Source: an uncultured Christensenellaceae bacterium (GTDB lineage: Bacteria > Bacillota > Clostridia > Christensenellales > UBA3700). Taken from it: 64,000 bases of DNA. This document shows, piece after piece, positions 1 through 64,000 of this stretch. The notes beneath the pieces are model-generated. The model saw only the letters and a list, made by a program, of their open reading frames with translations, was not told the DNA's origin and searched no databases. The translations under genes were made by a program, and so were the position numbers. The stretch spans positions 23,766 through 87,765 of the forward strand of contig CALWRI010000001.1 in the NCBI GenBank assembly GCA_944383905.1. The letters are read 5' to 3'. The stretch's first letter is position 1, and each line of letters begins with the position of its first letter.

Positions 1-96
1 CCGGTGGTCTTTAATTATGCTTTCGAGTGGAATATATAAGTGCACTTCTCAATAAAATACAAGCTCGCATTTTGAAATTTTACAAACACGGACGCG

Positions 97-128
97 AAAA
101 ATATGTAAAGGACGGAATATATCCGTCC
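97..128 (-). terminator. Intrinsic terminator after the Cys-rich gene pair
   Basis: On the minus strand: GGACGG-auauauu-CCGUCC (110..128) followed by a U-rich tract, directly after the stop at 136. Confidence 0.6.
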
Positions 129-135
129 CGTTGTT

Positions 136-414
136 TCAGCAATCTTTTGCGCAGGTTATATCCGACTTTTCGGCGACAACGGATGCCTCGTATTTCATCG
201 GTATCCGCAGATTGAGTCTTTGGATCACAAGCAGTTTGCAACCGTCACCGCAATCAGTCGTTACGAGTGTTGGCTCACTTTTGCAACACATTTCAACGTC
301 GCCTATCCGTGCGTCAATGCGAACGGACAAAGGCGCGCTTACTTCTGCCTGCTCTTCAAACGATTTAACGCATACGGCAAGATCTTCACATCCGCATCCT
401 TTCATTTCCGCCAT
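136..414 (-). CDS. Small Cys-rich hypothetical protein (92 aa, 9 Cys), paralog of the upstream gene
   Basis: ORF start lies 1 nt after the stop of the 416..766 gene. Shares the CC doublet and the C-x-[LF]-x-[LV]-x-Q-x-[IL]-x-[VL]-x-[VI]-P-x-x-[FY]-x-A-S block with its neighbour. No signal peptide. Confidence 0.6.
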   Translation of the reverse strand: MAEMKGCGCEDLAVCVKSFEEQAEVSAPLSVRIDARIGDVEMCCKSEPTLVTTDCGDGCKLLVIQRLNLRIPMKYEASVVAEKSDITCAKDC

Positions 415-415
415 C

Positions 416-766
416 TCAAATCTTGTCCGTTGCGAGCGGATTTACGTCGACAGGCGCAATGTTGCATTCGGTGCATATATCGCTTGCCGAAGCGCCAAGG
501 CAGTCGACAAACGCCTCCCCGACAGTCGCGCTTGCGCCGAATTCCACAGGCACAGCAACGCAGATATTCTGTGAAAGCGTGAAAGAACAAGTGCCGTTCT
601 TCATGCCCGAACATATCTGTCTGCCGGGTACAACGACCGCTTCGCCGCAACATTTCGTCACGGTCGCTCCCGCGTTTACAAACGGGGTGACAGTTACGGG
701 CACGCAAACGGTTGCCGCCTGGTAGCCCGTGGTAGGGCAAGTCTGATTTTCCATGATTCCGTCCAT
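416..766 (-). CDS. Small Cys-rich hypothetical protein (116 aa, 10 Cys)
   Basis: RBS AAAGGAG lies upstream of the ATG. Repeated V-C-V-P-V-T-V-T-P-F / C-V-A-V-P-V-E-F-G-A beta-strand-like motifs. No signal peptide or TM segment. Confidence 0.6.
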   Translation of the reverse strand: MDGIMENQTCPTTGYQAATVCVPVTVTPFVNAGATVTKCCGEAVVVPGRQICSGMKNGTCSFTLSQNICVAVPVEFGASATVGEAFVDCLGASASDICTECNIAPVDVNPLATDKI

Positions 767-928
767 TGTATACTCCTTTGTCGCATTTGCGACGCCACAT
801 AATATGCTTTGAAGCGCCCGATGCGTTCCTTTTCCCGGACACGACTCAAGTTGTCAGCGCACGTCTACCGTTTTTCCGCGCTCTCTTTTATCGCCCTATC
901 CCGTTCGCATAAAAATGTGCAAAATGCT

Positions 929-957
929 TTGACAATGCGGCAGGTTTATGATAATAT
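929..957 (+). promoter_or_regulatory. Sigma-A type promoter for tRNA-Ser
   Basis: TTGACA (929..934), 17-nt spacer, TAATAT (952..957), about 35 nt upstream of the tRNA. Confidence 0.55.
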
Positions 958-994
958 AATCGTTGCAATCAACGCATACGGAGCTTCGACCAAT

Positions 995-1085
995 GGAGAA
1001 ATACCCAAGAGGTCGAAGGGGCTCCCCTGCTAAGGGAGTAGTACGGGATACCGTAGCGAGGGTTCAAATCCCTCTTTCTCCGCCA
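995..1085 (+). tRNA. tRNA-Ser (anticodon GCU), class II with long variable arm, encoded CCA
   Basis: Acceptor GGAGAAA/UUUCUCC. Anticodon stem CUCCC/GGGAG with loop CUGCUAA. Long variable arm. T arm GAGGG-UUCAAAU-CCCUC. 3' GCCA. Confidence 0.93.
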
Positions 1086-1107
1086 TCGCAAAGCTCGGCG
1101 TTTTGCA

Positions 1108-1140
1108 TAAAAAATGAGCGACTTTTCGTCGCTCTTTTTT
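1108..1140. terminator. Bidirectional intrinsic terminator (tRNA-Ser on plus, 1142..1711 gene on minus)
   Basis: GAGCGAC-uuuuc-GUCGCUC (1116..1134) flanked by an A-run upstream and TTTTTT downstream. Confidence 0.8.
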
Positions 1141-1141
1141 C

Positions 1142-1711
1142 TTATTCATTTTCGTCTTCGTTCCCCTGGGACGATCTCGCTTTGCGGGCTTCCCGGCGGC
1201 GCTCTTTGGCAAGCTCGCGCTCCTTTTCAAACTGCTTCATCATCAGATCCACCATATTGCAGGCGGTCTCTGCGGCGACCCCGTCAGAAAGGACGACTTC
1301 GGTCTCCTTGTGTCTGATTATCGACGACGTGCCGCTGCCGCGTCTGAAATCCTTGAGCAGATCGTTTTCAAGATTATACGAGGCGACCGCCGCGCCGTGG
1401 CGTATCCTGAATTTGACAATGGACTTGCCCGCAGTCTTGACGTTGAGGCTCATTTTGTTTTGTTTTTCGATCGCGTCGGGTTTGGACATCGCGTATGCCC
1501 TGACCTTTTCGAGATACTCGCGTTGTTCGTCCGAAAGTCCGTTGTAAGCATCTGAAAACGTCAGTTCGCCCGACGAGAACGTAACGCCTTCGGCTTCTCC
1601 CGCCGAAGCGGTCTTTATCTTCAGTTTGTTTGTGCCGATAAGCACCATTGCGACGATAATGAGCGCCGCGAGCACACATTCTATCACTATTCCCGCTATG
1701 AATCCTGCCAT
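1142..1711 (-). CDS. Hypothetical protein with N-terminal membrane anchor and charged C-terminal tail (189 aa)
   Basis: RBS GGGAGG. N-terminal hydrophobic helix (FIAGIVIECVLAALIIVAMVLIG). C-terminal Lys/Arg/Glu-rich tail. No recognised family. Confidence 0.6.
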   Translation of the reverse strand: MAGFIAGIVIECVLAALIIVAMVLIGTNKLKIKTASAGEAEGVTFSSGELTFSDAYNGLSDEQREYLEKVRAYAMSKPDAIEKQNKMSLNVKTAGKSIVKFRIRHGAAVASYNLENDLLKDFRRGSGTSSIIRHKETEVVLSDGVAAETACNMVDLMMKQFEKERELAKERRREARKARSSQGNEDENE

Positions 1712-1715
1712 GGTC

Positions 1716-2134
1716 TTAAGCCTCCCTCTTTTTTACTATCATGACGACGAGTCCCGCCGCAAGCGCCAGCACCACGACCGCGCCGACAACGACGCCGATT
1801 ATCCAGCCCGTATAATCCGTCGGAGTCACGACGAAGAAATCGGACAGCCCGTATGTGGAGAACACGAGGTAATCCCCGTCTCTTTCCGCATTCAGATCGG
1901 TGAGTTTGCCGTCGCTGTCGTAACCGTACACGCGCAGATTGTCATAATCGCGGTATTTTTCGTCCACGACTGTCTGACAGTGACCTTCCCTTGTGTCTGA
2001 ATTTGTTTTTCTCCGTCCGTAACGGATATGTTGACGGTCTGAAGTTTTGTGAAATCCTTGATCTTTGCGTCCTCTTTGGCGTCCATAATTACGAGGACGG
2101 CTGCGGGATCTATTCCGCCTTCTCCCGTATCCAC
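1716..2134 (-). pseudogene. Frameshifted, N-terminally truncated remnant of a C-terminally membrane-anchored protein
   Basis: Two overlapping ORFs in different frames (1892..2134 and 1716..1967) read as one continuous beta-rich domain plus a C-terminal TM anchor (IIGVVVGAVVVLALAAGLVVMIV-KKREA). Both start at GTG with no RBS and no signal peptide. The upstream frame is open but has no start. Confidence 0.4.
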
Positions 2135-2245
2135 GCTTGCATAAGCGTCTTGGAACGCTCTCGTTTTTATCGTGAAGGCGGTTGAAAAATCACGTTTTTT
2201 GAAAGTTATAATTTGAGATGCCTTTTATCCCCGCTTTTCTTTTTG

Positions 2246-2277
2246 CATAAAAAGCGGACAGCCCGCAGGCTGCCCGC
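2246..2277 (-). terminator. Intrinsic terminator after 2299..2697
   Basis: Minus strand: GCGGGCAGCC-ugcg-GGCUGUCCGC followed by UUUUUAU. Confidence 0.75.
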
Positions 2278-2298
2278 TGTTGTCTCTCCCTGACAGAA

Positions 2299-2697
2299 TC
2301 AGATCTTTCCTTCTTCTTTATTTTCTTCTTCCTTCTTCTCTTCCGCATGAGGAACGGCTTTTGCGTTCCCTCCGAAAAACGCTATCGCGCCGAAGACGAC
2401 GTACACCACTATCTTTGCAATATTGGTCAACTGCAACAAAATGCTGTAAACCTGATATCCTGCCGAAGTATAATAGTTGTCCGCCATACCGCCGAAATTG
2501 TTATACAGTGACAAAAACATCGAAATCGCGGTAAAAATGAGCGTTACGATGAACGCCTGCTTTGCAGTCTTTTTGAGTTCTTCGTCGTCCGATTTCACTA
2601 TGGTATAACCGCCGACCACGGCATACGCGATAAAACTGAGATATCCGCTTGCCCAGATGAGCAGAGCTTTCCATCTTCTCGACCAACCTTCTTTCAT
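2299..2697 (-). CDS. Small integral membrane protein (132 aa, about 4 TM), unknown function
   Basis: Strong RBS AAGGAGGAG. Four hydrophobic segments. Acidic/Lys-rich C-terminus. Confidence 0.65.
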   Translation of the reverse strand: MKEGWSRRWKALLIWASGYLSFIAYAVVGGYTIVKSDDEELKKTAKQAFIVTLIFTAISMFLSLYNNFGGMADNYYTSAGYQVYSILLQLTNIAKIVVYVVFGAIAFFGGNAKAVPHAEEKKEEENKEEGKI

Positions 2698-2828
2698 AAT
2701 TTCTCCTCCTTGTTTTGCATATTTTTGATATTATACGATCTTAAAACGACCCGTTTTTAGCCTTCACGGCGGTTTTTTGCCTGTCTTCAGCTCTCAACAG
2801 ATCCGTCCTTCGCGGATTATCTGTCTTC

Positions 2829-2857
2829 ATTATATCAACCGCGGGAATTTGTGTCAA
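2829..2857 (-). promoter_or_regulatory. Consensus sigma-A promoter with a roughly 125-nt leader for 2299..2697
   Basis: Minus strand: TTGACA (2857..2852), 17-nt spacer, TATAAT (2834..2829). Confidence 0.6.
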
Positions 2858-2911
2858 TACCGGATAAAATCCCTTTGTTTTGACATTATATGCAAAAAAC
2901 GAGGGCTGGCG

Positions 2912-3346
2912 TTAATCCTGACGCAGATTATCAAAGCCGCGCGCGGTCACCCTCTCCTCTTTTTCTATGCCGGCTATCTTTGCCAGAACGTCTTTGTCCG
3001 CCGGGCAAAAATCGTAATCTTTTATTTCGAAAGGGGTTATCCACTTTATATCGACGTGCTCGAGTCTGCGAGGAACGCCGCGCGTTATCCTTGCGCAAAA
3101 AACAGTAAGTCGCACTGTCAGATCGGGATATTCGTGGACGACGGACAAGAATACTTCTCCGACGTCGACTTCAACATCCAGCTCCTCCCTGCACTCTCTT
3201 TTGAGCGCCTGTTCCTTCGTCTCTCCCTTTTCCACTTTTCCGCCGACGAATTCCCAAAGCAAAGCCCTCTTCTTGCCGGGCGGACGACGGCATATCATAA
3301 ATTTTCCGTTTTCAAAAATAAGAGCCGCTACGACGTCAGTCATCAT
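2912..3346 (-). CDS. Nudix hydrolase (MutT-like)
   Basis: Nudix box GGKVEKGETKEQALKRECREELDV (GX5EX7REUXEEXGU pattern). Confidence 0.85.
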   Translation of the reverse strand: MMTDVVAALIFENGKFMICRRPPGKKRALLWEFVGGKVEKGETKEQALKRECREELDVEVDVGEVFLSVVHEYPDLTVRLTVFCARITRGVPRRLEHVDIKWITPFEIKDYDFCPADKDVLAKIAGIEKEERVTARGFDNLRQD

Positions 3347-3347
3347 A

Positions 3348-4034
3348 TCACCTTCCTTTAACGTAAAAACACTCGCAGGTATCCGCCGCCACGCAACCGA
3401 GAACGCCCGTGAGGCAGGTATCGAGATCGAGATGTATCTTGCAGTAATCTCTCACGTCGCGGCTGTTCTTTGGCGCGCCCTTGCGGGGATAGAACAATAT
3501 CTCGCTCTTTCCTCCCGTCAGGTACCAGGTCGGAGTGTGCCCGAAAAAAACGCACTTCCCGCCCTCGGGCAACACGTCCGGCTCCTTGAACGCGCGGTCG
3601 TATATCATTGTGTTGATCGAATTGCTTCCCGGAGAAGTCAGCTTTCCCGTCTCGACCGACAATCCAGCGTGAACGCAGATAAAATCGTCCGTCTCGATAT
3701 AATACGGCAGATCGTCAAGCTGTCCCACAGTATCCCAATCGAGAAGCTCTCCGTCGGCGAAAAACCCTTTCAGTTTGTCGAGAACGAGCTCGTAGTCGTC
3801 CGACTCTCGTATCAGGTTGTGATAAAAGTTGAGAAAGACGTGCTCGTGATTGCCGAGTACGACTCTGACGTTTGGCAGAGAAAACAACAGTTTGAGAAGC
3901 CGAATGCCGTCAGCGCCTTTGTCGACGATATCTCCCGCGACGTACAAGACGTCGGCGTCCGAAAAACTTATCTTATCCATAAGCCTGCAAAACAGGTCGT
4001 AATTGCCGTGGATATCCGATATGCAATATTCCAT
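3348..4034 (-). CDS. Metallophosphoesterase (PPP-family Ser/Thr phosphatase / ApaH-like)
   Basis: Motifs DIHGN, GDIVDKG and GNHE in the canonical order. Confidence 0.8.
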   Translation of the reverse strand: MEYCISDIHGNYDLFCRLMDKISFSDADVLYVAGDIVDKGADGIRLLKLLFSLPNVRVVLGNHEHVFLNFYHNLIRESDDYELVLDKLKGFFADGELLDWDTVGQLDDLPYYIETDDFICVHAGLSVETGKLTSPGSNSINTMIYDRAFKEPDVLPEGGKCVFFGHTPTWYLTGGKSEILFYPRKGAPKNSRDVRDYCKIHLDLDTCLTGVLGCVAADTCECFYVKGR

Positions 4035-4064
4035 AAGCCGTTTTCCCTTTCCGGATATACTCTC

Positions 4065-6413
4065 CTAATCGAGGAAAGTCCGCATCTTCTGAATTTCTTT
4101 TATCGGTCCGTAGTAACGCGACGGTATGCCGGCTCCCGAATCGAGAACGCCGCCGAGGAAGCGGAAGAACGCATATTTCTTAATGTTCGGACACTGATAT
4201 TTTGACACAGTTTTTATCACTTCTTCGCTATACGGTTTGCCTGTGTCGTACTCGCAGTCGTCGAGCACGATCTCCTTGTCCTTGCCGTCGTAGACGAAAG
4301 TCACGCGCACTTCCCCGTCCACGGTCTTCGCTTCGCCGCCGCTGACGACAGCTTTTTCCACGTCCCGGAACGCGAGCGTGATCTCTCTGCCCTTCGGAAG
4401 CAGCGAAAGGTCTCCGTGCGACGAAAGTCTGACGATGAGTCGCTTGTCCGATCTCCCGACAGAGATCGACGTCGTGCAGAACGCTCCCTTTTCGTAGTCG
4501 AGACTGTCGCCATCGTCCTCGTAGAGTTCGAACCCGCCGTCTCCCGCATAGATCCATATCTCGAGAGGTTTGTCGGGCGCGAGCGAATTGTTGAGCGCGT
4601 CCTTATAAAGCGGAATGACGCTTCCTTCTTTCGCGAACACGGGAAAATCCTCGACGTCGCGGTATATCTCGTAAGTACCTCCCGCGTACTTCCTGCCCGT
4701 GAAAATATCCGTATAAATCTCGTTCTCGGGCACCCACAGCGCCGTATGCGCGAGCTTTGTCTTCGGGTCCGTCCTGCGCGTTATCGGCGCGACGACGAGC
4801 TGCGTGCCGAACGCGTATTGGTTTTTCGCCTTGTACGCCTCTTTGCAATCGTAAGAATAGTACATCGGCTCGCAGAGCGCGCGTCCTTCGGTCGCCGTCA
4901 GTCTGTTCATCGAATAGAGATAGGGTATCAGTCTGTGCCTCAACCTGAGATAGTCGATCGCGGACCGCTCCGTCGCCTTGCTCGTATTCCACGGTTCCTT
5001 GCCCATAAATTCGTTGCTCGTCGAATGAAGCCTGTTGATCGGACTGAATACGCCAAGTTGCAGCCATCTGAGATAAAGCTCGTCGTCCTTGTACCCTCTG
5101 TGATGACCGCCTATGTCGTGGCTCCACCAGGTATATCCGACGTTGGTCGCACAAGCCGTCATGTACGGCTGGAAATCGAGCGTTCTCCACGTCATGGCGC
5201 TGTCGCCGCTGAAACCGAGCGGATACCTGTGGCTGCCTATACCCGCATAACGCGACAGTATCACCGCTCTCTTGCCCTCGTCGCGCATATCCAGCGTATG
5301 GTAATGATTGAGCGCCCAGAGAGGATCGAGCCCTTTGACGTCGCTGTTCCTGCCCTGTTGCCAGTCTATCCACCAGAAGCGCACGCCCTCGTGCTGATAG
5401 GGTCGGTGCAGCACGTCGAAGTATGCCTGAAGATATTTTTCGCTTTTAAGCGAGAACGGCACGGGGGCACGCGAAGCGGGATCGACGCCGCATATCCCGC
5501 AGACCTCTTTGTAGCGATCCTCGAAAAATCTGACTCCCTGCGCGGGGTGCAGATTGAGCGTGACCTTAAATCCGTTGACGTTGAGGTAGTCGAGCATCGC
5601 GCGGTAATCCGGGAAAAGCTCCGTGTTCCAGCTATAACCCGTCCACCCCGGCATGGACGCGTATACCACTCTGTCTATGGCGTTGTCCGTCGGCACCGCT
5701 TTCGCATCTTTGCCGAAGCGTCGGATAACGTCGACCCAATGCCAGTCCATATCTATCGTCGCGACGGTAACGGGTATCTTTTTGTCAATGAACTTGCGCA
5801 TAAGTCCGACGTATTCGTCCTGCGTATATGCCTTGTATCTGCTCCACCAGTTGCCCAGCACGAATCTGGGCAGGAGCGGAGTGAAGCCTGTAATCCGGTA
5901 AAGCGCGCGTATCGCCTCCCTGTAATCGTTGCCGAAAGCTAAATAATATTTGTCGCTGCACTTGCCTCTCTGCTCTATCTTGTCGTCTTTAAGCACGAGA
6001 GATCGCGAGTCGTCGAGCACCGCTACCCCGTTTTTCGACACGACGCTCTTGCCGAGCCTCGCCTTGCCGTCCGTCATATCGAGGGTACGGCGCGTGCCCG
6101 GCAAAACGCCTCTCGAAAAATTCCTGACGACCCTACCGTCTTTGAGCTTTATCGCCGTTATTTTCTTTGACGAAGCGTTGAAATAAAACTCCGCTTCGCG
6201 AGTTGCTATCACCGTGATCCTGCCTTGCTTTTTCACGTCGAACTTCACGGAAAGCGGCTTCCTGTACCAGACGCACTGCGTCGGAAGATCGCACGTTTCG
6301 CCCGTTTCGACTCTTATCAGTCTGTTCTCGAGGACGCTTATCCTCCAGCCGTCTCCGCACACGGTATATTCCCGTGGTACCGCCGCCTCCGTCTTAACGC
6401 AAAATCTCTTCAT
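4065..6413 (-). CDS. Glycoside hydrolase family 31 (alpha-glucosidase/alpha-xylosidase-like)
   Basis: GH31-type motifs WIDWQQG and WSHDIGGH. Start moved to the internal ATG at 6413, which is preceded by GGAAGG. The 45-codon upstream extension looks non-coding. Confidence 0.8.
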   Translation of the reverse strand: MKRFCVKTEAAVPREYTVCGDGWRISVLENRLIRVETGETCDLPTQCVWYRKPLSVKFDVKKQGRITVIATREAEFYFNASSKKITAIKLKDGRVVRNFSRGVLPGTRRTLDMTDGKARLGKSVVSKNGVAVLDDSRSLVLKDDKIEQRGKCSDKYYLAFGNDYREAIRALYRITGFTPLLPRFVLGNWWSRYKAYTQDEYVGLMRKFIDKKIPVTVATIDMDWHWVDVIRRFGKDAKAVPTDNAIDRVVYASMPGWTGYSWNTELFPDYRAMLDYLNVNGFKVTLNLHPAQGVRFFEDRYKEVCGICGVDPASRAPVPFSLKSEKYLQAYFDVLHRPYQHEGVRFWWIDWQQGRNSDVKGLDPLWALNHYHTLDMRDEGKRAVILSRYAGIGSHRYPLGFSGDSAMTWRTLDFQPYMTACATNVGYTWWSHDIGGHHRGYKDDELYLRWLQLGVFSPINRLHSTSNEFMGKEPWNTSKATERSAIDYLRLRHRLIPYLYSMNRLTATEGRALCEPMYYSYDCKEAYKAKNQYAFGTQLVVAPITRRTDPKTKLAHTALWVPENEIYTDIFTGRKYAGGTYEIYRDVEDFPVFAKEGSVIPLYKDALNNSLAPDKPLEIWIYAGDGGFELYEDDGDSLDYEKGAFCTTSISVGRSDKRLIVRLSSHGDLSLLPKGREITLAFRDVEKAVVSGGEAKTVDGEVRVTFVYDGKDKEIVLDDCEYDTGKPYSEEVIKTVSKYQCPNIKKYAFFRFLGGVLDSGAGIPSRYYGPIKEIQKMRTFLD

Positions 6414-6618
6414 ACTTAACCTTCCTCGTTTATCAAGTCGGGATGCTCCCCAAGTAATAATATAACCCGAACGGAATACATAATCAATATCTTTTGCGAA
6501 ATACCCGATTTTTAAGTCCGCAAACGACGCGGTGCGCGATGCGGTCAATGTCGCTGAAGCGCCCTCGGTATTGACAACCGCGCTTTTTCATAGTAATTTA
6601 TAGGTACGGGAGTCTTTT

Positions 6619-7536
6619 ATGACGATTGTTGACATGAAGTGCAGATCGTGCGCCGCGACGCTCAAAGCGTGCGACGGCTATATGGTCTGCGAATACTGCG
6701 GCTCTGTGTATTTCAGGCTGGAAAAAAGCTCGGTCCCCGAAGGCGTCGACGCGCTTTCTCTCGGCGAATTCATAAAAGCCGCAGACGAAAATCTCGAAAC
6801 GTATTGCATAAACCGCGCTCAAGGCACTATCTCGGACGCGGACGCCGACCTTGTCGGGAACAAACTCAAAGCCGCGGAAAGAGCGCTTGCAAACGCAGAA
6901 TTCTTCAAGGTGAAAGACTTTCTCAAAGGCGTTCCCGACGACCTGTTCGCCGCCGAAAGATTGAGGCTTCTCGCCGCGGTAAACGCGAAAAGCGAGACCG
7001 AACTCGCGATGTTTGCCGGCGATCTGTCCGCTTTCGACGACTACGCGAAACTGACCGCCTGTTGCGACGCGCAGACCAAAGACATATACGATACGATACG
7101 CAAAAAGTGCCTCGACAACGCAAAACTGCTCTCCGCAGTCGCGAAAGGCGACGAACTGATACGGATCGAGAATTACGCCGAGGCTCTCGACTATGCGAAA
7201 ACGCTGACGTCGCGTCACCCGTTTTCTTCCCGCGTCCGCGCGCTCCTGATAAAAGCGTCCTGTTTCGCCGTCGACGGCTACGACCCGACAGACGATCTGA
7301 AACGTCTCGAAGCCTGCCCCGACGCGGCGATCGCGTTGGCGGTGTCGGACAAGGACGTCTACGGCGTGCCGATAAATCTCGACCCGTCGGTCAGAGATTA
7401 TTGCCGCAAATTTTACTCCTCAAAGAGAAGAACGGGCGGATTTTTCGCAAAATACCTGCTCAAACCCCTGCTCGTACTGATAGCCGTCGGAGCGCTGATC
7501 GGGATATGGCAGCTCATATCTTATCTGTTCGGATAG
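6619..7536 (+). CDS. Zinc-ribbon protein with helical repeat region and C-terminal TM anchor (305 aa)
   Basis: N-terminal CxxC-x12-CxxC (CRSCAATLKACDGYMVCEYCG). Ala/Leu-rich helical middle. C-terminal hydrophobic helix LLKPLLVLIAVGALIGIWQLI. Confidence 0.65.
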   Translation: MTIVDMKCRSCAATLKACDGYMVCEYCGSVYFRLEKSSVPEGVDALSLGEFIKAADENLETYCINRAQGTISDADADLVGNKLKAAERALANAEFFKVKDFLKGVPDDLFAAERLRLLAAVNAKSETELAMFAGDLSAFDDYAKLTACCDAQTKDIYDTIRKKCLDNAKLLSAVAKGDELIRIENYAEALDYAKTLTSRHPFSSRVRALLIKASCFAVDGYDPTDDLKRLEACPDAAIALAVSDKDVYGVPINLDPSVRDYCRKFYSSKRRTGGFFAKYLLKPLLVLIAVGALIGIWQLISYLFG

Positions 7537-7571
7537 ACGTCTGACGACCCGCGGCACGCTCCGCCATTTCT

Positions 7572-7602
7572 CCTCGTCCTCGTCGGACGGGGGATTTTTT
7601 TT
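7572..7602 (+). terminator. Intrinsic terminator after 6619..7536
   Basis: CCUCGUCC-ucguc-GGACGGGG followed by a run of 8 U. Confidence 0.75.
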
Positions 7603-7654
7603 GCCGTTTTTGCTTGTCCCGCGCAGATATTACGTTTTGTTCGCATTCTCCCTC

Positions 7655-7683
7655 TTGCGAACATTTATTCGCAATGTTATAAT
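7655..7683 (+). promoter_or_regulatory. Sigma-A promoter of pcrA
   Basis: TTGCGA (7655..7660), 17-nt spacer, TATAAT (7678..7683), 25 nt upstream of the ATG. Confidence 0.65.
7658..7671. promoter_or_regulatory. Candidate LexA (Cheo-type) box within the pcrA promoter spacer
   Basis: CGAACATTTATTCG versus the Firmicutes consensus CGAAC-N4-GTTCG (one core mismatch). Part of a longer palindrome TTGCGAA-N7-TTCGCAA. Confidence 0.45.
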
Positions 7684-7707
7684 TGTTCTGACGAAAACGG
7701 AGGAATA

Positions 7708-9882
7708 ATGCAGGATATTTGCGAAGACCTGCTCAAAGGTCTCAACGAAGAACAAAAAACCGCGGTCTCGTCGACCGAAGGCTACGTCCGCGTCGTCGCG
7801 GGCGCGGGAAGCGGAAAAACGCGAGTGCTTACCACCCGCTACGTCTATATTGCAAAAGTACTGGGCGTGGCTCCGTCGCGCATACTTTCGGTCACCTTTA
7901 CCAACAAGGCGGCGAAAGAGATGAAAAAACGCATCCTGCGCTATATGCCCGACGAGGACGGCGGCTGGATACTTACCTTTCACGGTGCCTGCAACAAAAT
8001 CCTCAAAGAGGAGATCCACCGCCTGCATTACCCGTCAAACTTCCTGATCATGGACGAGGAAGACCAGAAATCCCTGCTCAAAAAGATATACGAAGAAAAC
8101 GGATTGACGCTCAAGGACCACAACTTCAAAAGCTGTCTCGACGCGATCGGAGTATACAAAGGCAAAAACGGCTACGTCCCCTATTTCAGCGACCCGACGG
8201 GTCAGACCGCGGCGCCGGGACTGCCGCGCGCGGACGAAAAAGGCTCTCTTGATTTCATAACCAAAAAATACCTCGAGCTTCAACGCAAAAATTACTTTCT
8301 CGACTTTGACGATCTCGTGTTCTTCACTCTGCAGATATTCTACGACTTCGACGACGCGCGCGAAAAATGGCAAAGACAGTTCGAATATATTCAGGTTGAC
8401 GAGTTTCAGGACGTCTCAAAACCCGAATACACCCTCGTCGAAATGCTCTCTCTCCTCAACAAAAATATGTTCGTCGTCGGCGATCCCGATCAGACGATAT
8501 ACACCTGGAGAGGCGCGGACATCAGACTTTTTCTCGACTTCGACAAGGCGTTCGGCGGGGTAAAGACGATCGTCCTCGGCAAGAATTACCGCTCGACGCC
8601 CGAGATCCTCGCCGTCGGCAACTCCCTGATACGCCACAATACGCAGAGAATAAAAAAAGACCTCGTCGCAGTCAGAAAAAACGGGGTAAAAACGCGTTAC
8701 TTCCACGCGGCTACCCGTCAGCAGGAATGTGAATTCATCGCGGGCGAGATAACCGCGCTGCACGAAAAAGGCGTCCCGCTCGGCGACATCGCCGTACTCT
8801 ACCGCAGCAACTATATGTCCCGCTCCGTCGAAGACGCTTTCCTCAAATACGGCGTGCCCTACACCGTCTACAACGGGGTCGAATTTTACAAGAGAAAGGA
8901 GATAAAGGACGCGGTCGCATATCTGCGTATGTTCGTTTACAAGGACGATCTGTCTTTCTCGCGCATAGTCAACGTGCCCGCGCGGGGCATAGGCAAAAAG
9001 CGACTTGCCGCGATCTCCGCGCTCGCGCAGAACGAAAACCTGACGCTTTATCAGGCTTTCTCAAAGCTCGCCGACTCCGCGCTGTTCGCAGGTACGGGCG
9101 CAAAAAAACTGCTCAACGTCATAGAGGAAGGTTGCATCCGCGCGCAGGCGGCAGACGTCGACGTCTCCGACCTTCTCGACTTCGCTCTCAAAAAAAGCGG
9201 ATACGAAGAATATCTGATGTTGTGCGGGGATCAGAACAGGCTCGACAACGTCAACGAACTCAAAGCCGCGATAAAAGACTTTGTGGACGAAGCCGGCGAA
9301 CACGTCACTCCCGAAGAATATCTGAACGCAGTCGCGCTCATATCCAACTCCGACTCCGAGGACAAGGAACAGAGCGTGAAGCTGATGACCGTGCACACCG
9401 CAAAAGGGCTGGAATTTCCCTGCGTCTTCGTCTGCTCTCTCAACGAAGGACTGTTCCCGTCGCAGAAGATAGAAAACAAACAACAGATGGAAGAAGAAAG
9501 GAGAGTCGCTTACGTCGCGTTCACGAGAGCCAAAGACAGACTTTATCTGACCGACTCCGACGGGTTCGACTTGCAGACGAAAGGTCGTCTGATGCCCTCC
9601 CGTTTCATCTTCAACATCGACGAATCCCTGATCGACAAAAGCGGAGTGATGACCGACGAGTATCTGCACGCGGCGCTCGAATACATACGCGCGAGCGAAT
9701 ACGCTCTGAATCATCCGTCCGTGCCCGACTTCCGCACCTATCTCGGCGGAGACAGGGTGCGCCATCCCGTGTTCGGAGACGGTACGGTAACGGGCAGACA
9801 AAGCGGTTGCTACGTCGTGAAATTCGACAACGGCAACGTCCGCACCATATCCGAAGGAAGCGGCGTACTCAAACCTATCTGA
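7708..9882 (+). CDS. pcrA: ATP-dependent DNA helicase PcrA/UvrD family
   Basis: Walker A AGAGSGKT. UvrD/Rep motifs (TFTNKAAKEM, VDEFQD, GDPDQTIY, NYRS, VHTAKGLEF). Confidence 0.92.
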   Translation: MQDICEDLLKGLNEEQKTAVSSTEGYVRVVAGAGSGKTRVLTTRYVYIAKVLGVAPSRILSVTFTNKAAKEMKKRILRYMPDEDGGWILTFHGACNKILKEEIHRLHYPSNFLIMDEEDQKSLLKKIYEENGLTLKDHNFKSCLDAIGVYKGKNGYVPYFSDPTGQTAAPGLPRADEKGSLDFITKKYLELQRKNYFLDFDDLVFFTLQIFYDFDDAREKWQRQFEYIQVDEFQDVSKPEYTLVEMLSLLNKNMFVVGDPDQTIYTWRGADIRLFLDFDKAFGGVKTIVLGKNYRSTPEILAVGNSLIRHNTQRIKKDLVAVRKNGVKTRYFHAATRQQECEFIAGEITALHEKGVPLGDIAVLYRSNYMSRSVEDAFLKYGVPYTVYNGVEFYKRKEIKDAVAYLRMFVYKDDLSFSRIVNVPARGIGKKRLAAISALAQNENLTLYQAFSKLADSALFAGTGAKKLLNVIEEGCIRAQAADVDVSDLLDFALKKSGYEEYLMLCGDQNRLDNVNELKAAIKDFVDEAGEHVTPEEYLNAVALISNSDSEDKEQSVKLMTVHTAKGLEFPCVFVCSLNEGLFPSQKIENKQQMEEERRVAYVAFTRAKDRLYLTDSDGFDLQTKGRLMPSRFIFNIDESLIDKSGVMTDEYLHAALEYIRASEYALNHPSVPDFRTYLGGDRVRHPVFGDGTVTGRQSGCYVVKFDNGNVRTISEGSGVLKPI

Positions 9883-9940
9883 CGTTTTATCTACACGGGC
9901 AGGAAAATTTTGCAAACGCTATTGTCTGACGACAAAAAAA

Positions 9941-9969
9941 GAAAAGGCGCCGTTAAGACGCCTTTTTTT
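9941..9969. terminator. Probable bidirectional terminator between pcrA and dapL
   Basis: Short GC stem GGCG..CGCC with an A-run upstream and TTTTTTT downstream. The stem is weak (4-5 bp). Confidence 0.5.
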
Positions 9970-10011
9970 GTCGCTTATTGAAATCCGTTTCGCGGCAGTA
10001 TGTCCGCTCTG

Positions 10012-11199
10012 TTATTCCGAAAGAAGCTCTACCAGCTTTTTTGCCGCCGTCTCGGTATCCTCGGGACTGCCGAAAGTGGAGAATCTGAAATATCCTTCGC
10101 CGCACGAGCCGAAGCCTTCGCCGGGAGTGCCGACTATCTGCGCCTTTTCGAGAAGGAAATCGAAGAACTCCCAGCTGCTCATGCCTTTGGGACATTGCAT
10201 CCAGACATAAGGAGCGTTTTTGCCGCCGCAATACCATATCCCGAGCTTGTCGAGCGCGTCGGTGAGGTATTTCGCGTTGCGCTTGTAAACGGCGATATTC
10301 GCCTTTATCTGCCTTTGACCTTCTTCGGTAAAGACTGCCGCGGCGCCCTTCTGAAGAATGTAAGAAACGCCGTTCGTCTTCGTCGTGCGGTTTCTGACCC
10401 ACATCGCGTTGAGGTTCATCCCCTCTCTTTCAAGCTCTTTGGGTATCACCGTGTAGCCGCAGCGCGTGCCCGTGAAACCCGCCGTCTTGGACAGCGAACA
10501 TATCTCGATCGCGCACGTTCTCGCGCCTTCTATCTCGAAGATGCTGTGCGGGAGACCGTCGTCCTCGATAAACGCTTCGTATGCTGCGTCGAAGAGTATC
10601 ACCGCGCCTTTCTCGTTGGCGAAGTCCACCCATTTTTTGAGCTTTTCCCTGGTAAAGACCGCTCCCGTCGGGTTGTTGGGAGAACAGATATAAAAAAGGC
10701 TCGCCCTGATATTCTCGTCGGGTACGGGCAAAAATCCGTCCTCTCTGCCCGAAGCGAGATGCTGTATTTTCCTGCCCGCCATCACGTTGGCGTCGACGTA
10801 TGCGGGATATGCCGGCTCTATCACGAGCGCGTCGGACGACTTGTCGAAAAGGTCGAGAATGTCGCCCAGCTCGTCGCTGGCACCGCTTGAAACAAAGACC
10901 TCGTCAACGTCGATTTCTACACCCCTGTGTTGATAATAGCCTGCAACCGCGCTCTTGAAAAAGTGCGCGCCGCACTCCGGCATATAGCCGTGGAAGGTCT
11001 CCTTTTTCGCCTGATCGTCGACCGCTTCGTGAAGCGCCTTTATGACTTCGTCGCAAAGCGGAAGAGATACGTCGCCTATGCCGAGACGGTAGAGTTTTGC
11101 CCCGTCGTGACTTTCGACGTAAGCCCTCGTCTTTTGAGCTATCCTGTAAAAAAGATAGGAATCCTTGAGTTGCGAATAGTTGTGATTGGGCGTCAACAT
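10012..11199 (-). CDS. dapL: LL-diaminopimelate aminotransferase
   Basis: Class I aminotransferase with the DapL-type N-terminus (NYSQLKDSYLF) and the SLSKTAGFTG PLP-lysine motif. Adjacent to dapF. Confidence 0.85.
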   Translation of the reverse strand: MLTPNHNYSQLKDSYLFYRIAQKTRAYVESHDGAKLYRLGIGDVSLPLCDEVIKALHEAVDDQAKKETFHGYMPECGAHFFKSAVAGYYQHRGVEIDVDEVFVSSGASDELGDILDLFDKSSDALVIEPAYPAYVDANVMAGRKIQHLASGREDGFLPVPDENIRASLFYICSPNNPTGAVFTREKLKKWVDFANEKGAVILFDAAYEAFIEDDGLPHSIFEIEGARTCAIEICSLSKTAGFTGTRCGYTVIPKELEREGMNLNAMWVRNRTTKTNGVSYILQKGAAAVFTEEGQRQIKANIAVYKRNAKYLTDALDKLGIWYCGGKNAPYVWMQCPKGMSSWEFFDFLLEKAQIVGTPGEGFGSCGEGYFRFSTFGSPEDTETAAKKLVELLSE

Positions 11200-11975
11200 T
11201 TTATCTCTCCTTCAAAGACGGTGCGCGCGGGGCCCGTCATTGTCACTCTGCCGTTTTCCTCTCTTATGCGGAGCACTCCTCCGTCGAGAGTCACGTCGAC
11301 ATCCGCGCCGCCGTCGCAAAGTCCTTTCTTTATCGCCGCGGCGACGCTCGCGCACGTTCCCGTGCCGCACGCCATGGTTATGCCGCTGCCTCTCTCCCAG
11401 ACGCGCATACGCAGTCTGTTGTCGCCCGTCACGCTGACGAATTCGACGTTTACGCCGCCCGGGAAGCGTCTGTGCTTTTCGATCATAGGTCCGACCGTAT
11501 CGACGGGAGCCTTGTCCGCGTCGTCGACGAAGATCACCGCGTGCGGATTGCCGACGTCTACGGGTATGAATTTTATGCCGCCCGCAACGTCGAGGGTCTC
11601 CTCTTCTCCGACCCTGACCTCGCCCATATCCACCGCGACGCTGTCGACCTCTCCGTCCCTGACGTTGAGGCGGAGACGTCTGACGCCCGAAAGCGTCTCC
11701 ACGTCGAGCTCCGTCTTTTTGGTATATCCTTTGTCATAGACGAATTTGCCCACGCAGCGTATTCCGTTGCCGCACATCTTCGCCTCGCTTCCGTCCGCGT
11801 TGAAAATGCGCATTCTGAAATCCGCGACGTCGGAAAGGCTTATCAGAACGAGCCCGTCCCCGCCTATACCGAAATGGCGGTCGGACAGCTTTACGCTCAA
11901 AGCCTCGGGGTCCTTCGGCGCGCCGTACACATAGATATAGTCGTTGCCGAGCCCCTCCATTTTTGTGAATTTCAT
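11193..11975 (-). CDS. dapF: Diaminopimelate epimerase
   Basis: MKFTKMEGLGNDYIYV N-terminus. Catalytic Cys motifs (MCGNGIRC, ACGTGTCA). Confidence 0.93.
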   Translation of the reverse strand: MKFTKMEGLGNDYIYVYGAPKDPEALSVKLSDRHFGIGGDGLVLISLSDVADFRMRIFNADGSEAKMCGNGIRCVGKFVYDKGYTKKTELDVETLSGVRRLRLNVRDGEVDSVAVDMGEVRVGEEETLDVAGGIKFIPVDVGNPHAVIFVDDADKAPVDTVGPMIEKHRRFPGGVNVEFVSVTGDNRLRMRVWERGSGITMACGTGTCASVAAAIKKGLCDGGADVDVTLDGGVLRIREENGRVTMTGPARTVFEGEIKC

Positions 11976-11983
11976 ATTTTCTC

Positions 11984-14900
11984 CTATTTTGCGTCTATCG
12001 TGGATACGTTGAGCGTGATCTCCTCAAGCACGTCGAGGAGCGCCCTGACCGTATCGAGCGCGGTGAGCACGGTGACGTTGTTCTCTATCGCGCATTGTCT
12101 TATCGCGGAGCCGTCGCTTATCCTGTTTTCGCTGCTCACGTCGCGGGTGTTTATGACATAAGTCACATAACCCTGTCGTATCGAGTCGAGTATGTCGGTC
12201 GATCCGTCGCTGATCTTCTTCATCACGCGCGTCTTGATCCCATGACCTTTGAGGAACTTCGCGGTGCCCTCCGTCGCCTCGATATTAAAGCCGAGGTTGT
12301 AGAACCTGCGTATCAACGGGAGCGCCTCTTCCTTGTCGTCGTCGGCTATGGTTGCGAGCACCGTGCCGTAATTCTGCACCTTGACGCCAGAAGCCTGCAA
12401 CGCCTTGTAAAGCGCGCGGGTCAGGCTCTTGTCGTAACCTATCGCCTCGCCCGTCGATTTCATCTCGGGAGACAGATATGAATCCATACCGCGCAGTTTG
12501 GAGAACGAGAACGCAGGCGCCTTGGCGTAACAGCGCTTCTTTTCCTCCGGGTACACGCAGTTTATGCCCTGTTCTTTGAGACTCTTGCCGAGTATCGCGA
12601 GAGTCGCTATGTCCGCGAGATCGTATCCCGTCGCTTTGGACAGGAAAGGCACCGTACGCGAAGAACGCGGATTGACCTCTATGATAAAGACGTTTTCGTC
12701 CTTGTCCACGATGAATTGGATGTTGTAAAGTCCGATTATGCCTATGCCTCTGCCCAGCTTCTGCGTATAGTCGAGAATGACGTCCTTGACCTTTTGCGAG
12801 ATCGAGAACGAGGGGTAGACGCTTATCGAGTCGCCGGAGTGCACGCCCGTGCGTTCGACGAGCTCCATTATGCCGGGCACGAACACGTCCTTGCCGTCGC
12901 ATACCGCGTCGACTTCGACCTCCTTGCCCTTGATGTATTTGTCGACGAGCACGGGTTTGTCCTCGTCTATTTCGACTGCGGTCTTGAGATAGTGGCGCAG
13001 CTGTTCTTCGCCCGCGACTATTCTCATCGCTCTGCCGCCGAGCACGAAGCTGGGACGGACGAGCACGGGATAGCCTATCTCTTCCGCCGCCCTGATGCCG
13101 TCTTCAATCTTTGTGACTGCTCTGCCCTTCGGCTGCGGGATATTGAGCTCGACGAGCAATTTTTCAAACGCGTCGCGGTTTTCCGCCTTTTCTATCGCGT
13201 CGCGGTCCGTACCGATTATTTTGACGCCGCGCTCGTAAAGAGGCTCCGCGAGGTTGATCGCCGTCTGACCTCCGAGAGACGCGATCACGCCTATCGGCTT
13301 TTCAAGCTCTATCACGTTCATGACGTCCTCGACGCAGAGAGGCTCGAAGTACAGCTTGTCCGACGTAGTGTAGTCGGTGGAAACCGTCTCGGGGTTGTTA
13401 TTTATGATTATTGCCTCAAATCCCGCCTTTTTAATCGTCTTTACCGCGTGAACGGTGGAATAGTCGAATTCCACGCCCTGTCCTATACGGATGGGTCCGC
13501 TGCCGAGCACGACGACTTTCTTCTTGTCCGAAACGACGGATTCGTTCTCCTGTTCGTAAGTGGAATAGAAATAAGGAATATAGCTTTCGAATTCCGACGC
13601 GCAGCTGTCTATCATCTTGTAGACGGGACGTATGCCGTTTTGCTCGCGCACCTTTCTGACCTCGGCTTCGCTCGTGCCGGCATACTTTGCGACCGACTTG
13701 TCGGAGAAACCGAATTTTTTCGCTTCGAGGACGGCTTTTGCAGTCGCGCCCGTCTTTGCGAGAGATCTTTCTATTTCGACGATATGCCTGATCTTGTGCA
13801 GGAAGAAGTCGTCGATCGCGGTGACCGCGTTGATCTCCTCCTCCGTCGCGTCGAGACGGAATAGCTGCGCGATCGCGTATATCCTGTCGTCCGTGCCTAT
13901 TCTGACGTAATCGAGAAGGGCTTGTTTGTCCATATCGTCAAACTTCGCCATATAGACGTGATTGACGCCCGTTTCGAGCGAACGCACCGCTTTGAGCAGA
14001 CTCTCCTCAAAAGTCCTGCCGACGCTCATGACCTCGCCCGTTGCCTTCATCTGCGTGCCCAGCTTGTTGTTGGCGTCCGCGAATTTGTCAAACGGGAAAC
14101 GCGGCATCTTGCTGACGACGTAGTCGAGAGAAGGCTCGAAAGAAGCGGGGGTGTTGGCAAGCATGATCTCGTCGAGGTTCATGCCCACGCCTATCTTTGC
14201 CGAGACGCGCGCTATAGGGTAGCCGCTCGCCTTGGAAGCAAGCGCGGAAGAACGCGAAACTCTGGGATTAACTTCTATCAGATAGTATTGGAAGGACTTG
14301 GGATCAAGCGCGAACTGCACGTTGCAACCGCCCTTGATCTCAAGCGCGCGGATTATCTTGAGCGCGCTGTCGCGGAGCATATGATATTCCCTGTTGGTCA
14401 ATGTCTGCGACGGGCAGACAACGATCGAGTCTCCCGTGTGTATGCCGACGGGGTCGAGGTTTTCCATATTGCATATCGTGATAGCTGTGTCGTTGGCGTC
14501 GCGCATGACCTCGTACTCTATCTCCTTGAAGCCCTTTATGCTCTTTTCGACGAGCACCTGGTGAGTCGGAGAAAGCGCAAGCGCGTTTTTGATTATCTCG
14601 AGGAACTCCTCCTCGTTATCCGCAAAACCGCCGCCCGTTCCTCCGAGAGTAAACGCGGGGCGAAGCACGACGGGATAACCTATCTTCTCGACCGCCGCGA
14701 GTCCTTCTTCTATCGAATTGGCGATCTCGGACGGCAATACGGGTTCCCCGAGAGACTGACACAGCTCTTTGAACAGCTCCCTGTCTTCCGCCCTCTCGAT
14801 GCTCTTGCTGTTCGTGCCGAGAAGCTCGACGCGGCACTCTCTCAATATTCCCTTTTTCTCAAGCTGCATCGCGAGGTTGAGTCCCGTCTGTCCGCCTATG

Positions 14901-15158
14901 CCGGGGATTATCGCGTCGGGGCGCTCGTAACGTATTATCTTGGCGATATATTCGAGAGTGAGCGGCTCCATGTATACCTTGTCCGCGATCGAGGTGTCCG
15001 TCATTATGGTCGCGGGATTGGAGTTGCAAAGCACGACTTCGTAGCCCTCTTCCTTGAGCGCGAGACACGCCTGCGTGCCCGCATAATCGAATTCCGCCGC
15101 CTGTCCTATGACGATGGGTCCGGATCCTATGACGAGTATTTTCTTCAGGTCGGTTCTT

Positions 15159-15166
<8 letters not shown>
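11984..15166 (-). CDS. carB: Carbamoyl-phosphate synthase large subunit
   Basis: 1060 aa with duplicated ATP-grasp halves and an MGS-like C-terminal domain. Canonical N-terminus [23 protein letters not shown]. Confidence 0.97.
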
Positions 15167-19415
<4,249 letters not shown>

Positions 19416-19447
19416 ATATATGCCTCTCAAATATATTTTTTACGGTA

Positions 19448-21025
19448 TCATTTCCCGCTGTCGCCGTAGTTGGAAAGCACTCTCGCCGAAGGATCGGACA
19501 CTTCGCAGCCTTTCCAGCTCCTGTTTGGCATCCAGAAGTCCTTTATCATCTCCGCCTGACCGGGATAATATTTTTCGAACAACTCTCTGTACAGCAGGGA
19601 TTCTTTGGTGAACGGGCGCGCGTGCGTGTACCGCGCGCGTCTTTCTTCATATTCTTTATCCGAATAATACCCGTTTGCGTATTCCTTCAGATAGTCGACC
19701 ATCGAGTGCCCGACCGCGTCGGAAAACGCCGCTTTTTCTCTCATCAGTATATCCCGCGGCAACAGCCCGTCGTCTTCGAAAGCCTTGCGGAGCAGGTATT
19801 TGCCCTTGCCGTAGACGTTCATCTTTATCGCGGGATCGAGACTCATCACATACTCGACGAAATCGAGATCGCCGAACGGCACCCTCGCTTCGAGCGAGTT
19901 GACGGATATGCACCTGTCCGCGCGCAGCACGTCGTACATATAAAGCTCCCCGACCCTCTTTTGCGCTTCCTTCTGAAACTCGTCCGCACTCGGCGCAAAG
20001 TCGGTATATTTGTAGCCGAACAGCTCGTCCGAGATCTCTCCCGTGAGTATGACCCTGACGTCCGTCTTCTCGTGTATCGCCTTGCAGACGAGATACATGC
20101 CTATGCTCGCGCGTATCGTGGTTATGTCGTAGGTGCCCAGCACCTTTACCACCGTTTCGAGAGCGTTGAGCACGGTGTCTCTGTCGATTATCACTTCGGT
20201 GTGCTCGCTGCAGATATAGTCCGCGACTTCGCGGGCGTAACGCAGATCTATCGCGTCGCCGCTCATGCCTATCGAAAAGGTCTTTATCTTTCCCAGCTTC
20301 CTTGCGGCAACCGCGCATACGAGCGACGAGTCGAGTCCTCCGCTCAGGAGAAAGCCCACCTTTGCGTCGGATACGAGCCTCTTTTCTATGCCCGCTATCA
20401 GTTTTTCTCTGATCTTCGGGCAAGCGGCGGACGCGTCGTCCGGAGAGACCTTCGCGACCTTCGTCATGTCTCTGTACGAAACGAACTTTTCCCCGTCGTA
20501 ATAGTGACCGGGCGGAAACGGCATTATCCTGTCCGTAAGCCCGACAAGGTTTATCGCCTCGCTTGCGAACATTATCGCGCCGGACGGGTCGTAACCGTAA
20601 AACAACGGTCTTATCCCGATCGGATCGCGCGCCGCGACGAATCTGTCCCTTTCGGAATCGTATATCACGCAGGCAAATTCCGCGTCCAGCATAGCGAACA
20701 TATCCGTTCCGTGCTCCCTGAAGAGAGGCAGGAGCACCTCACAGTCCGAATCGCTCGCGAAAGCGTATCTGCCTTCGAGTTCCTTTCTGAACTTGTCGAA
20801 CCCGTATATCTCGCCGTTGCAGACGACGTAGTCTCCGCCGAGAAAAAAGGGTTGCATCCCTTCGGGCGTAAGTCCCATTATCGCAAGTCTGTGAAAACCC
20901 ATCAGTCCCGCGCCCGTATCGACTATCCTGCTGTCGTCGGGACCTCTCGACGTCGTGCGCGAAAATCCTTCTTCAAACTTGTCGCGCGGCGCGTCTTTGC
21001 GGCAATATGCCATTATCGAACACAT
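19448..21025 (-). CDS. asnB: Asparagine synthase (glutamine-hydrolysing)
   Basis: N-terminal Cys2 (class II amidotransferase). SGGLDSS PP-loop motif. 15 nt downstream of glnN. Confidence 0.9.
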   Translation of the reverse strand: MCSIMAYCRKDAPRDKFEEGFSRTTSRGPDDSRIVDTGAGLMGFHRLAIMGLTPEGMQPFFLGGDYVVCNGEIYGFDKFRKELEGRYAFASDSDCEVLLPLFREHGTDMFAMLDAEFACVIYDSERDRFVAARDPIGIRPLFYGYDPSGAIMFASEAINLVGLTDRIMPFPPGHYYDGEKFVSYRDMTKVAKVSPDDASAACPKIREKLIAGIEKRLVSDAKVGFLLSGGLDSSLVCAVAARKLGKIKTFSIGMSGDAIDLRYAREVADYICSEHTEVIIDRDTVLNALETVVKVLGTYDITTIRASIGMYLVCKAIHEKTDVRVILTGEISDELFGYKYTDFAPSADEFQKEAQKRVGELYMYDVLRADRCISVNSLEARVPFGDLDFVEYVMSLDPAIKMNVYGKGKYLLRKAFEDDGLLPRDILMREKAAFSDAVGHSMVDYLKEYANGYYSDKEYEERRARYTHARPFTKESLLYRELFEKYYPGQAEMIKDFWMPNRSWKGCEVSDPSARVLSNYGDSGK

Positions 21026-21040
21026 AACTTCTCCCCCTTT

Positions 21041-23134
21041 TTACCTGACTCCGAAGAGCAATTCTCCGTAGGTCGGGAACGGCCAGTATTCCGTTGCCAT
21101 CTTCGTCTCCGCTTCGTCTGCGACTGCGCGGAGCGCGCTCATGCAGGGGAGGATCCTGTCCCTGATATAGTTCGCCTCGGATATTATATCACAAAAATCC
21201 TTGACGTGAACGACGGCTTCTTTAAGTTCCTCTGTAAACGCCGCCGTCCTGTCTACCAATACAGACAGCTTTTTCACAATCCCGTGTTCGTAATCGCAAC
21301 TTATGTCGGGCGACAAATTTTTCTTTGAAATTGCCGTTTCACAAATTTTGCAAACGTATTTTTCCACCGCAGGAACGATCTGTTTCTCCGCCATGTCAAC
21401 CATCGTCTCCGCTTCGATCAGTACCGCCTTGCAGTAGTTGTCCAGCATGATGTCGCATCTCGACCTGAGCTCCGACTCCGAATATACGCCCTGCGAAACG
21501 AGCATCTTCACGTTCTTTTCGTCGAGCAGATGCGGCATACAGTCGGGGGTGGTGCGGTAGTTGGAAAGCCCTCTTCTCTCCGCCTCTTTTATCCACGCTT
21601 CGTCATAGCCGTTGCCGTTGAAGATTATTCTCTTGTGATCCTTGATCGTCTTTTTGATCATAAGGTGAAGCGCGGTGTTGAAGTCCTCGACTCCTTCAAG
21701 CCTGTCGGCATACTGTTTGAGTGATTCCGCAACCGCCGCGTTGAGCATGATGTTTGCGCACGCTATGCTGTTGGAAGAACCCAGCATCCTGAACTCGAAC
21801 TTGTTGCCTGTGAACGCAAACGGAGAAGTCCTGTTCCTGTCCGTAGTGTCCTTGGGGAACAGAGGCAAAACGTCAACGCCCAGCTTGAGCTGCGTCTTCT
21901 TTTTTCCGCTGTACGGCTTGTCGTTTTCGATAGCTTCGAGCACCGCGGTGAGCTCGTCTCCGAGGAATACGGAGAGCACTGCGGGCGGCGCTTCGTTTGC
22001 GCCGAGTCTGTGGTCGTTGCCTGCCGTCGCGACCGCGATGCGCAGCAGATCCTGGTAGTCGTCCACCGCTTTGAGCACCGCGCAGAGGAAAAGCAGGAAC
22101 TGCGCGTTTTCATAAGGCGTTTCGCCCGGAGTCAGCAGGTTTACCCCTTTGTCCGTAGCCATCGACCAGTTGTTGTGCTTGCCGCTTCCGTTCACGCCCG
22201 CGAAAGGCTTTTCGTGAAGCAGACAAACGAGACCGTGGCGCGACGCGACCTTTTGCATGATCTCCATGGTCAGCTGGTTGTGGTCCGTCGCTATATTCGT
22301 CGTCGAATATATCGGCGCAAGCTCGTGCTGCGCGGGAGCGACTTCGTTGTGTTCCGTCTTTGCGAGCACGCCCAGCTTCCACAACTCCTCGTTGAGATCA
22401 GCCATATATTCCTCTACCCTCGGCTTTATCACGCCGAAATAGTGATCGTCCAGCTCCTGTCCCTTGGGCGCCTTTGCTCCGAAAAGCGTGCGTCCCGTAT
22501 ATATCAGATCCTTGCGTTTGTCGTAAAGCGCCTTGTCTATAAGGAAGTATTCCTGTTCCGGACCCACGGACGTGCGCACGCACTTGACGTTCGTGTTGCC
22601 GAACAGTCTGAGTATTCTCATCGCCTGTCTGTTGAGCGCTTCCATCGAGCGCAGAAGCGGGGTCTTCTTGTCGAGCGCCTCGCCACCGTAAGAGCAGAAC
22701 GCCGTGGGTATGCAAAGCGTCTTGCCCTTTATAAACGCGAACGAAGTCGGATCCCACGCGGTGTAGCCTCTCGCCTCGAACGTCGCGCGCAGACCGCCCG
22801 AAGGGAAGCTCGAAGCATCCGGCTCGCCCTTTATCAGTTCTTTGCCCGAAAACTCCATGATGACTCTGCCGTCGGGAGCGGGAGTGATGAAGCTGTCATG
22901 CTTCTCCGCGGTTATGCCTGTCAGAGGCTGAAACCAATGGGTGTAATGCGTCGCGCCGTGAGCGATCGCCCAGTCCTTCATGGCACCCGCGACCGCGTTG
23001 GCGACGGATATGTCGAGGGAAGCTCCCCTGTCTATCGTCTTTTTGAGAGACCTGTACACGTCGGCGGAGAGCGTCGCTCTCATGACCCTGTCGTCAAAGA
23101 CCATACTGCCGAAATAGTCGGATACCGTTTGCAT
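21041..23134 (-). CDS. glnN: Glutamine synthetase type III
   Basis: About 700 aa, GS-III length with a conserved N-terminus ([14 protein letters not shown]). Start set at the ATG at 23134, preceded by AAGGAG. Confidence 0.9.
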
Positions 23135-23155
23135 AATTTTTATCTCCTTTTTATT

Positions 23156-23202
23156 AAAAAAGGGCAATGGCGCCTATGTTTTTACCATAGACGCCATTGC
23201 CC
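23156..23202 (-). terminator. Leader attenuator (intrinsic terminator) in the glnN 5' UTR
   Basis: Minus strand: GGGCAAUGGCGUCUAUG-guaaaaa-CAUAGGCGCCAUUGCCC followed by UUUUUU, between the promoter and the RBS. Confidence 0.8.
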
Positions 23203-23221
23203 GATTTGATTTATGTTTTGG

Positions 23222-23250
23222 ATTATACAAAACCCGTAAAGGTTTGTCAA
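23222..23250 (-). promoter_or_regulatory. Consensus sigma-A promoter of the glnN operon
   Basis: Minus strand: TTGACA (23250..23245), 17-nt spacer, TATAAT (23227..23222). Confidence 0.8.
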
Positions 23251-23318
23251 CGGATTTAAGCAAATTCACAAAAAAATTTTTTTGTCCGTTTTCTGCCCTT
23301 TTTTTTGGTAATTTTATG

Positions 23319-23348
23319 TTGACTAATTCTTTTTTTGCGTGCTATAAT
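23319..23348 (+). promoter_or_regulatory. Sigma-A promoter of the split-GOGAT/glnA/ANTAR operon
   Basis: TTGACT (23319..23324), 18-nt spacer, TATAAT (23343..23348). Confidence 0.75.
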
Positions 23349-23358
23349 CTGTCAAACG

Positions 23359-23417
23359 GGCAAAGGCGTTCGTTTTTGAGGATAATTGTCCTTAAAAACG
23401 CGCCTTTGCCTTTTTTT
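23359..23417 (+). terminator. Leader attenuator (intrinsic terminator) in the GOGAT operon 5' UTR
   Basis: About 22-bp hairpin GGCAAAGGCG-uu-CGUUUUUGAGGA-uaauug-UCCUUAAAAACG-CGCCUUUGCC followed by UUUUUUU. It starts about 10 nt after the -10 box and ends 24 nt before the ATG. Confidence 0.8.
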
Positions 23418-23440
23418 ATACCGAAAGAGAGGTTTTTATT

Positions 23441-24529
23441 ATGATCAGAAAAGAAGGTCAGGTCAGGATCCCGTCGGGCTGCGCGGTCTCCGCGGTCATT
23501 TCCCGCGAAAAGAATTTGATGAGCGGAGAAAAAATCGTCGCGAGCATGGTGCCTATGCACGAGCGCTCCAACGGACTCGGCGGCGGCTTTGCCGCTTACG
23601 GCATCTACCCCGATATGGCGGAGTTTTACGCCTTTCATATGTTTTTCGACGACAGAGAAAGTCAGAAAGAATGCGAAGCATATCTCAAAGAGGGCTTCGA
23701 GATCGTCAGAGCGGAACCCATACCCGTGCGCAAGATCCCCGCTATCACGGACGAACCCATAATATTCAGATACTTTCTTTCTCCTTTGCGCTCGCGCATA
23801 GCGGACGCGCAGGTGGACGAAAGAGAATTCGTAGCGCGTGCGACGATGCATATCAACGTCTTCATAAAAGGCGCGTACGTCGTGTCGGGAGGCAAGAACA
23901 CGGGCGTATTCAAGGCGGTCGGCTTCCCCGAAGACGTGGGAGAATTTTACCGCCTCGACGAATATTCGGCATACTGCTGGACAGCGCACGGCAGATACCC
24001 GACCAATACTCCCGGCTGGTGGGGCGGCGCGCACCCCTTCGGACTGCTCGACTACACGGTCGTGCACAACGGTGAGATCTCCTCTTACGACGCTAACCGC
24101 AGAAACGTCGAAGCGTACGGCTACAAATGCACCCTTCAGACGGACACCGAGGTGTTCACCTACATCGCGGACTATCTTCTCCGCCGCAAAAAACTTACGC
24201 TCGAGGAGACGGCAAACGTGATCGCGGCGCCGTTCTGGAGCACGATCGAAAGCAAGCCCGCAGAAGAACGCGAAAGACTGACTTATCTGCGCAACGTGTT
24301 TTCGGGATTCCTCGTGACGGGGCCATTTTCTATAATACTCGGCTTCGAAGGCGGACTCATGGCGCTCAACGACCGTCTCAAGCTCCGCTCCATGGTCGTA
24401 GCCGAAAAGGACGACAAGGTCTTTATCGCGAGCGAAGAAGCTGCAATACGAGTGCTTGAACCGGACGCCGTCAACGTGCGGGCGCCCGAAGGCGGCGAAC
24501 CCGTCATAGTCAGAGTAAAGGAGGACTGA
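23441..24529 (+). CDS. Glutamate synthase, class II glutamine amidotransferase subunit (archaeal-type split GltB, domain 1)
   Basis: N-terminal PSGC motif. Ntn-amidotransferase signature HGRYPTNT..HNGEI. Confidence 0.8.
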   Translation: MIRKEGQVRIPSGCAVSAVISREKNLMSGEKIVASMVPMHERSNGLGGGFAAYGIYPDMAEFYAFHMFFDDRESQKECEAYLKEGFEIVRAEPIPVRKIPAITDEPIIFRYFLSPLRSRIADAQVDEREFVARATMHINVFIKGAYVVSGGKNTGVFKAVGFPEDVGEFYRLDEYSAYCWTAHGRYPTNTPGWWGGAHPFGLLDYTVVHNGEISSYDANRRNVEAYGYKCTLQTDTEVFTYIADYLLRRKKLTLEETANVIAAPFWSTIESKPAEERERLTYLRNVFSGFLVTGPFSIILGFEGGLMALNDRLKLRSMVVAEKDDKVFIASEEAAIRVLEPDAVNVRAPEGGEPVIVRVKED

Positions 24530-24534
24530 CCGCT

Positions 24535-26037
24535 ATGTGGAAAAACTATATATATCCGACTTACGAAGTCGTCAGAAATCAGAACAGATGCACTGACTGC
24601 GGACTGTGCGCCCGCGAATGTTCTTACGGCGTGCACTACCGTTCCGACAAAGGCGTGCTGCTTGCGGACGACTCGAAATGCGTCAACTGCCAGCGCTGCG
24701 TCGCCACTTGTCCGACCCACGCGCTCAAGATCGTGAAAAGCAACTGCGATTTCAGAGAAAACGCGAATTGGAGCGGAGACGCCATTAAAGAGATCATGAA
24801 ACAGGCGGCAAGCGGCGGCGTGTTGCTCTCGTCCATGGGCAATCCCCAACCCTATCCCGTCTATTGGGACAAACTTCTGATAAACGCTTCGCAGGTCACA
24901 AACCCGCCCATAGATCCTCTCCGCGAGCCGATGGAAACGCGCGTGTTCCTCGGCAAGAAACCTTCCGAAATAGCGCGGGACGAACACGGGCGCTTGATTT
25001 GTGATCTTCCTCCCCTTCTCACCGCGGAACTTCCCATACTCTTTTCGGCAATGAGTTACGGCTCGATAAGTTACAACGCCCACTCCGCACTGGCTAACGC
25101 GGCGACGAGGCTCGGGACGTTTTACAATACGGGCGAAGGCGGACTGCACGAAAACTTTTACCGTTACGGCGCCAACACGATAGTTCAGGTCGCTTCGGGC
25201 AGATTCGGCGTGCACAAGGACTACCTCGAAGCGGGCGCGGCGATAGAGATAAAGATGGGTCAGGGCGCGAAACCGGGCATCGGCGGACACCTGCCCGGCT
25301 CCAAAATAGTAGGCGACGTCTCGCGCACGAGAATGATTCCCGAAGGCTCGGACGCTATCTCCCCCGCACCTCATCACGACATCTATTCGATCGAAGATCT
25401 GCGGCAGCTCGTATTCTCTCTGAAAGAGGCGACGGAATACAAAAAGCCCGTCATCGTCAAGATCGCCGCCGTGCACAATATCGCCGCAATAGCCAGCGGT
25501 ATCGCGAGAAGCGGCGCCGACATAATCGCCATCGACGGTTTCAGAGGCGGCACCGGCGCGGCTCCGACGAGGATAAGAGACAACGTGGGCATACCCGTCG
25601 AACTCGCTCTCGCCGCCGTGGATACCAGGCTGCGCGAAGAAGGCATACGCAACGACGTCTCACTCGTCGTCGGCGGCAGTATCCGCAATTCTACCGACGT
25701 CGTAAAGGCGATCGCGCTTGGCGCGGACGCGTGCTATATCGCGACAGCCGCTCTGATAGCCATGGGCTGTCACCTCTGCCGCAACTGCCAGAGCGGAAAA
25801 TGCAACTGGGGTATCGCCACGCAGAAGCCCGAACTCGTCAAACGCCTCAATCCCGACGAAGCCGCGGACAGACTCATCAATCTGCTTACCGCGTGGAAAC
25901 ACGAGATCATGGAGATCATGGGCGGTATGGGCATAAATTCGATCGAAGCGCTCAAAGGCAACAGGCTGATGCTCCGCGGCATAGGTCTTACGCAAAAAGA
26001 GCTCTCCATACTCGGAGTCGCGCACGCGGGAGAATGA
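24535..26037 (+). CDS. Glutamate synthase FMN-binding subunit with N-terminal 2x[4Fe-4S] ferredoxin domain (split GltB, domain 2)
   Basis: Two CxxCxxCxxxCP motifs. GltS FMN-domain motifs (NTGEGG, KMGQGAKPGIGGHLPG). Confidence 0.85.
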   Translation: MWKNYIYPTYEVVRNQNRCTDCGLCARECSYGVHYRSDKGVLLADDSKCVNCQRCVATCPTHALKIVKSNCDFRENANWSGDAIKEIMKQAASGGVLLSSMGNPQPYPVYWDKLLINASQVTNPPIDPLREPMETRVFLGKKPSEIARDEHGRLICDLPPLLTAELPILFSAMSYGSISYNAHSALANAATRLGTFYNTGEGGLHENFYRYGANTIVQVASGRFGVHKDYLEAGAAIEIKMGQGAKPGIGGHLPGSKIVGDVSRTRMIPEGSDAISPAPHHDIYSIEDLRQLVFSLKEATEYKKPVIVKIAAVHNIAAIASGIARSGADIIAIDGFRGGTGAAPTRIRDNVGIPVELALAAVDTRLREEGIRNDVSLVVGGSIRNSTDVVKAIALGADACYIATAALIAMGCHLCRNCQSGKCNWGIATQKPELVKRLNPDEAADRLINLLTAWKHEIMEIMGGMGINSIEALKGNRLMLRGIGLTQKELSILGVAHAGE

Positions 26038-26083
26038 TTCTGCGACTTCAATATCATAGTCAAATCAAAGGAGGTATGTTATA

Positions 26084-26806
26084 ATGATAATACTGAATGC
26101 GCGCGCGACGGACAACGCGGCGCTCAACGAAAGCGTGAGAGCGGCGAAAGACGGCTGTGAAATAATCGGCTGTATAGGCGAAAGATTTATCGGCGCGGGA
26201 CTTTCGGACAGAACGATAAGCATAAAAGGAATTCCCGGCAACGCGCTCGGCGCCTACCTCAACGGCGCGAAGATAATCGTGGACGGCAACGCACAGGACG
26301 CGGTCGGCGACACGATGAACGCGGGCGAGATCGTCGTGCGTGGCAATACCGGCGACGCGGCGGGATACGCGATGCGCGGCGGCAAGATATACGTCAGAGG
26401 CAACGCGGGTTACCGCACGGGCATACACATGAAGGAGTACGGCTCCCGCTTCCCCGTCATCGTGATCGGGGGCAGGTGCGGCAGTTTCCTCGGAGAATAC
26501 CAGGCGGGCGGACTGATAGTCGTGCTCGGTCTGCACGACGACGGCAAACGCATAGTCGGCAACTTCCCCTGCGCGGGTATGCACGGGGGCAAGGTCCTCC
26601 TGCGAGGCAACGCGGACGGCGTCGTCTTCCCCGACAAGGTCACCGCGAGACCCGCAACGGCGGAAGATATGGCTCCCGCGACCGGTTATATCAACGAATT
26701 CTGCGCCGCATTCGGCATAGACGAAAACGAGGTGCTCCGCTCCCCGTTCACCGTCGTGACCCCCGACAGCGCAAACCCTTACAAAAGGATGTATGTAGAA
26801 AACTAA
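26084..26806 (+). CDS. Glutamate synthase GXGXG-repeat subunit (split GltB, C-terminal domain)
   Basis: Repeated beta-helix GXGXG motifs (VRGNTGDAAGYAMRGGKIYVRGNAGYRTG). Confidence 0.8.
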   Translation: MIILNARATDNAALNESVRAAKDGCEIIGCIGERFIGAGLSDRTISIKGIPGNALGAYLNGAKIIVDGNAQDAVGDTMNAGEIVVRGNTGDAAGYAMRGGKIYVRGNAGYRTGIHMKEYGSRFPVIVIGGRCGSFLGEYQAGGLIVVLGLHDDGKRIVGNFPCAGMHGGKVLLRGNADGVVFPDKVTARPATAEDMAPATGYINEFCAAFGIDENEVLRSPFTVVTPDSANPYKRMYVEN

Positions 26807-26819
26807 CAGAGGTGATACC

Positions 26820-28034
26820 ATGAAATACACGGCAAACGAAGTCTTGCAGTACGTCAGAGAAGAAGACGTCAAATTCGTACGTCTCGCGTTCTGCGACGTC
26901 TTCGGCGTTCAGAAAAACATCTCCGTAATGCCGTCCGAGCTCGGGCGCGCGTTCAAAACGGGGATAGCCATCGACGCTTCCGCGATAGCGGGATTCGGCG
27001 ACGTCGCGCACAGCGATCTCTTTCTGCATCCCGACCCGTCCACTCTTTCCGTCCTTCCGTGGAGACCGGAGCACGGCAAGGTGGTCAGAATGTTCTGCTC
27101 GGTGCTCTGCCCCGACGGGACTCCGTTCGTCAACGACGCGCGCGGAATACTGATAAAGGCGATCGAACGTGCGAAACAGGCGGGATATTCTTTCAACTTC
27201 GGCGCCGAAATGGAGTTTTATCTGTTCAGACTCGACGAAAACGGCTTGCCGACGAAGATACCTTACGACAACGCCGGATATATGGACGTGGCGCCTCTCG
27301 ACCGCGGCGAAAACATACGCAGAGAGATATGCCTCACCCTCGAGCAGATGGGCATCCTGCCAGAAAGCTCGCACCACGAAGAAGGCCCCGGACAAAACGA
27401 GATCGACTTCAGATATTCGGACGCCCTGACCGCCGCGGACAATGCGGTGACCTTCCGTTCCGTGGTCAGCACGATAGCCGCGAGAAACGGACTCTGGGCG
27501 GACTTCGGGGCAAAGCCCCTCGCGGACGCGCCCGGCAACGGACTGCATATCAACGTATCCGTCGCGGGAGGAGATCACGACGAGCTCATTCCGAAGGTGA
27601 TCGCCGGTATCCTCGACAAGGTGCGCGACGTCACTCTGTTCCTCAATCCGACAGAAGAATCCTACGCGCGACTCGGCAACAACAAGGCTCCGCGCTATCT
27701 AACATGGTCGAGGCAAAACCGCTCCCAACTCATAAGGATCCCGGCGGCGGTCGGAGAATACAGGCGTGCCGAGCTGCGCTCTCCTGACGCGGCGGCGAAC
27801 CCCTATCTCGCATTCGCCCTGCTCATTTATGCGGGACTTCACGGGATAGAAAACGGCTTGCCTCTGCCCGAACCCGCAGACGTCAACCTCTACACCGCCG
27901 AAAAATCGGTGCTTGACAAATACGCGACGCTGCCTTCTTCTCTCAAAGAGGCGGTCGACGTCGCAAAGGACAGCGCTTTCGTAAAAGCCTGTCTGCCGCA
28001 TGAGATCGTGCAGGCGTACTGCCGACTTGCCTGA
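26820..28034 (+). CDS. glnA: Glutamine synthetase, type I-like (short form, 404 aa)
   Basis: GS beta-grasp N-domain (VKFVRLAFCDVFG) and catalytic-domain motifs (EMEFYLF, HHEEGPGQNEIDF, NGLHINVS). Confidence 0.85.
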   Translation: MKYTANEVLQYVREEDVKFVRLAFCDVFGVQKNISVMPSELGRAFKTGIAIDASAIAGFGDVAHSDLFLHPDPSTLSVLPWRPEHGKVVRMFCSVLCPDGTPFVNDARGILIKAIERAKQAGYSFNFGAEMEFYLFRLDENGLPTKIPYDNAGYMDVAPLDRGENIRREICLTLEQMGILPESSHHEEGPGQNEIDFRYSDALTAADNAVTFRSVVSTIAARNGLWADFGAKPLADAPGNGLHINVSVAGGDHDELIPKVIAGILDKVRDVTLFLNPTEESYARLGNNKAPRYLTWSRQNRSQLIRIPAAVGEYRRAELRSPDAAANPYLAFALLIYAGLHGIENGLPLPEPADVNLYTAEKSVLDKYATLPSSLKEAVDVAKDSAFVKACLPHEIVQAYCRLA

Positions 28035-28055
28035 CAAACCGCATCGGAGGAGCAA

Positions 28056-28640
28056 ATGGACTTCAGAGAACGCGTTTACAGCGTACTTACCGTATCCGAC
28101 GGAGAGAGATTTTTCACCTCTCTTTCCTCTTTGCTCCCCGAAAATACCTTTTACCCCGTCGTACGCGCCGGCGACGCCGCGGCAGCCAAACGCGCGCTGC
28201 TCGAAAGAGACTTTGACGTCGTACTCGTCAACGGCACAAAAGCGGACGACCGCGCGAGCAAACTCGCCGTCGACGTCTGCACCTCGAAAAACGGAATCGC
28301 GCTTCTTTTCGTAAAGCGAGAATCCTATGCCGAAATATACTCCAAAGTCGCGGACTTCGGCGTGCTAGTACTGCCCGTTCCGTCCTCGCCGCAGACCGTC
28401 GTACAGGCTCTCGACTGGGCGCGCGCGATGAGAGAACGCCTGCGCGGATACGAAAAGACGGCGCAGACCGTCAGTCAGAAGATGGAGGAGATCCGCGCCG
28501 TAAACCGCGCGAAATGGCTGTTGATAGAAGTGCTAAAAATGACCGAAGCCGACGCGCACAGATACATAGAAAAACAGGCGATGGACAGATGCGTCTCAAA
28601 ACTCGAAGTCGCAAAAGGGATAATAAACACTTACAAATGA
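28056..28640 (+). CDS. ANTAR-domain RNA-binding antiterminator with degenerate receiver-like N-domain (NitR/AmiR-like)
   Basis: C-terminal ANTAR signature (IRAVNRAKWLLIEVLKMTEADAHRYIEKQAMDRCVSKLEVAKGII). The N-domain resembles REC, but the expected phospho-acceptor position reads VVLVN. Confidence 0.8.
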   Translation: MDFRERVYSVLTVSDGERFFTSLSSLLPENTFYPVVRAGDAAAAKRALLERDFDVVLVNGTKADDRASKLAVDVCTSKNGIALLFVKRESYAEIYSKVADFGVLVLPVPSSPQTVVQALDWARAMRERLRGYEKTAQTVSQKMEEIRAVNRAKWLLIEVLKMTEADAHRYIEKQAMDRCVSKLEVAKGIINTYK

Positions 28641-28657
28641 TCTTTTCGTGACAATAT

Positions 28658-28689
28658 CCCGCCCTTTTCCGGGCGGGTTTTCTTTTTTC
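28658..28689 (+). terminator. Intrinsic terminator ending the GOGAT-glnA-ANTAR operon
   Basis: CCCGCCC-uuuucc-GGGCGGG followed by UUUUCUUUUUU. Confidence 0.85.
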
Positions 28690-28774
28690 TCTCCCTTGCC
28701 GACAAAATGCGCGCTATCGTTTGCGCGCGCGGATTTATAGTGTTATCATATTGTTTGCCGCAAAATGACAGGAG

Positions 28775-29608
28775 GTGGAGAAAATGCGCTTCAAGTACGG
28801 TTGCCGCGACGGCGTCCCGATAATGCTGGGATACCTGACCGTATCTTTCACGTTCGGCGTGAGTTGCGTCGCCAAAGGGTTTGCCTGGTGGATGCCGCTT
28901 TTGTGTTCCGTGACCAACTTCACGGGCACGGGACAGTTTGCCGGAATGGACCTTATCGCGAGCGCGGGAAGCGTGGCGGAGCTTGTCGCGACTATGCTCG
29001 TGATCAACGCGCGCTATGCCCTCATGGGCGTTTCTCTGTCTCAAAAACTGGGCGGCAAAACAAGACTGTGGCAGCGATTTTTCATCGCTTTCGGGCTGAC
29101 GGACGAAAACTACGCGGTCTCGATGAGACAGCCCCGCGACGTATCTTTCCAATACTTCCTCGGCGTTTCGGTCACCGCCTACTCGGGCTGGGTGGCGGGC
29201 ACTCTGCTCGGCGCGCTGGCGGGCAACGTGCTCCCGCAAAGTCTTTTGAGCGCGTTCGGCATAGCGCTGTACGCGATGTTCATAGCGATCGTCATACCGC
29301 CGTGCCGCACCTCGAAAGCCGTTTCGACGGTGGTGCTCACCGCTATCGCAATGAGCTGCCTTTTCTATTACGTCCCCGGTCTCAACTCTCTGTCGTCGGG
29401 TTGGTCGATAATAATCTGCGGGGTGGCTTCGGCTTTTATCGGCGCGGTATTCTTCCCCGTCAAGCCCGAAAACGGAGACTCCGACAAACCGAAAGACGGC
29501 GTAATCTTCGGTTCCGCGACCCGGGATAACAGTCTCAAAGACGGTGCGGACGTCTGCGACGGCAAAACGCAGGACGCTGTCTTACCGCAGGCGGGAGGCA
29601 GACGATGA
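28775..29608 (+). CDS. azlC: AzlC-family branched-chain amino acid exporter subunit (with about 45-aa hydrophilic C-terminal extension)
   Basis: AzlC-type N-terminus (FKYGCRDGVPIMLGYLTVSFTFG). Multi-TM. ATGA overlap with azlD. Confidence 0.8.
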   Translation: MEKMRFKYGCRDGVPIMLGYLTVSFTFGVSCVAKGFAWWMPLLCSVTNFTGTGQFAGMDLIASAGSVAELVATMLVINARYALMGVSLSQKLGGKTRLWQRFFIAFGLTDENYAVSMRQPRDVSFQYFLGVSVTAYSGWVAGTLLGALAGNVLPQSLLSAFGIALYAMFIAIVIPPCRTSKAVSTVVLTAIAMSCLFYYVPGLNSLSSGWSIIICGVASAFIGAVFFPVKPENGDSDKPKDGVIFGSATRDNSLKDGADVCDGKTQDAVLPQAGGRR

Positions 29609-29922
29609 ACGTACTCGAAGTCGTATGGAAAATAGCTCTGATGGCGGCGCTGACCTATCTTTGCAGAGTCGTGACGCTCGTACTCGTCCGCAAAAAGATA
29701 ACCAACGTCCGCGTGCTGTCGTTTTTTGAATATCTGCCGTACGGGGTGCTCTCGGCAATGGTGTTCCCCGCCGTGTTCTACTCGTCCGCAAGCGTCGTAT
29801 CGGCAATCGTCGGCACCGTTGTCGCGGCAGTCCTCTCGTTTTTCCGCAGAGGGCTTCTGACCGTGTCTCTCTCGGCTACCGCGGCGGTATTTGTGACGGA
29901 GCTTATCATGAGCGCGGTCTGA
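29605..29922 (+). CDS. azlD: AzlD-family branched-chain amino acid transport protein
   Basis: 105-aa, 4-TM protein immediately after azlC. LTYLCRVV motif. Confidence 0.75.
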   Translation: MNVLEVVWKIALMAALTYLCRVVTLVLVRKKITNVRVLSFFEYLPYGVLSAMVFPAVFYSSASVVSAIVGTVVAAVLSFFRRGLLTVSLSATAAVFVTELIMSAV

Positions 29923-29946
29923 CGCTTATACTTTTTACATAAAAAA

Positions 29947-29978
29947 CGACGGACCCTTTCGGATCCGTCTTCTTTTTT
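29947..29978. terminator. Bidirectional terminator between azlD and the YegP-like gene
   Basis: ACGGACC-cuuuc-GGAUCCGU flanked by AAAAAA and UUCUUUUUU. Confidence 0.7.
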
Positions 29979-29988
29979 ATCGCAATTG

Positions 29989-30396
29989 TTATTTGTAATC
30001 TTCTTCGGACACCATATCCGCGCCGGGCGCCCATTTCGCGACGCTGGCAATACCCGCCTTGCAACTTGCCTTGCTGGCATAACCTTCTTCGGAAATGCAC
30101 AGGAGATTGCCGTTGTTCGCTTTGAGGCGGTAACGGAATTTGCCCTGCTTATCGAGATAAATTTCGTATTTGGGATTCGTCAGGGTTTCGTAACCGCGCG
30201 CGAGGGTCTGATCTTCGATCTTGTCGACGGTGCAGAACTTGCGGACGGAATCTATGCCCGCCTTGCAGCTTTTGAGATCCGAGTAAACGCCTTCGCAAAC
30301 CGCCACGGTCTCCTTGTTGGGAGCTTTGAGCCTGAAATTGAAATTGCCTTTGGGCGTCTTTGAATAGACGAAGGTACCTTTGAGTTCGTATGACAT
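29989..30396 (-). CDS. YegP/DUF1508 family protein (two tandem domains)
   Basis: Two copies of the F-x-F-R-L-K-A-x-N-G / S-E-G-Y-x-S-K-x-S-C-K-A-G-I-x-S-V pattern. Confidence 0.8.
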   Translation of the reverse strand: MSYELKGTFVYSKTPKGNFNFRLKAPNKETVAVCEGVYSDLKSCKAGIDSVRKFCTVDKIEDQTLARGYETLTNPKYEIYLDKQGKFRYRLKANNGNLLCISEEGYASKASCKAGIASVAKWAPGADMVSEEDYK

Positions 30397-30489
30397 AAAA
30401 TTCTTCTCCTTTATCTGTCCGACCGCAGTCGGATGAGTTTTTAGACGAAGCGCAAAGCGCTCTCCTCAAACCTTTCCACAACCGTTTTT

Positions 30490-30518
30490 ATTATAACCGC
30501 AAATCGCCTCAATGTCAA
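30490..30518 (-). promoter_or_regulatory. Consensus sigma-A promoter of the YegP-like gene
   Basis: Minus strand: TTGACA (30518..30513), 17-nt spacer, TATAAT (30495..30490). Leader of about 90 nt with two small hairpins. Confidence 0.7.
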
Positions 30519-30566
30519 CCACGCAGCCCGGGCAATGCTTCAGGAGACAGCGATTTTGCGTGAATT

Positions 30567-32462
30567 TTACATTTTAGGATATATTCGTTTTCGTCTCTCT
30601 CCTCCGTTGAGGTTATCCTCAAAAACGATCTGCATGGCGTCGAGCTCTCCCTGAACAACTCCTATCGACGGCAATGTGAAACGGTATCTGCGGGAGCGGT
30701 CCGAAGGATTTCTCAACATCAGGATATACTTGTCTCCGTTGCAAGCGAAGTAGCCGTAAACTTCTCCTCTTTCCGGTCTGCCGCCGAAGAAACGCGATCT
30801 CCCGAGAACGTCCGCATTCCTCTTTGCGAAACCGAGTTCTCTTTCCGCTGCCCGCCACTTTTCGTCCGTCATCATTTCGGGCGAAAAATACAGCTCCGCG
30901 AGACCGCTGCCGCGCATCATACAGCATTTCATATACAGAGAAAATTCTTCGTCCGTGTAGGTTATAGGCTTGTTTGCCTTCCTTGCGCTTTCGCTTGCAA
31001 AGTTTCTGGCGGCATAAGTGGGCTCGTGATTGTAAAGATGCGAAGCGGGAAACTGATACTGCCTTTTGACAAACAGATCGCGATATCTGCCGTCTCTGTA
31101 ATTCAGACATCTTTGCATATCTCCGCCCTTCCCCGCAAAGCCCATATCCGAAGCGTTGTTCATCCAGACGTAATCCGCCTGAATGAGAAACCACGGCGAG
31201 CAGTGGGCGTAAGAAGTCACGTTGAGGCAGACGTCGGGTCTGACTTTTCTGATCTTCGCAAAGCCTTGCATCCAATTTTTCCACAGCCTCGTATAAAACG
31301 CGAGCGCGTCTCCTTTCGCAGGCGCGTGTCCGTGGTCCTTTCCTCTGCAAGGCGCGTAGGCAAACCCGTCTATCTTGAAATAATCCACGTCGTACAGCGT
31401 GCAGAACCGTGCCATTCTCGAACAGAGCGCATCGATATAGCGCGGATCCGCCGTGCAGACGTCCCTCGACCTTTCGTTGACGTGATAACCGATGCCCGCG
31501 AGGAGTTTCGCGTATTCGTAAGTCTGCCTCGTATATCCTCCGCGAGGTCCGAACCATACCCCGAACTTTGAGCCGAGGCTTTTCGCGAGAGCGGATTCAT
31601 GCGAAAACCCTCCCGCGAATTTGTCGTTGAATTCCCAGAAAAGAGGCTTGTGGTATTCGGTCCAGCCGTCGTCCACGACGTAACAGTCGAGAGGAGGCAG
31701 TCCCGCCTTTTCCGCCCCCTGCGCGATCAGCGAAAACGATTTTTCTATCCTTTCGCGGGAAATGTCCAGCTTGTTGTCGTACCAGCTGTTGTACTGCACC
31801 CTGAACTTCGGTTTTCTCACGACTTTGAAAAGGTAGGTGAAAAAGCTCTCCCTGACGCTTTCGTAATCCGCCGCCGCGGCGGAGCCGACGATCGCGTCGG
31901 GAAGTGAAAGAGTGCACACTCCGTCTTCGCACGCGTCCGGTTCCCCGTCGTTGTGATACGTCAGACAGACTACTCCTCTCGCCGCGCCGTTGTCGCCCAC
32001 GGGACTCTCCAACCCGAAAAACATATCCGAAAGATAAACGGGCTGCCCGAGACGAGCGACCTTTGCGGGAACAAACGTGCGTCCGGCAAGCGGAGCCGAC
32101 CAGCAAAAAACGCCCTTGTCCGCGACCTCTTTTTCAACGCACACGTCAAGAACCGAGATGCCGACGGGATAACGAAGCGTGAGCTTCTTGCGCAATACTC
32201 CGTCTTTGTCCGAATAGCTCTCTGCGACTTCGAATTCTCCCAGCGTGAACGAGACACCGTCCGACGTCGCCCGCGCCTTGAAATCCGCGGCGCGGAGTTT
32301 TCGCACAAAACCGTTTCCTTGCGTATATACGAAGGAAAACTCTTCTTTCACTTTCACGGTTTTTCCCGTGATCGCGTTGACGTACCTCGCCGCGACGAAC
32401 CTGCCGTCTTCTATCCCGATCTCTTTTGCGACGCTCCCGCTTTCAAACCGCAGTTTTTCCAT
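30567..32462 (-). CDS. Glycoside hydrolase, clan GH-D-like (alpha-galactosidase/GH36-related)
   Basis: CYVVDDGW and YFKIDG motifs resemble the DDGW and K-x-D nucleophile motifs of GH27/GH36. Family assignment not verified. Confidence 0.5.
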   Translation of the reverse strand: MEKLRFESGSVAKEIGIEDGRFVAARYVNAITGKTVKVKEEFSFVYTQGNGFVRKLRAADFKARATSDGVSFTLGEFEVAESYSDKDGVLRKKLTLRYPVGISVLDVCVEKEVADKGVFCWSAPLAGRTFVPAKVARLGQPVYLSDMFFGLESPVGDNGAARGVVCLTYHNDGEPDACEDGVCTLSLPDAIVGSAAAADYESVRESFFTYLFKVVRKPKFRVQYNSWYDNKLDISRERIEKSFSLIAQGAEKAGLPPLDCYVVDDGWTEYHKPLFWEFNDKFAGGFSHESALAKSLGSKFGVWFGPRGGYTRQTYEYAKLLAGIGYHVNERSRDVCTADPRYIDALCSRMARFCTLYDVDYFKIDGFAYAPCRGKDHGHAPAKGDALAFYTRLWKNWMQGFAKIRKVRPDVCLNVTSYAHCSPWFLIQADYVWMNNASDMGFAGKGGDMQRCLNYRDGRYRDLFVKRQYQFPASHLYNHEPTYAARNFASESARKANKPITYTDEEFSLYMKCCMMRGSGLAELYFSPEMMTDEKWRAAERELGFAKRNADVLGRSRFFGGRPERGEVYGYFACNGDKYILMLRNPSDRSRRYRFTLPSIGVVQGELDAMQIVFEDNLNGGERRKRIYPKM

Positions 32463-32536
32463 ACCGCCTCTCCGCTTTTTATTTTATTGTAATACCTTCT
32501 TCGAAAAAAAGCCATAGATAATATCTTCCTGTGCGT

Positions 32537-32566
32537 ATAAAAAATGAAACGCCCCGAAGGGCGTCT
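32537..32566 (-). terminator. Intrinsic terminator ending the 7-gene ABC/ECF operon
   Basis: Minus strand: ACGCCC-uucg-GGGCGU followed by UUCAUUUUUUAU. Confidence 0.8.
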
Positions 32567-32581
32567 GTCCGAAGATCCGCG

Positions 32582-33997
32582 TCAATCGAATTTGCCGAAG
32601 AATTCGCGGGCAACCTCTTTGCCTCCCTGCTTTGCGATCCTGCCGTCCGCGACGACAACCGCCCTGTCGCACAAAGCGTCGGCGCAACGGACGTCGTGTG
32701 TCACCGTGATCACGGTGTTGCCCGTAACGGAGTGAAGTCTGTTTACGAGCCCGACAAGCCTTTCGAGATTTTCGTAGTCCTGCCCCACCGTCGGCTCGTC
32801 GAGTATGAGCACTTTTGGCGCAGTCGCGCATACGGCGGCAACGGTGACGAGTCTTTTTTGTCCTTCCGACAACGATTGAGGATGCCTGCCTGCAATTTTT
32901 TCAAGCCCGAAAAGCCGCATCACGGAACGGGCAAATACTTTGTCTTTCGCGCCGAAAAGTATCTCCTTTTCCACGGTAGGCATAAACAGTTGATAATTGG
33001 GATTCTGATATACGATCCCGACGCTCTCGAACCACCTCTTGCCGGCGCGTCTGCCGACCTTTGCGTCGATCCGTTGTTCCACGCTACCCGAAGTCGGCTT
33101 GTTCAGTCTCGCAAGCGTCCTGACGAGAGTAGTCTTTCCGCAACCGTTTTCCCCGAGCACGAGCAGTCTTTCTCCCTTGCGCACGTCGAGGTCGACTCCC
33201 GAAAGTATTTTCCTTCCCTCTGCCGAGAAGCTCACGTCCCGCATTTTGAGCAGGATTTCGTCGGAAAGGACGGGGGTACAGACGTCGGGTATGATTTTCG
33301 CGCGGTTTTTCGCGTACTCCTCCTTGTCCTCTATCTTTTGGATCCTTCCGCGGTGCATATGCCATATACTGTCGGCATAGCGCGCCACTTTGTCGACCCT
33401 GTGCTCTATGATCAGAACGGCATATCCTTCGGATTTCAGTTTCTTGAGTGCGATTGCAAGAAGTTCGGCGCCCTCTCCGTCGAGATTGGCGAGCGGTTCG
33501 TCGAGTATGATAATCTTTTGTCCCATCGCGAGTGTACACGCCGTGACAAGTCTTTGTTTCTGCCCTCCCGAGAGCGTACGCGTATGCCACTTGCCGCCGA
33601 GACTCATCCTTTCGCACGCCGTCTCTATGCTGCGCTTTATCCTCTCTCTCGTCATGCCGAGGTTTTCACAGCCGAACGCGATCTCGTCCTCTACCGTATC
33701 CTGAATTATCTGCGCGTCGGCGTTCTGCAGAACGACGCCCGCTTGGCGACATATTTCAGACATGGTCATTTTGCTTGCGTCCTCGCCGGCGACGTATACC
33801 TTGCCGGAGATCTCACCCGCGACGACGTGCGGGATTATGCCGCACACAACGGACATCAACGTGCTCTTTCCCGAACCGGAGCTGCCCGAAAGCAAAGCGA
33901 TCTCTCCGAAGCCGAGCTCGAAATCCACTCCGTCGAGAGCAAGCTCGTCGCTTGCGTCGTACTTGAAACAAAGATTTTGCGTCTTTACAGCATACAT
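32582..33997 (-). CDS. ECF-type transporter ATPase, fused double NBD (EcfA1-EcfA2/CbiO-like)
   Basis: Two Walker A sites (GSSGSGKST, GENGCGKTT), two signature motifs (LSGGQKQR, LSEGQKRL), two Walker B sites. Confidence 0.88.
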   Translation of the reverse strand: MYAVKTQNLCFKYDASDELALDGVDFELGFGEIALLSGSSGSGKSTLMSVVCGIIPHVVAGEISGKVYVAGEDASKMTMSEICRQAGVVLQNADAQIIQDTVEDEIAFGCENLGMTRERIKRSIETACERMSLGGKWHTRTLSGGQKQRLVTACTLAMGQKIIILDEPLANLDGEGAELLAIALKKLKSEGYAVLIIEHRVDKVARYADSIWHMHRGRIQKIEDKEEYAKNRAKIIPDVCTPVLSDEILLKMRDVSFSAEGRKILSGVDLDVRKGERLLVLGENGCGKTTLVRTLARLNKPTSGSVEQRIDAKVGRRAGKRWFESVGIVYQNPNYQLFMPTVEKEILFGAKDKVFARSVMRLFGLEKIAGRHPQSLSEGQKRLVTVAAVCATAPKVLILDEPTVGQDYENLERLVGLVNRLHSVTGNTVITVTHDVRCADALCDRAVVVADGRIAKQGGKEVAREFFGKFD

Positions 33998-34668
33998 ACA
34001 ACCACCGCCGTCACCGATCCCGCCGCGAGAAGAAGCGCGAACGCGGCGTCTCTCAAACGGAATTTTATTTCTTTGTATACGGTATAATTTTTATCGCTCG
34101 CGTCAAACCCCCTCGTCTCAACGCTCAACGCGAGAGTGTCGGAGATGTTGACGAGCCTTACCACGAGAGGGACGAGAAACGCCCTGTGAAAGATCCTCGG
34201 ATCCAACGCGTTGCCCGCTCCTCGCGTTCTCATCGCCTCGCGCACCCTTGCAGTCTCTTTTTTGAGCAAAGGAAAAAATCCCAGAGCTATCATCATGCCG
34301 AGAGTGATCATTCTCGGAGCGCGTAATCCCGAAAGATTCCTGACCGCCAGCACGGGCTCGAGCGCAAGCCCGGGTATGACCGCGACCGAGACTGCAAGTA
34401 TCCTGTTCGCCGCCGCGAAAGTCGCAGCGGTGTCATTCGAAAGCGCATAGGTCACACCGCAGAACAAAGCGCTCATTATCGCCGCAAAAGGTATCACGGC
34501 AAGACAGCAGCGCCAATATCCGAACACGAGAAGAAGAAGCCAGACTCCTGCGACGTACGCGGCAGACACGACCGTCTTTGCCGTCACGAGCCCCGTGACG
34601 AGCACGATCACGCTCGCTATTATGCTCAAAAGCGGATAGACCGGATTTTTAGCCTTGACTGAAGTCAT
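33985..34668 (-). CDS. ECF transporter transmembrane (T) component, EcfT/CbiQ family
   Basis: Multi-TM with REAMRTRG and SVETRGF coupling-helix motifs. Start set at the ATG at 34668 (the upstream extension is Arg-rich out-of-context sequence). Confidence 0.8.
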   Translation of the reverse strand: MTSVKAKNPVYPLLSIIASVIVLVTGLVTAKTVVSAAYVAGVWLLLLVFGYWRCCLAVIPFAAIMSALFCGVTYALSNDTAATFAAANRILAVSVAVIPGLALEPVLAVRNLSGLRAPRMITLGMMIALGFFPLLKKETARVREAMRTRGAGNALDPRIFHRAFLVPLVVRLVNISDTLALSVETRGFDASDKNYTVYKEIKFRLRDAAFALLLAAGSVTAVVVCML

Positions 34669-35378
34669 TTTTTGAGCACCCCCGCTTTTTTGAGTTCTTT
34701 GGCGATTTTCAGCCCGACGAGCGTCCCGACCACGGCGACCGCACAGACCGCCGCAGTCATTCCTACCGCCGCCCACGGCGCGTTTTCCGCAACCGCCGTC
34801 ATTCCCACGTCGTTGATTATCTTGTTATAAACGTAATTGAAAGGAAGCGAGAGCGGATTGTACAATGCGACCGCAAAGAATACCGCTTTGTCCGACTTGT
34901 AGCCTCTGAATATGACCAGCACCAGAACTTCGAGTAAAAGCCCGACTATAAGGTTGTTGATAAACATTGCGGGAGACATAAACAGTTGTATCACACCCGT
35001 AAAAAGCGCAACGAGCAACATACAGCCCGCCTTTCTGACCTTTGCCACGGCAATGGCAGGAAACACGGCAAGCTGCAATCCCGTAACGAGTTGAGCTATG
35101 CCGAACACTGTCGTGAGGAGCGGCACGACAAGCATCATGACCGAACAAGTCAGCAGCGTGATCGCGGACATGACCGCGAGAAAAACGACGTCCTTTATCT
35201 TGTACGCCTCGAATATCCCGCGTTTCTTACAGACGGCGGACTCCTCTTTTTCATACGCGTCGTCAGTCTTTGTCAAAGCAGCGTCGTCTCCGATTTTTTT
35301 CCTGCCCGTGTCCGTCATCTCGCTTTTATCTTCTCCGTAATGTTCCCCGAGAAACTCTTTCTTTTCTTCTTCGGTCAT
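34665..35378 (-). CDS. Putative ECF S component (MptD/Trep_Strep-like hydrophobic protein) with acidic N-terminal extension
   Basis: About 185-aa, 6-TM hydrophobic core ending in the basic tail KIAKELKKAGVLKK. ATGA overlap with the upstream ABC gene. RBS GGAGGTG. Sits directly upstream of ecfT and ecfA. Confidence 0.55.
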   Translation of the reverse strand: MTEEEKKEFLGEHYGEDKSEMTDTGRKKIGDDAALTKTDDAYEKEESAVCKKRGIFEAYKIKDVVFLAVMSAITLLTCSVMMLVVPLLTTVFGIAQLVTGLQLAVFPAIAVAKVRKAGCMLLVALFTGVIQLFMSPAMFINNLIVGLLLEVLVLVIFRGYKSDKAVFFAVALYNPLSLPFNYVYNKIINDVGMTAVAENAPWAAVGMTAAVCAVAVVGTLVGLKIAKELKKAGVLKK

Positions 35379-37063
35379 CTTTTCACCTCCGTTATTCTGC
35401 CTTTTTCTATCCTGTACACTCTGTCGGCGACAGCCATCGTGGACTCTCTGTGCGAAACGAGAATTATCGCCTTGTCCTTTTTCTGTTCCGCAAGCGACTT
35501 GAGGATAATGCCTTCGTTTATGCTGTCCACGTTGCTCGTAGGCTCGTCGAGGAGTATAAGCCCGCTGCCGCGCAGAAATGCTCTCGCAAGCCCGATCCTC
35601 TGTTTTTCTCCTGCGCTCAGATTGTCTCCGAGAGCGCCCGCCTTCGTCTTGTAACCGTCCGGCGTATCGACTATGAAATCGTGGACGGAAGCCTGCCTGC
35701 AAGCCTTGACGATCTCCTCCTCGGTCGCGTCCTCTTTTGCTATTTTCAGATTTTCCTCTATCGTCTCGTCAAAAAGGTATGTGGTCTGACTGACCATCGT
35801 CACGTTGCCAAGAAGACTGTCCGAATTTATCTCGTCGATGTCTTTGCCCGAATACAGTATCTTTCCGCCGTCCTTGCTCCAGAACCTCATAAGAAGTTTG
35901 AGAAGCGTGGATTTTCCGCAGCCGCTTTCCCCGACTATACCGACGATCTCCCCTCGTTTTGCCGTCATGCAGATGTCTTCGAGGACTTTATTCCCGTCCT
36001 CGTAACCGAAAGACAGATCCTCGACCCGCAGATCGTCGAAGTTGAAATCGACTCCGTTTTCCACTCTTTCCACGACGGGTTTTTCTTTGAGCAACGCGAG
36101 CACTCTGTCGCCGCTCGCAAAAGTCTGCGTAAGGTTTCCGGGAAGCGCGGAGATGGCTATCACGGGACCGAAGCTGCCGAATATCGCGACGACGCCTATC
36201 ACCGCCTTGCCTATCGTGATCTCTCCCGCCGCCGTAAGCGCGATCGCGACCGCCGTCGCAACAAGCGTCATAAGCGAAACGGTAAACTCGGTCGTCGCCG
36301 TCGCTCCCGCGATCTTGTTTTTGAGGTCGCGCGTATAGAGAAGCAGCTCGTCCGATCTTTCGTTGACCTCTTTTCTCCTCGCGTCGCCGGCGTTGTTGAG
36401 AACTATATCCTTTATTCCTTTTATGCTGTCGAGAAAATAAGCATTGAACGCCGCGAAACACCCGCGGTACCTGACGCCGCTGTCCTTCATCACAGAAGAA
36501 GACAGAAGCGGAGCCACGATACCCACCGCAACAAAGCCTGCGAGCGCGACGAGCGAAAGATACCAGCTTGACGTCAATCCGACGAAGACGAACACCGCCG
36601 TCGAAACCGTCAACGCAATACACACGGGCGAAACCGTATGCGCATAAAATACCTCGAGCGTCTCGATATCCGACGTAAGCATTGCGATTATACTGCCCTT
36701 CTTCTTGCCTTCGAGTTTCGCGGGACACAGTCTGCGAAGCGCGGAGAATATCTTGTCGCGCAAAACCGCGAGAAGTCTGAAAGCTATATAATGATTGCAA
36801 TACTGCTCGACGAAACGCAACGCGCCGCGCAGCACTCCGAGACCTATCGCAAGTCCCGCGATCCAGCCGTAAGACAGCGCGATCTGCTCTCCGAGCGCCT
36901 TCGCCACTCCTGCCGCGCCGAGCACCGTGACCCCCATAGAGCAGACGAACCCGAGACTGCCGTTTATCACCGCAAACGCCATGACATACGCAAGCGAGCC
37001 GAGCAACAGTATCAGACTCGCCATTATTTTGCCGCCGCTCATTCTGCTTTTGACTCTTTTCAT
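35375..37063 (-). CDS. ABC exporter, fused permease/ATPase (CydC-like half of a heterodimer)
   Basis: N-terminal 6-TM domain. Walker A GESGCGKST, signature LSAGEKQR, Walker B LILLDEPTS. Confidence 0.85.
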   Translation of the reverse strand: MKRVKSRMSGGKIMASLILLLGSLAYVMAFAVINGSLGFVCSMGVTVLGAAGVAKALGEQIALSYGWIAGLAIGLGVLRGALRFVEQYCNHYIAFRLLAVLRDKIFSALRRLCPAKLEGKKKGSIIAMLTSDIETLEVFYAHTVSPVCIALTVSTAVFVFVGLTSSWYLSLVALAGFVAVGIVAPLLSSSVMKDSGVRYRGCFAAFNAYFLDSIKGIKDIVLNNAGDARRKEVNERSDELLLYTRDLKNKIAGATATTEFTVSLMTLVATAVAIALTAAGEITIGKAVIGVVAIFGSFGPVIAISALPGNLTQTFASGDRVLALLKEKPVVERVENGVDFNFDDLRVEDLSFGYEDGNKVLEDICMTAKRGEIVGIVGESGCGKSTLLKLLMRFWSKDGGKILYSGKDIDEINSDSLLGNVTMVSQTTYLFDETIEENLKIAKEDATEEEIVKACRQASVHDFIVDTPDGYKTKAGALGDNLSAGEKQRIGLARAFLRGSGLILLDEPTSNVDSINEGIILKSLAEQKKDKAIILVSHRESTMAVADRVYRIEKGRITEVKR

Positions 37064-38796
37064 CTTGCGCCTCCTTCGGCGTATTCGAGATAGCCGCGTT
37101 CGAGACTTTTCTGCGTTTTGTAAAGCGCTGCATACTCTCCGTCTTTAGCGCAAAGTTCTCCGTGGTCGCCGCATTCCGCCACTCTGCCGTCTTTGAGATA
37201 ATATATCCTGTCCGCTCCCGTCACGTTTTCCAACCTGTGAGAGATGACGACGACTATCGCCCTTTCCGAAAGAGCGCGGACGTTTTGCATTATTATCGCT
37301 TCGCTGTCCGCATCGATATTCGATGTCGCCTCGTCAAAGACGTAAATATCTTTGTCCGCAACGAGATTCACCGCCAGAGCAAGCCTCTGCTTCTGACCGC
37401 CGGATATGTTGCCGGCGTCTTCGGTGACTATCTTGTCGAGTCCTCCGTTTTCAAGGATAAAGCGTTTGAGATTGACCTTTGCGAGAGCCTCGTATATCTC
37501 GTCGTCGGTAGCGTCTTTCTTTGCGAGAAGGAAATTGTCCCTGACGCTTTCGTTGAATATGTATGTGTTGTAACTCACCACCGCGAGGCGGGAATAATAA
37601 CTCTCTCTGCTAAACGACGAAAAATCCTTTTCTCCGACGGTAACTCTGCCCTTCTTGGGACGAAGCGCGCCCGTTACGAGACCGACAACGGTCGACTTTC
37701 CGCTCCCGCTCTCCCCGACTATCGCCGTAATTCCTTTGCCGAAAGTCATGTTCACGTCTTTGAGCACGTCCCTGTTGCCGTCGTATGAAAAGTATACGCC
37801 TGCAAGCCTCACATCGCCCTCTCCGACCTCGCCTTCCCCCCATTCGGGAGGCTTTGCGTCGAGAAGCGCTTTGATTTTTTTGCCCGCGCTCGCTCCGTTC
37901 ATCGCAACGTGGAACGCGCTGCCGAGAGCCCTCAACGGGAGGAAAAACTCAACCGCAACCAGCACGAGGAAAAGCGCTTCAAAAGGAGACATCCTCCCCT
38001 GTACCGTTCCCGTGACCGCAAGCGCTATGCCTGCACCCGCCCCTCCGAAAGCAACGAGGTCCATTATCGTCGTGCTCGCAAGCTGCATCACGAGCACTTT
38101 CATCGTGATTTTGCGGAATTCTTCCGCTTTTGCGTTCATTCTGTCGTGATAGCGGGCGTCCGCTCTGAATATCTTGAGCTCTTTGAGTCCCTGCACGCTG
38201 TCGAGAAATCCGTCTCCCATCGACGTATACTTGCTCCAATATTTTGCAAATATCCTCTTTGCGTACTTGCTGACCGCAACTATCGAAAGAGGTATCAGCG
38301 GAACGCAGGCGAGAAGCGCGAGCGATGTCTTCACATCGACGAACGCACCGATGACGAACAGTATCACGGGCGCAATCAGAGAAAAGAAAAACTGCGGGAG
38401 ATAGGTCGAATAGTAAAGATCGAGCTGTTCGATCCCTTCCATGCTCACCTGCGTAAGCCCTGCCATGCTCATCTCCTCGGTCGTGCGCACTCCCAACTCG
38501 ACGATCTTGTCGTAAGTGCGTTGCCTCAACTGCTTTTTCACCCTTGCTCCCAAGCTCGCCTTTATCCTGCTCGCCGCTATGCCCGCGGGCACGCGCAACG
38601 CGACTCCTGCAACGGCGAGAATGCCGGGGAGAACGTATCCTTTCGCTTCCGCGCCGCTTGCGGCAAGCGATAACAGCACGCATACGCATGCCGTTATGCC
38701 GACATTGAGAAGCATTGCGACAACCGTTATCGCAACTGCCGCCGCAACGTATTTCCCGCTTCCCTTTGCAAGTCTGAACAAATCTTTATCCAACAT
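37060..38796 (-). CDS. ABC exporter, fused permease/ATPase (CydD-like half of a heterodimer)
   Basis: N-terminal 6-TM domain. Walker A GESGSGKST, signature ISGGQKQR, Walker B IYVFDEATS. 4-nt overlap with its partner. Confidence 0.85.
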   Translation of the reverse strand: MLDKDLFRLAKGSGKYVAAAVAITVVAMLLNVGITACVCVLLSLAASGAEAKGYVLPGILAVAGVALRVPAGIAASRIKASLGARVKKQLRQRTYDKIVELGVRTTEEMSMAGLTQVSMEGIEQLDLYYSTYLPQFFFSLIAPVILFVIGAFVDVKTSLALLACVPLIPLSIVAVSKYAKRIFAKYWSKYTSMGDGFLDSVQGLKELKIFRADARYHDRMNAKAEEFRKITMKVLVMQLASTTIMDLVAFGGAGAGIALAVTGTVQGRMSPFEALFLVLVAVEFFLPLRALGSAFHVAMNGASAGKKIKALLDAKPPEWGEGEVGEGDVRLAGVYFSYDGNRDVLKDVNMTFGKGITAIVGESGSGKSTVVGLVTGALRPKKGRVTVGEKDFSSFSRESYYSRLAVVSYNTYIFNESVRDNFLLAKKDATDDEIYEALAKVNLKRFILENGGLDKIVTEDAGNISGGQKQRLALAVNLVADKDIYVFDEATSNIDADSEAIIMQNVRALSERAIVVVISHRLENVTGADRIYYLKDGRVAECGDHGELCAKDGEYAALYKTQKSLERGYLEYAEGGAR

Positions 38797-38818
38797 CTTA
38801 TCTGCCTTCTTCCTGCTG

Positions 38819-39310
38819 TCAGCCGACCAATCTGGCTTTTTGCAAGTCTGCCTTTACCGTAAATTCAACGGTCTTGTTCATCAACCTGACGACGCAACGC
38901 AAACCTACGCTTTGCCCGATCCCGTCGCGGGAGATCGCAAAAGTGTAACCCTGAAGATCTCCTTCGTCCGACTCCTTTCCTTTTACATATCCTTCTTCCT
39001 GTGCCATCTCGACGGACCCGAGCATCCCGTTTTTACATAAAAACGTAAACTCGTAATCATTTCCTTCTTTGCTTATCCTGACATAATCGGCACAATTTGC
39101 CCCGATCATGCTCTCTCCCATCGCGGACGTGCCGCCGATCTCGTAAGGAAGCTCGAAAACCCCGCTTTCCTGCGAATCCACGTCGTATATTTCGCCGAAA
39201 TATCTGCCGTATTCGTCCTGTCCCGTATATTCGGTCTTATCTTCGCCGCACGCGGTAAGCACCGCCGCGCAAACAATGACGGTCAATACTGCGATCAATA
39301 CTTTCTTCAT
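38819..39310 (-). CDS. Lipoprotein, unknown function (163 aa)
   Basis: Signal peptide with lipobox (MKKVLIAVLTVIVCAAVLTAC-GEDK). Strong RBS AGGAGG at the internal ATG at 39310. Confidence 0.75.
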   Translation of the reverse strand: MKKVLIAVLTVIVCAAVLTACGEDKTEYTGQDEYGRYFGEIYDVDSQESGVFELPYEIGGTSAMGESMIGANCADYVRISKEGNDYEFTFLCKNGMLGSVEMAQEEGYVKGKESDEGDLQGYTFAISRDGIGQSVGLRCVVRLMNKTVEFTVKADLQKARLVG

Positions 39311-39335
39311 TCCGCTTCCTCCTTTGAAACCGCAT

Positions 39336-39674
39336 TTATTTTCTTTTTCCGTTTGCTTTTGCTTCACGCCTTTTTAGCGCCATCGTCTCGAAGACGTGCG
39401 CCCATGCGACGCGAGGAGAATAAAACATCATTCTCGGACCCGAAAAGCGCATGACTTCCTTTATCCTTTCCTTCATTGCGGGCTTGTAACAATGTATCCT
39501 GCAATTGGAACAAAACGGTTTGTCGTCGCCGAAAGGACACTTCTTCCTCCTCTCTTCGACGTATCTGCAAAGTTCTTCGCAATCTTTGCAAAGCTCTCCC
39601 TTTTTCGAACCGTGCTTTTTGCGGCAATAAAGCCCGATCATAAGTTTTACCGTTTTCAGATCGTCCTTCTGCAT
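39336..39674 (-). CDS. Nitrous oxide-stimulated promoter (YgbA_NO) family Cys-rich protein
   Basis: Pattern LYCRKKHG...LCxxCxxL..Y...R...CPFG..KP.C..C.IHCYKP, typical of YgbA-like proteins. Confidence 0.7.
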   Translation of the reverse strand: MQKDDLKTVKLMIGLYCRKKHGSKKGELCKDCEELCRYVEERRKKCPFGDDKPFCSNCRIHCYKPAMKERIKEVMRFSGPRMMFYSPRVAWAHVFETMALKRREAKANGKRK

Positions 39675-39688
39675 ATTCCGCTCCTTTA

Positions 39689-39704
39689 GTTAGCAGCCGC
39701 TAAC
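39689..39704. promoter_or_regulatory. Perfect 16-bp palindrome GTTAGC-N4-GCTAAC, copy 1
   Basis: GTTAGCAGCCGCTAAC, 2 nt upstream of the SD sequence of the YgbA-like gene. Confidence 0.5.
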
Positions 39705-39825
39705 CGCATAGGATAAAATAACGCGCCTTTGAGGCGCAAGTCGCGGTGCGTATAGTCAACGAACGCCCGCTTTTGCCTTTTTCTTCGCAAATAATTGTAT
39801 CACACCGCTTATTGTTCTTCATTGT

Positions 39826-39841
39826 GTTAGCATAGGCTAAC
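39826..39841. promoter_or_regulatory. Perfect 16-bp palindrome GTTAGC-N4-GCTAAC, copy 2
   Basis: GTTAGCATAGGCTAAC, 137 bp from copy 1, about 27 bp upstream of a possible extended -10 box (TGATACAAT, minus strand, 39794..39802). Confidence 0.5.
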
Positions 39842-39984
39842 ATGTGTTTTTTTATTATTTCTTCTCATTAATCAATATTATGCGGCTGAATTCGCATTGT
39901 TTACCGCATATTTCTCTTGCGTCGCATAGATTTGTCCGTTTATTGAGTTACCTTGTGCTTATCGCAATTTGAGCAAAACGTATC

Positions 39985-40013
39985 TTGACCAGCACGCGCG
40001 TTTATCCTATAAT
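39985..40013 (+). promoter_or_regulatory. Sigma-A promoter of the oxidoreductase gene
   Basis: TTGACC (39985..39990), 17-nt spacer, TATAAT (40008..40013). Confidence 0.7.
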
Positions 40014-40041
40014 AAAAAAGAAGACGCAAGGAGGACAAATC

Positions 40042-42093
40042 ATGCAGGAAAAATACAAACCTCTGTTTACGCCGTGGAAAATACGCGACGTCGAGATCAA
40101 AAACCGCATAGTGCTCTGCCCTATGGGCGGCACGTCGCTGTTCGGTTGGATGGAACCGAATCATTTTGACAAAGTTGCGGCGGATTTCTTTATGGAAAGG
40201 GCGAAACACGACGTGGGGCTCATCATTCCCGGCATAGCTCCGCTCAAAGATACGATCGGCGGCAGATGGCTGTACAAGAATAAAAGGATGTTCCGTCAGC
40301 TCAAGGAGTATATGACCGAATTCCACAAGACCGGCGCAAAGATGTTCATCCAGCTTACCGCGGGCTTCGGCAGATCATTCGCGATAACGGACATGCTCGT
40401 GCCCATGCTTAAAAACAAGGTGCTCGGAGCGCTGGCAAAACCCTTTGTCGATATAAGCTATATCTGCGCTTCGCCGAGCGAGCTTCCCTCCCGCTGGGCG
40501 GAGGACGTGACCTGCCGCGCTCTTACCAAAAAGGAGATCGAGGATATGATCTTCGCGTTTGCAGAGACCGCGAGGCTGTGCAAAGAAGCGGGAGTCGACG
40601 GAGTTGAAGTGCACGCCGTGCACGAGGGGTATCTGCTCGATCAGTTCACTCTGCCGTACACGAACAAGCGCACGGACGAATACGGCGGCAGCTTTGAAAA
40701 CCGCTACCGTTTCCCCGTCGAAGTGGTAAAAGCGATAAAACAGGCTTGCGGAGAAAATTATCCCGTTTCTCTGCGCTACTCGGTTTTGAGCAAGACAAAA
40801 GATTTCTGCGTCGGCGCAATGCCCGGCGAAGTGTACGACGAGATTGGCAGAGATATGGCGGAAAGCGAACGCGCCGCCAAATATCTCCAGGACGCGGGCT
40901 ACGATATGCTCAATGCGGACAACGGCACCTACGACGCGTGGTATTGGGCGCACCCGCCTGCTTATATGCCGAAAAACTGCAACCTCGACGACGTCGCGCA
41001 TATCAAAAAATTCGTCGACATCCCCGTGGTATGCGCGGGAAGAATGGAACCGGATACCGCCGCGGAAGCGATATCCGAAGGCAGGATAGACGCAATGGGC
41101 GTCGCACGGCAATTCCTCGCGGACGGAGAATGGGTCACAAAACTCAAAGACGACCGTCTCGACGACATACGTCCTTGCATTTGCTGCCACAACGCCTGTT
41201 TCGCAATGGCGCATTACAAGGGCGTCGCAAACGACGAGACGTTCGACGACGCTTCTCACATGGCGAGATGCGCGCTCAATCCGCAGACGATGCAGGGGCA
41301 CAAATACGACATAATCCCCGCAAAGAAGCAAAAGACCGTCGCGGTTATCGGCGGAGGCATCGGCGGTATGGAGACCGCGAGAATCGCAACGCTCCGCGGA
41401 CATAAAGTAACGATATACGAAAAGAGCGACAAGCTCGGCGGCGTATTCGTCGCCGCAGCGGCTCCCGCCTTCAAGGAAAAGGACAAGGCTCTGATAAAGT
41501 GGTACACAAAACAGATCAACGATCTGAATATCCCCGTCAGATTCAACTGCGAGATAAAAGACGTCAACGCCCTCGAAGAAGACGAGGTCGTCGTCGCAAC
41601 TGGCGCGGTCGCACGCAAGATGAACATAAAAGGCATCGAACGCGCGATCGAAGCGGTCGAATATCTGAACGGCGCGCAAGTCGGCAACGACGTGGTCGTG
41701 ATAGGCGGCGGACTGACGGGTTGCGAGATCGCCTACGATCTGTTCCTCAAAGGCAAAAACCCGTCTATCGTCGAAATGAAGAACGACCTTATCGCCGTGC
41801 GCGGGGTTTGTCTTGCAAACTCCTCTTACCTGCGCGACTTCTTCAGATATGAGAAAGTCCCCGTGTACCTCGAAAGCAAGGTCGGGGAGATTTCCGCAAA
41901 CAGCGTGACCGTCATCGGCGCGGACGGCAAAAAGACGGAGATAAAAGCGGACGACGTGATCGTCTCGGTAGGTTATACTCCTGCGCCCGTCGCGGCGGAC
42001 GGCAAGCGCGTTTCCGTCGTCGGAGACGCGGACAAAGTCGGCAACCTACGCACCGTGATCTGGCGCGCGTGGGACGTGGCTTTGTCTCTTTGA
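40042..42093 (+). CDS. NADH:flavin oxidoreductase, OYE-like FMN domain fused to FAD/NAD(P)-binding domain (2,4-dienoyl-CoA reductase / enoate reductase family)
   Basis: N-terminal OYE TIM-barrel motifs (IKNRIVLCPMGG, HAVHEGYLLDQF). Cys cluster CxxCxxxC region (CICCHNAC). Rossmann fold GGGIGGME. Start at the ATG after AAGGAGGA. Confidence 0.85.
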   Translation: MQEKYKPLFTPWKIRDVEIKNRIVLCPMGGTSLFGWMEPNHFDKVAADFFMERAKHDVGLIIPGIAPLKDTIGGRWLYKNKRMFRQLKEYMTEFHKTGAKMFIQLTAGFGRSFAITDMLVPMLKNKVLGALAKPFVDISYICASPSELPSRWAEDVTCRALTKKEIEDMIFAFAETARLCKEAGVDGVEVHAVHEGYLLDQFTLPYTNKRTDEYGGSFENRYRFPVEVVKAIKQACGENYPVSLRYSVLSKTKDFCVGAMPGEVYDEIGRDMAESERAAKYLQDAGYDMLNADNGTYDAWYWAHPPAYMPKNCNLDDVAHIKKFVDIPVVCAGRMEPDTAAEAISEGRIDAMGVARQFLADGEWVTKLKDDRLDDIRPCICCHNACFAMAHYKGVANDETFDDASHMARCALNPQTMQGHKYDIIPAKKQKTVAVIGGGIGGMETARIATLRGHKVTIYEKSDKLGGVFVAAAAPAFKEKDKALIKWYTKQINDLNIPVRFNCEIKDVNALEEDEVVVATGAVARKMNIKGIERAIEAVEYLNGAQVGNDVVVIGGGLTGCEIAYDLFLKGKNPSIVEMKNDLIAVRGVCLANSSYLRDFFRYEKVPVYLESKVGEISANSVTVIGADGKKTEIKADDVIVSVGYTPAPVAADGKRVSVVGDADKVGNLRTVIWRAWDVALSL

Positions 42094-42148
42094 CAAACAC
42101 GGGCACAAAAATATTTGATTTTCTTTTGCTCCGTGACAATACAAAAAA

Positions 42149-42173
42149 CGAACGGATCTACCGTTCGTTTTTT
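42149..42173 (+). terminator. Intrinsic terminator after the oxidoreductase
   Basis: CGAACGG-aucua-CCGUUCG followed by UUUUUU. Confidence 0.85.
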
Positions 42174-42195
42174 ATTGCTCTTGCTCAAAAAAAGC

Positions 42196-42217
42196 ATAAA
42201 AAAGAGCCTTTCGGCTC
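42196..42217 (-). terminator. Intrinsic terminator after acpP
   Basis: Minus strand: GAGCC-gaaa-GGCUC followed by UUUUUUAU. Confidence 0.7.
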
Positions 42218-42223
42218 CTTGCT

Positions 42224-42451
42224 TTACTGTTTGCTTTCGATGTACTTCACGACGTCTCCGACCGTCTTGAAAGTAAGCACGACGTCTTCTTCTATCTCAA
42301 TGCCGAATTCCTCTTCCGCCGCCATCACGAGTTCTACCGTATCGAGCGAATCAGCCTTGAGATCTTCCTGCAATCTGGTTTCCGCATTTATACCGTCCGC
42401 AGACACGCCCATCTGTTTGGCAATGATTTCCTTTACTTTTTCGAGTACCAT
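42224..42451 (-). CDS. acpP: Acyl carrier protein
   Basis: 75 aa with the DLKADSLDTVELVMAAEEEFGIEI motif (phosphopantetheine Ser in DSLD). RBS GGAGGT. Confidence 0.93.
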   Translation of the reverse strand: MVLEKVKEIIAKQMGVSADGINAETRLQEDLKADSLDTVELVMAAEEEFGIEIEEDVVLTFKTVGDVVKYIESKQ

Positions 42452-42621
42452 AAAATTTTTACCTCCGTTTTTACGGCGACGCGATACGCCCGCCGTCTTG
42501 TTTAGTATACCTCTTTTCGGCATAATTTGCAACAACTTTGAATGCGGCGTGTCCACCCCCGGTCAAATTGCCGCAAAGTTGTCTCGAAATGCGTGTTTTT
42601 CTCCGCTTTGATTACTATTCT

Positions 42622-43050
42622 CTAAACGCACGAGACGAAGACGCTCGCGTCGCCTCCCGCCACGGCGATCGTGTAACCTTTCAGGAATGTATGAAATGTT
42701 ACGCCGTCGGAAAAATCTCCGCCTTCTCTGACTTCGGAAAGTCTGATTCCGTCGCCGCGCAACTTGCATTTCGCCTCGTATGCCGTCCAGTTTATGATGT
42801 CTTTCATAGGCGCGGGCACTTCTCTGTCCGACCTTTCAACGTCTATTCCCACGGGAGAGGAAGCCAGTGCAAGCACGGCAACGTCGTCCGTATGCGCGAC
42901 GGAAACGCGGTAATTCTCGCAATAGGGCGCCCCGCTCTCCTTCTTTTTCAGTTCTCCGATCAACGGTTTTCCCGTTGCAGACAGCACTTTGTCCGCGCGC
43001 TTCGCAAGCTCCAGAGTTCCCGATCCGTCAAACGAAAGAAAAATCAGCAT
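42622..43050 (-). CDS. 4'-phosphopantetheinyl transferase, short Sfp-like form (142 aa)
   Basis: Ordered motifs GKP (27-29), VAHT (51-54), GIDVE (68-72) and WTAYEAKCKLRGDG (88-101). Only the last 142 codons of the 330-codon ORF look like protein. The start overlaps the malQ stop by 7 nt. Confidence 0.7.
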   Translation of the reverse strand: MLIFLSFDGSGTLELAKRADKVLSATGKPLIGELKKKESGAPYCENYRVSVAHTDDVAVLALASSPVGIDVERSDREVPAPMKDIINWTAYEAKCKLRGDGIRLSEVREGGDFSDGVTFHTFLKGYTIAVAGGDASVFVSCV

Positions 43051-44552
43051 AATTCGTTGTTCCTGCCGTAAAGACAGTTGATATAGTGGAAATATCCCTT
43101 GTCTACCCTGTTCATCGCGTCGCGCGTCGCCCTGAACATCCAGTTTCCGTCCGCAACGCCGGGAGTGTTCATACGGCAGTCTCCGCCGTAACCGCACAGA
43201 TCCTGGAAGGGTACCACGGCAAGCCTGCAACAGCTCGAAATAAGCCTTCTGATAAATATCTTCGTTGCCTTGCAATCGTAGCCTCCGCCGCCGAAATCCT
43301 TGCGGTCGCATTCGATATAACGCAGCATATAGTCGAGGATGTTTTCCTTGAGTCCGTACATCCAGCCGAGAGTCGTGTTGTTGTCGTGCGTCGCGGTATA
43401 GCCGACGCAGTTGCGACTGAAATTGTGCGGAAGATGTATGCTGTCCCCGTCCTCGAAGCCGAATTGCATGACGCGCATACACGGCAGTCCGAGTTTTACA
43501 AGCAGATCGTTGACCTTTTCGTCTATTATGCCGAGGTCCTCCGCGATAAAGCCGTCCTTGTCGTGTTTTTTGAACACCTTTTTGAACAGTTCCTCGCCCA
43601 CGCCTTCGCACCACTCGCCGTTTTTTGCGGTCTTTTCACCATAATCTACCGCCCAATATTCGGAGAAAGCTCTGAAATGGTCGATGCGAAGTACGTCGTA
43701 AAGTTCCGCCATGCGGTCAAAGCGCTTCATCCACCACGAAAAACCGTCCTTCCTCATGTGGTCGTAATCGTAAAGGGGATTGCCCCAGAGCTGCCCCTCT
43801 TCGCTGAAATAATCGGGCGGGACCCCCGCGACCTTTTTCGGCATCATGTTTTCGTCGAGAAGAAAAGCCGACGGCTCTCCCCAGACGTCCGCGCTGTCCA
43901 TACTGACGTACATAGGCATATCGCCGATAAACCTCATGCCTTTGTCATTGACGCGCTTTTTAGCGTCCTTCCATTGCTCGTCGAAAAGATATTGCTCGAA
44001 GACGAAATAGTAGTAGGCGTCCGCGTTTTCCGCGACGTAAGCGCGTTTCGCGCCCTCGCTCATCTTCTTGTGGCAATCCTGCCAATTCCACCACGGAGCG
44101 CCGTTGTAGCTCCGTTTGAGGGTCATAAACAGCGCGTATTCCCTGACCCACGGAGCGCTCTTTTCGTATTGTGCGAGTTTGTCAGCGATCCTGCCCTTCG
44201 CGTTGTCGTAAGCCTTTTGGAGCATTGCGCGCTTCACCAAGATACACTTGCCGTAATCGACCGCGTAAGGATTGCTCTCCTCGCAGGCGCGCCTGTCCTC
44301 CTCCGTTATATACCCCTGTCTCGCGAGCGTTTCGGGATCTATATACAGATAGTTGCCCGCAAACGCGCTGACTCCCGAATAAGGCGAGTTGCCCAGCCCG
44401 ATCGTCGTCACGGGGAGGATCTGCCAATAATGGAATCCGCACGACAGCGCGAATTCGCAAAAATCGTCAATCTCTCTGCCCAGACCGCCTATGCCGTATG
44501 CGGAAGGCAAAGAGGAAACGTTGAGTAAAATACCGCTTGATCTTTTTAACAT
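43044..44552 (-). CDS. malQ: 4-alpha-glucanotransferase (amylomaltase, GH77)
   Basis: N-terminus RSSGILLNVSSLPSAYGIGGLG. GH77 motifs (LRIDHFRAF, IAEDLG, YTATHDN). Confidence 0.92.
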   Translation of the reverse strand: MLKRSSGILLNVSSLPSAYGIGGLGREIDDFCEFALSCGFHYWQILPVTTIGLGNSPYSGVSAFAGNYLYIDPETLARQGYITEEDRRACEESNPYAVDYGKCILVKRAMLQKAYDNAKGRIADKLAQYEKSAPWVREYALFMTLKRSYNGAPWWNWQDCHKKMSEGAKRAYVAENADAYYYFVFEQYLFDEQWKDAKKRVNDKGMRFIGDMPMYVSMDSADVWGEPSAFLLDENMMPKKVAGVPPDYFSEEGQLWGNPLYDYDHMRKDGFSWWMKRFDRMAELYDVLRIDHFRAFSEYWAVDYGEKTAKNGEWCEGVGEELFKKVFKKHDKDGFIAEDLGIIDEKVNDLLVKLGLPCMRVMQFGFEDGDSIHLPHNFSRNCVGYTATHDNNTTLGWMYGLKENILDYMLRYIECDRKDFGGGGYDCKATKIFIRRLISSCCRLAVVPFQDLCGYGGDCRMNTPGVADGNWMFRATRDAMNRVDKGYFHYINCLYGRNNELC

Positions 44553-44645
44553 TCCTTGATTTTCCTTTGAGAATTTGCCGATATGTATCGACTTTTGCAA
44601 CTGTTTTAATTATATCACACGAAAAAACGCCTATCAATACCGAAA

Positions 44646-44681
44646 TAAAAAAAATTACCCTTTATTTTGCGATAAAGGGTA
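44646..44681 (-). terminator. Intrinsic terminator after the alpha/beta hydrolase gene
   Basis: Minus strand: UACCCUUUAU-cgcaaa-AUAAAGGGUA followed by UUUUUUUU. Confidence 0.85.
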
Positions 44682-44695
44682 GATTTTTCTCTATG

Positions 44696-45805
44696 TCAGG
44701 CGTTAGCCCTCTTTTGCAGACAACGCTCGAAGAAGTCGTTGACCTGATCCATAAACTCGTCGTCAATGGCGAAAACGGTTTCCTTCGTGCTGTATTCGTA
44801 CCTTATGTCCACGTTGTATTGGAAGGTATTGTACTTCGGCGTCTTGACGATTTCAGAAGTCTTTCCGACAAGGTCCGCATTGACCTGCTTTTCAGCTTCC
44901 CTCGGACGGCTCATGGTATGCCCCCTGTCCTCGAAGAGCAAGAATTCCGCCTGCGGATTGGTTATCTCGTCCCTGTGCACCATTATGGAACAGGAATACG
45001 GCACCGTCATGTCGTCCTTGCTGTGAGATATGAGCACGGGTCCTTTGTACTTGTTTATGCCCGAAACTCCCGTGCCTCCCGCGTCTTTGCCAAACTTCAC
45101 CCTTTCGACGAGCGCGTTCCACGGTTTGAGAAGTTTCGCGAGTTTGCCGACGTACCTCTGCGCATGAAAATACATCGTATCCCATGTGTTGTTGAAGCCG
45201 CTCAAAGTCGCTACGCCCGCAAGCTCGTCGTGTCCGTAATTGAGCACGTTTGCGCTCGCGTAACCCGACCAGCTGTGTCCGTATACGAGCACGGGCATAT
45301 CCTTGAAACGCGACTGCGACTTGATGAATTCGAGCGCGTTGTGAAGGTCTATTTTGGACTGATTAAGTCCGTAAATGCTCTTTCCTTCGCTCGTACAGGT
45401 CCCCGTCATATCAAACGTGAACACGTCGTATCCCTTGCGCACGAAATACTGCGTGCGGTTGAGGTATCCGTCCATATTGCAGCCTATGCCGTGGCAAACG
45501 AGCACGAGGGCCTTGCCTTTTTTGCCATCCTTCGAGGTGTACAGATATGCGCCCAGCTTGTTCTTGCCCGAGTAAAAATCCATCTTCTGACGGTTCATTA
45601 CGTCCTTGTAATCGTCATAAGTCACGGTATTGCACATCGGGGTAACGCGCGTGCCGAACACCGCCTCGTAGATCACGCGGGCGGCTATGTACGGGATTAT
45701 CATCGTCCAGCCCAGCAGGACGAACACCGTGAAAAACGCGACCTTCATCAAAACGGTCGTCGCGCCCTTCTTTCTTCTTTTTTTAGCAAGAGTCTTTTCG
45801 TCCAC
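44696..45805 (-). CDS. Alpha/beta hydrolase with N-terminal membrane anchor
   Basis: GHSWSG nucleophile elbow. N-terminal TM (VAFFTVFVLLGWTMIIPYIAA). Start assigned to the GTG at 45805, 4 nt after GGAGGTG. Confidence 0.75.
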   Translation of the reverse strand: MDEKTLAKKRRKKGATTVLMKVAFFTVFVLLGWTMIIPYIAARVIYEAVFGTRVTPMCNTVTYDDYKDVMNRQKMDFYSGKNKLGAYLYTSKDGKKGKALVLVCHGIGCNMDGYLNRTQYFVRKGYDVFTFDMTGTCTSEGKSIYGLNQSKIDLHNALEFIKSQSRFKDMPVLVYGHSWSGYASANVLNYGHDELAGVATLSGFNNTWDTMYFHAQRYVGKLAKLLKPWNALVERVKFGKDAGGTGVSGINKYKGPVLISHSKDDMTVPYSCSIMVHRDEITNPQAEFLLFEDRGHTMSRPREAEKQVNADLVGKTSEIVKTPKYNTFQYNVDIRYEYSTKETVFAIDDEFMDQVNDFFERCLQKRANA

Positions 45806-45823
45806 TTTGCACCTCCGATATAA

Positions 45824-45852
45824 ATTATACCACGTTTGTCTAACTGTTGCAA
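45824..45852 (-). promoter_or_regulatory. Sigma-A promoter of the hydrolase gene
   Basis: Minus strand: TTGCAA (45852..45847), 17-nt spacer, TATAAT (45829..45824). Confidence 0.65.
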
Positions 45853-46054
45853 TACGCTTTGGTAATATCTGCCTATATATGATTACGACAAAAAGAGGTT
45901 TTTCGTGCTTTTTGCCCATATCGGAATCAAATGCGCCGCTTGCGCTCTTATGCGTCGACTCTTTCGTTTCCTTGCGCCGAAAAGACTCCGTTTTCACTTT
46001 CGGGCAAGATCTCCGGATTTTCCGGCACGAAACTTTCCTCTAAAGTTGAGAGTA

Positions 46055-46089
46055 CAAAAAAATACGCCTTACGCAAATGCGTAAAGCGT
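46055..46089 (-). terminator. Intrinsic terminator ending the ribosomal alpha operon (after rplQ)
   Basis: Minus strand: ACGCUUUACGC-auuu-GCGUAAGGCGU followed by AUUUUUUU. Confidence 0.85.
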
Positions 46090-46109
46090 TATTTTTGTTT
46101 CAGAAGAAA

Positions 46110-46646
46110 TTACTTCTTTTCGGACTTGTTCGCCGGGGTCTCTTTTACGAGTTCGACGACCGCCGTTTCCGCGCCGTCACCGCGTCTCTGTCCGAGTTTG
46201 ATCACTCTGGTGTAGCCGCCCTTCTGTCCGCAATCGTTTGCGCGCTTTGCGTAGAAAGGAGCGTACTCTCTGAACAGCTTTTCGACGAGAGGATGTTTGA
46301 CAGCCTTGAGGCGCTTGTTGTAATCGCCCTTGCTCTCCTTCTCCTCCTGGATCGGCTTCATATCTCTCAATTTAGCCATCATCGTGCGTCTTGCAGCGAG
46401 CTTTCTGACGCCGTCGACGGTCGTGTCGACAGAAACGGTCTCGCCTTTAGCGTTGACTTTATCCTTTTTGACTACCACTACATCTTCATAAGTATTGATA
46501 GCCAGCGTGATCATCTTTTCAGCGTATTTCTGAACTTCTTTAGCTCTGCCGACGGTCGTTTCGAGACGTCCGTACCAAAGCAATTCCGAAGCCTGACTGC
46601 GAATCATAGCCATTCTTTGTTCGCTGGTTCTTCCCAATTTTCTCAT
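46110..46646 (-). CDS. rplQ: 50S ribosomal protein L17 (long form, 178 aa)
   Basis: MRKLGRTSEQRMAMIRSQ N-terminus and GGYTRVIKLGQRRGDGAE C-terminal core, with an internal insertion of about 50 aa. Confidence 0.93.
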   Translation of the reverse strand: MRKLGRTSEQRMAMIRSQASELLWYGRLETTVGRAKEVQKYAEKMITLAINTYEDVVVVKKDKVNAKGETVSVDTTVDGVRKLAARRTMMAKLRDMKPIQEEKESKGDYNKRLKAVKHPLVEKLFREYAPFYAKRANDCGQKGGYTRVIKLGQRRGDGAETAVVELVKETPANKSEKK

Positions 46647-46660
46647 TGCTTTATATCTCC

Positions 46661-47614
46661 TTATTCGTCCTTACTGCGCAGGTCAAAGCCCAGTTCTCTG
46701 ATCTTCTTGATAACTTCGTCAAGAGACTTCTTGCCGAGGTTTCTGACCTTGAGCATTTCCTCTTCGGTCTTCTTGGTAAGATCCTGAACGGTGTGTATGC
46801 CCGCTCTCTTCAAGCAATTGTAGGAACGTACGGACAAGTCCAAATCCTCGATGCTTGTTTCAAGTTTCTTGTGAGTTTTCTCGTCGTCCTGCGAGATGAG
46901 GATCTCTCTGCCCTTCATTGTGTCGACGAGGTTTACGAACAGGTTGACGTGATCTTCCATTATCTTCGCGGAAAGGCTTATCACTTCTCTCGGAGAGAAG
47001 GTGCCGTTGGTCGCAACGTTGATGGTCAACTTGTCGTAGTTGATGTTTTGTCCCAGACGAGTGCTCTCGACTGCGTAACTCGCGCTCTCCACGGGGGTGA
47101 AGATGGAGTCGACGGGGATATATCCGAGGGGCTGGGTCTCGTCCTTATTTTCGTTTGCGGAAACGTAACCTCTGCCTACGCCGATCGTGATCTCCATTCT
47201 CAAAGACGCGCCTTCGTCGAGCGAGCAGATATACATATCGGGATTGAGGATCTCGATCTCCGAGCCGTGCTGTATATCGCCTGCGGTCACAACGCCTGCG
47301 GTGGTCTTTTCGATGGTAACGACCTGTCTGAAATCCTTGTCTTCGGTATGAGCCTTGACAGCGAGTCCCTTGATGTTGAGGATGATCTCGGTGACGTCCT
47401 CTTTAACTCCGGGAATAGAGCTGAATTCGTGCCTTACGCCCTCGATCTTGATACCGACGGGAGCCGCGCCCGGAAGCGCGCTGAGAAGGATCCTTCTCAG
47501 GCAGTTGCCCAGAGTGGTACCGAATCCGCGTTCGAGCGGCTCGACGATAAACTGCATTTCTCTGCCTTCGTTTGTCTCTACGCACTCGATTCTCGGTTTC
47601 TGAATTTCTATCAT
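46661..47614 (-). CDS. rpoA: DNA-directed RNA polymerase subunit alpha
   Basis: Conserved rpoA sequence (GTTLGNCLRRILLS, C-terminal LSVRSYNCLKRAGI). Confidence 0.97.
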   Translation of the reverse strand: MIEIQKPRIECVETNEGREMQFIVEPLERGFGTTLGNCLRRILLSALPGAAPVGIKIEGVRHEFSSIPGVKEDVTEIILNIKGLAVKAHTEDKDFRQVVTIEKTTAGVVTAGDIQHGSEIEILNPDMYICSLDEGASLRMEITIGVGRGYVSANENKDETQPLGYIPVDSIFTPVESASYAVESTRLGQNINYDKLTINVATNGTFSPREVISLSAKIMEDHVNLFVNLVDTMKGREILISQDDEKTHKKLETSIEDLDLSVRSYNCLKRAGIHTVQDLTKKTEEEMLKVRNLGKKSLDEVIKKIRELGFDLRSKDE

Positions 47615-47640
47615 ATATACCTCCTGCTATGCGCCGTCGA

Positions 47641-48264
47641 TTATTTGGAATACAACTCGACGATAAGATGCTCTTCGATTTTCTGCTCCACGTCGCTTCT
47701 CTCGGGCAGCTCGACAACCTTGCCGGTCAGGGTCGCGTTGTCAAACTCGAGCCACTTGGGAAGGCCGATGGAATTTGCCGCTTTGAGCTCTTCGAAAATC
47801 TTTTTGTCTTTCTTGTTTTCCTTGACTGCGATGACGTCGCCCTTCTTTACGAGATAGGAAGGAATGTTGACGTTTTCGCCGTTGACGGTGATGAGACCGT
47901 GGTTGACAATCTGTCTCGCCTGAGCTCTGCTGGAAGCGAGGCTGAGGCGGAATACTACGTTGTCGAGTCTTCTTTCGAGAAGGATGAGCATATTGTCACC
48001 GGTGATGCCTCTCATGGTCTCCGCCTTGTCGAAGTAACCCTTGAACTGCTTTTCGCAAAGTCCGTAAATTCTCTTGGTCTTCTGCTTCTCGCGGAGCTGG
48101 ATGGAATAGCCGGAAGCCTTCTTTCTCGAGGTGCCGTGCTGACCGGGAGCGGTGGGACGCTTTGCGAGCGGGCACTTCTCCGAAACGCACTTTGCGCCCT
48201 TGAGGAACAATTTTACACCCTCGCGTCTGCACTGACGACAATCGGGTCCTGTATATTTAGCCAT
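47641..48264 (-). CDS. rpsD: 30S ribosomal protein S4 (Cys-containing form)
   Basis: [17 protein letters not shown]-terminus. S4 domain. Confidence 0.97.
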
Positions 48265-48281
48265 GTTGTTCTACCTCCTGA

Positions 48282-48680
48282 TTACAGCCTTCTGCGCTTG
48301 GGCGGACGGCATCCGTTGTGAGGAATGGGAGAAACGTCTTTTATCATCGTAACTTCCAGACCTGCTACCTGGAGCGCTCTGATCGCGGATTCGCGGCCCG
48401 TGCCCGGGCCCTTGACGTAGACTTCTACGCTGCGGAGACCGCTATCGTAAGCGACTTTTGCGGCATCCTCGCTGACCATCTGCGCTGCGAAAGCGGTGGA
48501 CTTCTTGGAGCCTCTCAGATTGAGTTTACCACTACTGGACCAGGAAATCGCGTTTCCCTGAAGGTCCGTGATAGTAACGATCGTGTTGTTGAAGGAAGCG
48601 TGAATATGTGCTGCGCCCTTTTCTACACGACGCTTGTTGACGGCACGCTTTTTAGTAGCGGCCTTTTTAGCAACTGCCAT
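48282..48680 (-). CDS. rpsK: 30S ribosomal protein S11
   Basis: Conserved S11 sequence ([27 protein letters not shown]). Confidence 0.97.
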
Positions 48681-48694
48681 TTTTCTTTACCTCC

Positions 48695-49066
48695 TTACTT
48701 CTTCTTGCTGCGGCTGACCGTCTTCTTCGGTCCTTTGCGGGTACGAGCGTTCTGCTTGGTGTTCTGACCTCTGACGGGCAGACCCTTGCGGTGACGTATA
48801 CCTCTGTAACAACCGATTTCAGTAAGTCTTTTGATGTTGAGCTTGACTTCACGCTTCAACTCGCCCTCAACGGTAAGGTTGTGGTCGATGTATTCACGTA
48901 TTTTGCTGATTTCGTCTTCGGTCAGATCCTTGACTCTGGTGTCGGGATTGATACCCGTAGCTTTGAGAACCAGGTTGGATGTAACTCTGCCTATACCGTA
49001 GATATAGGTGAGACCGATTTCCACTCTTTTTTCGCGCGGTAAGTCCACGCCGGCAATACGAGCCAT
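48695..49066 (-). CDS. rpsM: 30S ribosomal protein S13
   Basis: [26 protein letters not shown]. Start at the ATG at 49066 after GGAGGT. Confidence 0.97.
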
Positions 49067-49189
49067 TAAACTACCTCCAAAGTGTTTGTTGTATATTAGA
49101 CGATTTGAGGAAGACAAGTCCTATTGAAAGTGTGACGAAGACTTGTCCAGCCGCTCCCCTCACGAATAATCACATAATTTTGCTATGGT

Positions 49190-49219
49190 ATTATAGCACA
49201 CCAAATATTGAAATAGCAA
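49190..49219 (-). promoter_or_regulatory. Internal sigma-A promoter of the alpha operon (upstream of rpsM)
   Basis: Minus strand: TTGCTA (49219..49214), 18-nt spacer, TATAAT (49195..49190), inside the unusually long rpmJ-rpsM spacer. Confidence 0.6.
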
Positions 49220-49309
49220 ATAAAATTTACTACTTTTTAAGACAAAGACGCGCGCAGAAAGAAATTTTTTCTCTCCACGCAACCTCTTTTTCTCTTTTAT
49301 TCAGAGTGA

Positions 49310-49426
49310 TTAGCCCTGTCTTTGCTTGTGCTTCTTGTATTTGGAGCAGATGATCATGACTTTGCCGTCTCTTTTGATCACTCTGCATTTGTCGCACATG
49401 GGTTTAACAGAAGGTCTGACTTTCAT
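49310..49426 (-). CDS. rpmJ: 50S ribosomal protein L36 (38 aa, missing from the ORF track)
   Basis: Hand translation gives [47 protein letters not shown]. Confidence 0.95.
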
Positions 49427-49445
49427 TTTTTTATCCTCCGATCTC

Positions 49446-49667
49446 TTAATTCTTATTGCGCCATACGATGCGACCTTTCGTCAGGTCGTACGGACTTAAT
49501 TCGACTTTCACGGTATCTCCCTCGAGAATCTTGATATAATTCTTGCGGAGCTTGCCCGACAGGTATGCGACAATCTCGTGATTGTTCGTCAACCTGACTC
49601 TGAAATTCGTATTGGGCAGTACTTCGATTACTACGCCTTCGGCTTCGATGCAATCTTCTTTCGACAT
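49446..49667 (-). CDS. infA: Translation initiation factor IF-1
   Basis: [26 protein letters not shown]... S1-like fold sequence. Confidence 0.97.
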
Positions 49668-49669
49668 TG

Positions 49670-49945
49670 TTACCTCTCCTGTTTCGCGTATTTTTTCAAC
49701 TCTGCGCGCAGCGCTTTGTCTGTTAATTTGCCTTCCTCGAGCTTCTTTGCAAGATCTTCTCTTTCGTCCGTCCTCGCGAGATGTCTGAACCTCTTGAGCT
49801 TGGGTCCGTCCAGCTTTTTCAGTCTTCCGTCGGATACGAGGCAGAAGTCCTCGCCGACTATTTTGACGACCAGATAGGCTGTGCCCGCGTCGTGGCCGGC
49901 TTTGGATATTGCAACGTCGCCTGTCTTTAAGTTTTCGTATTTCAT
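49670..49945 (-). CDS. KOW-domain-containing small RNA-binding protein
   Basis: 91-aa protein with a KOW-like [13 protein letters not shown] motif, located between map and infA. Confidence 0.7.
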
Positions 49946-49946
49946 A

Positions 49947-50693
49947 TCACAGCGACAGGATATCTACTCCGTCCTCGGTGATCGCGAGTGTGTTTTCGTA
50001 ATGCGCCGACGGTCTTCCGTCCGCGGTCACTACCGTCCATCCGTCGTCCAGCAGGCGCACGTCGTACGTCCCCGCGTTCACCATAGGCTCTACGGCTATC
50101 GTCATATTCGATCTGAGCCTCAAGCCGTGTCCCGCCTTCCCGTAATTGGGTACTTCGGGATCTTCGTGCATATCTGTTCCGATACCGTGTCCGACGAGCG
50201 CCCTGACGACCGAGAAGCCGTTTGCCTCAACGTAGGACTGTATCGCGTGCCCGAGATCTCCCAGCCTTACTCCCTCTCTGAGTATCTTTACTCCTTCAAA
50301 GAAGCTCTGCTTTGTGACCTCTATGAGCCTTTTCTTTTCTTCGGATACCTTTCCTACCGCGAACGTCCTTGCGGCGTCGCCGTTGTATCCCTTGTAAATC
50401 GAGCCGATGTCAACGCTGACTATCTGTCCTTCCTCGATGTATCTCCTCGGCGAAGGTATGCCGTGTACGACCTCTTCGTCTATCGAGATGCACGCGGATG
50501 CGGGATAGCCGTCGTATCCCAGAAACGAAGGGATCGCGTTGCATCCGGTGATGTAATCGTGCGCTATCTTGTCGAGTTGCTTGGTCGTCATGCCCGGCTT
50601 GATCTTTTCTTCGAGAAGATCGAGCGTTTCTCTGACGATCTGATTGGCTTTGCGCATCAACTCGATTTCCTGCGCGGTTTTAACGGTTACCAT
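49947..50693 (-). CDS. map: Type I methionine aminopeptidase
   Basis: Conserved MetAP motifs (VVHGIP, DIG..Y.GY.GD, GHGIG, EPM). Confidence 0.96.
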   Translation of the reverse strand: MVTVKTAQEIELMRKANQIVRETLDLLEEKIKPGMTTKQLDKIAHDYITGCNAIPSFLGYDGYPASACISIDEEVVHGIPSPRRYIEEGQIVSVDIGSIYKGYNGDAARTFAVGKVSEEKKRLIEVTKQSFFEGVKILREGVRLGDLGHAIQSYVEANGFSVVRALVGHGIGTDMHEDPEVPNYGKAGHGLRLRSNMTIAVEPMVNAGTYDVRLLDDGWTVVTADGRPSAHYENTLAITEDGVDILSL

Positions 50694-51309
50694 CGATTAC
50701 CTTTATTATTTCGTCCGTGACTTCCGCCACGTCCTTCATACCGTCCACGTCTTTGAGCACTCCCTTTGCGGAATAATACTCGATGAGCGGAGCGGTCTGC
50801 TTTTCGTAAACCTCGAGTCTCGCCTTGACGGTCTCCTCTTTGTCGTCGTCCCTCTGATAGAGCTTTGCGCCGCATTTGTCGCAAACGTCGGAAGGATGAG
50901 TGGAAACATGATAGCTTTCGCCGCATACGCACATACGTCTGCCGGCTATGCGCGCCACCACCGCGTCGCTGTCGACGGCAATATTGATCGCGAGAGTCAC
51001 GTTTGTGATCTTGTCAAGCGCTTTCGCCTGTTCGATCGTCCTCGGAAACCCGTCGAGAAGATAGCCGTTTTTGCAATCCGCCTCTTTGAGTCTCGCGTCC
51101 ATGACTTTGACGATCACCTCGTCGGGAACGAGAAGGCCTTTGTCGATATAGCTCTTTGCGAGCTTGCCCAGCTCCGTTCCCTCCTTGATGTTCGCTCTCA
51201 ATATGTCTCCCGTCGAAATGTGCGGGATACCGTATTTTTCGGATATTCTCTTTGCCTGCGTGCCCTTGCCTGCGCCGGGCGCGCCCAGAAATACGAGGTT
51301 TTTCATCAT
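50680..51309 (-). CDS. adk: Adenylate kinase (zinc-lid form)
   Basis: P-loop GAPGAGKGTQ. Lid CxxC...CxxC (CVCGESY...CDKCG). Confidence 0.96.
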   Translation of the reverse strand: MMKNLVFLGAPGAGKGTQAKRISEKYGIPHISTGDILRANIKEGTELGKLAKSYIDKGLLVPDEVIVKVMDARLKEADCKNGYLLDGFPRTIEQAKALDKITNVTLAINIAVDSDAVVARIAGRRMCVCGESYHVSTHPSDVCDKCGAKLYQRDDDKEETVKARLEVYEKQTAPLIEYYSAKGVLKDVDGMKDVAEVTDEIIKVIDGNR

Positions 51310-52607
51310 TTCAGGAATCCTTTGTAGTGTCTCATCATTATCTGCGATTCAAGCTGCTTTTCAAGCTCGAGCGCCACGCTGACGATAATCAACATACTCG
51401 TCGCGCTGAACGCGTTGCTGAGTCCGACAGACTTGCCGAGCGCCTGGAAGCCGAACGTCGGAACGATGGCTACGAACGCGAGGAAGAGTGCGCCGAAAAG
51501 CGTGATGCGGCTGTTTATCTTCGCGAGGTATTCGCTGGTCGGCTTGCCGGGTCTTACGCCCTGGATCGTGCCGCCGTACTGCTGCAGGTTTCTCGCAACG
51601 TCTACCGGATTGAACTGGATCTGCGCGTAGAAGTATGCGAAGAATATGATGAAGATGAAAGTGAACAGGTAGTAAACCACAGGAACGCTGCTGTACGGTC
51701 CGAGATATTGGTTGTAGAACAACACTACCTTGTTGTCCGCAGGGAAGAACGAAAGTATCATCTGCGGGAACATCAGGAACGCCGAAGCGAAGATGATGGG
51801 CATGACGCCGCTTCCGTTGACCTTCATCGGGATGTAGGTGGACTGACCGCCGTACATCTTGTTGCCTTTTACCTGCTTTGCGTAGTTGACCTTGATCCTG
51901 CGCTCGCTGCCGTCAATGAAGACGATGAGCAGGAACATGAGGAGCACGAGCAGCAGATAACCGAGAATGTACCAGATGTTTTCTGCGTTTTCGCCGACAG
52001 TCTTGAACGCGCTGATGAGCGAAGAAGCAAAGGATGAAATGATACCGATGAATATAACCATCGAAGAACCGTTGCCGATGCCGTATTCGGTTATTCTTTC
52101 GCTGAGCCACATTACGAACGTGGAGCCTGCGGTCAGAAGCAATATTATGATAGCACCGCTCACCGCTTCGCTGCCGAAGGTTTCTTCGATAGCGCCCGAG
52201 TTGTGGAAGGTTACCACGATACCGATGCCCTGCACAATCGCGAGAAGTATCGCGACGTATCTGGTGATCTGGGTTATCTTTGCGCGACCTTCGTCGCCCT
52301 CTTTGCTCATCCTCTCAAGCGGAGGAATTATCAGGGTCAACAGCTGCATAATAATGAAACTGTTGATAAACGGCAGGATGCCGAGTGCAAACAGCGTACC
52401 GCTTCCGAGCGAACCGCCCGATACGACGTTCATGATCTGCAACAATGTGTTGTTGTCTCCCGTCACGGCGGATTTGACGACTTCAAAGTCGAGTCCCGGG
52501 ACAGGGATATAGCAGCCTATTCTGTACACCAGGAGAAGTCCCAGCGTAATGAATATCTTGATCCTCAAACTTTTGTCTTTGAAAGCGTTAACCAGCGTTT
52601 GCCACAT
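51306..52607 (-). CDS. secY: Preprotein translocase subunit SecY
   Basis: 433-aa, 10-TM protein with conserved SecY sequence, in the canonical position after rplO. Confidence 0.96.
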   Translation of the reverse strand: MWQTLVNAFKDKSLRIKIFITLGLLLVYRIGCYIPVPGLDFEVVKSAVTGDNNTLLQIMNVVSGGSLGSGTLFALGILPFINSFIIMQLLTLIIPPLERMSKEGDEGRAKITQITRYVAILLAIVQGIGIVVTFHNSGAIEETFGSEAVSGAIIILLLTAGSTFVMWLSERITEYGIGNGSSMVIFIGIISSFASSLISAFKTVGENAENIWYILGYLLLVLLMFLLIVFIDGSERRIKVNYAKQVKGNKMYGGQSTYIPMKVNGSGVMPIIFASAFLMFPQMILSFFPADNKVVLFYNQYLGPYSSVPVVYYLFTFIFIIFFAYFYAQIQFNPVDVARNLQQYGGTIQGVRPGKPTSEYLAKINSRITLFGALFLAFVAIVPTFGFQALGKSVGLSNAFSATSMLIIVSVALELEKQLESQIMMRHYKGFLK

Positions 52608-53053
52608 TACAGCACCTCTACTTTGCCACCTGCTTTTTCAATAGCTTCCGCAGCCGACTTCGTGAATTTGTTTGCGCGGACGGTGAGCTTTTTGGTGAGC
52701 TCGCCCTTGCCCAGTACTTTTACGCCATAGTCCTCGACCTTGCTCAGAACGCCGTTCTCGAGGAGTGCCTGTGCGTCTACGACAGCGCCGTCGTCGAACT
52801 TATCCTGCAGATCGCAGACGTTGACGATGGAATACTGCTTCTTGAAATAGTTGTTGAAACCTCTTTTGGGGATCCTTCTGACGAGTGGCATCTGACCGCC
52901 TTCAAAGCCGGGTCTGACGCCGCCGCCACTTCTCGCCCACTGTCCCTTGTGACCCTTACCGGAAGTCTTTCCGAGACCGGAACCGATACCTCTGCCGAGT
53001 CTTCTGGGAGCTTTCTTTGCGCCCTGCGCGGGTGCCATTTCGTGTAATTTCAT
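52607..53053 (-). CDS. rplO: 50S ribosomal protein L15
   Basis: [38 protein letters not shown]. Start at the ATG at 53053 after GGAG. Confidence 0.96.
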
Positions 53054-53064
53054 AGCCTGTCTCC

Positions 53065-53244
53065 TTATGCCTCTTCGACCTTTACGAGGTGGCTGACAAC
53101 CTTTATCATGCCTTTCGTGCAGTCGTTGTCGGGTACGACGTTGGAGGTGCCGACTTTCTTGAGTCCGAGCGCCTCGACGGTCGCCTTCTGCTTCTTGGTG
53201 CAACTGATCGTGCTCTTTGCGAGAGTTACTTTGATATTAGCCAT
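53065..53244 (-). CDS. rpmD: 50S ribosomal protein L30 (59 aa, missing from the ORF track)
   Basis: Hand translation gives [59 protein letters not shown]. Confidence 0.93.
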
Positions 53245-53257
53245 CTTTTTGCCCTCC

Positions 53258-53773
53258 TTAACCCAGAATTTCCTCGACGGTCTTGCCGCGCAGCGCAGCT
53301 ACCTGCTCGATCGTCTTGAGTTTCTTGAGCGCGTCCATCGTCGCTTTTACGCAGTTGATGGGGTTGTTGCTTCCGAGAGATTTGGTGCGGATGTCTTTGA
53401 TGCCCGATACCTCGAGGATCGCACGGACGGGACCGCCCGCTATAACTCCGGTACCTTCGCTTGCCGGCATGATCACGACTTTCGCGCTGCCGAACTCGCC
53501 GATCGCTTCGTGAGGAATGGTCGTGCCCACGAGAGACACCTGAACCATGTTGCGCTTTGCGTCTGCAGTCGCCTTGCGGATAGCTTCGGGGATCTCTGCC
53601 GCCTTACCGGTGCCGATACCCAGCATACCCTTGCCGTCGCCTACTACCATAAGCGCTGCGAGTCTCATCGTTCTGCCGCCTTTGACGACCTTGGTAACGC
53701 GTCTGACCGCAATCAGCTTGTTGAGCATTTCGTCTCTTTCGCTGTTCTGAAATTTATTTTCCTTCTTAGCCAT
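53258..53773 (-). CDS. rpsE: 30S ribosomal protein S5
   Basis: Conserved S5 sequence ([20 protein letters not shown]). Confidence 0.97.
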
Positions 53774-53787
53774 TTTCGTTCCTCCGA

Positions 53788-54156
53788 TTAGAATTTGAGA
53801 CCGGCTTCTCTTGCGCCGTCCGCAACCATCTTGACGCGTCCCGTGTAGAGGTAACCGCCTCTATCGAATACGACGTCGGTGATGCCTGCAGCGAGAGCCT
53901 TTTCAGCGACCTTGCCGCCGACGTATTTCGCCGCTTCGCACTTGGTCATCTTTTCTACCTCTTTGACTACGTCCTTGTCCAGCGTGGAGCAGGAAACGAG
54001 GGTGTTGCCCTTTACGTCGTCAATGATCTGTACGGAGATATTGTTCGTGCTTCTGTACACGTTGAAACGCGGTCTTTCCGCCGTGCCGCTTATCTTGGCG
54101 CGGATTCTCTTGTGTCTCTTTTGTCTGATAGCGTTTTTATCAATATTCTTTATCAT
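53788..54156 (-). CDS. rplR: 50S ribosomal protein L18
   Basis: Conserved L18 sequence ([43 protein letters not shown]). Confidence 0.97.
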
Positions 54157-54169
54157 ATCCTACTCCTTA

Positions 54170-54712
54170 TTACTTCGTGCCCTTCTTGCCTTCCTTGCGT
54201 GCGATCACCTCGTCGCTGTAACGGATGCCGTATGCGTGATAGGGATCGGGTTTGCGAAGCGATCTGATGTTGGCTGCGATCTGTCCGACCTTTTCGTTGT
54301 CGATACCCTTTACGACGATGTCTTTTTCGGAAGGAACTTCAAGCGTGATGCCGTCTTCTTCCGCGACTTCGATATTGTGAGAGTATCCTATGCTCAACAC
54401 GACCTTGTTGCCCTGCTTGACGACTCTGTAACCGACGCCGTTGACCACAAGACCCTTCTGGAATTCCTTGGTAACGCCCTCGACCATGTTGGCGATGAGC
54501 TTGCGGTAAAGACCGTGCTTGGATTTGATTTCTTTTTCGTCGCTGTTTCTCGTGCATACGACGTGACCGTTTTCGACCTTGACGGTGATGCACTTGTCGA
54601 CCTGTCTCGAAAGAGTGCCCTTGGGTCCCTTTACGGTTACGAGGTTTTCGGGAGAAACCGTTACTTCAACGCCCTGGGGAAGGACGACGGGAAGTCTACC
54701 AATTCTCGACAT
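54170..54712 (-). CDS. rplF: 50S ribosomal protein L6
   Basis: MSRIGRLPVVLPQGVEV N-terminus. Confidence 0.97.
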   Translation of the reverse strand: MSRIGRLPVVLPQGVEVTVSPENLVTVKGPKGTLSRQVDKCITVKVENGHVVCTRNSDEKEIKSKHGLYRKLIANMVEGVTKEFQKGLVVNGVGYRVVKQGNKVVLSIGYSHNIEVAEEDGITLEVPSEKDIVVKGIDNEKVGQIAANIRSLRKPDPYHAYGIRYSDEVIARKEGKKGTK

Positions 54713-54725
54713 ATCTCTATCCTCC

Positions 54726-55124
54726 TTACCAGACGTACGCCAGCACTTCGCCGCCGACGTGTTGTGCTCTCGCTTCCTTGTCGGTCATAACGCCCTTGGA
54801 AGTGGAAACGATCGCAATGCCAAGACCTCCCAGCACTTTGGGAAGTTTGTCCGAAGAAGCGTATACGCGCAGACCGGGTTTGGATATTCTCTTGATACCG
54901 GTGATTACGCGCTCCTTCTTCGCGCCGTATTTAAGATTTACTTTCATAACACTTTGAACACCGCTTTCGACAAGCTCGACGCTCTCGAGATACCCCTCTC
55001 TGACAAGGATGTCCGCAATGGACTTCTTGATCTTGGAATAGGGAACCTCGACGCTGTCGTGTCTCGCAACGAGACCGTTGCGGATACGGGTGAGCATGTC
55101 TGCGATAGGATCAGTTATCATCAT
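54726..55124 (-). CDS. rpsH: 30S ribosomal protein S8
   Basis: [13 protein letters not shown] motif. Confidence 0.97.
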
Positions 55125-55142
55125 AGTCTGTATTTCCTCCGA

Positions 55143-55328
55143 TTACCAGCTGGATTTCTTGACTCCGGGGATCTCGCCCTTGTAAGCGAGCTCTCTGAAG
55201 CAAATTCTGCAAATGCCGTACTTTCTCAAAACCGCGTGCGGTCTGCCGCATATCTTGCATCTCGTGTATGCCCTGGTCGAGAACTTGGGAGCCTTTTGCT
55301 GCTTGTTTATCATAGCTTTCTTTGCCAT
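55143..55328 (-). CDS. rpsN: 30S ribosomal protein S14 type Z (zinc form)
   Basis: 61 aa with CKICGRP...CRICFRE. Confidence 0.96.
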
Positions 55329-55341
55329 TATTGTGTCCTCC

Positions 55342-55899
55342 TTACTTTACAAAGGGTACGCCGAGAAGCGTGAGAAGTTCTTTTGCTTCCGCGTCCGTCT
55401 TTGCGGTCGTTACGAAACAAACGTCAAATCCCCTGATCTTTTCGATCTTGTCGTACTGGATCTCCGGGAAGATGAGCTGTTCCTTAACGCCCATAGCGTA
55501 GTTGCCGCGTCCGTCGAACGAATCTGCGGGAACGCCTTTGAAGTCTCTGACTCTGGGGAGCGCGACGGAGATGAGCTTGTCCATGAAGTCGTACATCTTC
55601 GCGCCTCTCAAAGTAACTTTGGCTCCGATAACCATGCCCTCTCTGACTTTGAAGTTCGCAACGCTCTTCTTCGCCTTGGTCAGAACGGGTGCCTGACCTG
55701 CGATCGCCTTGAGTTCTTCCACAGCCAGCTGGAGGCTCTTGCTGTTGTCCTTTACGTCTCCGAGTCCCATGTTGAGGACGATCTTTTCGAGGCGAGGAAC
55801 TTCGTTGATATTCTTGTACGCGAATTTCTTTTCAAGAGCGGGTACGACCTCTTTCTTGTAAAGTTCCGCAATTCTGTAAACTCTTTTCTCTTCTGCCAC
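55342..55899 (-). CDS. rplE: 50S ribosomal protein L5
   Basis: Conserved L5 sequence ([14 protein letters not shown]). Confidence 0.97.
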
Positions 55900-55913
55900 A
55901 GTAGGGTCCTCCG

Positions 55914-56351
55914 TCAGTTATTCTCGGCTTCTGCCGCTTTGTCGGCCTTCTTGGTCGCCTTCTTTGCAGTTTTAGCGCCCTTCTTTGCCGTTGCTTTTGC
56001 CTTGGACTTGCTCACGTTGTCGAGGCTCGCGCCGCACTTCTTGCAAACGCGCTCTTTGACGGACTTGCCGTTCTCGTCCTTGACTACGTTGTGAGCAACC
56101 TTGGTGGTCTTGCCGCACGCGGGGCAGATGATCATGACGTTGGAAACGTCGATCGCTCTTTCTCTCTCGACGATGCCGCCCTTCTCCTGCGCGTTGCGCG
56201 GTTTGACGAAATGCTTTTCGGTCTTGAGTCCTTCGCCTTTGACTACGACTCTGCCGGACTTGGTGTCGACGTTGTCGATCTGACCCGTCTTGCCCTTGTC
56301 GCAACCCGCGATAATCTTTACCGCGTCGCCTTTTTTAACGTTCATACTCAT
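55914..56351 (-). CDS. rplX: 50S ribosomal protein L24 (145 aa, with CxxC..CxxC pair and Lys/Ala-rich tail)
   Basis: KOW motif [20 protein letters not shown]-terminal CPACG...CKKCG followed by the tail [32 protein letters not shown]. Confidence 0.93.
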
Positions 56352-56364
56352 TTCGCTGTCCTCC

Positions 56365-56733
56365 TCAAATAACCTCGGGTGCGAGGGAGATAATCTTCAT
56401 ATAGTTCTTGTCACGAAGCTCTCTCGCGATAGGTCCGAAGATACGCGTACCTCTGGGTTGCTTCTGATTGTCGATTATTACCGCCGCGTTGTCATCGAAT
56501 CTGATGTAGGAACCGTCCTTTCTTCTGACGCCCTTGCTCGTTCTGACGATGACCGCCTTTACCACTTCACCCTTCTTGACGGTGCCTCCGGGAATAGCGC
56601 TCTGTACTGCCGCGACGATGACGTCGCCGATGTTTCCGCTTCTGCGGAAAGATCCGCCCAGCACTCTGATGCACTTGATTTCCTTCGCTCCGGAGTTGTC
56701 CGCTACGTTTAATCTGCTTTCCGGTTGTATCAT
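56365..56733 (-). CDS. rplN: 50S ribosomal protein L14
   Basis: [27 protein letters not shown]. Start at the ATG at 56733 after GGAGG. Confidence 0.97.
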
Positions 56734-56747
56734 TGTGGTGCCTCCTA

Positions 56748-57002
56748 TTACTTCGCCTTTTCGATGATTTCGACGACTCTCCAGCACTTATCCTTGCTGA
56801 TCGGTCTGGTCTCCGCTACGAGGACCTTGTCGCCGATACCGCAGGAATTGCTTTCGTCGTGAGCCTTGAGCTTCTTCGTCCTGTTGACGATTTTGCCGTA
56901 AAGAGGATGCTTAACACGCTCTCTGATAGCCACAACGACCGTCTTTTCCATCTTGTCGCTTACTACTATACCGACTCTGCTTTTTCTCAAATTTCTTTCC
57001 AT
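56748..57002 (-). CDS. rpsQ: 30S ribosomal protein S17
   Basis: [24 protein letters not shown]. Start at the ATG at 57002 after GGAGGA. Confidence 0.96.
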
Positions 57003-57016
57003 GTCGTTTATCCTCC

Positions 57017-57253
57017 TCATTTAGCCGCCTTTTTGGACTTTGCCTTGGTCGGCTCTGCGGATATGCCCAGCTCTCTCTGACGGATGATCGTCATGCACTT
57101 TGCAATGTCTTTTCTGCAGGTCCTGATCTGGCTGTTGTTCTCCAGGTTGCCGGACTTGTGCTTGAAACGAAGGTTGAGCAGATCCTGCTTGAGGCTGACG
57201 AGCTTTACCTGAAGCTCTTCGTTTGTCATTTCCATAAAATTAGTTGCTTTCAT
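57017..57253 (-). CDS. rpmC: 50S ribosomal protein L29
   Basis: [21 protein letters not shown] motif. Overlaps the rplP 3' end by 14 nt. Confidence 0.93.
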
Positions 57254-57686
57254 CTTCGTTCACCTCTTCTCCGCTTTCTTCGCCTTTCTTGACGAATTTG
57301 CACTTTATCGGGAGTTTGTGCGACGCAAGGCGCAGCGCCTCTCTCGCGATCTCTTCGGTTACGCCCGCCATCTCGAACATGACTCTGCCCGGCTTGACGA
57401 CCGCTACCCAATATTCTACGCTACCTTTACCGCTACCCATTCTGGTCTCCGCGGGCTTCTTCGTGACAGGCTTGTGGGGGAAGATATCGATCCACACCTG
57501 ACCGCCTCTCTTGATGTATCTCGTCATTGCGATACGAGCCGCTTCGATCTGATTGGAGGTAATCCAGCTCGGCTCGAGGGCTACGAGTCCGTATTCGCCG
57601 TAAGCGATCTTGTTACCCTTGTTAGCCTTGCCGCTGAGTCTGCCGCGATGAACGCGACGTCTCTTTACTCTTTTGGGCATTAACAT
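57240..57686 (-). CDS. rplP: 50S ribosomal protein L16
   Basis: [17 protein letters not shown]-terminus. Confidence 0.97.
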
Positions 57687-58366
57687 TATGCGTTACCTCC
57701 TTCGTTATTTCCTGCGCCGGTCTTTCCGATGACCTCGCCCTTGTAGACCCATACTTTGATACCGATGATACCGAAAGTGGTGTGTGCCTCCGCAAAGCCG
57801 TAATCGATGTCCGCACGGAGCGTCTGAAGAGGAATGGATCCCTCGTGATACTGCTCGCGTTTTGCGATCTCGACGCCGTCGAGTCTGCCGGAAGCCATTG
57901 CCTTTACACCCTTTGCGCCCGCTTTGATCGCACGGGTGATCGCCTGCTTCATAACGCGCTTGTAAGACATACGCTTTTCAAGCTGTGCAGCGATGCTTTC
58001 CGCAACGAGCTGCGCGTCGGTGTCCGGTCTCTTGACCTCGTATACGTTGACGTTGATCTCCTTTCCGGGGACGACGGAGTTGAGCTCTTTGACGATCTGC
58101 TCCACGCCCGTGCCCTGCTTGCCGATGAGAACGCCCGGCTTGCCGGTGTATATATTGACGGTGATTATCTCCGTCTTGGAAGAACGTACTCTCGAGATCG
58201 TTACCTTGGAGATCGAACAGGTGTAATACTGCTTCTTGATGAAGTTTCTTATTTTGTTGTCTTCGATAAGATAGTCCGAAAAATTCTTCTTATCCGCGTA
58301 CCATTGAGCTTCCCAGTCTTTGATAACGCCTACTCTCATTCCGTTGGGACTGACTTTCTGACCCAT
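57686..58366 (-). CDS. rpsC: 30S ribosomal protein S3
   Basis: [15 protein letters not shown]-terminus. KH domain. Confidence 0.97.
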
Positions 58367-58381
58367 GTTGCTGACCTCCTT

Positions 58382-58771
58382 TTACTTCTCCATCACGTCG
58401 AGAACGACGGTGATGTGACTGGTGCGTTTGTTGATTCTTGCCGCGCTGCCCTTCGCTCTGGGTCTGATCCTCTTGAGTATCGGACCCGCGTTTGCATAGC
58501 ACTCTGCGACGTAAAGGTCGCTCTTGCTGAGGCTCAGATTGTTCTCTGCGTTTGCCGCAGCGGAGTTGAGCACTTTGAGGAGAGGCTCGCAAGCCGCTTT
58601 CTGCGTGTTGGTGAGGATAGCGACTGCGTCCGTGTACTTCGTGCCGCGGATGATGTCGAGGACGATCCTGACCTTATCGGGAGAGATCCTGACGTACTTC
58701 GCAACCGCTCTGGGACGCTTGTCTGCGTTTTCCTGACGGATAGCAGCTTTTTCTCTTATTCTTTTTGCCAT
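58382..58771 (-). CDS. rplV: 50S ribosomal protein L22
   Basis: Conserved L22 sequence (ISPDKVRIVLDIIRG). Confidence 0.96.
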   Translation of the reverse strand: MAKRIREKAAIRQENADKRPRAVAKYVRISPDKVRIVLDIIRGTKYTDAVAILTNTQKAACEPLLKVLNSAAANAENNLSLSKSDLYVAECYANAGPILKRIRPRAKGSAARINKRTSHITVVLDVMEK

Positions 58772-58787
58772 TTCTGTCTGCCTCCTC

Positions 58788-59066
58788 TTACTTCTTTCCG
58801 GTGGTCTTCTCGCCGGCGTGACCCTTGAACGTACGGGTCGGAGCGAACTCGCCCAGCTTGCAACCTACCATATCTTCCGTAACGTATACGGGAACGTGTT
58901 TTCTGCCGTCGTGAACCGCAATCGTGTGACCAACCATATCGGGGAAGATCGTGGAAGCGCGGGACCAGGTCTTGACGACCTTTTTCTCGTTCTTCTCGTT
59001 CATTGCGACGATTCTTTTGATAAGCCTTTCTTCTACGAAAGGTCCTTTCTTTACCGATCTACTCAT
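58788..59066 (-). CDS. rpsS: 30S ribosomal protein S19
   Basis: [12 protein letters not shown]-terminus. [17 protein letters not shown]. Confidence 0.97.
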
Positions 59067-59080
59067 CTTTCAATCCTCCG

Positions 59081-59902
59081 TTAGTTGATACGCTTGATTA
59101 TGAACTTGTTGCTCTTGTTCTTCTTTCTGGTCTTGTAACCCAGAGTGGGAACGCCCCACGGGGTAACAGGACTGGGCATACCGATAGGCGACTTGCCCTC
59201 ACCACCGCCGTGCGGGTGGTCGCAGGGGTTCATAACCACACCTCTTACGGTCGGCTTGACGCCCATATGACGTTTGCGTCCCGCCTTACCGATGCTGACG
59301 ATCTCGTGATCGAGATTGCCGACCTGACCGATCGTTGCCTTGCACTTGATGGGGATGTATCTCATCTCGCCGCTGGGCATACGGAGTATCGCGTACTTGC
59401 CTTCTTTCGCCATGAGCTGCGCTGCGTTGCCCGCCGCTCTCGCGATCTGACCGCCCTTGCCGGGGTGCATCTCGATGTTGTGTATCATCGTACCTACGGG
59501 GATCTTCTCAAGGGGAAGACTGTTGCCCGTCTTGATGTCCGCGTTCTCGCCGCTGACTACGACGTCGCCCTTGTTGAGTCCGACGGGAGCGAGAATGTAT
59601 CTCTTTTCGCCGTCCGCGTAGTGAAGGAGCGCGATGTTTGCGCTGCGGTTGGGATCGTATTCGATAGAAGCGACCTTTGCGGGTACGTTGTCCTTATTGC
59701 GCTTGAAGTCGATGATACGGTATTTGTTGCGGTTTCCGCCGCCGATATGTCTTACCGTGATCCTGCCGTTTGCGTTTCTGCCGCCCGTTTTGTTCTTGCT
59801 CTCGAGCAAGCTCCTTTCGGGGGTGGTCGTCGTGATCTCGCTGAAAGCCGAGGTCGTCATGAAACGACGTGCGGGAGAAGTCGGTTTGTATCTCTTTATC
59901 AT
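59081..59902 (-). CDS. rplB: 50S ribosomal protein L2
   Basis: Conserved L2 sequence ([23 protein letters not shown]). Confidence 0.97.
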
Positions 59903-59917
59903 ATCCTTATCCTCCTA

Positions 59918-60208
59918 TCAGGTCAAACTCTCGAAGAACTCGATGGGTTTGCTGTCTGCCTTGAGCTGAACGATAGCTTTTTTGAAAGCTGCGGTCTTGC
60001 CTTCGTTCCTGCCCATTCTCTTGGTCTTGCCGTCGTAGTTGGAGGTGTTGACCTTTTCAACCTTGACGCCGAAGATGTCCTCGATTGCTACCTTTATCTG
60101 CGTTTTTGTCGCCCTTTTGTCGACTTTGAAAGTGTACTTCTTGGACTGGATGCCGTCGAAGCTCTTTTCACTCATGAGAGGGCTGACGATGATGTCGTAT
60201 TTGTTCAT
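59918..60208 (-). CDS. rplW: 50S ribosomal protein L23
   Basis: Conserved L23 sequence. Canonical position between rplD and rplB. Confidence 0.95.
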   Translation of the reverse strand: MNKYDIIVSPLMSEKSFDGIQSKKYTFKVDKRATKTQIKVAIEDIFGVKVEKVNTSNYDGKTKRMGRNEGKTAAFKKAIVQLKADSKPIEFFESLT

Positions 60209-60849
60209 TGCTCAACTACCTCCTCTTCGGTGCAGTACGCTTTTTCGATCGCTTCGACCGCGTCTTTCGTTGCTATGCACTTTGCGTTTGCCGCAAGGTC
60301 GTATACGTTGACGAGATCTGCGTTGATGACAGTCAGGTTGGCGATGTTTGCGCTTGCTCTCAAAATGTTTTCGTCATTGCCGGAAACAACGAGAAGAACC
60401 TTGGTGTCTATGCCGAAATTCTTGAGGATCGCAGCCATAAGTCTGGTCTTGCCTTCCTTGAGCTCCAGTTCCTTGATCACGATGAAATCGTTGTCTGCGA
60501 CTTTTGCGCTCAGAGCGCTGACCGTCGCCGCTCTCTTCATCTTCTTGTTGATCTTCTGCGAGAAATCTCTCTGCTTGGGAGCGAAGACTACGCCGCCGCC
60601 GGTCCACTGCGGGCTGCGGATAGAACCCTGTCTCGCGCGTCCGGTGCCTTTCTGTCTCCAGGGCTTGATGCCGCCGCCTCTCACTTCGCTGCGGGTAAGC
60701 GTGCTCTTGTTGCCCTGTCTCTTGTTTGCCATCTGTGCGACGACGACCTGGTGTACGAGCGGCTCGTTGTATTCCTGACCGAATACCGCGTCGGACAGTT
60801 CCATCGTGCCGACTTTCTTCGCACTTATATCAAAAACGTCTACTTTCAT
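60205..60849 (-). CDS. rplD: 50S ribosomal protein L4
   Basis: Conserved L4 sequence (KPWRQKGTGRARQGSIRSPQW). Confidence 0.97.
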   Translation of the reverse strand: MKVDVFDISAKKVGTMELSDAVFGQEYNEPLVHQVVVAQMANKRQGNKSTLTRSEVRGGGIKPWRQKGTGRARQGSIRSPQWTGGGVVFAPKQRDFSQKINKKMKRAATVSALSAKVADNDFIVIKELELKEGKTRLMAAILKNFGIDTKVLLVVSGNDENILRASANIANLTVINADLVNVYDLAANAKCIATKDAVEAIEKAYCTEEEVVEQ

Positions 60850-60860
60850 TTCGTTTCTCC

Positions 60861-61493
60861 TTATTGTGCCTTGTAGCTGGTCTTCACGGTAACGATGCCG
60901 CCCTTGTTGCCGGGGATCGCGCCCTTGATGAGCAGCAGGTTGCGCTCTTTGTCCACTCTGACTACGGTCAGATTCTGAACGGTAACTCTTTCGTTACCCC
61001 AATGTCCGGACATCTTCTTGTTCTTGAAAACTCTCGAAGGAGTCGAGTTTGCGCTCAAAGAACCGACGCCTCTGTGGTAACCGGAACCGTGAGCCATAGG
61101 TCCGCAGTGCTGATTCCATCTCTTGATAGCACCCGTGAAGCCCTTACCTTTGGAGATGCCCACAACGTCGACCTTGTCGCCCGCCGCGAACACGTCGCAG
61201 GTGATGTTGCTGCCCACTTCGATGCTCTCCGCATTGTCGAGCCTGAGCTCTCTCAAATGTCTCTTGGGTGCAACGCCTGCCTTGTCGAAATGACCCTTGA
61301 CGGGCTTGGTAACGTTCTTGACCTTGACGTCGCCGAAAGCTACCTGAACTGCGCTGTAACCGTCGTTCTCCTGAGTCTTCTTCTGCACTACGGGGCACGG
61401 ACCCGCTTCGACTACCGTTACCGGTATTACGGTGCCATCCTCGGTGAAGATCTGGCTCATTCCCAATTTCTTTCCAATGATTGCTTTATTCAT
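60861..61493 (-). CDS. rplC: 50S ribosomal protein L3
   Basis: Conserved L3 sequence ([24 protein letters not shown]). Confidence 0.97.
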
Positions 61494-61574
61494 AGATAAA
61501 GTTCACCTCCGTATTTATTTCGTCCGCGCTTTTTGGGATAACGCGGAACCGTATTGTTGTCTGTGTTGTTAAGA

Positions 61575-61883
61575 TCAGAGCTTGATCTTGATGTCTACGC
61601 CTGCCGGCAAAGTGAGCTTCATAAGAGCTTCCATAGCCTTTGCGGTGGGGTTGTAGATGTCGATGAGTCTCTTGTGCGTCCTGAGCTCGAACTGCTCGCG
61701 GCTGTCCTTGTACTTGTGTACCGCGCGAAGTATGGTCACGACTTCCTTTTCGGTGGGAAGAGGGATGGGTCCGCTGACCTTTACGCCGCATCTGGTGACG
61801 GTGTCGACGATCTTGCTTGCCGCTTCGTCGATGAGATTGTGATCGTAAGCTCTCAATCTGATTCTGATGATTTGTCCTGCCAT
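61575..61883 (-). CDS. rpsJ: 30S ribosomal protein S10
   Basis: [28 protein letters not shown]. Start at the ATG at 61883 after AGGAG. Confidence 0.97.
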
Positions 61884-62066
61884 TTTCTTGTTCTCCTTTT
61901 TCCTAACTTTCTTATTCACGCATCCGCGTGTTTCACACCGCGACTTTTATAAAAGGCGTGCAGTTCGCCTTCGTTAGTCGCCCGATTGCCGGACACTTGT
62001 CCGCGGAAATTCTCTGCTTTTTGCAGTAACCTCCCGCTTCATCCCGTTTTTCGCGGTGCACGAAGA

Positions 62067-62095
62067 ATTATATAGGTATATTTATATTAAGTCAA
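62067..62095 (-). promoter_or_regulatory. Consensus sigma-A promoter of the S10 operon
   Basis: Minus strand: TTGACT (62095..62090), 17-nt spacer, TATAAT (62072..62067), giving a leader of about 175 nt before rpsJ. Confidence 0.75.
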
Positions 62096-62189
62096 ATATT
62101 TGGCGTTAAAAATTTTTCAAAGAAATGTAAAATTTATGTAAAATCGTATTTTTTAGGCTTTTTGCCGTATTTTTCATAAATTACAGTTG

Positions 62190-62221
62190 TAAAAACGCGC
62201 CCCCGATCACGGGAGCGCGTC
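62190..62221 (-). terminator. Intrinsic terminator after the DUF1858 gene
   Basis: Minus strand: ACGCGCUCCCG-ugau-CGGGGGCGCGU followed by UUUUUAC. Confidence 0.85.
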
Positions 62222-62238
62222 TCACGTTTTGCGCTTTT

Positions 62239-62439
62239 TCAGCTCCTTGCCGCTTCGTTGAGTCTTTCGACGAGATCGTCCACGTCAACGCCGTGAGCGT
62301 TTGCCGCGTCCTCTACGGTCTCGTTGTGCGCGAGCGCACAGCCCAGGCAATGCATACCCACGCTGAAAAGTACGTTTGCTATCGCATCGACGTTGCCCTG
62401 TTTGAGCGCGTCTGCTATGAGCATATCCTTGGTTATCAT
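62239..62439 (-). CDS. DUF1858 domain protein (hybrid-cluster-protein-associated redox disulfide protein family)
   Basis: MITKDM...GMHCLGC...ETVEDAANAHGVDVDDLVERLN matches the DUF1858 pattern. RBS GGAGGT. Confidence 0.8.
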   Translation of the reverse strand: MITKDMLIADALKQGNVDAIANVLFSVGMHCLGCALAHNETVEDAANAHGVDVDDLVERLNEAARS

Positions 62440-62583
62440 ATTTACCTCCGTCGGGGGATCTCCCCTTTTATTATTATTTATTTTATCAATATTATATATC
62501 GCGTGCCTGCGCTTATACGGCGCGTATCACGCGCATTTTCATTTTATATAATCTTTGACGATATTGCAAGCGTTTTGCCCGCG

Positions 62584-63699
62584 CTACGCCATGAACAACA
62601 TATAAAAAACGTATACGAACAGCGCCGCGACTCCCGCGCAGAACAGCGAGAAAAAGAAGGTCTTTATCGGAGACAGCGGAGCCTTGCCCACCGTCCTGCC
62701 GTTTCTGCCGTTGACGACGAAGCCGTAATCCTTGCCCTTGTAACGGTACGAGCTCGACCATATCGGAGCGAGGACGTACTTGTACTTCGTCTCGTTGAAC
62801 ACTGGATAGACGTTTATGTAGTCCACCCTGTCCGCGTCCGGATACCTGTTTCTTATCTGCGCTCTTACGCTGTCGATCATCAGACCTTTTGCGACTTCCC
62901 AGCTCGCGTCGAGCCCCTGCGAATAGCGTTCCGCCGAATAACCCGACAGATACTCCTCTTCGTATTGGATCGAATTTTTCGTATCGAATCCGCCTATCTT
63001 AACGAGTTTCTTCTGATTTATTTTTGTACTCGCTCCAACGAGAACGTCGTCGAAAAACGAATTGATGGAACCTGACACGTTGTACCATCTGACCCTCGTC
63101 TCCGTGCGCCTGTTCTTGCCGCTGCCGACCGTGACGGTATACGTTTTGCCCAGCCTTGCGTCGTAATTTGCGTGCACATTGGAATCGAAAGTCCACGACG
63201 GGACGTATATCCCGTTCATCTTTGACGTCTTTGCGGTCTTTTTCAGATTGGACGGAGCGAGAAATTTCTTGCCCATCCACTTTTTTAGACTTTCGTGCGC
63301 CTTTTTCTCGGAAATCCTGAAAGGCAGTACCGCGTTGGGTTTCAGACCCGGCAACTCGTCGCTTTCCACGACGTTGGGCGCCCCGCAGAAAGGACATACC
63401 GTAACCGTCTGATACTTTTCGAGCATCGTCTTGGCTCCGCATACGGGGCATTGTATGCACTTGACCTCTCCCCATACGCTGAAACCCTGCTCGGACAACG
63501 AGGTATAATACAATTCCATAGGCGGCGAAGTCGGCGGCACGTCTTTCTCGCAGCCGCAATAATCGCACTTGAGTCTGCCGCAGTCGGGATCGTATTTGAG
63601 AAAATTGCCGCAACCCGGGCATTTGAAAGTGTCGCTTTCAACTTCCTTCGCCGCAGAAACGTCTTTTTTCTCCTCTGCGTTCTCTTTTATCTGACTCAT
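62584..63699 (-). CDS. Multi-zinc-ribbon protein with C-terminal TM anchor (371 aa)
   Basis: CPGCG..x..CDYCG and CPVCG..x..CPFCG ribbons at the N-terminus, a globular middle domain, and a C-terminal hydrophobic helix FFFSLFCAGVAALFVYVFYMLF. Confidence 0.7.
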   Translation of the reverse strand: MSQIKENAEEKKDVSAAKEVESDTFKCPGCGNFLKYDPDCGRLKCDYCGCEKDVPPTSPPMELYYTSLSEQGFSVWGEVKCIQCPVCGAKTMLEKYQTVTVCPFCGAPNVVESDELPGLKPNAVLPFRISEKKAHESLKKWMGKKFLAPSNLKKTAKTSKMNGIYVPSWTFDSNVHANYDARLGKTYTVTVGSGKNRRTETRVRWYNVSGSINSFFDDVLVGASTKINQKKLVKIGGFDTKNSIQYEEEYLSGYSAERYSQGLDASWEVAKGLMIDSVRAQIRNRYPDADRVDYINVYPVFNETKYKYVLAPIWSSSYRYKGKDYGFVVNGRNGRTVGKAPLSPIKTFFFSLFCAGVAALFVYVFYMLFMA

Positions 63700-63721
63700 G
63701 TCTCCCCTCCCGAGATGTGTT

Positions 63722-64000
63722 TTACTTTATCTTCGCGCCGCAGTCGGGACAGAACTTCGTGCCTGCGGGGACTTCTTTACCGCACTTCGGGCAGGTCTTT
63801 GCCGCGAGGCTTGCGCCGCATTCAGGGCAGAACTTCGTGCCCGCGGGAACGGATTTGCCGCACGACGGGCATTTTGCTCCCGCCGCGGAGATCGCCTTGC
63901 CGCAATCGGGACAGAACTTGCTGCCCGCCTTTATTTTCGCGCCGCAGTGAGGGCAGGTGGCGCCCGCCGCTCCCGAAGTCGCTCCCGCCATGCCTTCGGC
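63722..64000 (-). CDS. Zinc-ribbon repeat protein, C-terminal part (frame open to the window edge, 5' end probably outside the window)
   Basis: Tandem CP-x-CG-x7-9-KFCP-[DE]-CG double ribbons. No stop codon between the first ATG (63991) and position 64000. Confidence 0.6.
   Translation of the reverse strand, partial: AEGMAGATSGAAGATCPHCGAKIKAGSKFCPDCGKAISAAGAKCPSCGKSVPAGTKFCPECGASLAAKTCPKCGKEVPAGTKFCPDCGAKIK

Follow-up and report, generated by a model that had tools for sequence, protein, structure and literature searches.

In Bacillus subtilis, pyrG is regulated by CTP-sensing reiterative transcription, the pyr operon is regulated by PyrR, and the pur and gua genes are under pathway-specific control. 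A short terminator-bearing leader precedes Bacillus pyrG, and feedback-inhibited glutamine synthetase (GS) signals the glutamine state to TnrA/GlnR in this genus. Antitermination has been described in Clostridium saccharobutylicum, where NitR acts on GS/GOGAT genes upon nitrogen limitation (Stutz et al. 2007, as relayed in PMC6316151), and ANTAR RNAs are concentrated at nitrogen genes (PMC3369931). One hexaloop constitutes the minimal ANTAR site, and structural work shows that an ANTAR dimer touches a single hexaloop at a time (PMC8934654). In Prevotella ruminicola 23, a cluster of amtB, glnK, asnB, glnN-2, gltBD, dapF, an aminotransferase and an amidotransferase is strongly induced by ammonium limitation; pyrG is also ammonium-responsive, and pyrG and the pur genes are scattered over the genome (PMC5552732).

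We analyzed a window of 64,000 nt from an uncultured chicken-gut Clostridium, which is core chromosome and adjoins ribosomal-protein operons. Eight minus-strand open reading frames (23134..10012) make up the array studied here, and curated family cut-offs were exceeded for their assignments:

21041..23134, minus: glnN, type III glutamine synthetase (GSIII; Pfam GSIII_N, Gln-synt_C, Gln-synt_C-ter); junction to asnB, +15 nt
19448..21025, minus: asnB, glutamine-hydrolysing asparagine synthase (NF006949, 592 bits vs cut-off 499); junction to guaA, +32 nt from ATG 19415 (+17 from TTG 19430)
17886..19415, minus: guaA, glutamine-hydrolysing GMP synthase (NF000848, 777 bits vs 400); junction to pyrG, +19 nt
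16250..17866, minus: pyrG, CTP synthase (NF003792, 837 bits vs 308); junction to carA, -4 nt
15159..16253, minus: carA, carbamoyl-phosphate synthase small (glutaminase) subunit (TIGR01368, 469 bits vs 307); junction to carB, -8 nt
11984..15166, minus: carB, carbamoyl-phosphate synthase large subunit (NF003671, 1499 bits vs 599); junction to dapF, +8 nt
11193..11975, minus: dapF, diaminopimelate epimerase (TIGR00652, 286 bits vs 115); junction to dapL, -7 nt
10012..11199, minus: dapL, glutamate-dependent LL-diaminopimelate aminotransferase (TIGR03542, 472 bits vs 365)

The initial annotation had named these eight co-directional genes and given their gaps as -8 to +32 nt; all reading frames lie where it placed them, and the re-measured junctions match exactly. 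Its theme of a glutamine producer followed by consumers of glutamine or glutamate nitrogen likewise holds, and the gene identities are confirmed. GlnN aligns over its full length with the Bacteroides fragilis GSIII structure 3o6x (E 2.4e-196), guaA starts at the ATG at 19415, with ribosome-binding site GAGAGG, although a TTG at 19430 opens the longest reading frame, and the pyrG stop is overlapped by the carA TTG start (TTGA). By a rough estimate, not a computed value, the chance of a glutamine synthetase being followed by four glutamine amidotransferases in the next seven genes is ∼1e-7, assuming that such amidotransferases are ∼0.6% of genes.

The array is bounded by the following elements:

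23222..23250, minus: sigma-A-type array promoter, TTGACA-17-TATAAT, 12/12 consensus
23156..23202, minus: leader intrinsic terminator with a 17-bp stem, 7-nt loop and U6, containing P1 within its 5' arm (folding energy -33.8 kcal/mol, z -8.5)
23189..23202, minus: mini-hairpin P1, GGGC[AAUGGC]GUCU, with an ANTAR-type hexaloop (A1, G4) near the transcript 5' end
23148..23144, minus: glnN ribosome-binding site AGGAG
9934..9966, minus: intrinsic terminator (hairpin 9966..9942) between dapL and the convergent pcrA-like gene (-19.7 kcal/mol, z -5.2)
7708..9882, plus: pcrA-like helicase gene, convergent with dapL

No hairpin with a U-tract had initially been noticed between the genes, and the leader hairpin and the site after dapL had been taken as the outer terminators. 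Our search of the minus strand from 10012 to 23134 agreed, finding no intrinsic terminator and, as the sole terminator-like site, a 5-bp stem within dapL, and the two outer sites were both recovered as strong. Metatranscriptome contigs were few and short, none extending across any gene junction. P1 and the leader terminator are mutually exclusive folds; the P1 of the array leader folds weakly, with 4 bp and -2.5 kcal/mol, and is scored at 21.1 bits by our covariance model, R1.

A second leader of the P1 family heads an operon that diverges from the array:

23319..23348, plus: promoter TTGACT-18-TATAAT with extended -10 TG, 11/12 consensus
23355..23418, plus: second leader, with P1 within its terminator
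23355..23374, plus: second-leader P1, AACGGGC[AAAGGC]GUUCGUU (R1 24.8 bits)
23358..23411, plus: second-leader terminator with U7 (-35.6 kcal/mol, z -8.35)
23441..26806, plus: split glutamate-synthase-like enzyme of three genes
23441..24529, plus: first of these, GATase_2 domain
24535..26037, plus: second, 4Fe-4S plus FMN Glu_synthase domain
26084..26806, plus: third, GXGXG domain
26820..28034, plus: GSI-alpha-like glutamine synthetase homologue, 404 aa (Pfam Gln-synt_N, Gln-synt_C)
28056..28640, plus: ANTAR-domain protein with a pseudo-receiver, NitR/AmiR-like (PF03861, E 1.8e-14)
28658..28687, plus: terminator directly after the ANTAR gene, closing the operon

The GS-like protein lacks approximately the last 27 residues of the B. 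subtilis-type enzyme (match to PDB GS chains E 1e-104, query 4-400 on 8-419 of 446). The ANTAR protein matches Rv1626 (1s8n) over its full length (E 9e-10) and also matches AmiR. Because its receiver is a pseudo-receiver, with Asn at the position of the phospho-acceptor Asp in this protein and in 15 of the 19 members of its family, a partner protein, not phosphorylation, probably exerts control. The GS-like gene is followed by the ANTAR gene in 18-19 related loci, and we regard the ANTAR protein as a candidate antiterminator for both leaders and the GS-like protein as its candidate sensor partner.

Within the 64-kb window, the leader hairpin occurs only twice, once per divergent operon, and its arms match at four places (0.4 expected); R1 found no copy with E<1 inside the array (10012..23134). 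Across the leader family, P1 lies 5-12 nt downstream of a TTGAC..TAnnnT promoter, and relatives also show the motif preceded by a promoter of like geometry. The hexaloop is AAWGGC, with A1, A2, G4 and G5 invariant, and the stem covaries, 96% of cells being paired and double-sided changes numbering 56, as opposed to 19.6 in shuffles; in an unbiased selection, pairing was 91% as compared to 70% with shuffled partners. The terminator 3' arm pairs via G.U wobbles, a sign of action at the RNA level, and the spacing of the arms varies from 8 to >40 nt. A second A1/G4 hexaloop, as expected of a dual motif, was found in 0 of 50 apical loops. In relatives the leader precedes glnN, pyrG, guaA, glmS, carA, purC, amtB-glnK and gltB-like genes. 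In metagenome sequences sampled by motif only, it stood before glnN (24), amtB-glnK (4), purC (3), gdhA (3), asnB (2), gltS-like genes (2), dapL (1) and pyrG (1). The conserved motif marks a nitrogen regulon. As to the "nitrogen-responsive attenuator" of the initial annotation, the terminator anatomy stands, and the nitrogen response is deduced from the regulon-wide motif and the ANTAR gene next door.

Conservation was assessed in the best 80 PyrG loci, each from a different assembly and species and each spanning +/-10 kb. In 66 of these 80 related species, pyrG and nitrogen genes share a same-strand block, and such blocks hold up to 12 genes, the added members (purF, glmS, nadE, purA, purB, purC, amtB-glnK, gltBD) being further nitrogen-transfer steps. 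One locus, L018, extends the window's order with additional genes (glnN, amtB-glnK, asnB, guaA, pyrG, glmS, purF, carA, carB, dapF, dapL). The comparison of synteny that had been suggested favors the initial annotation as regards the theme, which is kept, but the exact eight-gene order was not found among other species representatives. In L018 and L011 the array is divided by internal copies of the P1-family leader, and the design with one attenuator is thus specific to the window's genome. Because both gene theme and leader RNA motif are kept in relatives, the array looks like a real nitrogen supply-and-demand unit. A literature search found no earlier description of such a gene organisation, in line with the first impression that this was not a described operon, and the unit is apparently undescribed.

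We consider it reasonably probable that the eight genes are a single nitrogen-regulated operon controlled by ANTAR-type antitermination, in which a single-hexaloop site replaces the classical dual site; co-transcription, ANTAR binding, the sensor role of the GS-like protein and the direction of the nitrogen response are what we infer. Transcription would start from the consensus promoter (23250..23222) and by default would stop after ∼60 nt, where the highly stable terminator of the leader lies (23202..23156). Alternatively, the first ∼20 nt of the transcript could fold into the small hairpin with hexaloop AAUGGC (A1, G4), and the ANTAR antiterminator (28056..28640), by holding P1, would sequester the terminator 5' arm, allowing RNA polymerase to read through from glnN to dapL and end at the 9966..9942 terminator. 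The tight or overlapping junctions would favor coupled translation. The GS-like protein may report the glutamine state to the ANTAR protein, much as feedback-inhibited GS does with TnrA/GlnR in Bacillus. Scarcity of ammonia or glutamine would then raise GSIII along with the enzymes that compete for a small glutamine/glutamate pool, serving the synthesis of Asn, GMP, CTP, carbamoyl-P and LL-DAP. Since a P1-family leader also heads the divergent GOGAT-like/GS-like/ANTAR operon, autoregulation would follow.

It is rather unlikely, but worth weighing, that the cluster has no single control, with the leader tuning mainly glnN (perhaps asnB), guaA, pyrG, carAB and dapFL being expressed largely constitutively from internal promoters, and co-location reflecting co-inheritance or dosage. 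Weak promoter-like sites were indeed abundant (19 in total vs 7.3 +/- 2.7 in shuffles), and eight lie on the sense strand of the array, including the following:

21210..21183, minus: promoter-like site with extended -10, upstream of asnB
19593..19565, minus: promoter-like site upstream of guaA
16866..16837, minus: promoter-like site

Moreover, always-needed genes behind a terminator of such stability argue for some bypass, and the sub-arrays of L018 and L011 have their own promoters. However, the promoters of those relatives carry the hexaloop/terminator leader, placing the sub-arrays likewise under the nitrogen motif; the array has six matches on the non-coding-sense strand as compared to eight on the sense strand, as expected for noise; and the junctions are too short for intergenic promoters. 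Given these hexamer pairs, essential downstream genes may nonetheless have basal, leader-independent expression.

We find it improbable that the array consists of redundant low-nitrogen second copies, with housekeeping guaA, pyrG and carAB and an ammonia-dependent DAP dehydrogenase route elsewhere in a genome of which 64 kb are visible. Clade paralogy is hinted at by two divergent carAB lineages beside pyrG in relatives (∼80% and ∼50% identity to the window's CarB), and in P. ruminicola the NH4+-dependent diaminopimelate dehydrogenase and the dapF/aminotransferase cluster are expressed under differing conditions (PMC5552732). Against this, all array proteins are far above equivalog cut-offs, no genome among the 80 different assemblies behind the best PyrG loci showed a second close pyrG, and the window, itself core chromosome beside ribosomal-protein operons, holds no further pyr, pur or gua gene.

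The most doubtful alternative is a true operon whose leader is bound by another RNA-binding protein, is a DNA repressor operator (GGCAAWGGCG, +1..+15) or is a small-molecule riboswitch, as the single hexaloop, the overlap with the transcription start region (a frequent place for operators), the lack of any matching Rfam family and the presence of the ANTAR gene in only 19 of the 80 loci (which span only +/-10 kb) would allow, but the loop is invariant while the stem covaries, the wobbles and variable arm spacing misfit a dimeric DNA operator, a hairpin of 16 nt cannot accommodate a ligand pocket, no GlnR/TnrA box (TGTNAN7TNACA) occurs in 23135..23440, and an A1/G4 hexaloop with overlapping terminator, nitrogen genes and adjoining ANTAR gene is the ANTAR signature (PMC3369931; PMC8934654).

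Nitrogen-regulated ANTAR antitermination of one operon, our preferred reading, has a close parallel in the glnA-nitR/gltAB cluster of C. saccharobutylicum as relayed in PMC6316151, which likewise has a clostridial host and a GS gene followed by a small ANTAR gene, as in the window's divergent operon. Kinship is judged here by layout and not by NitR sequence, the window leader is a single 5'-terminal hexaloop hairpin, and the window-type regulon (GSIII, asnB, guaA, pyrG, carAB and dapFL, with purF, glmS, nadE and purABC added in relatives) is wider than the GS/GOGAT scope of that account. The nitrogen regulons of Ramesh et al. 2012 (e.g., Desulfotomaculum acetoxidans; the GS/ANTAR pair Amet_3386/3385) share A1/G4 hexaloop hairpins overlapping intrinsic terminators, with sites before glutamine synthetase, asparagine synthase, ammonium transporter/PII and glutamate synthase genes; however, their RNAs are dual-hairpin and 45-56 nt long, whereas the window's is a single hairpin a few nt from the transcription start, and none in their supplementary table precedes CTP synthase, GMP synthase, amidophosphoribosyltransferase or carbamoyl-phosphate synthase (PMC3369931). 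EutV/EutW of the Enterococcus faecalis eut operon resembles the P1 leader in its short stem and A1/G4 hexaloop exclusive with a terminator, but EutV is activated by phosphorylation and requires two hexaloops in succession to antiterminate, whereas the window's system has a single hexaloop, a candidate regulator with a pseudo-receiver, and targets in nitrogen assimilation (PMC8934654). The P. ruminicola 23 cluster, with its co-located, ammonium-limitation-induced GSIII, asnB and DAP-pathway genes, supports the physiological logic experimentally, although it belongs to another phylum, is regulated differently (non-ANTAR) and is without the guaA-pyrG-carAB block (PMC5552732). The glnRA/TnrA system of B. 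subtilis also places a GS-centred nitrogen signal over assimilation genes, but its box is absent from the window's leader region, no significant PyrR site was found (25 bits vs 54), pyrG follows guaA after 19 nt with no separate leader, and the genes that B. subtilis keeps in pathway operons are joined in one array.

Eight genes, glnN to dapL, occupy 23134..10012 of the minus strand at the places proposed in the initial annotation, and the product of each matched its expected family above the curated threshold:

minus strand, array: GlnN, matching PF12437 (268 bits), PF00120 and PF18318, the three Pfam domains of type III glutamine synthetase (GSIII)
minus strand, array: AsnB, family match of 592 bits
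minus strand, array: GuaA, family match of 777 bits
minus strand, array: PyrG, family match of 837 bits
minus strand, array: CarA, family match of 469 bits
minus strand, array: CarB, family match of 1499 bits
minus strand, array: DapF, family match of 286 bits
minus strand, array: DapL, matching TIGR03542 (472 bits)

GlnN has the N-terminal, catalytic and C-terminal domains and the length of about 700 aa that define GSIII, and matched the Bacteroides fragilis GSIII structure 3o6x over its full length (E 2.4e-196, residues 4-694). The gap range of -8 to +32 nt claimed for the array proved exact (glnN>asnB +15, asnB>guaA +32, guaA>pyrG +19, pyrG>carA -4, carA>carB -8, carB>dapF +8, dapF>dapL -7), with the asnB>guaA value resting on a guaA start at the RBS-preceded ATG at 19415; the TTG start of carA overlaps the pyrG stop. 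All eight genes are thus co-directional with short or overlapping junctions, as in an operon. A consensus scan found a sigma-A promoter matching 12 of 12 consensus positions upstream of the array (23250..23222, minus), and both of the bounding terminators that had been predicted are present: a 17-bp leader hairpin with T6 between the promoter and the glnN RBS (23202..23156, minus) and a terminator after dapL (9966..9942, minus; -19.7 kcal/mol). Within the array, where none had been noticed before, the scan gave no credible terminator on the minus strand, the sole terminator-like site there being a 5-bp stem in dapL. Promoter-like sites inside the array were weak (9-10 of 12 positions), eight of them in sense orientation and six on the opposite strand. 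RNA data were sparse, comprising eight near-identical short contigs from one chicken-gut RNA library, none of which crosses a junction. A 6-bp inverted repeat, GTTTTG..CAAAAC, surrounds the -10 hexamer of the glnN promoter (23215..23233, minus) and could be a protein operator or chance.

Neither a mobile element nor an assembly artefact accounts for the array, since the sequence on either side belongs to the core chromosome (genes for a pcrA-like helicase, glycoside hydrolases and ABC transporters, and ribosomal-protein operons) and the stretch recurs in 20 indexed runs at a word share of 0.74-0.97, most of them labelled as chicken gut metagenome, from at least nine studies. About 25 kb away, in the orientation of the array, lies a ribosomal-protein cluster (46000..62000, minus) encoding L2, S3, L15, SecY, adenylate kinase, methionine aminopeptidase, S4 and RpoA, and the array is therefore probably on the leading strand. 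Elsewhere in the window a second 12/12 consensus promoter (30518..30490, minus) precedes a 135-aa ORF (30396..29989, minus), which from its appearance may be a YegP/DUF1508-type tandem-repeat protein, and a terminator (29969..29948). The ORFs at 28775..29608 and 29605..29922 (plus) look like membrane proteins, possibly an AzlC/AzlD-type pair.

A second operon diverges from the array, beginning 306 nt upstream of it, with the following features:

23441..28640, plus strand: the divergent operon
within it, plus strand: three genes for a split glutamate-synthase-like enzyme (GATase_2; 4Fe-4S and FMN; GXGXG domains)
within it, plus strand: a GSI-alpha-like glutamine synthetase homologue of 404 aa, without about the last 27 residues, which may act as an enzyme, a sensor or both
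28056..28640, plus strand: an ANTAR-domain protein of 194 aa (PF03861, 53.7 bits against a cut-off of 27.3)

It is closed by its own terminator directly after the ANTAR gene (end 28687), and its front resembles that of the array: a promoter matching 11 of 12 positions with an extended -10, then a hairpin with U7, then an RBS. The receiver-ANTAR protein Rv1626 matched the ANTAR protein from end to end, and AmiR matched it too. Asn stands in place of its phospho-acceptor Asp, a substitution shared by 15 of the 19 family members at related loci, which marks the protein as a pseudo-receiver and, by analogy with AmiC/AmiR, suggests control by a partner protein. In 18 related loci the ANTAR gene lies directly 3' of the GS-like gene.

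The two operon fronts share a type of leader. Four copies of the decamer GGCAAWGGCG are present in the window, where 0.4 would be expected, and they make up the arms of the two leader hairpins, whose folding energies are -33.8 and -35.6 kcal/mol (z about -8.4). In relatives the decamer lies about 10 nt past a TTGACA-17-TATAAT promoter and forms the 5' arm of a hairpin followed by a U-tract, behind which are found glnN, pyrG, guaA, glmS, carA, purC, amtB-glnK or a gltB-like operon; long arrays also contain internal copies, as in the related locus L018, where one separates asnB from guaA. The conserved core, a small hairpin that we call P1, consists of a 5-bp stem, a hexaloop AANGGN (AAWGGC in both window leaders) and a C-G closing pair, with A1, A2, G4, G5 and the closing pair invariant among 42 leaders. 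Stem variants are compensatory (AAGGC/GUCUU, UGAGC/GUUCA, GAGAC/GUCUC, ACAGC/GCUGU and others): in the 42-leader alignment 96% of cells are paired, compared with just 38-55% in slid registers, and double-sided changes number 56 versus 19.6 in shuffles (0 of 500). Because that alignment had been chosen partly on pairing, the test was repeated on 41 sites chosen by promoter and loop alone, in which 91% of the four outer stem positions are paired, versus 70% (maximum 80%) with shuffled partners. A covariance model of the leader hairpin (R1) run over the 64-kb window matched the two leaders only and nothing in the array. The terminator after dapL (9942..9966, minus) shares AAAGGCGTCTT, the 3' half of the motif; it scored only 9 bits with R1 and was rejected as a copy, the shared stretch being probably chance.

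In the window and in relatives, the loop and 3' strand of P1 are part of the 5' arm of the terminator, so that P1 and the terminator are mutually exclusive. We considered whether the inverted repeat of the leader could instead be a DNA operator. G.U pairs are frequent in the 3' arm of the terminator and the arms are not a fixed distance apart, which places the signal at the RNA rather than the DNA level, and the covariation of the mini-hairpin likewise disfavours an operator. The GGGC at the hairpin base raised the possibility of a pyrG-type reiterative-transcription attenuator, which we rejected on two grounds: the expected start is about 13 nt upstream of GGGC, and genes other than pyrG carry the motif too. 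The CTP-sensing attenuator of Bacillus and Lactococcus pyrG has its own promoter and a short terminator leader, whereas pyrG in the window follows guaA by only 19 nt; where relatives have pyrG leaders, these are of the AAWGGC hexaloop type. The GlnR/TnrA operator TGTNAN7TNACA, allowing up to 1 mismatch, is absent from 23135..23440, and its matches in the whole window number 7 versus 11 expected. At gathering score, Rfam 15 gave one match in the window, an 88-nt tRNA of the long variable arm type (995..1082, plus), and no glutamine riboswitch (glnA RNA), PyrR site or T-box; at E<=10 the best match in the leader region was PyrR, with 25 bits versus the 54 needed, and unrelated families had E>0.05.

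ANTAR antitermination is the reading that the leader most likely fits, judged from its anatomy: an A1/G4 hexaloop hairpin, an overlapping terminator, nitrogen genes downstream and a neighbouring ANTAR protein. The leaders depart from the canonical dual-hairpin ANTAR motif in showing no tandem P1/P2 hexaloops. A search for a second A1/G4 hexaloop on the upstream side, in the apical part and along the 3' arm gave nothing above control level: none of 50 apical loops had one, and a second candidate hairpin was found in 5 of 48 leaders, as against 6 of 48 when the control was reversed sequence. With P1 starting only 5-12 nt past the -10 box, an upstream P2 would have no space. Tandem hexaloop/terminator leaders precede glnN in four related loci (L004, 2306..2190, minus; L083, 425..545, plus; L121; L200), where read-through would hang on two successive antitermination events.

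Under ANTAR antitermination, P1 would be transcribed first and, if held by free ANTAR protein, would leave the base of the terminator unable to form, so that polymerase could read through all eight array genes. Without ANTAR protein on P1, the -33.8 kcal/mol terminator would be expected to win by default, because P1 alone is worth only -2.5 kcal/mol. The pseudo-receiver and its constant GS-like neighbour suggest that the GS-like protein may convey the glutamine state to the ANTAR protein, analogous to the action of feedback-inhibited glutamine synthetase on TnrA/GlnR. Because the ANTAR gene stands behind the same type of leader, the circuit would be self-reinforcing.

Conservation of the array was assessed by comparing the window PyrG with one genome per species (GTDB), which gave 80 loci, all in different assemblies, at 68-81% identity; most are from uncultured gut or rumen Clostridia, with one Slackia and one Treponema MAG. 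Neighbours were identified by protein clustering and profile searches within 10 kb on either side. A nitrogen gene was within reach of pyrG in 72 of the 80 loci, and in 66 pyrG shared a same-strand block (gaps <400 nt) of up to 12 genes with at least one nitrogen gene. Synteny thus holds for the theme and for each adjacent pair (carB>dapF in 13 loci, guaA>pyrG in 11, dapF>dapL in 8, pyrG>carA in 5, glnN>asnB in 4, asnB>guaA in 1), while the exact order of eight genes recurs nowhere else among the 80. In locus L018 this order is kept within a larger set: glnN amtB-glnK asnB guaA pyrG glmS purF carA carB dapF dapL. The proposal that glutamine supply and demand are grouped gains from the further nitrogen-transfer members that recur in relatives, namely purF (21 loci), purA (14), purB (13), glmS (8), nadE (6), an amtB-glnK fusion (6), purC (5) and gltD/gltB. 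Among the recurrent neighbours of the 80 loci, purD, purM, purH and pyrB were not found; what is gathered is the set of glutamine, aspartate and glutamate nitrogen-transfer steps, not whole pathways. The PyrG scan found no second close pyrG in any of the 80 genomes. Long arrays of relatives are divided by internal leader copies and the asnB-guaA gap in the window is only 32 nt, from which the 13-kb operon appears to be a fusion of two nitrogen-regulated units.

Some features of these neighbourhoods differ between genomes. Two divergent carAB lineages adjoin pyrG in different genomes (L026, L045, L057, L064-L068 and L071 versus L001, L002, L007, L018 and L078); one of the two has about 75-81% identity to the window CarB and the other about 50%, and they may be arginine-type and pyrimidine-type paralogs. 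The AmtB-GlnK protein of relatives is an ammonium transporter fused to PII, of roughly 570 aa (L002, 1631..3346; L009, L018, L026, L031 and others); its gene lies between glnN and asnB there and is absent from the window array. Outside the Firmicutes, Slackia piriformis (L061) has gltB-like genes divergent from glnN>pyrG>purF, and the Treponema sp. MAG (L047) has gltB>gltD>..>pyrG>purF; these could reflect horizontal transfer among gut anaerobes, or convergence.

Because these loci had been picked through pyrG, metagenomes were also scanned with the 16-mer AAGGCAAWGGCGTCTT, giving a sample independent of that gene. About 60% of the matches look like chance, as expected of a 16-mer, and the other 47 have a promoter upstream. 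In 42 of the 47 the first downstream ORF was less than 400 nt away: glnN (24), amtB-glnK (4), purC (3), NADP-glutamate dehydrogenase (3), asnB (2), a glutamate symporter homologue (2), dapL (1), pyrG (1) and two short ORFs of 100 and 82 aa. Among the arrays sampled in this way are glnN-asnB-purC-purB, purC-pyrG-purF-carAB and glnN-pyrG..carAB. The leader motif is thus a marker of a nitrogen-assimilation regulon.

The initial interpretation stands in its main lines on this comparative evidence; co-transcription and nitrogen-responsive control are the parts of it that we infer. From their sequences, the array and leader would represent an ANTAR/NitR-type nitrogen regulon with two unusual features. 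The predicted regulon takes in the steps that transfer nitrogen during the synthesis of nucleotides, carbamoyl-phosphate, asparagine and DAP (in relatives also of NAD and amino sugars), and its leader has a single, 5'-terminal hexaloop hairpin. Neither this extended regulon nor such a leader was found described in the searched literature, in keeping with the earlier remark that the array was not recognised as a described operon, and neither the gene order nor any control of pyrG, guaA or purF by ANTAR proteins came up in that literature. We offer tentatively, as a possibility that falls just short of an even call, a broader reading in which a clade-wide "nitrogen-donor" regulon exists in Oscillospirales-like lineages of gut Clostridia and, through transfer or convergence, in a few further anaerobes of the gut. 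Nearly every glutamine-amide, aspartate-amino and glutamate-amino transfer step would have left its pathway operon to be co-regulated with GS/GOGAT/AmtB, through a minimal single-hexaloop class of ANTAR attenuator and a pseudo-receiver ANTAR protein signalled by a GS-like partner, and the window array would be the most fused form. The products so served may be nucleotides, NAD, amino sugars, Asn, carbamoyl-P and DAP. In practice, the signature of promoter, AAGGC-AAWGGC-GUCUU and terminator could serve to annotate nitrogen regulons in uncultured Firmicutes, and could aid the reading of metatranscriptomes from nitrogen-limited gut communities.

Parts of this arrangement have precedents. The A1/G4 hexaloop rule goes back to Ramesh et al., who located most ANTAR RNAs at nitrogen genes; their table lists glutamine synthetase (in some cases beside an ANTAR gene), asparagine synthase and ammonium transporters (PMC3369931). 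CTP synthase, GMP synthase, purF and carAB are not in that table, whereas the window array contains pyrG, guaA and carAB. In C. saccharobutylicum, experiments on NitR are reported to have shown that GS/GOGAT genes are induced through ANTAR antitermination when nitrogen is limiting (PMC6316151). In the EutV-RNA structure, the ANTAR dimer touches its hexaloops singly; that work revised the minimal site to a lone hexaloop and did not settle what sites of this kind do (PMC8934654). Whether they antiterminate is a question for which the present leader would be a natural test case. Physiological support for the logic of the array comes from Prevotella ruminicola, in which a cluster of asnB, glnN, gltBD, amtB-glnK and dapF is induced 27- to 69-fold by ammonium limitation and pyrG responds too (PMC5552732). 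Since an NH4+-dependent diaminopimelate dehydrogenase is expressed there under other conditions (PMC5552732), the analogy suggests that dapF-dapL may provide a glutamate-dependent, low-ammonia route to DAP. If the broader reading is true, nitrogen control in abundant gut and rumen Clostridia would reach nucleotide, NAD, amino-sugar and cell-wall precursor synthesis directly, and precisely where nitrogen is transferred, a logic not known from Bacillus or E. coli.

Follow-up and report, generated by a model that had tools for sequence, protein, structure and literature searches.

In the literature, antitermination by ANTAR proteins is defined by a dual-hexaloop RNA (PMC3369931), in which two hairpins, P1 and P2, are joined by a linker of about 2–25 nt (Ramesh et al., 2012; PMC3369931) and the loops follow the consensus AAHGRH/AAHGDV and are closed by a C-G pair (PMC3369931, Fig S2). 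For EutV, antitermination in vivo as well as in vitro depends on the presence of both hairpins and on the spacing between them (PMC8934654). The ANTAR dimer grips one hexaloop at a time, the minimal motif being a single hexaloop, and the report of the 2022 EutV-RNA structure raised the question of whether there are targets with a single hexaloop and what these control (PMC8934654).

ANTAR control has also been linked to nitrogen assimilation in Firmicutes. As cited in a later publication (PMC6316151), the ANTAR antiterminator NitR has been reported to induce the genes for glutamine synthetase (GS) and glutamate synthase (GOGAT) of Clostridium saccharobutylicum under nitrogen limitation. Furthermore, Table S2, Fig S2 and Fig 9 of PMC3369931 place ANTAR RNAs beside GS, GOGAT and ANTAR genes in Desulforudis, Carboxydothermus, Alkaliphilus, Desulfitobacterium and Desulfotomaculum. 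In the A–D part of that Table S2, there is no Christensenellaceae, Lachnospiraceae or Oscillospiraceae gut lineage.

Here, we describe a pair of divergent leaders in front of nitrogen-assimilation genes, each of which carries one hexaloop hairpin. Judging from the sequences, we consider it likely that both are protein-dependent attenuators of the ANTAR type, built from this single hairpin.

Two divergent leaders in one intergenic spacer

The DNA analysed in this study, referred to as the window in the following, is 64 kb long and contains, at positions 23135–23440, a 306-nt spacer between the divergently oriented glnN and GOGAT operon (Table 1). On the minus strand, glnN is the first gene behind the leader and is followed by asnB and guaA with gaps of 15–17 nt; the three genes are probably co-transcribed, and the order guaA-asnB-glnN is also found in three further loci (L002, L003 and L073) in our gene maps of ANTAR loci. 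On the plus strand, the GATase_2, Glu_synthase + Fer4 and GXGXG genes form a three-subunit glutamate-synthase-like set of the split, archaeal type, behind which lie a gene for a short GS-I-like protein and, in last position, the gene for an ANTAR protein. An open reading frame with a TTG start at 23386–24075 is out of frame with the GATase_2 gene and was treated as spurious, and a conserved small ORF that could serve leader-peptide or ribosome-mediated attenuation was not seen.

Table 1. Positions of the leader elements and flanking genes in the window. P1 denotes the candidate antiterminator hairpin; loops are given in square brackets.
Feature	Position	Strand	Description
guaA, glutamine amidotransferase	17886-19430	-	Pfam
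asnB, glutamine amidotransferase	19448-21025	-	Pfam
glnN, type III glutamine synthetase, 697 aa	21041..23134	-	Pfam GSIII_N (2e-80), Gln-synt_C, Gln-synt_C-ter
RBS of glnN	23147..23144	-	GGAG
Intrinsic terminator, glnN leader	23156..23202	-	17-bp stem, 7-nt loop; arms 23202..23186 with 23178..23162; U6 at 23161..23156
P1, glnN leader	23189..23202	-	GGGC[AAUGGC]GUCU, 4 bp; GGGC 23202..23199, hexaloop 23198..23193, GUCU 23192..23189
Sigma-A-type promoter, minus	23250..23222	-	TTGACA-17-TATAAT, 12/12 consensus matches; TTGACA 23250..23245, TATAAT 23227..23222
Sigma-A-type promoter, plus	23319..23348	+	TTGACT-18-TATAAT, TG-extended -10, 11/12 consensus matches; TTGACT 23319..23324, TATAAT 23343..23348
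P1, GOGAT operon leader	23356..23373	+	ACGGGC[AAAGGC]GUUCGU, 6 bp, 18 nt; ACGGGC 23356..23361, hexaloop 23362..23367, GUUCGU 23368..23373
Intrinsic terminator, GOGAT operon leader	23358..23417	+	11 + 13 pairs, UU bulge; stem 23358..23410/11; U7 at 23411..23417
RBS of GOGAT operon	23427..23432	+	GAGAGG
GATase_2 gene	23441-24529	+	Pfam
Fer4 + Glu_synthase FMN subunit gene	24535-26037	+	Pfam
GXGXG subunit gene	26084-26806	+	Pfam
Short GS-I-like gene, 404 aa	26820-28034	+	Pfam Gln-synt_C (4e-88)
ANTAR regulator gene, 194 aa, final gene of operon	28056-28640	+	Pfam ANTAR, 53.7 bits

A sequence-only reading of this spacer had proposed two back-to-back near-consensus sigma-A promoters, each running into a terminator hairpin just before the ribosome binding site. 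All the sequence features that it named are present, located as described or within 1–2 nt, and both promoters match the consensus at nearly every position. Between 22500 and 24000, we found 5 promoter-like sites compared to 1.2 expected from shuffles. The predicted transcription start of the glnN-asnB-guaA unit lies near 23215 and that of the GOGAT/GS-I/ANTAR operon near 23355. Homologous units in other genera have the same TTGACA/TATAAT arrangement in front of them. Of 79 promoter-proximal units in relatives, 73 have a distance of 7–11 nt from the -10 hexamer to the start of P1, and promoter-proximal units mostly begin at about +1 to +4 of the predicted transcript.

In the plus leader, P1 starts at about +1/+2 of the predicted transcript, contains two G.U pairs besides the one that is invariant in its relatives, and on its own folds at -4.7 kcal/mol. 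It is matched by our covariance model R1 at 23352-23379(+) with 26.4 bits (E = 7e-6). The terminator hairpin claimed for this leader is well supported: it has a predicted free energy of -37.9 kcal/mol (z = -6.4) and none of 200 shuffled sequences was as stable. Its basal 11 pairs are built from the loop and the 3' stem of P1, and when P1 is enforced, all that is left is an apical, A/U-rich hairpin of 9 bp at a distance of about 14 nt from the U-tract.

The glnN leader follows the same layout with a shorter hairpin. Its terminator (-33.8 kcal/mol, z = -7.9; 0/200 shuffles as stable) begins with the 14 nt of P1, and with P1 enforced, folding leaves no terminator helix beside the U-tract. P1 itself includes two G.U pairs, folds at -2.5 kcal/mol and is matched by R1 at 23181-23208(-) with 21.1 bits (E = 4.6e-4). 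The earlier proposal of a terminator and an alternative hexaloop hairpin thus holds for this leader, with the qualification that the hairpin comprises just 4 bp and is preceded by about 12 nt of predicted transcript.

Conservation of the hairpin unit and the number of hexaloops

For comparison, we assembled 80 loci around ANTAR homologs from Clostridia, comprising 1.05 Mb. The covariance-model search of related Clostridia that had been suggested from the window alone shows the unit and its hairpins to be conserved, with compensatory changes in both folds. The unit recurs more than 100 times, in dozens of genera, which is far beyond chance. R1 produced 141 matches at E <= 1, most of them below E = 0.01, and in the 64 kb of the window it detects the two leader sites and their mirror images only, as the opposite-strand matches at 23388-23417(-) and 23156-23182(+) merely reflect the near-palindromic terminators. 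Likewise, the motif shared by the two 5' arms, to which the sequence-only reading had drawn attention, is confined to the spacer: the window contains three exact copies of GGGCAAWGGCG, all within these 306 nt, one of which is the palindromic minus hairpin seen in mirror image. A match at 56611(+) in a relaxed scan had no R1 support and was taken as a false positive.

The unit consists of a 6-bp stem and a hexaloop A-A-N-G-R-N, and its C-G closing pair and the following G.U pair are invariant in 76 units, partly as a result of how these units were selected. Loop position G4 is fixed by the scan pattern, while in the relaxed scan a few units carry G in place of A1. Beyond A1 and G4, the loop also agrees with the published AAHGRH/AAHGDV consensus, and both window loops, recognized earlier by their A1/G4 signature, conform to AAHGRH. 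Two classes can be distinguished by their stems. Class A (AAAGGC/GUCUUU), of which the minus P1 is a weak 4-bp version (full form AAAGGC[AANGRN]GUCUUU), precedes glnN, gdhA, asnB, purA and purC. Class B (AUGAGC/GUUCAU, consensus AUGAGC[AAAGGC]GUUCAU), to which the plus P1 belongs, is found before the operon whose last gene encodes the ANTAR protein. A unit is found upstream of 34/36 GOGAT-type operons that end in an ANTAR gene, in each case exactly one and of class B, and upstream of 36/40 glnN homologs. This co-occurrence of RNA and protein is in part due to ascertainment, since the ANTAR gene was the entry point for every comparative locus.

Compensatory changes are seen in both folds. Across 76 units, 96.1% of the cells in P1 are paired and 4 of the 6 pairs have changed on both sides; none of 500 shuffles paired as well, and slid controls reached 40–59%. 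The third loop position and its partner in the terminator 3' arm covary (A-U 82, U-A 10, G-C 7, C-G 7), as exemplified by the L002 ortholog of the minus unit, where the loop is AACGGC and the terminator 3' arm carries the compensating change. When 34 class-B leaders were folded together with RNAalifold, 11 of the 19 pairs in the terminator showed compensatory changes. The terminator uses a median of 10 of 14 P1 nucleotides, and the two folds are consequently mutually exclusive. A following terminator was detected for 74% of P1 matches, a value to be read as enrichment and not as an absolute rate, because the test is lenient and 12–15% of control positions pass it. Together, covariation, terminator overlap and gene association support the earlier view that these are leader attenuators whose 5' arm can refold into a hexaloop hairpin.

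These patterns bear on two simpler explanations. A stem-loop at the 5' end can protect Firmicute mRNAs, and P1 lies at the extreme 5' end of the transcript in most promoter-proximal units. The hairpins could therefore be unregulated, either stabilizing the mRNA or acting as constitutive partial terminators that dampen strong promoters. We find this highly improbable, as it would leave unexplained the conserved loop letters A1, A2, G4 and R5, the precision with which P1 and the terminator base overlap in over 100 units, and the restriction to nitrogen-assimilation genes beside an ANTAR regulator. Alternatively, the conserved sequence at +1 could be a DNA operator, for example of the GlnR/TnrA type, next to ordinary or incidental hairpins; it does extend over the region where strong promoters start transcription, and its conservation concerns sequence, not structure alone. 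However, the invariant G.U pair and the two additional ones in the plus leader would be mismatches in DNA, which points to an element acting at the RNA level, and changes in the loop are matched by changes in the terminator. Some units lie a long way from any promoter, in the gap between gdhA and glnN, and the GlnR/TnrA box TGTNAN7TNACA, with up to one mismatch allowed, is missing from 23135-23440, with 7 occurrences elsewhere in the window compared to 11 expected. We therefore give this operator hypothesis hardly any credence. Some glnN units are preceded by a conserved block that was considered as a second motif or sigma-54 site; it turned out to be the 3' end of gdhA.

The sequence-only reading had noted two misfits to the dual-hairpin model, namely the single hexaloop per leader and the short stretch of RNA before the terminator; both proved to be properties of the whole family. 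In neither window leader is there another A..G.. hexaloop hairpin. Across the family, 5/116 units have a second one between P1 and the U-tract when 4-bp stems are required (3.0 expected from shuffles), and 11/116 with 3-bp stems (8.2 expected); within 45 nt upstream of P1, only 2–6 of 116 have one. We also built a dual-hairpin model, R2, from 22 eut substrates (Ramesh Fig S2). It has no sense-strand match in the window, where its one match at E < 0.1, at 23133-23175 (+), is the glnN leader mirrored on the antisense strand, with a spurious P1, and across the 80 loci (1.05 Mb) it gave nothing below E = 0.03 and nothing significant.

These leaders could nevertheless be canonical dual-hexaloop elements if a second loop were supplied by the terminator apex, by a tandem unit or by a longer transcript starting further upstream. 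Tandem units do exist, in 7/36 glnN leaders and in the gdhA leaders of Lachnospiraceae-like loci; the start sites used here are predictions; and the GS/GOGAT leaders of related Firmicutes listed by Ramesh et al. (PMC3369931) were scored as dual hairpins. Yet tandem units are 65–90 nt apart and each has a terminator of its own, placing them outside the published linker of 2–25 nt, and second-loop counts within leaders are close to shuffle expectation. Moreover, all 34 unit-bearing GOGAT leaders hold exactly one unit, a 12/12 or 11/12 promoter stands upstream of P1 at conserved spacing, and the eut-type model fails as described. A hidden second hexaloop thus appears very unlikely. Given that the same one-hairpin switch precedes nitrogen-assimilation genes across many gut Clostridia, the single-hexaloop leader is, as far as sequence comparison can tell, a real, conserved and compact variant of known ANTAR control.

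The ANTAR regulator and its proposed action

The product of the last gene of the plus operon is composed of a pseudo-receiver, a coiled coil and an ANTAR domain (PF03861, 53.7 bits against a cut-off of 27.3). Its residues 11–192 align with residues 17–198 of Rv1626 (1s8n, E = 9e-10), and it can also be aligned over its full length with EutV (6wsh) and, weakly, with AmiR (1qo0, E = 0.004). At the phospho-acceptor position it has Asn59, which is N in 77 of 81 family members and D in one; the acidic pair is replaced by Ser14 and Asp15 (Ala in most relatives), and the conserved receiver Lys by Val108. By these sequence criteria, the regulator is an AmiR-like pseudo-receiver and not of the phosphorylation-controlled EutV/Rv1626 type. 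A Pfam scan of the adjacent ORFs matched no kinase family.

In the EutV-RNA structure, R142, K149, E160 and Y164 hold the loop base G4 (PMC8934654). The regulator residues K153, E164 and H168 are invariant in 81/81 family members, their correspondence to EutV being based on sequence alignment. In this alignment, His168 takes the position of EutV Tyr164, as it does in AmiR, and the column of EutV Arg142 is occupied by Ile146, with Arg/Lys at position 147 in the alignment and Arg at this position in the window protein.

If the leaders are regulated, the factor that stabilizes P1 or the terminator need not be this protein; a different RNA-binding protein could play this part, as could a small RNA or a metabolite. 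Such a reading would gain from the collection of our loci through the ANTAR gene, which built part of the association into the sample, and from the units found at genes several kilobases away (gdhA, purA, purC). Against it, the loop matches the ANTAR consensus at 5 of 6 positions and in the closing pair, the class-B unit stands before nearly all operons that end in an ANTAR gene (34/36), and a hairpin of 18 nt is too small for a metabolite pocket. A scan of 22800–23800 against Rfam at E <= 10, covering the glutamine riboswitch, T-box, PyrR site and others, yielded sub-threshold chance matches only, miRNAs among them: the best scored 25–27 bits, far below gathering scores of 54 (Plastid-psbA-1, PyrR), and all had E >= 0.15. 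We consider a different factor unlikely.

Regulation by the ANTAR protein could then proceed as follows. Strong sigma-A promoters would fire in both directions, and the first 20–30 nt or so of each RNA would form the weak P1, with its stem of 4–6 bp, the C-G and G.U pairs and the loop A-A-N-G-G-C. Unaided, P1 (-2.5 to -4.7 kcal/mol) would be displaced as soon as the terminator 3' arm has been made (-34 to -38 kcal/mol); the default state would be OFF, with transcription ending at the U-tract after about 60 nt. The active ANTAR dimer, presumably under nitrogen limitation, would clamp the P1 hexaloop, where, by analogy with EutV, G4 would stack on His168 and be held by Lys153 and Glu164. This would withhold 10–14 nt from the base of the terminator and leave behind either an apical hairpin remote from the U-tract, as in the plus leader, or nothing, as in the minus leader. 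RNA polymerase would then read into glnN-asnB-guaA and the GOGAT/GS-I/ANTAR operon, and since the latter contains its own gene, the regulator would be positively autoregulated.

Given the pseudo-receiver and the absence of a kinase match in the adjacent ORFs, the activity of the regulator is probably set by a protein partner or a ligand, as AmiC sets AmiR. Gene adjacency makes the short GS-like protein the best candidate for such a signal partner or sensor: a GS-I homolog is encoded directly upstream of the ANTAR gene in 74/74 loci with enough upstream flank. The GS-I-like protein of the window stays below the NCBIfam GlnA equivalog cut-off (333 versus 429 bits).

A wider proposal, which we regard as possible and hold tentatively, is that a pseudo-receiver ANTAR dimer of the AmiR/NitR kind needs no more than one 18-nt hexaloop hairpin, built at the very start of the transcript and without an upstream recruitment hairpin, to bring about antitermination co-transcriptionally, that this switch serves the main nitrogen regulon (glnN, gdhA, GOGAT, asnB, purA/purC) of Christensenellaceae, Lachnospiraceae, Oscillospiraceae and related gut Clostridia, and that the GS-like protein is the sensor. 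A single loop acting co-transcriptionally counts against this proposal and against the mechanism outlined above, as it is contrary to EutV, the only tested system; the 4-bp minus P1 with its two G.U pairs and Ile146 in the column of EutV Arg142 also speak against the mechanism.

Relation to known antitermination systems

The window and the more than 100 related units would offer a natural, conserved answer to the question of single-hexaloop targets, with one loop directly overlapping the terminator while transcription is under way, a situation in which it had not been anticipated. If one hairpin indeed suffices, this would contradict the need, derived from EutV, for two correctly spaced hexaloops under the time limit set by the polymerase; if the more ordinary reading applies, these leaders would represent a new subfamily of a known mechanism and not a new principle. 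In either case, the compact 60-nt leader could be used as a test bed for the minimal requirements of ANTAR action, and R1 as a search model for the nitrogen regulon of abundant, mostly uncultured gut Clostridia. The short GS-like protein and the pseudo-receiver ANTAR protein are a candidate signalling pair, analogous to GS-TnrA or AmiC-AmiR.

The RAT antiterminators of LicT, SacY and BglG resemble the leaders described here in that one protein-stabilized hairpin overlaps the terminator 5' arm, but they are recognized by the CAT domain fold and are 29–30 nt long with internal loops; they are unrelated, and the window leaders are not members of this group. AmiR of Pseudomonas aeruginosa, like the regulator of the window, is a pseudo-receiver ANTAR protein, controlled by its partner protein AmiC, and has a His at the G4-stacking position. 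Both the AmiR-amiE system and NasR-nasF of Klebsiella oxytoca feature a short leader just before the terminator and nitrogen-related genes; however, their leaders have been described as dual hairpins, and the input modules differ, with AmiC acting on AmiR and a NIT domain on NasR.

EutV and the eut leaders of Enterococcus faecalis and Listeria (PMC3369931, PMC8934654) share the AAHGRH hexaloop with A1/G4, the C-G closing pair and the short stem, and their hairpin 3' side is part of the terminator 5' arm. They also share the presence of several units per regulon, including intercistronic ones, and a regulator of about 190 residues with receiver, coiled coil and ANTAR domain. In contrast, there is one hairpin per terminator in the leaders described here, without the upstream recruitment hairpin (P1 of the eut leaders), and this hairpin usually begins at +1 to +4; the eut-derived model does not detect it. 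The regulators differ in the Asn that replaces the phospho-acceptor Asp and in the lack of a kinase among the adjacent ORFs scanned with Pfam, and the targets belong to central nitrogen assimilation instead of ethanolamine use.

The gene logic of the window corresponds to that of the NitR system (glnA-nitR, gltAB), where, according to reviews that cite Stutz et al., 2007 (PMC6316151, PMC4676874), an ANTAR antiterminator gene directly follows a GS gene and its product is proposed to induce GS/GOGAT genes through antitermination. As described there, the NitR system involves an antisense RNA and a conventional GltAB, whereas the window encodes the GS-III glnN and a three-subunit GOGAT-like enzyme. 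The same regulon theme appears in the Firmicute ANTAR RNAs catalogued in the tables and figures of PMC3369931, which are reported as dual hairpins. Two of these, Desulfitobacterium hafniense matches 057 and 095, read GAGC[AAAGGC]GCUC and thus come near the class-B consensus (PMC3369931); as the P1 listed for them is very poor, we suggest, beyond what is stated in that study, that they may be single-hexaloop units as well.

Divergent promoters and competing leader folds

A spacer of 306 nt (23135-23440) separates two divergent gene sets: glnN, asnB and guaA, which lie 15-17 nt apart, and an operon with GOGAT, GS-I-like and ANTAR genes. A sequence-only reading had described the promoters, hairpins and shared motif of this spacer, and its anatomy proved accurate to 1-2 nt by consensus scan, folding and motif search. 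Both predicted transcripts reach a hairpin with a U-tract within their first ~60 nt, and the exact 11-mer GGGCAAWGGCG is confined to the spacer within the 64-kb window. Directly 3' of the ANTAR gene lies a 254-aa ORF (28765-29529, plus strand), for which no Pfam or NCBIfam match was found.

Features of the divergent control region, in window coordinates, and intercistronic units at other loci (L numbers); P1 is the small putative antiterminator hairpin, with its hexaloop in brackets
Feature	Position	Strand	Description
guaA	17886-19430	-	downstream of asnB
asnB	19448-21025	-	downstream of glnN
glnN	21041-23134	-	type III glutamine synthetase; gene and domain calls
Minus terminator	23202..23162	-	17-bp stem + U6; dG -33.8 kcal/mol, z = -7.9
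Minus P1	23202-23189	-	GGGC[AAUGGC]GUCU, 4 bp; weakened class-A variant
Minus promoter	23250..23222	-	TTGACA-17-TATAAT; consensus scan, 12/12
Plus promoter	23319..23348	+	TTGACT-18-TATAAT, TG extension; consensus scan, 11/12
Plus P1	23356-23373	+	ACGGGC[AAAGGC]GUUCGU, 6 bp; class-B variant
Plus terminator	23358..23410	+	11 + 13 pairs + U7; dG -37.9 kcal/mol, z = -6.4
GATase_2	23441-24529	+	first gene of plus operon
Fer4 + Glu_synthase	24535-26037	+	FMN subunit; plus operon
GXGXG subunit	26084-26806	+	plus operon
GS-I-like protein	26820-28034	+	404 aa; plus operon
ANTAR protein	28056-28640	+	194 aa; plus operon
gdhA-glnN intercistronic units	L010:1970-2050, L016:1354-1434, L054, L060, L075:5874-5975	-	

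P1 by itself has little stability, at -2.5 and -4.7 kcal/mol for the two window leaders and -3.5 and -4.3 kcal/mol for the class consensus; the median terminator energy is -22 kcal/mol, and the terminator consumes a median of 10 of the 14 P1 nucleotides (GC, loop and 3' stem). When P1 is enforced during folding, no helix is left beside the U-tract of the minus leader, while on the plus leader an apical A/U-rich 9-bp hairpin remains, ~14 nt from the U-tract. Given a weak P1, a strong terminator and mutually exclusive folds, termination would be the default and read-through would need a stabilizer of P1.

In the window, a covariance model (CM) of P1, R1, has no matches other than the two leaders, with 26.4 bits for the plus leader (E = 7e-6) and 21.1 bits for the minus leader (E = 5e-4), and the mirror images of both; these E-values are approximate owing to a short calibration. 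Both terminators are near-palindromic, with an A-run on one side and a T-run on the other, so that their antisense strands score with RNA models: 23133-23175 (plus strand) with 16.7 bits for R2, a dual-hairpin CM, and 23388-23417 (minus strand) with 21.1 bits for R1. Each could terminate transcription in both directions; on the opposite side, no promoter that would feed it was seen.

Recurrence and covariation across Clostridia

Homologs of the ANTAR protein number in the thousands. Sampling one genome per species yielded 80 loci, with 10-kb flanks where the contig permits, from Christensenellaceae, Lachnospiraceae, Oscillospiraceae, Acutalibacteraceae and other Clostridia; a Christensenellaceae homolog is 79% identical to the window protein, which places the window in that family or close to it. 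Units made of GGCAAWGGCG, then a hairpin and a T-run, are frequent in these loci and form two classes according to the stem around the loop. Class A (AAAGGC[AANGRN]GUCUUU) precedes glnN, gdhA, asnB, purA and purC, and class B (AUGAGC[AAAGGC]GUUCAU) precedes GATase_2, or GS-I directly, in operons that end with the ANTAR gene. Exactly one unit lies ≤450 nt upstream of 34 of 36 GOGAT-type operons, and 36 of 40 glnN genes are preceded by units, singly in 29 cases and as pairs in 7, counts that carry the ascertainment of loci gathered throughout via the ANTAR gene. Of 79 promoter-proximal units, 73 have P1 beginning 7-11 nt past the -10 hexamer, at roughly +1 to +4 of the transcript; the plus leader obeys this rule from its predicted start, and the minus leader, where ~12 nt precede P1, departs from it.

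Units are also intergenic. In several Lachnospiraceae-like loci, a class-A unit ahead of glnN begins ~30-40 nt past the gdhA stop codon (protein end ...AMNAQGIV), giving the order promoter-unit(-unit)-gdhA-unit-glnN. From this position, such units would be intercistronic attenuators as well, resembling the multiple terminators within the eut cluster. Most related operons carry an additional ~1.6-kb gene between the FMN and GXGXG subunits (e.g. L009:6347-8021), an interval in which one ORF begins MKKYVIIGNGIAAAGC and resembles an FAD/NAD(P) oxidoreductase. This additional gene is missing from the window (26037-26084) and from its closest relatives, L001 and L002.

In 1.05 Mb of loci, R1 finds 141 matches at E ≤ 1, mostly at E < 0.01. 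A loop-pairing terminator lies downstream of 105 of 141 (74%) P1-pattern matches chosen regardless of terminator, as against 12-15% of control positions passing the same lenient test.

Covariation supports P1 as well as the terminator. Across 76 distinct units aligned without gaps, 96.1% of cells in the 6-bp P1 helix are paired, and four of its six pairs change on both sides, between classes (e.g. A-U/U-A, A-U/G-C, G-C/A-U) and, at the outer pair, within them (G-C, U-A, U-G). None of 500 shuffles matches the observed pairing values, and pairing falls to 40-59% when the 3' partner is slid; the covariation behind these shuffle-based statistics mostly reflects the split between the two classes, plus a handful of further events. 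The top two pairs (C-G, then G.U) are invariant, partly through the pattern by which units were collected, but the CM later found stem variants such as UGAGAC/GUCUCA and AAGAGC/GUUCUU. On the terminator side, the third loop nucleotide forms A-U (82), U-A (10), G-C (7) or C-G (7) pairs with the 3' arm, and only 3 of 115 units leave it unpaired. The terminator that RNAalifold predicts for 34 class-B leaders takes the hexaloop columns into its basal helix and shows compensatory changes in 11 of 19 pairs; the window and L002 likewise compensate (AAUGGC/GCCAUU versus AACGGC/GCCGUU). That such a unit is an unregulated damper or stabilizer seems hardly credible to us.

We give next to no probability to the conserved sequence being a DNA operator, since its conserved G.U pairs would not match as DNA, so that the constraint lies with the RNA, and no GlnR/TnrA box was found in the spacer. 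A riboswitch is unlikely, the element being only 18 nt long and lacking an Rfam match. Within each class, the stem sequence is near-invariant across Clostridia families (AAAGGC/GUCUUU or AUGAGC/GUUCAT), more so than pairing alone needs, which hints at sequence-specific stem contacts or a constraint on the initially transcribed region. Differing affinities, resulting in an induction hierarchy, or upper-stem contacts are possible reasons for two classes.

One hexaloop per terminator

The loop consensus is A-A-N-G-R-N, closed by a C-G pair, and is the same as that published for ANTAR substrates (P1 'SYAC AAHGRH GUDB', P2 'RRGY AAHGDV GCYY'; PMC3369931 Fig S2), a likeness well beyond the signature A and G at loop positions 1 and 4. 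By its published definition, the family has two hexaloop hairpins with a 2-25-nt linker (PMC3369931; PMC8164766), and EutV needs both loops and their spacing. The architecture here is instead one hexaloop per terminator, because a second A..G.. hexaloop between P1 and the U-tract occurs at near-chance counts (5 of 116 units versus 3.0 expected with 4-bp stems, 11 versus 8.2 with 3-bp stems), R2, built from 22 eut-type substrates, has no sense-strand match on either window leader and nothing significant across the 80 loci, and the tandem units of some glnN and gdhA leaders, 65-90 nt apart, each have their own terminator. Within 45 nt upstream, an A..G.. hexaloop hairpin occurs in 2-6 of 116 units. 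With these counts, we regard a hidden second hexaloop as very improbable.

Single-hexaloop units agree with the crystal structure of EutV bound to RNA, where one hexaloop is gripped by the two ANTAR domains of the dimer (PMC8934654). The same study redefined the minimal ANTAR motif as one hexaloop, called for a search and expected such sites where polymerase imposes no time limit (PMC8934654). The published 2012 set may already contain them unannounced, since the P2 of Desulfitobacterium hafniense hits 057 and 095 (GAGC AAAGGC GCUC) is class-B-like and their P1 barely pairable (UUUU AAUGCA GAAA; GUUA --UGCU UAAU); these 'dual hairpins' may really be single-hexaloop units. Both hits (NC_007907.1 5011991-5011936 and 4989851-4989798) adjoin GS and GOGAT-like genes (PMC3369931 Fig S2).

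The putative regulator and related systems

The 194-aa protein aligns end to end with Rv1626 (1s8n, E = 9e-10); its matches to AmiR (1qo0) and EutV (6wsh) are weaker. In sequence alignments, the G4-contacting residues of EutV, K149, E160 and Y164, correspond to K153, E164 and H168, invariant in 81 family members, with His at the Tyr position as in AmiR; the column of EutV R142 contains Ile146, and Arg/Lys comes next, at 147. Asn occupies the phospho-acceptor position in 77 of 81 members and the acidic pocket is absent; as in AmiR, the domain is a pseudo-receiver. Among the adjacent ORFs scanned, none had a Pfam match to a kinase family. A short GS-I-like gene lies immediately upstream of the ANTAR gene in all 74 loci with enough upstream flank. 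In the window its product scores 333 bits, below the NCBIfam GlnA equivalog cut-off of 429; with glnN present as well, this protein may not be the housekeeping enzyme but a GS that is divergent or has a regulatory role. Together with GATase_2, FMN and GXGXG genes it forms a cluster that we take to resemble the glnT-glxBCD and gmaS-mgsABC types.

We propose that the two strong promoters, identified by their consensus matches, fire divergently from the predicted start sites. By the computed structures, energies and exclusivity, the nascent RNA would fold P1, the terminator would then displace it, and transcription would stop after ~60 nt. An active ANTAR dimer, as the signature of the loop, the conservation of contact residues and gene association suggest, would bind the P1 loop and block the basal 10-14 bp of the terminator; another effector working the same switch we consider improbable. 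Read-through permitted by the ANTAR dimer would induce glnN-asnB-guaA and the GOGAT/GS-I/ANTAR operon, and thereby the regulator itself. The signal would reach the pseudo-receiver via a partner, for which the GS-like protein is, by adjacency, the obvious candidate.

Full-text literature searches found no description of a single hexaloop for targets in this large clade, of a hairpin typically formed from the transcript's first nucleotides or of two classes of stem, each linked to its own gene set. For the question of single-hexaloop targets that was raised in 2022, these units offer a natural test case, and they supply a model of the regulon in abundant gut Clostridia. The underlying principle is already established: ANTAR control of Firmicute GS/GOGAT genes is known in outline from NitR and from bioinformatic hits (PMC3369931 Table S2), so this is not a new kind of system. 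The order of GS and ANTAR genes is that reported for glnA-nitR in C. saccharobutylicum, as cited in PMC6316151, and for the C. thermocellum cluster Clo1313_2030-2036 (PMC4676874).

Follow-up and report, generated by a model that had tools for sequence, protein, structure and literature searches.

A conserved seven-gene operon in an uncultured Christensenellaceae bacterium as a candidate iron-repressed haem-acquisition system

Introduction

Among described systems, one of the closest to the operon analysed here is the equibactin module of ICESe2 in Streptococcus equi, whose role in iron accumulation is experimentally supported and whose locus encodes EqbA, a DtxR-type iron repressor with a proposed operator that is a 36-bp palindrome with the core TGTTAG-N6-CTAACA (PMC3672683). 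ECF transporters that import haem also have precedents in LhaSTA of Staphylococcus lugdunensis (PMC7299338), SiaFGH of Streptococcus pyogenes (as cited in PMC12671055) and Lactobacillus sakei, and the haem S components described in the literature have little sequence in common (PMC7299338). For the ABC transporter CydDC of E. coli, the axial haem ligands are H85 of CydC and H312 of CydD, with R81 and R136 of CydC holding the haem propionates (PMC10374445), and a link to haem uptake has been reported for CydCD of Enterococcus faecalis (PMC11282960). E. coli ygbA is a member of the NsrR nitric-oxide regulon. The operon reported here, for which haem is our leading substrate candidate, brings three poorly understood families, YgbA, MptD-type S components and stand-alone CydDC-like ABC pairs, into one testable pathway.

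Results

We analysed a window of 64 kb, the whole stretch of DNA under study, from an uncultured gut Christensenellaceae bacterium. The ORF listing places seven co-directional, tightly packed genes on the minus strand at 32582-39674, and the identical seven genes were called independently on identical metagenome contigs. In operon order, the gene junctions are +25, +22, -4, -4, -4 and -13 nt. The co-directional operon with short gaps or overlaps described in the initial annotation is thereby confirmed, as is its single 13-nt overlap, which lies at the last junction, between the genes for EcfT and the fused EcfA-A'; the junction lengths give three ATGA overlaps, however, not the two that had been counted. 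The terminator placed at 32537..32566 was likewise recovered by a terminator scan as an intrinsic-terminator-like hairpin on the minus strand (stem 32566-32547, then a T run) that follows the last stop codon and ends the operon. The same seven-gene order recurs in 11 species-level genomes and a six-gene core without the lipoprotein in about 31 further ones; on the basis of this conserved gene order, the arrangement is not due to chance. The ECF module and the ABC pair, here joined by ATGA overlaps and translationally coupled, occur together in about 50 loci, and the co-occurrence of these families, which the initial annotation had proposed to test, proved strongly conserved across the gene neighbourhoods of related loci.

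The upstream region, previously noted as a single regulatory region, is real and additionally contains a conserved terminator-like hairpin and a pair of operator-like palindromes that are likewise conserved, all on the minus strand. Exact matches to GTTAGC-N4-GCTAAC occur twice upstream of the operon, compared with 0.09 expected by chance: a distal box (39826..39841), invariant among eight aligned Christensenellaceae leaders, and a proximal box upstream of ygbA (39689..39704), which ends 14 nt before the ygbA start codon, directly 5´ of the ribosome-binding site AAAGGAG. About 20 nt 3´ of the distal box, the sequence reads as an extended -10-like element (TGATACAAT, 39794..39802, minus strand), a candidate promoter within a block, T(G/A)TGATA(A/T)TAT, that is conserved in the leader alignment. 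Between the two boxes, the terminator scan found a terminator-like, GC-rich hairpin followed by TTATTTTAT (39712..39738); such a hairpin abuts the conserved TTATTTTAT block in seven of the eight related leaders, with loops that differ and stems that differ partly.

The palindromes match the core of the proposed EqbA operator. Of 66 loci, 30 have a perfect GTTAG-N6-CTAAC in the 300 nt that precede the first operon gene, compared with 0.007 such sites per 300 nt in the remainder of these loci. The element is also conserved ahead of homologous operons from Clostridia, Mollicutes and spirochaetes. Operons that lack the ECF module carry perfect boxes as well (three at locus L082, two at L090). In eight related loci, an adjacent gene encodes an EqbA-like repressor of about 125 aa that is 30-41% identical to EqbA (E 1e-16 to 1e-25) and nearer to it in sequence than to MntR, DtxR or TroR. 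The three representatives tested (from L018, L058 and L057) pass both Pfam iron-dependent-repressor models, and at L057 and L062 a box with two mismatches to GTTAGC-N4-GCTAAC lies directly 5´ of the repressor gene. A FecB/FecCD-type importer is encoded near the operon in six related loci. Judged by sequence, the operator and linked regulators are of the iron-responsive EqbA/DtxR type, and control by an operator of this kind, on ECF-less operons too, fits acquisition better than export. The 64-kb window contains no EqbA-like gene, one of the points against the reading of the operon as an iron-repressed haem-acquisition system.

The second gene (38819-39310, minus strand) encodes a 163-aa lipoprotein with the lipobox LTAC and Cys21. 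Profile searches assigned its sequence to no family and gave no match to NEAT, and only four homologues were found among 5.8 billion proteins. When its AlphaFold model (pLDDT 83) was compared with the PDB using Foldseek, the top 50 matches were all NEAT or Shp domains of haem-capture systems, most of them haem-bound structures, with IsdX2-NEAT5 as the best match (E 1.5e-5, target-normalised TM 0.76). In another locus (L091), a remote homologue that occupies the equivalent place in the operon matches the whole Pfam NEAT domain with an E value of 1.1e-5, at a score of 26.2 bits that is under the gathering score of 32.8. The lipoprotein is predicted from its model to adopt the NEAT fold, with which Gram-positive haem-capture proteins bind haem, making it a candidate surface haem binder. 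Its sequence lacks the canonical NEAT haem-ligand motif YxxxY, which counts against haem. Given that the lipoprotein is confined to a Christensenellaceae-like subset of loci, its presence cannot settle what the operon family as a whole transports.

The third and fourth genes, also on the minus strand, encode ABC half-transporters, a CydD-like protein of 578 aa (37060-38796), made up of a transmembrane and an ATPase domain, and a CydC-like protein of 562 aa (35375-37063). CydD and CydC are the best NCBIfam models for the pair, both at scores under the cut-off (TIGR02857, 370 bits, cut-off 435; TIGR02868, 296 bits, cut-off 329), a shortfall that also speaks against haem. The CydDC-like label of the initial annotation survives a comparison limited to the transmembrane domains: that of the CydD-like protein is nearest to CydD (67 bits; runner-up MsbA, 30), that of the CydC-like protein is nearest to CydC, and both are nearer to CydDC than to YbtPQ or IrtAB. 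Its companion term, exporter pair, names the fold and not a demonstrated transport direction. F295-H296 of the CydD-like protein correspond in the alignment to Y311-H312 of E. coli CydD, and this F-H pair is invariant in 53 of 53 CydD-like homologues. In the alignment with E. coli CydC, H91 of the CydC-like protein falls at the haem ligand H85, and Q87 and H142 replace R81 and R136, with all three residues invariant in 60 of 60 CydC-like homologues; the loss of the propionate-holding arginines is a further feature that does not favour haem. An unrelated ABC exporter (L066), whose gene lies in one of the same loci, does not have the ligand histidines. No cytochrome bd genes were seen near the operon.

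The last three genes, on the same strand, encode an ECF S component of 237 aa (34665-35378), an EcfT of 227 aa (33985-34668; PF02361 CbiQ, 41.6 bits) and a fused ATPase, EcfA-A', of 471 aa (32582-33997), which has two ABC_tran domains and scores 251.9 bits against the cbiO subfamily model TIGR01166 (cut-off 211.8). The assignment of the S component to the MptD/Trep_Strep family was borne out marginally: it is a divergent member, with a PF09605 score of 29.9 bits that is barely over the gathering score of 28.7 and a TIGR02185 score of 26.8 bits that is far under the cut-off of 76. The S component family has few members (231 representatives at 50% identity among 1.84 billion), and in related loci the EcfT gene always follows the S gene. 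Alignment confirmed the strongly basic C-terminal tail as present and conserved. The N-terminal extension, described as acidic and of 50 aa, is indeed net acidic (16 D/E versus 11 K/R), but it is of mixed charge, spans about 55 aa and varies between relatives. The alignment contains no invariant His, Tyr or Cys in the S component, again a point against haem.

The first gene (39336-39674, minus strand) encodes a 112-aa protein of the YgbA_NO family (PF11756, 131.5 bits; NF007714, 125.6 bits, cut-off 88) with a pI of 9.8 and the invariant residues C17, H21, C29, C32, C46, C55, C58, H61 and C62. Its predicted model is mostly helical and gave no PDB match in a structure search. YgbA homologues adjoin the His/His ABC pair in all seven contexts sampled, five of them without an ECF module. 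The earlier description of this protein as NO-associated reflects only the family name; in this operon, ygbA is preceded by an iron-type operator and its closest genomic partner is the ABC pair. Together, the tight packing, the conserved gene set and the constant neighbourhood of YgbA and the His/His pair suggest that the operon is one functional unit.

Discussion

We give a probability of roughly 0.55 to the reading that the operon is an iron-repressed haem-acquisition system, or, more cautiously, one for an iron chelate whose metal is bound by protein side chains in transport. The operator, the NEAT-like lipoprotein, the CydDC-like pair with its ligand histidines and the adjacency of YgbA to this pair point to iron, probably haem. 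The initial annotation had stated that the substrate cannot be inferred from sequence, but the predicted lipoprotein fold and the invariant histidines suggest haem as the leading candidate. Its metal or metallophore theme was in the right area, given the EqbA/DtxR-type operator and regulators and the presence of an ECF and ABC-pair module in the equibactin cluster. The secrete-and-recapture cycle it proposed is unlikely as stated, as no NRPS or other chelator biosynthesis genes were found in the window or in 75 related loci.

In iron-replete cells, an EqbA-type DtxR-family repressor, whose gene would be located outside the window, would occupy both GTTAG-N6-CTAAC boxes and keep the operon off, and iron limitation would lead to co-transcription of the seven genes. 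The lipoprotein, on the outer face of the membrane, would capture haem, probably via conserved methionines and not the usual tyrosine, and hand it over for import by a dedicated ECF transporter composed of the MptD-type S component, the T component and the fused A-A' ATPase. The CydDC-like heterodimer may pass this cargo between the membrane and one of its two sides by a CydDC-like trap-and-flip mechanism, and YgbA could act at the cytoplasmic face as an acceptor, chaperone or iron-release factor that contains a metal or an Fe-S cluster. We infer haem as the substrate, the transport direction of the ABC pair, the hand-over between parts and the role of YgbA.

The main rival, possible but rather unlikely in our estimate, is import, with recycling, of a metallophore that other bacteria produce (a chelate of the equibactin, yersiniabactin or pyochelin type), in which the ECF module would import the iron-loaded chelator, YgbA would aid metal release, the ABC pair would co-import it, as YbtPQ and IrtAB do, or expel the emptied chelator, and the pair of invariant histidines would fill the coordination sites that a non-saturating chelate leaves free on the iron. 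The operator core is identical to that proposed for EqbA, and in the equibactin cluster the same module (membrane protein, ECF T, ATPase and two fused ABC half-transporters) is under EqbA, with deletion of eqbHIJ abolishing NRPS-dependent 55Fe uptake; equibactin itself, however, was never detected chemically (PMC3672683). EqbHIJ of S. equi served iron uptake dependent on an NRPS product and not haem, an observation that weighs against haem. Similar modules accompany the yersiniabactin-like NRPS clusters of C. difficile RT023, the equibactin-like cluster of S. lugdunensis has a dedicated ECF transporter, and the mpt genes of Mycobacterium avium subsp. paratuberculosis, of which mptABC are zinc-responsive, lie beside a siderophore cluster (PMC4298942). 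The FecB/FecCD-type importers in six related loci also fit a metallophore, whereas the lack of chelator biosynthesis genes does not. The transmembrane domains of the pair, for which YbtPQ and IrtAB are more distant matches than CydDC, argue against it too, as do the invariant residues, which are exactly the CydDC haem ligands, and the sole dedicated extracellular protein, whose predicted fold is known only from haem capture.

We consider it doubtful that YgbA, instead of handling cargo, acts as a small regulator or sensor of the zinc-finger type to adjust transporter expression or activity. The protein is small and very basic, its CHCC and CCC(H/C) patterns resemble zinc-binding modules, its helical model matches no known fold and it often occupies the first operon position, but family profile searches detected no helix-turn-helix or other DNA-binding domain, YgbA invariably adjoins the ABC pair and not promoters, and the EqbA-like repressors that co-occur in the same loci explain the conserved operator. 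Least likely, and improbable in our view, is that the ABC pair really exports haem or a thiol reductant in the manner of CydDC, for extracytoplasmic haem-protein maturation or redox or nitric-oxide defence, with YgbA as a stress-linked partner and the ECF module importing an unrelated micronutrient from a shared promoter: the CydDC-like transmembrane domains and histidines, the NsrR link of E. coli ygbA and the five ECF-less contexts agree with this, but the iron-repressor-type operator (L082 and L090 included), the lack of nearby cytochrome bd genes, the ATGA coupling of the pair to the ECF module, the co-occurrence of the two in about 50 loci and a NEAT-like lipoprotein that implies capture from outside do not.

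As a variant, the operon belongs among the known Gram-positive iron and haem acquisition systems. It shares with the equibactin locus a membrane protein, ECF T and ATPase beside two fused ABC half-transporters (EqbHIJ; EqbKL), the operator core and, in related loci, a short DtxR-family repressor without an SH3-like domain, but it lacks the NRPS/PKS genes, places the ABC pair before the ECF module and adds YgbA and a NEAT-like lipoprotein, which are not listed among eqbA-N (PMC3672683). The likeness of EqbH-L, SiaD-H and LhaS to the operon proteins is one of gene architecture only. E. coli CydDC, also a heterodimer of two fused half-transporters, is closest in its transmembrane domains and shares H85, H312 and the aromatic residue before H312, all invariant in the operon family (PMC10374445). 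The operon pair differs in scoring under the NCBIfam cut-offs, in having invariant Gln and His for R81 and R136, and in its linkage to an iron-type operator, YgbA and an ECF importer instead of cytochrome bd.

In the sia operon of S. pyogenes, siaD and siaE, which encode two fused ABC half-transporters, lie between siaABC and siaFGH, which would give it the same three-part make-up as the operon here. Isd/LhaSTA (PMC7299338) and Shr-Shp-Sia (PMC12671055) are likewise iron-regulated operons that combine a NEAT-fold surface haem binder (a predicted fold here) with an ECF-type haem importer. In contrast to Isd and Sia, the binder here is a lipoprotein and not sortase-anchored, without detectable NEAT sequence similarity and lacking YxxxY; the repressor is EqbA-type and not Fur or MtsR; YgbA is present; and the hosts are strictly anaerobic commensals. 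The mptABCDEF genes of M. avium subsp. paratuberculosis also set exporter-fold ABC genes beside an MptD-type S component, a T component and an ATPase under metal-starvation regulation (PMC4298942). There, control is by zinc and Zur where we find an EqbA-type box, mptABC are described as IrtAB-like where this pair is CydDC-like, and no YgbA or lipoprotein is reported (PMC4298942); the S component here scores only 26.8 bits on the MptD model.

Operon structure and the ECF module

The operon consists of seven co-directional minus-strand genes at 32582-39674; the mechanical ORF list gives the same genes as independent calls made for identical metagenome contigs. In order, these genes encode YgbA (39336-39674, 112 aa), a lipoprotein (38819-39310, 163 aa), two ABC half-transporters, one CydD-like (37060-38796, 578 aa) and one CydC-like (35375-37063, 562 aa), a membrane protein assigned as the S component (34665-35378, 237 aa), EcfT (33985-34668, 227 aa), and a fused ATPase, EcfA-A' (32582-33997, 471 aa). 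The successive junctions are +25, +22, -4, -4, -4 and -13 nt, which makes three ATGA overlaps where the initial annotation counted two. A hairpin with a T run is found 3' of the last stop codon. Directly 3' of this terminator is a 631-aa ORF (30567-32462, minus strand), which belongs to no Pfam family and keeps its position in the Christensenellaceae loci.

Model searches matched the family assignments proposed earlier for the operon genes, with qualifications for the S component and the ABC pair. EcfT, whose gene adjoins the S gene, scored 41.6 bits against PF02361 (gathering score 25), which assigns it to the CbiQ/EcfT family of T components. The fused ATPase contains two ABC_tran domains and scored 251.9 bits against the TIGR01166 cbiO model (cut-off 211.8), as well as 301-309 bits against the ECF_ATPase equivalog models, slightly under their cut-offs of 315-330. 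The S-T-A gene order is kept in related loci. Given the adjacent T gene and the two ATPase domains, the operon is predicted to encode an ECF transporter with a dedicated energising module.

The S component is a tentative member of the MptD/Trep_Strep family: it narrowly passed the Pfam Trep_Strep model (PF09605, 29.9 bits, gathering score 28.7) and failed the NCBIfam MptD model (TIGR02185, 26.8 bits, cut-off 76.45). All 16 S-component relatives matched the MptD/Trep_Strep model, with a best E-value of only 5e-12, and relatives at 55-60% identity carry the NCBI name 'MptD family'. Naming of remote relatives, intended to reach streptococcal or mycobacterial members, yielded only 'MptD family' names, from metagenome-assembled genomes, and no match was obtained on plasmids. 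The expected hydrophobic core of about 185 aa and strongly basic C-terminal motif were borne out by the alignment, which places the core at residues 55-237 and gives the conserved tail as KELKKxGVxKK. The N-terminal extension (residues 1-55) is rich in charged residues (16 D/E and 11 K/R); it is present, with variable length and sequence, in the Christensenellaceae clade and a few others and is missing from most 187-aa relatives.

Conservation of the YgbA-ABC pair core

The genomes closest to the window are those of uncultured Christensenellaceae. A scan with an S-component profile, taking one genome per species, identified 75 loci (numbered L0xx here), whose ORFs were classed by best match against the seven window proteins. 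The order pair-YgbA-S-T-fused ATPase was seen in 16 loci, the order YgbA-pair-S-T-fused ATPase in 15, and the full set of seven, with the lipoprotein gene between YgbA and the pair, in 11; the remaining loci carried smaller gene sets, some of them cut by contig ends. Taxa with related loci include Christensenellaceae, Oscillospiraceae, Ruminococcus, Lachnospiraceae, Acholeplasmatales and other Mollicutes, Treponema and Sphaerochaeta. The initial annotation had named co-occurrence of these families in other genomes as a check; since the gene arrangements recur across distant taxa, the set is conserved in the sense proposed.

YgbA adjoins a pair of fused ABC half-transporters for all seven sampled YgbA homologues, and ECF genes are absent from five of these seven contexts. 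Thus, YgbA and the ABC pair are the most tightly associated parts. The ECF module often extends this core, and the lipoprotein is a feature of a single lineage. One further protein, P0110 (271 aa, C-terminally truncated, from a 1.9-kb metagenome contig), joins a YgbA domain to an S component; the fusion is probably a frameshift or assembly artefact, and we took it solely as adjacency evidence, in that it shows the YgbA and S genes to be directly adjacent in the source organism.

Several other genes were noted near these operons. In six loci (L022, L025, L029, L036, L043, L072), genes for a FecB-type binding protein and for a FecCD-type permease are located no more than 5 kb from the operon; ABC importers of this type form the iron-siderophore, haem and B12 class. 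Three of five ECF-less YgbA-pair operons come with a gene for a small membrane protein of the DUF454 (YbaN-like) type (L082, 7308-7724; L089, 10720-11124; L090, 5750-6172). In the window, a stand-alone carrier protein (PP-binding, 75 aa; 42224-42451, minus strand) adjoins a 142-aa ORF (42622-43050, minus strand) without a family match, and both are kept upstream in six Christensenellaceae loci. Judged by its sequence, the 142-aa ORF looks like a phosphopantetheinyl transferase, its L007 orthologue reading ITHTDG...VGVDIE...W..YEA..K.

A CydDC-like ABC pair with a putative haem-iron site

The best NCBIfam models for the ABC pair are CydD and CydC, though both proteins scored under the cut-offs (CydD-like, 370 bits against TIGR02857, cut-off 435; CydC-like, 296 bits against TIGR02868, cut-off 329). 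PDB searches with the full-length proteins were dominated by the ATPase domains and uninformative, and the transmembrane domains alone were used instead. Against solved structures, the CydD-like transmembrane domain scored 67 bits with CydD, followed by MsbA (30) and IrtA (29), and the CydC-like domain scored 45 with CydD, 40 with CydC, 39.5 with Sav1866 and 37 with YbtPQ. An identity as YbtPQ or IrtAB was rejected, since CydD and CydC rank first by this measure and IrtA and YbtPQ are clearly weaker.

In the E. coli transporter CydDC, the axial ligands of the haem iron are H85 of CydC, which is invariant, and H312 of CydD, with Y311 of CydD stacking against the porphyrin and the propionates bound by R81 and R136 of CydC (PMC10374445). 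Pairwise alignment placed H85 of CydC opposite H91 of the CydC-like protein and Y311-H312 of CydD opposite F295-H296 of the CydD-like protein, both with high posterior probability. Among homologues from related loci, H91 (60/60) and F295-H296 (53/53) are invariant; the propionate-binding R81 and R136 are not kept, their positions being taken by invariant Q87 and H142. The same signature, PLRxxGSAFHxAMNG plus EQYxNH(Y/F)IAF, is also present in every YgbA-linked ABC pair without ECF genes. It is missing from an unrelated ABC exporter encoded in one of the same loci (L066), and a second unrelated exporter (L038) has histidines at the two CydC positions only. The invariant His/His site and the altered arginines therefore define a distinct CydDC-like clade. 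As predicted from the alignments, this clade keeps the two-histidine site at which CydDC holds haem iron, with changed propionate surroundings.

A lipoprotein with a predicted NEAT-like fold

The lipoprotein belongs to no family in any library searched, did not match the Pfam NEAT model (PF05031) even at E <= 10, and retrieved nothing in a profile search of PDB sequences. Only four homologues were found among 5.8 billion proteins, plus a remote one found by context (L091). We obtained an AlphaFold model (five sequences) with a mean pLDDT of 83, rising to ~92 over the mature domain. In a Foldseek comparison of this model with the PDB, the top 50 matches were all NEAT domains or the NEAT-like Shp, and the matches all came from Gram-positive haem or haemoglobin capture (IsdX2, IsdX1, Hbp2, Shp, IsdA, IsdC, IsdH, IsdB). 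The best E-value was 1.5e-5, and the target-normalised TM score was 0.70-0.76 for the best matches (0.76 for the top one). The lipoprotein is thus modelled as a NEAT beta-sandwich with a helix after the first strand. The L091 protein (177 aa), encoded at the same operon position and 29% identical to the window lipoprotein (E 2e-18), aligned with the whole PF05031 model at 26.2 bits (E 1.1e-5), where the gathering score is 32.8; this match lends independent support to the NEAT-like fold.

The canonical YxxxY haem-iron ligand motif is absent from the lipoprotein, whose last strands read LRCVVRLMNKTVEFTVK. Its conserved methionines are M64 and M68, in the helix after the first strand, and M144, just before the last strand, with methionines in L091 too. 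Shp ligates haem with two methionines. By analogy with this bis-methionine site, M64/M68 and M144 are candidate haem ligands, which we offer as a lead.

Operator boxes, leader and predicted repressor

Two exact copies of the palindrome GTTAGC-N4-GCTAAC are located upstream of the operon, one distal (39826-39841) and one proximal (39689-39704), where 0.09 are expected by chance. Both boxes are invariant across eight aligned related leaders, in which most other positions vary. A looser core, GTTAG-N6-CTAAC, is found upstream of the operon in distant taxa too: in 30 of 66 loci, the 300 nt preceding the first gene contain a perfect copy, compared to 0.007 per 300 nt elsewhere in those loci. Perfect boxes also precede ECF-less YgbA-pair operons (three in L082, two in L090).

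These boxes carry the TGTTAG-N6-CTAACA core of the published operator of EqbA, a short DtxR-like repressor of Streptococcus equi without an SH3-like domain, as seen by comparison with the palindrome AACTATTATTGTTAGATGTATCTAACAATAATAGTT, which was proposed from a gel-shift fragment and not footprinted (PMC3672683). Clustering of flanking ORFs revealed a small regulator adjoining the operon in eight loci from the genome scan, three representatives of which (L018, L058, L057) pass both Pfam iron-dependent-repressor models. When compared with the EqbA sequence as printed in the supplement of PMC3672683, all eight regulators are nearer EqbA (30-41% identity, E 1e-16 to 1e-25) than MntR, DtxR or TroR. 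A box with two mismatches immediately precedes the regulator gene in L057 and L062. L086 has a further 124-aa gene, weakly DtxR-like (E 6e-5 to DtxR) and under the Pfam cut-off. No EqbA-like repressor gene is found within the 64-kb window, and the gene would have to be located in another part of the genome. We conclude from these comparative data that the operon is under the predicted repression of an EqbA-type metal-dependent regulator, which most likely responds to iron.

Nitric-oxide-type control through an NsrR or HcpR-like operator was rejected, since the co-located regulators are of the DtxR family and the spacing of the palindrome does not fit that of NsrR or CRP/FNR-type sites.

The intergenic region with the distal box is common to the operon and a divergent gene (40042-42093, plus strand) for a 683-aa flavoprotein of the enoate or dienoyl-CoA reductase type (Oxidored_FMN and Pyr_redox_2), which is found in the same divergent arrangement in six or more Christensenellaceae loci (L007-L011, L013). 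The flavoprotein may share the control of the operon, for instance as a reductase that helps to release iron. In L018, L058 and L072, a variant box, GTTCGC-N4-GCGAAC, replaces GTTAGC-N4-GCTAAC, and extra copies are found downstream of the operon. Two of these loci, L018 and L058, have their own adjacent EqbA-like regulators (53% mutual identity), suggesting that operator and repressor co-vary; the variant may represent a switch in operator-repressor specificity. In L090, a perfect GTTAG-N6-CTAAC (7614-7629) is positioned shortly upstream of a gene for a 122-aa heavy-metal-associated (HMA) domain protein at 7650, which hints that the regulon reaches past the transporter.

Between the boxes, a few bases upstream of the proximal one, the leader has a GC-rich hairpin (39712-39738, minus strand) followed by TTATTTTAT. 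A GC-rich hairpin abutting this conserved block is seen in seven of eight Christensenellaceae leaders, with loops that differ and stems that partly differ, which suggests a conserved attenuator or terminator, or the -10 region of a second promoter. A riboswitch or other known RNA was rejected: at gathering thresholds Rfam gave nothing in the leader, its only match being a tRNA at 995-1082, and the inter-box region varies in length and sequence among relatives, making a conserved aptamer unlikely.

A possible role for YgbA

YgbA clearly passes both of its family models (PF11756, 131.5 bits, gathering score 25; NF007714, 125.6 bits, cut-off 88). In 36 aligned homologues, C17, H21, C29, C32, C46, C55, C58, H61 and C62 are invariant and might make up either a pair of metal sites or one Fe-S site. 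With a pI of 9.8, the protein is very basic, and its structure model is helical and of moderate confidence; a fold search yielded no significant structural neighbour. The 'nitrous oxide' of the family name goes back to enterobacterial NsrR regulation, not to a known activity.

We put forward, as speculation that we ourselves hold to be rather improbable, that YgbA would serve CydDC-type haem transporters as a dedicated partner in the cytoplasm, where this Cys/His protein, holding metal or an Fe-S cluster, would accept haem from the two-histidine site of the ABC pair or deliver haem there, and that the core of YgbA and the His/His pair, with or without the ECF importer and the divergent NEAT-like lipoprotein, would constitute a widespread, so far undescribed haem-iron acquisition route in strictly anaerobic gut Clostridia, Mollicutes and spirochaetes. 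YgbA might also extract haem iron without oxygen. If true, this role would explain the presence of enterobacterial ygbA in the nitric-oxide (NsrR) regulon and show that CydDC-fold transporters can serve haem uptake.

Probable iron acquisition and the candidate substrate of the operon

Three independent lines of evidence, namely the iron-type repressor and operator, the NEAT-like surface protein and the ligand histidines of the CydDC-like pair, point to a function of the operon in iron acquisition, specifically of haem or of an iron chelate with protein-coordinated metal. We have considerable confidence in this general assignment, which is common to the haem and metallophore readings. For haem itself as the substrate, we estimate a probability of roughly 0.55. 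ECF haem importers are established in S. lugdunensis (PMC7299338), S. pyogenes (cited in PMC12671055) and L. sakei, and a link between CydCD and haem uptake has been drawn in E. faecalis (PMC11282960). The direction in which the ABC pair transports, the passing of cargo from one component to the next and the part played by YgbA are points that we infer.

The main alternative is that the operon takes up an equibactin- or yersiniabactin-like metallophore, as might be expected from the loss of NRPS-dependent 55Fe uptake upon deletion of eqbHIJ in S. equi (PMC3672683) and from the NRPS clusters that the same kind of module accompanies in other Firmicutes. We consider this unlikely, given that no metallophore biosynthesis genes are linked to the operon, that the ABC pair is nearer CydDC than YbtPQ or IrtAB, and that the sole dedicated extracellular component has a predicted haem-capture fold. 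NRPS-like genes were found neither in the window neighbourhood nor among ORFs of 900 aa or more in related loci, and nearby NRPS or siderophore biosynthesis was rejected as a candidate, with the carrier protein and the upstream 142-aa ORF giving no NRPS link.

The individual parts of the operon are of known kinds; we found no description of the whole combination in the full-text literature searched, in which just six papers name these families and none gives them a function. The new combination comprises a conserved core of YgbA and the His/His CydDC-like pair under an EqbA-type box, an optional extension by an MptD-type ECF importer and, in Christensenellaceae, a NEAT-like lipoprotein that sequence searches miss. 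If haem-iron acquisition is the right interpretation, YgbA_NO, MptD/Trep_Strep S components and the 'orphan' CydDC-like pairs of bacteria without cytochrome bd gain a testable role in one pathway. To our knowledge, work on haem capture in Gram-positive bacteria has dealt almost entirely with pathogens, and the same interpretation would reveal the means by which strict anaerobes associated with health, Christensenellaceae among them, compete for gut haem iron. It would also bear on the question, raised for Enterococcus, of whether CydDC-fold transporters can function in the uptake of haem. For mapping an iron regulon across Clostridia, Mollicutes and spirochaetes, the conserved EqbA-type box offers a handle. 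Among known systems, we compared the operon with the equibactin transport module (EqbHIJ, EqbKL) by architecture, regulator and operator, and it differs from the equibactin genes in that no NRPS siderophore cluster surrounds it in the window.
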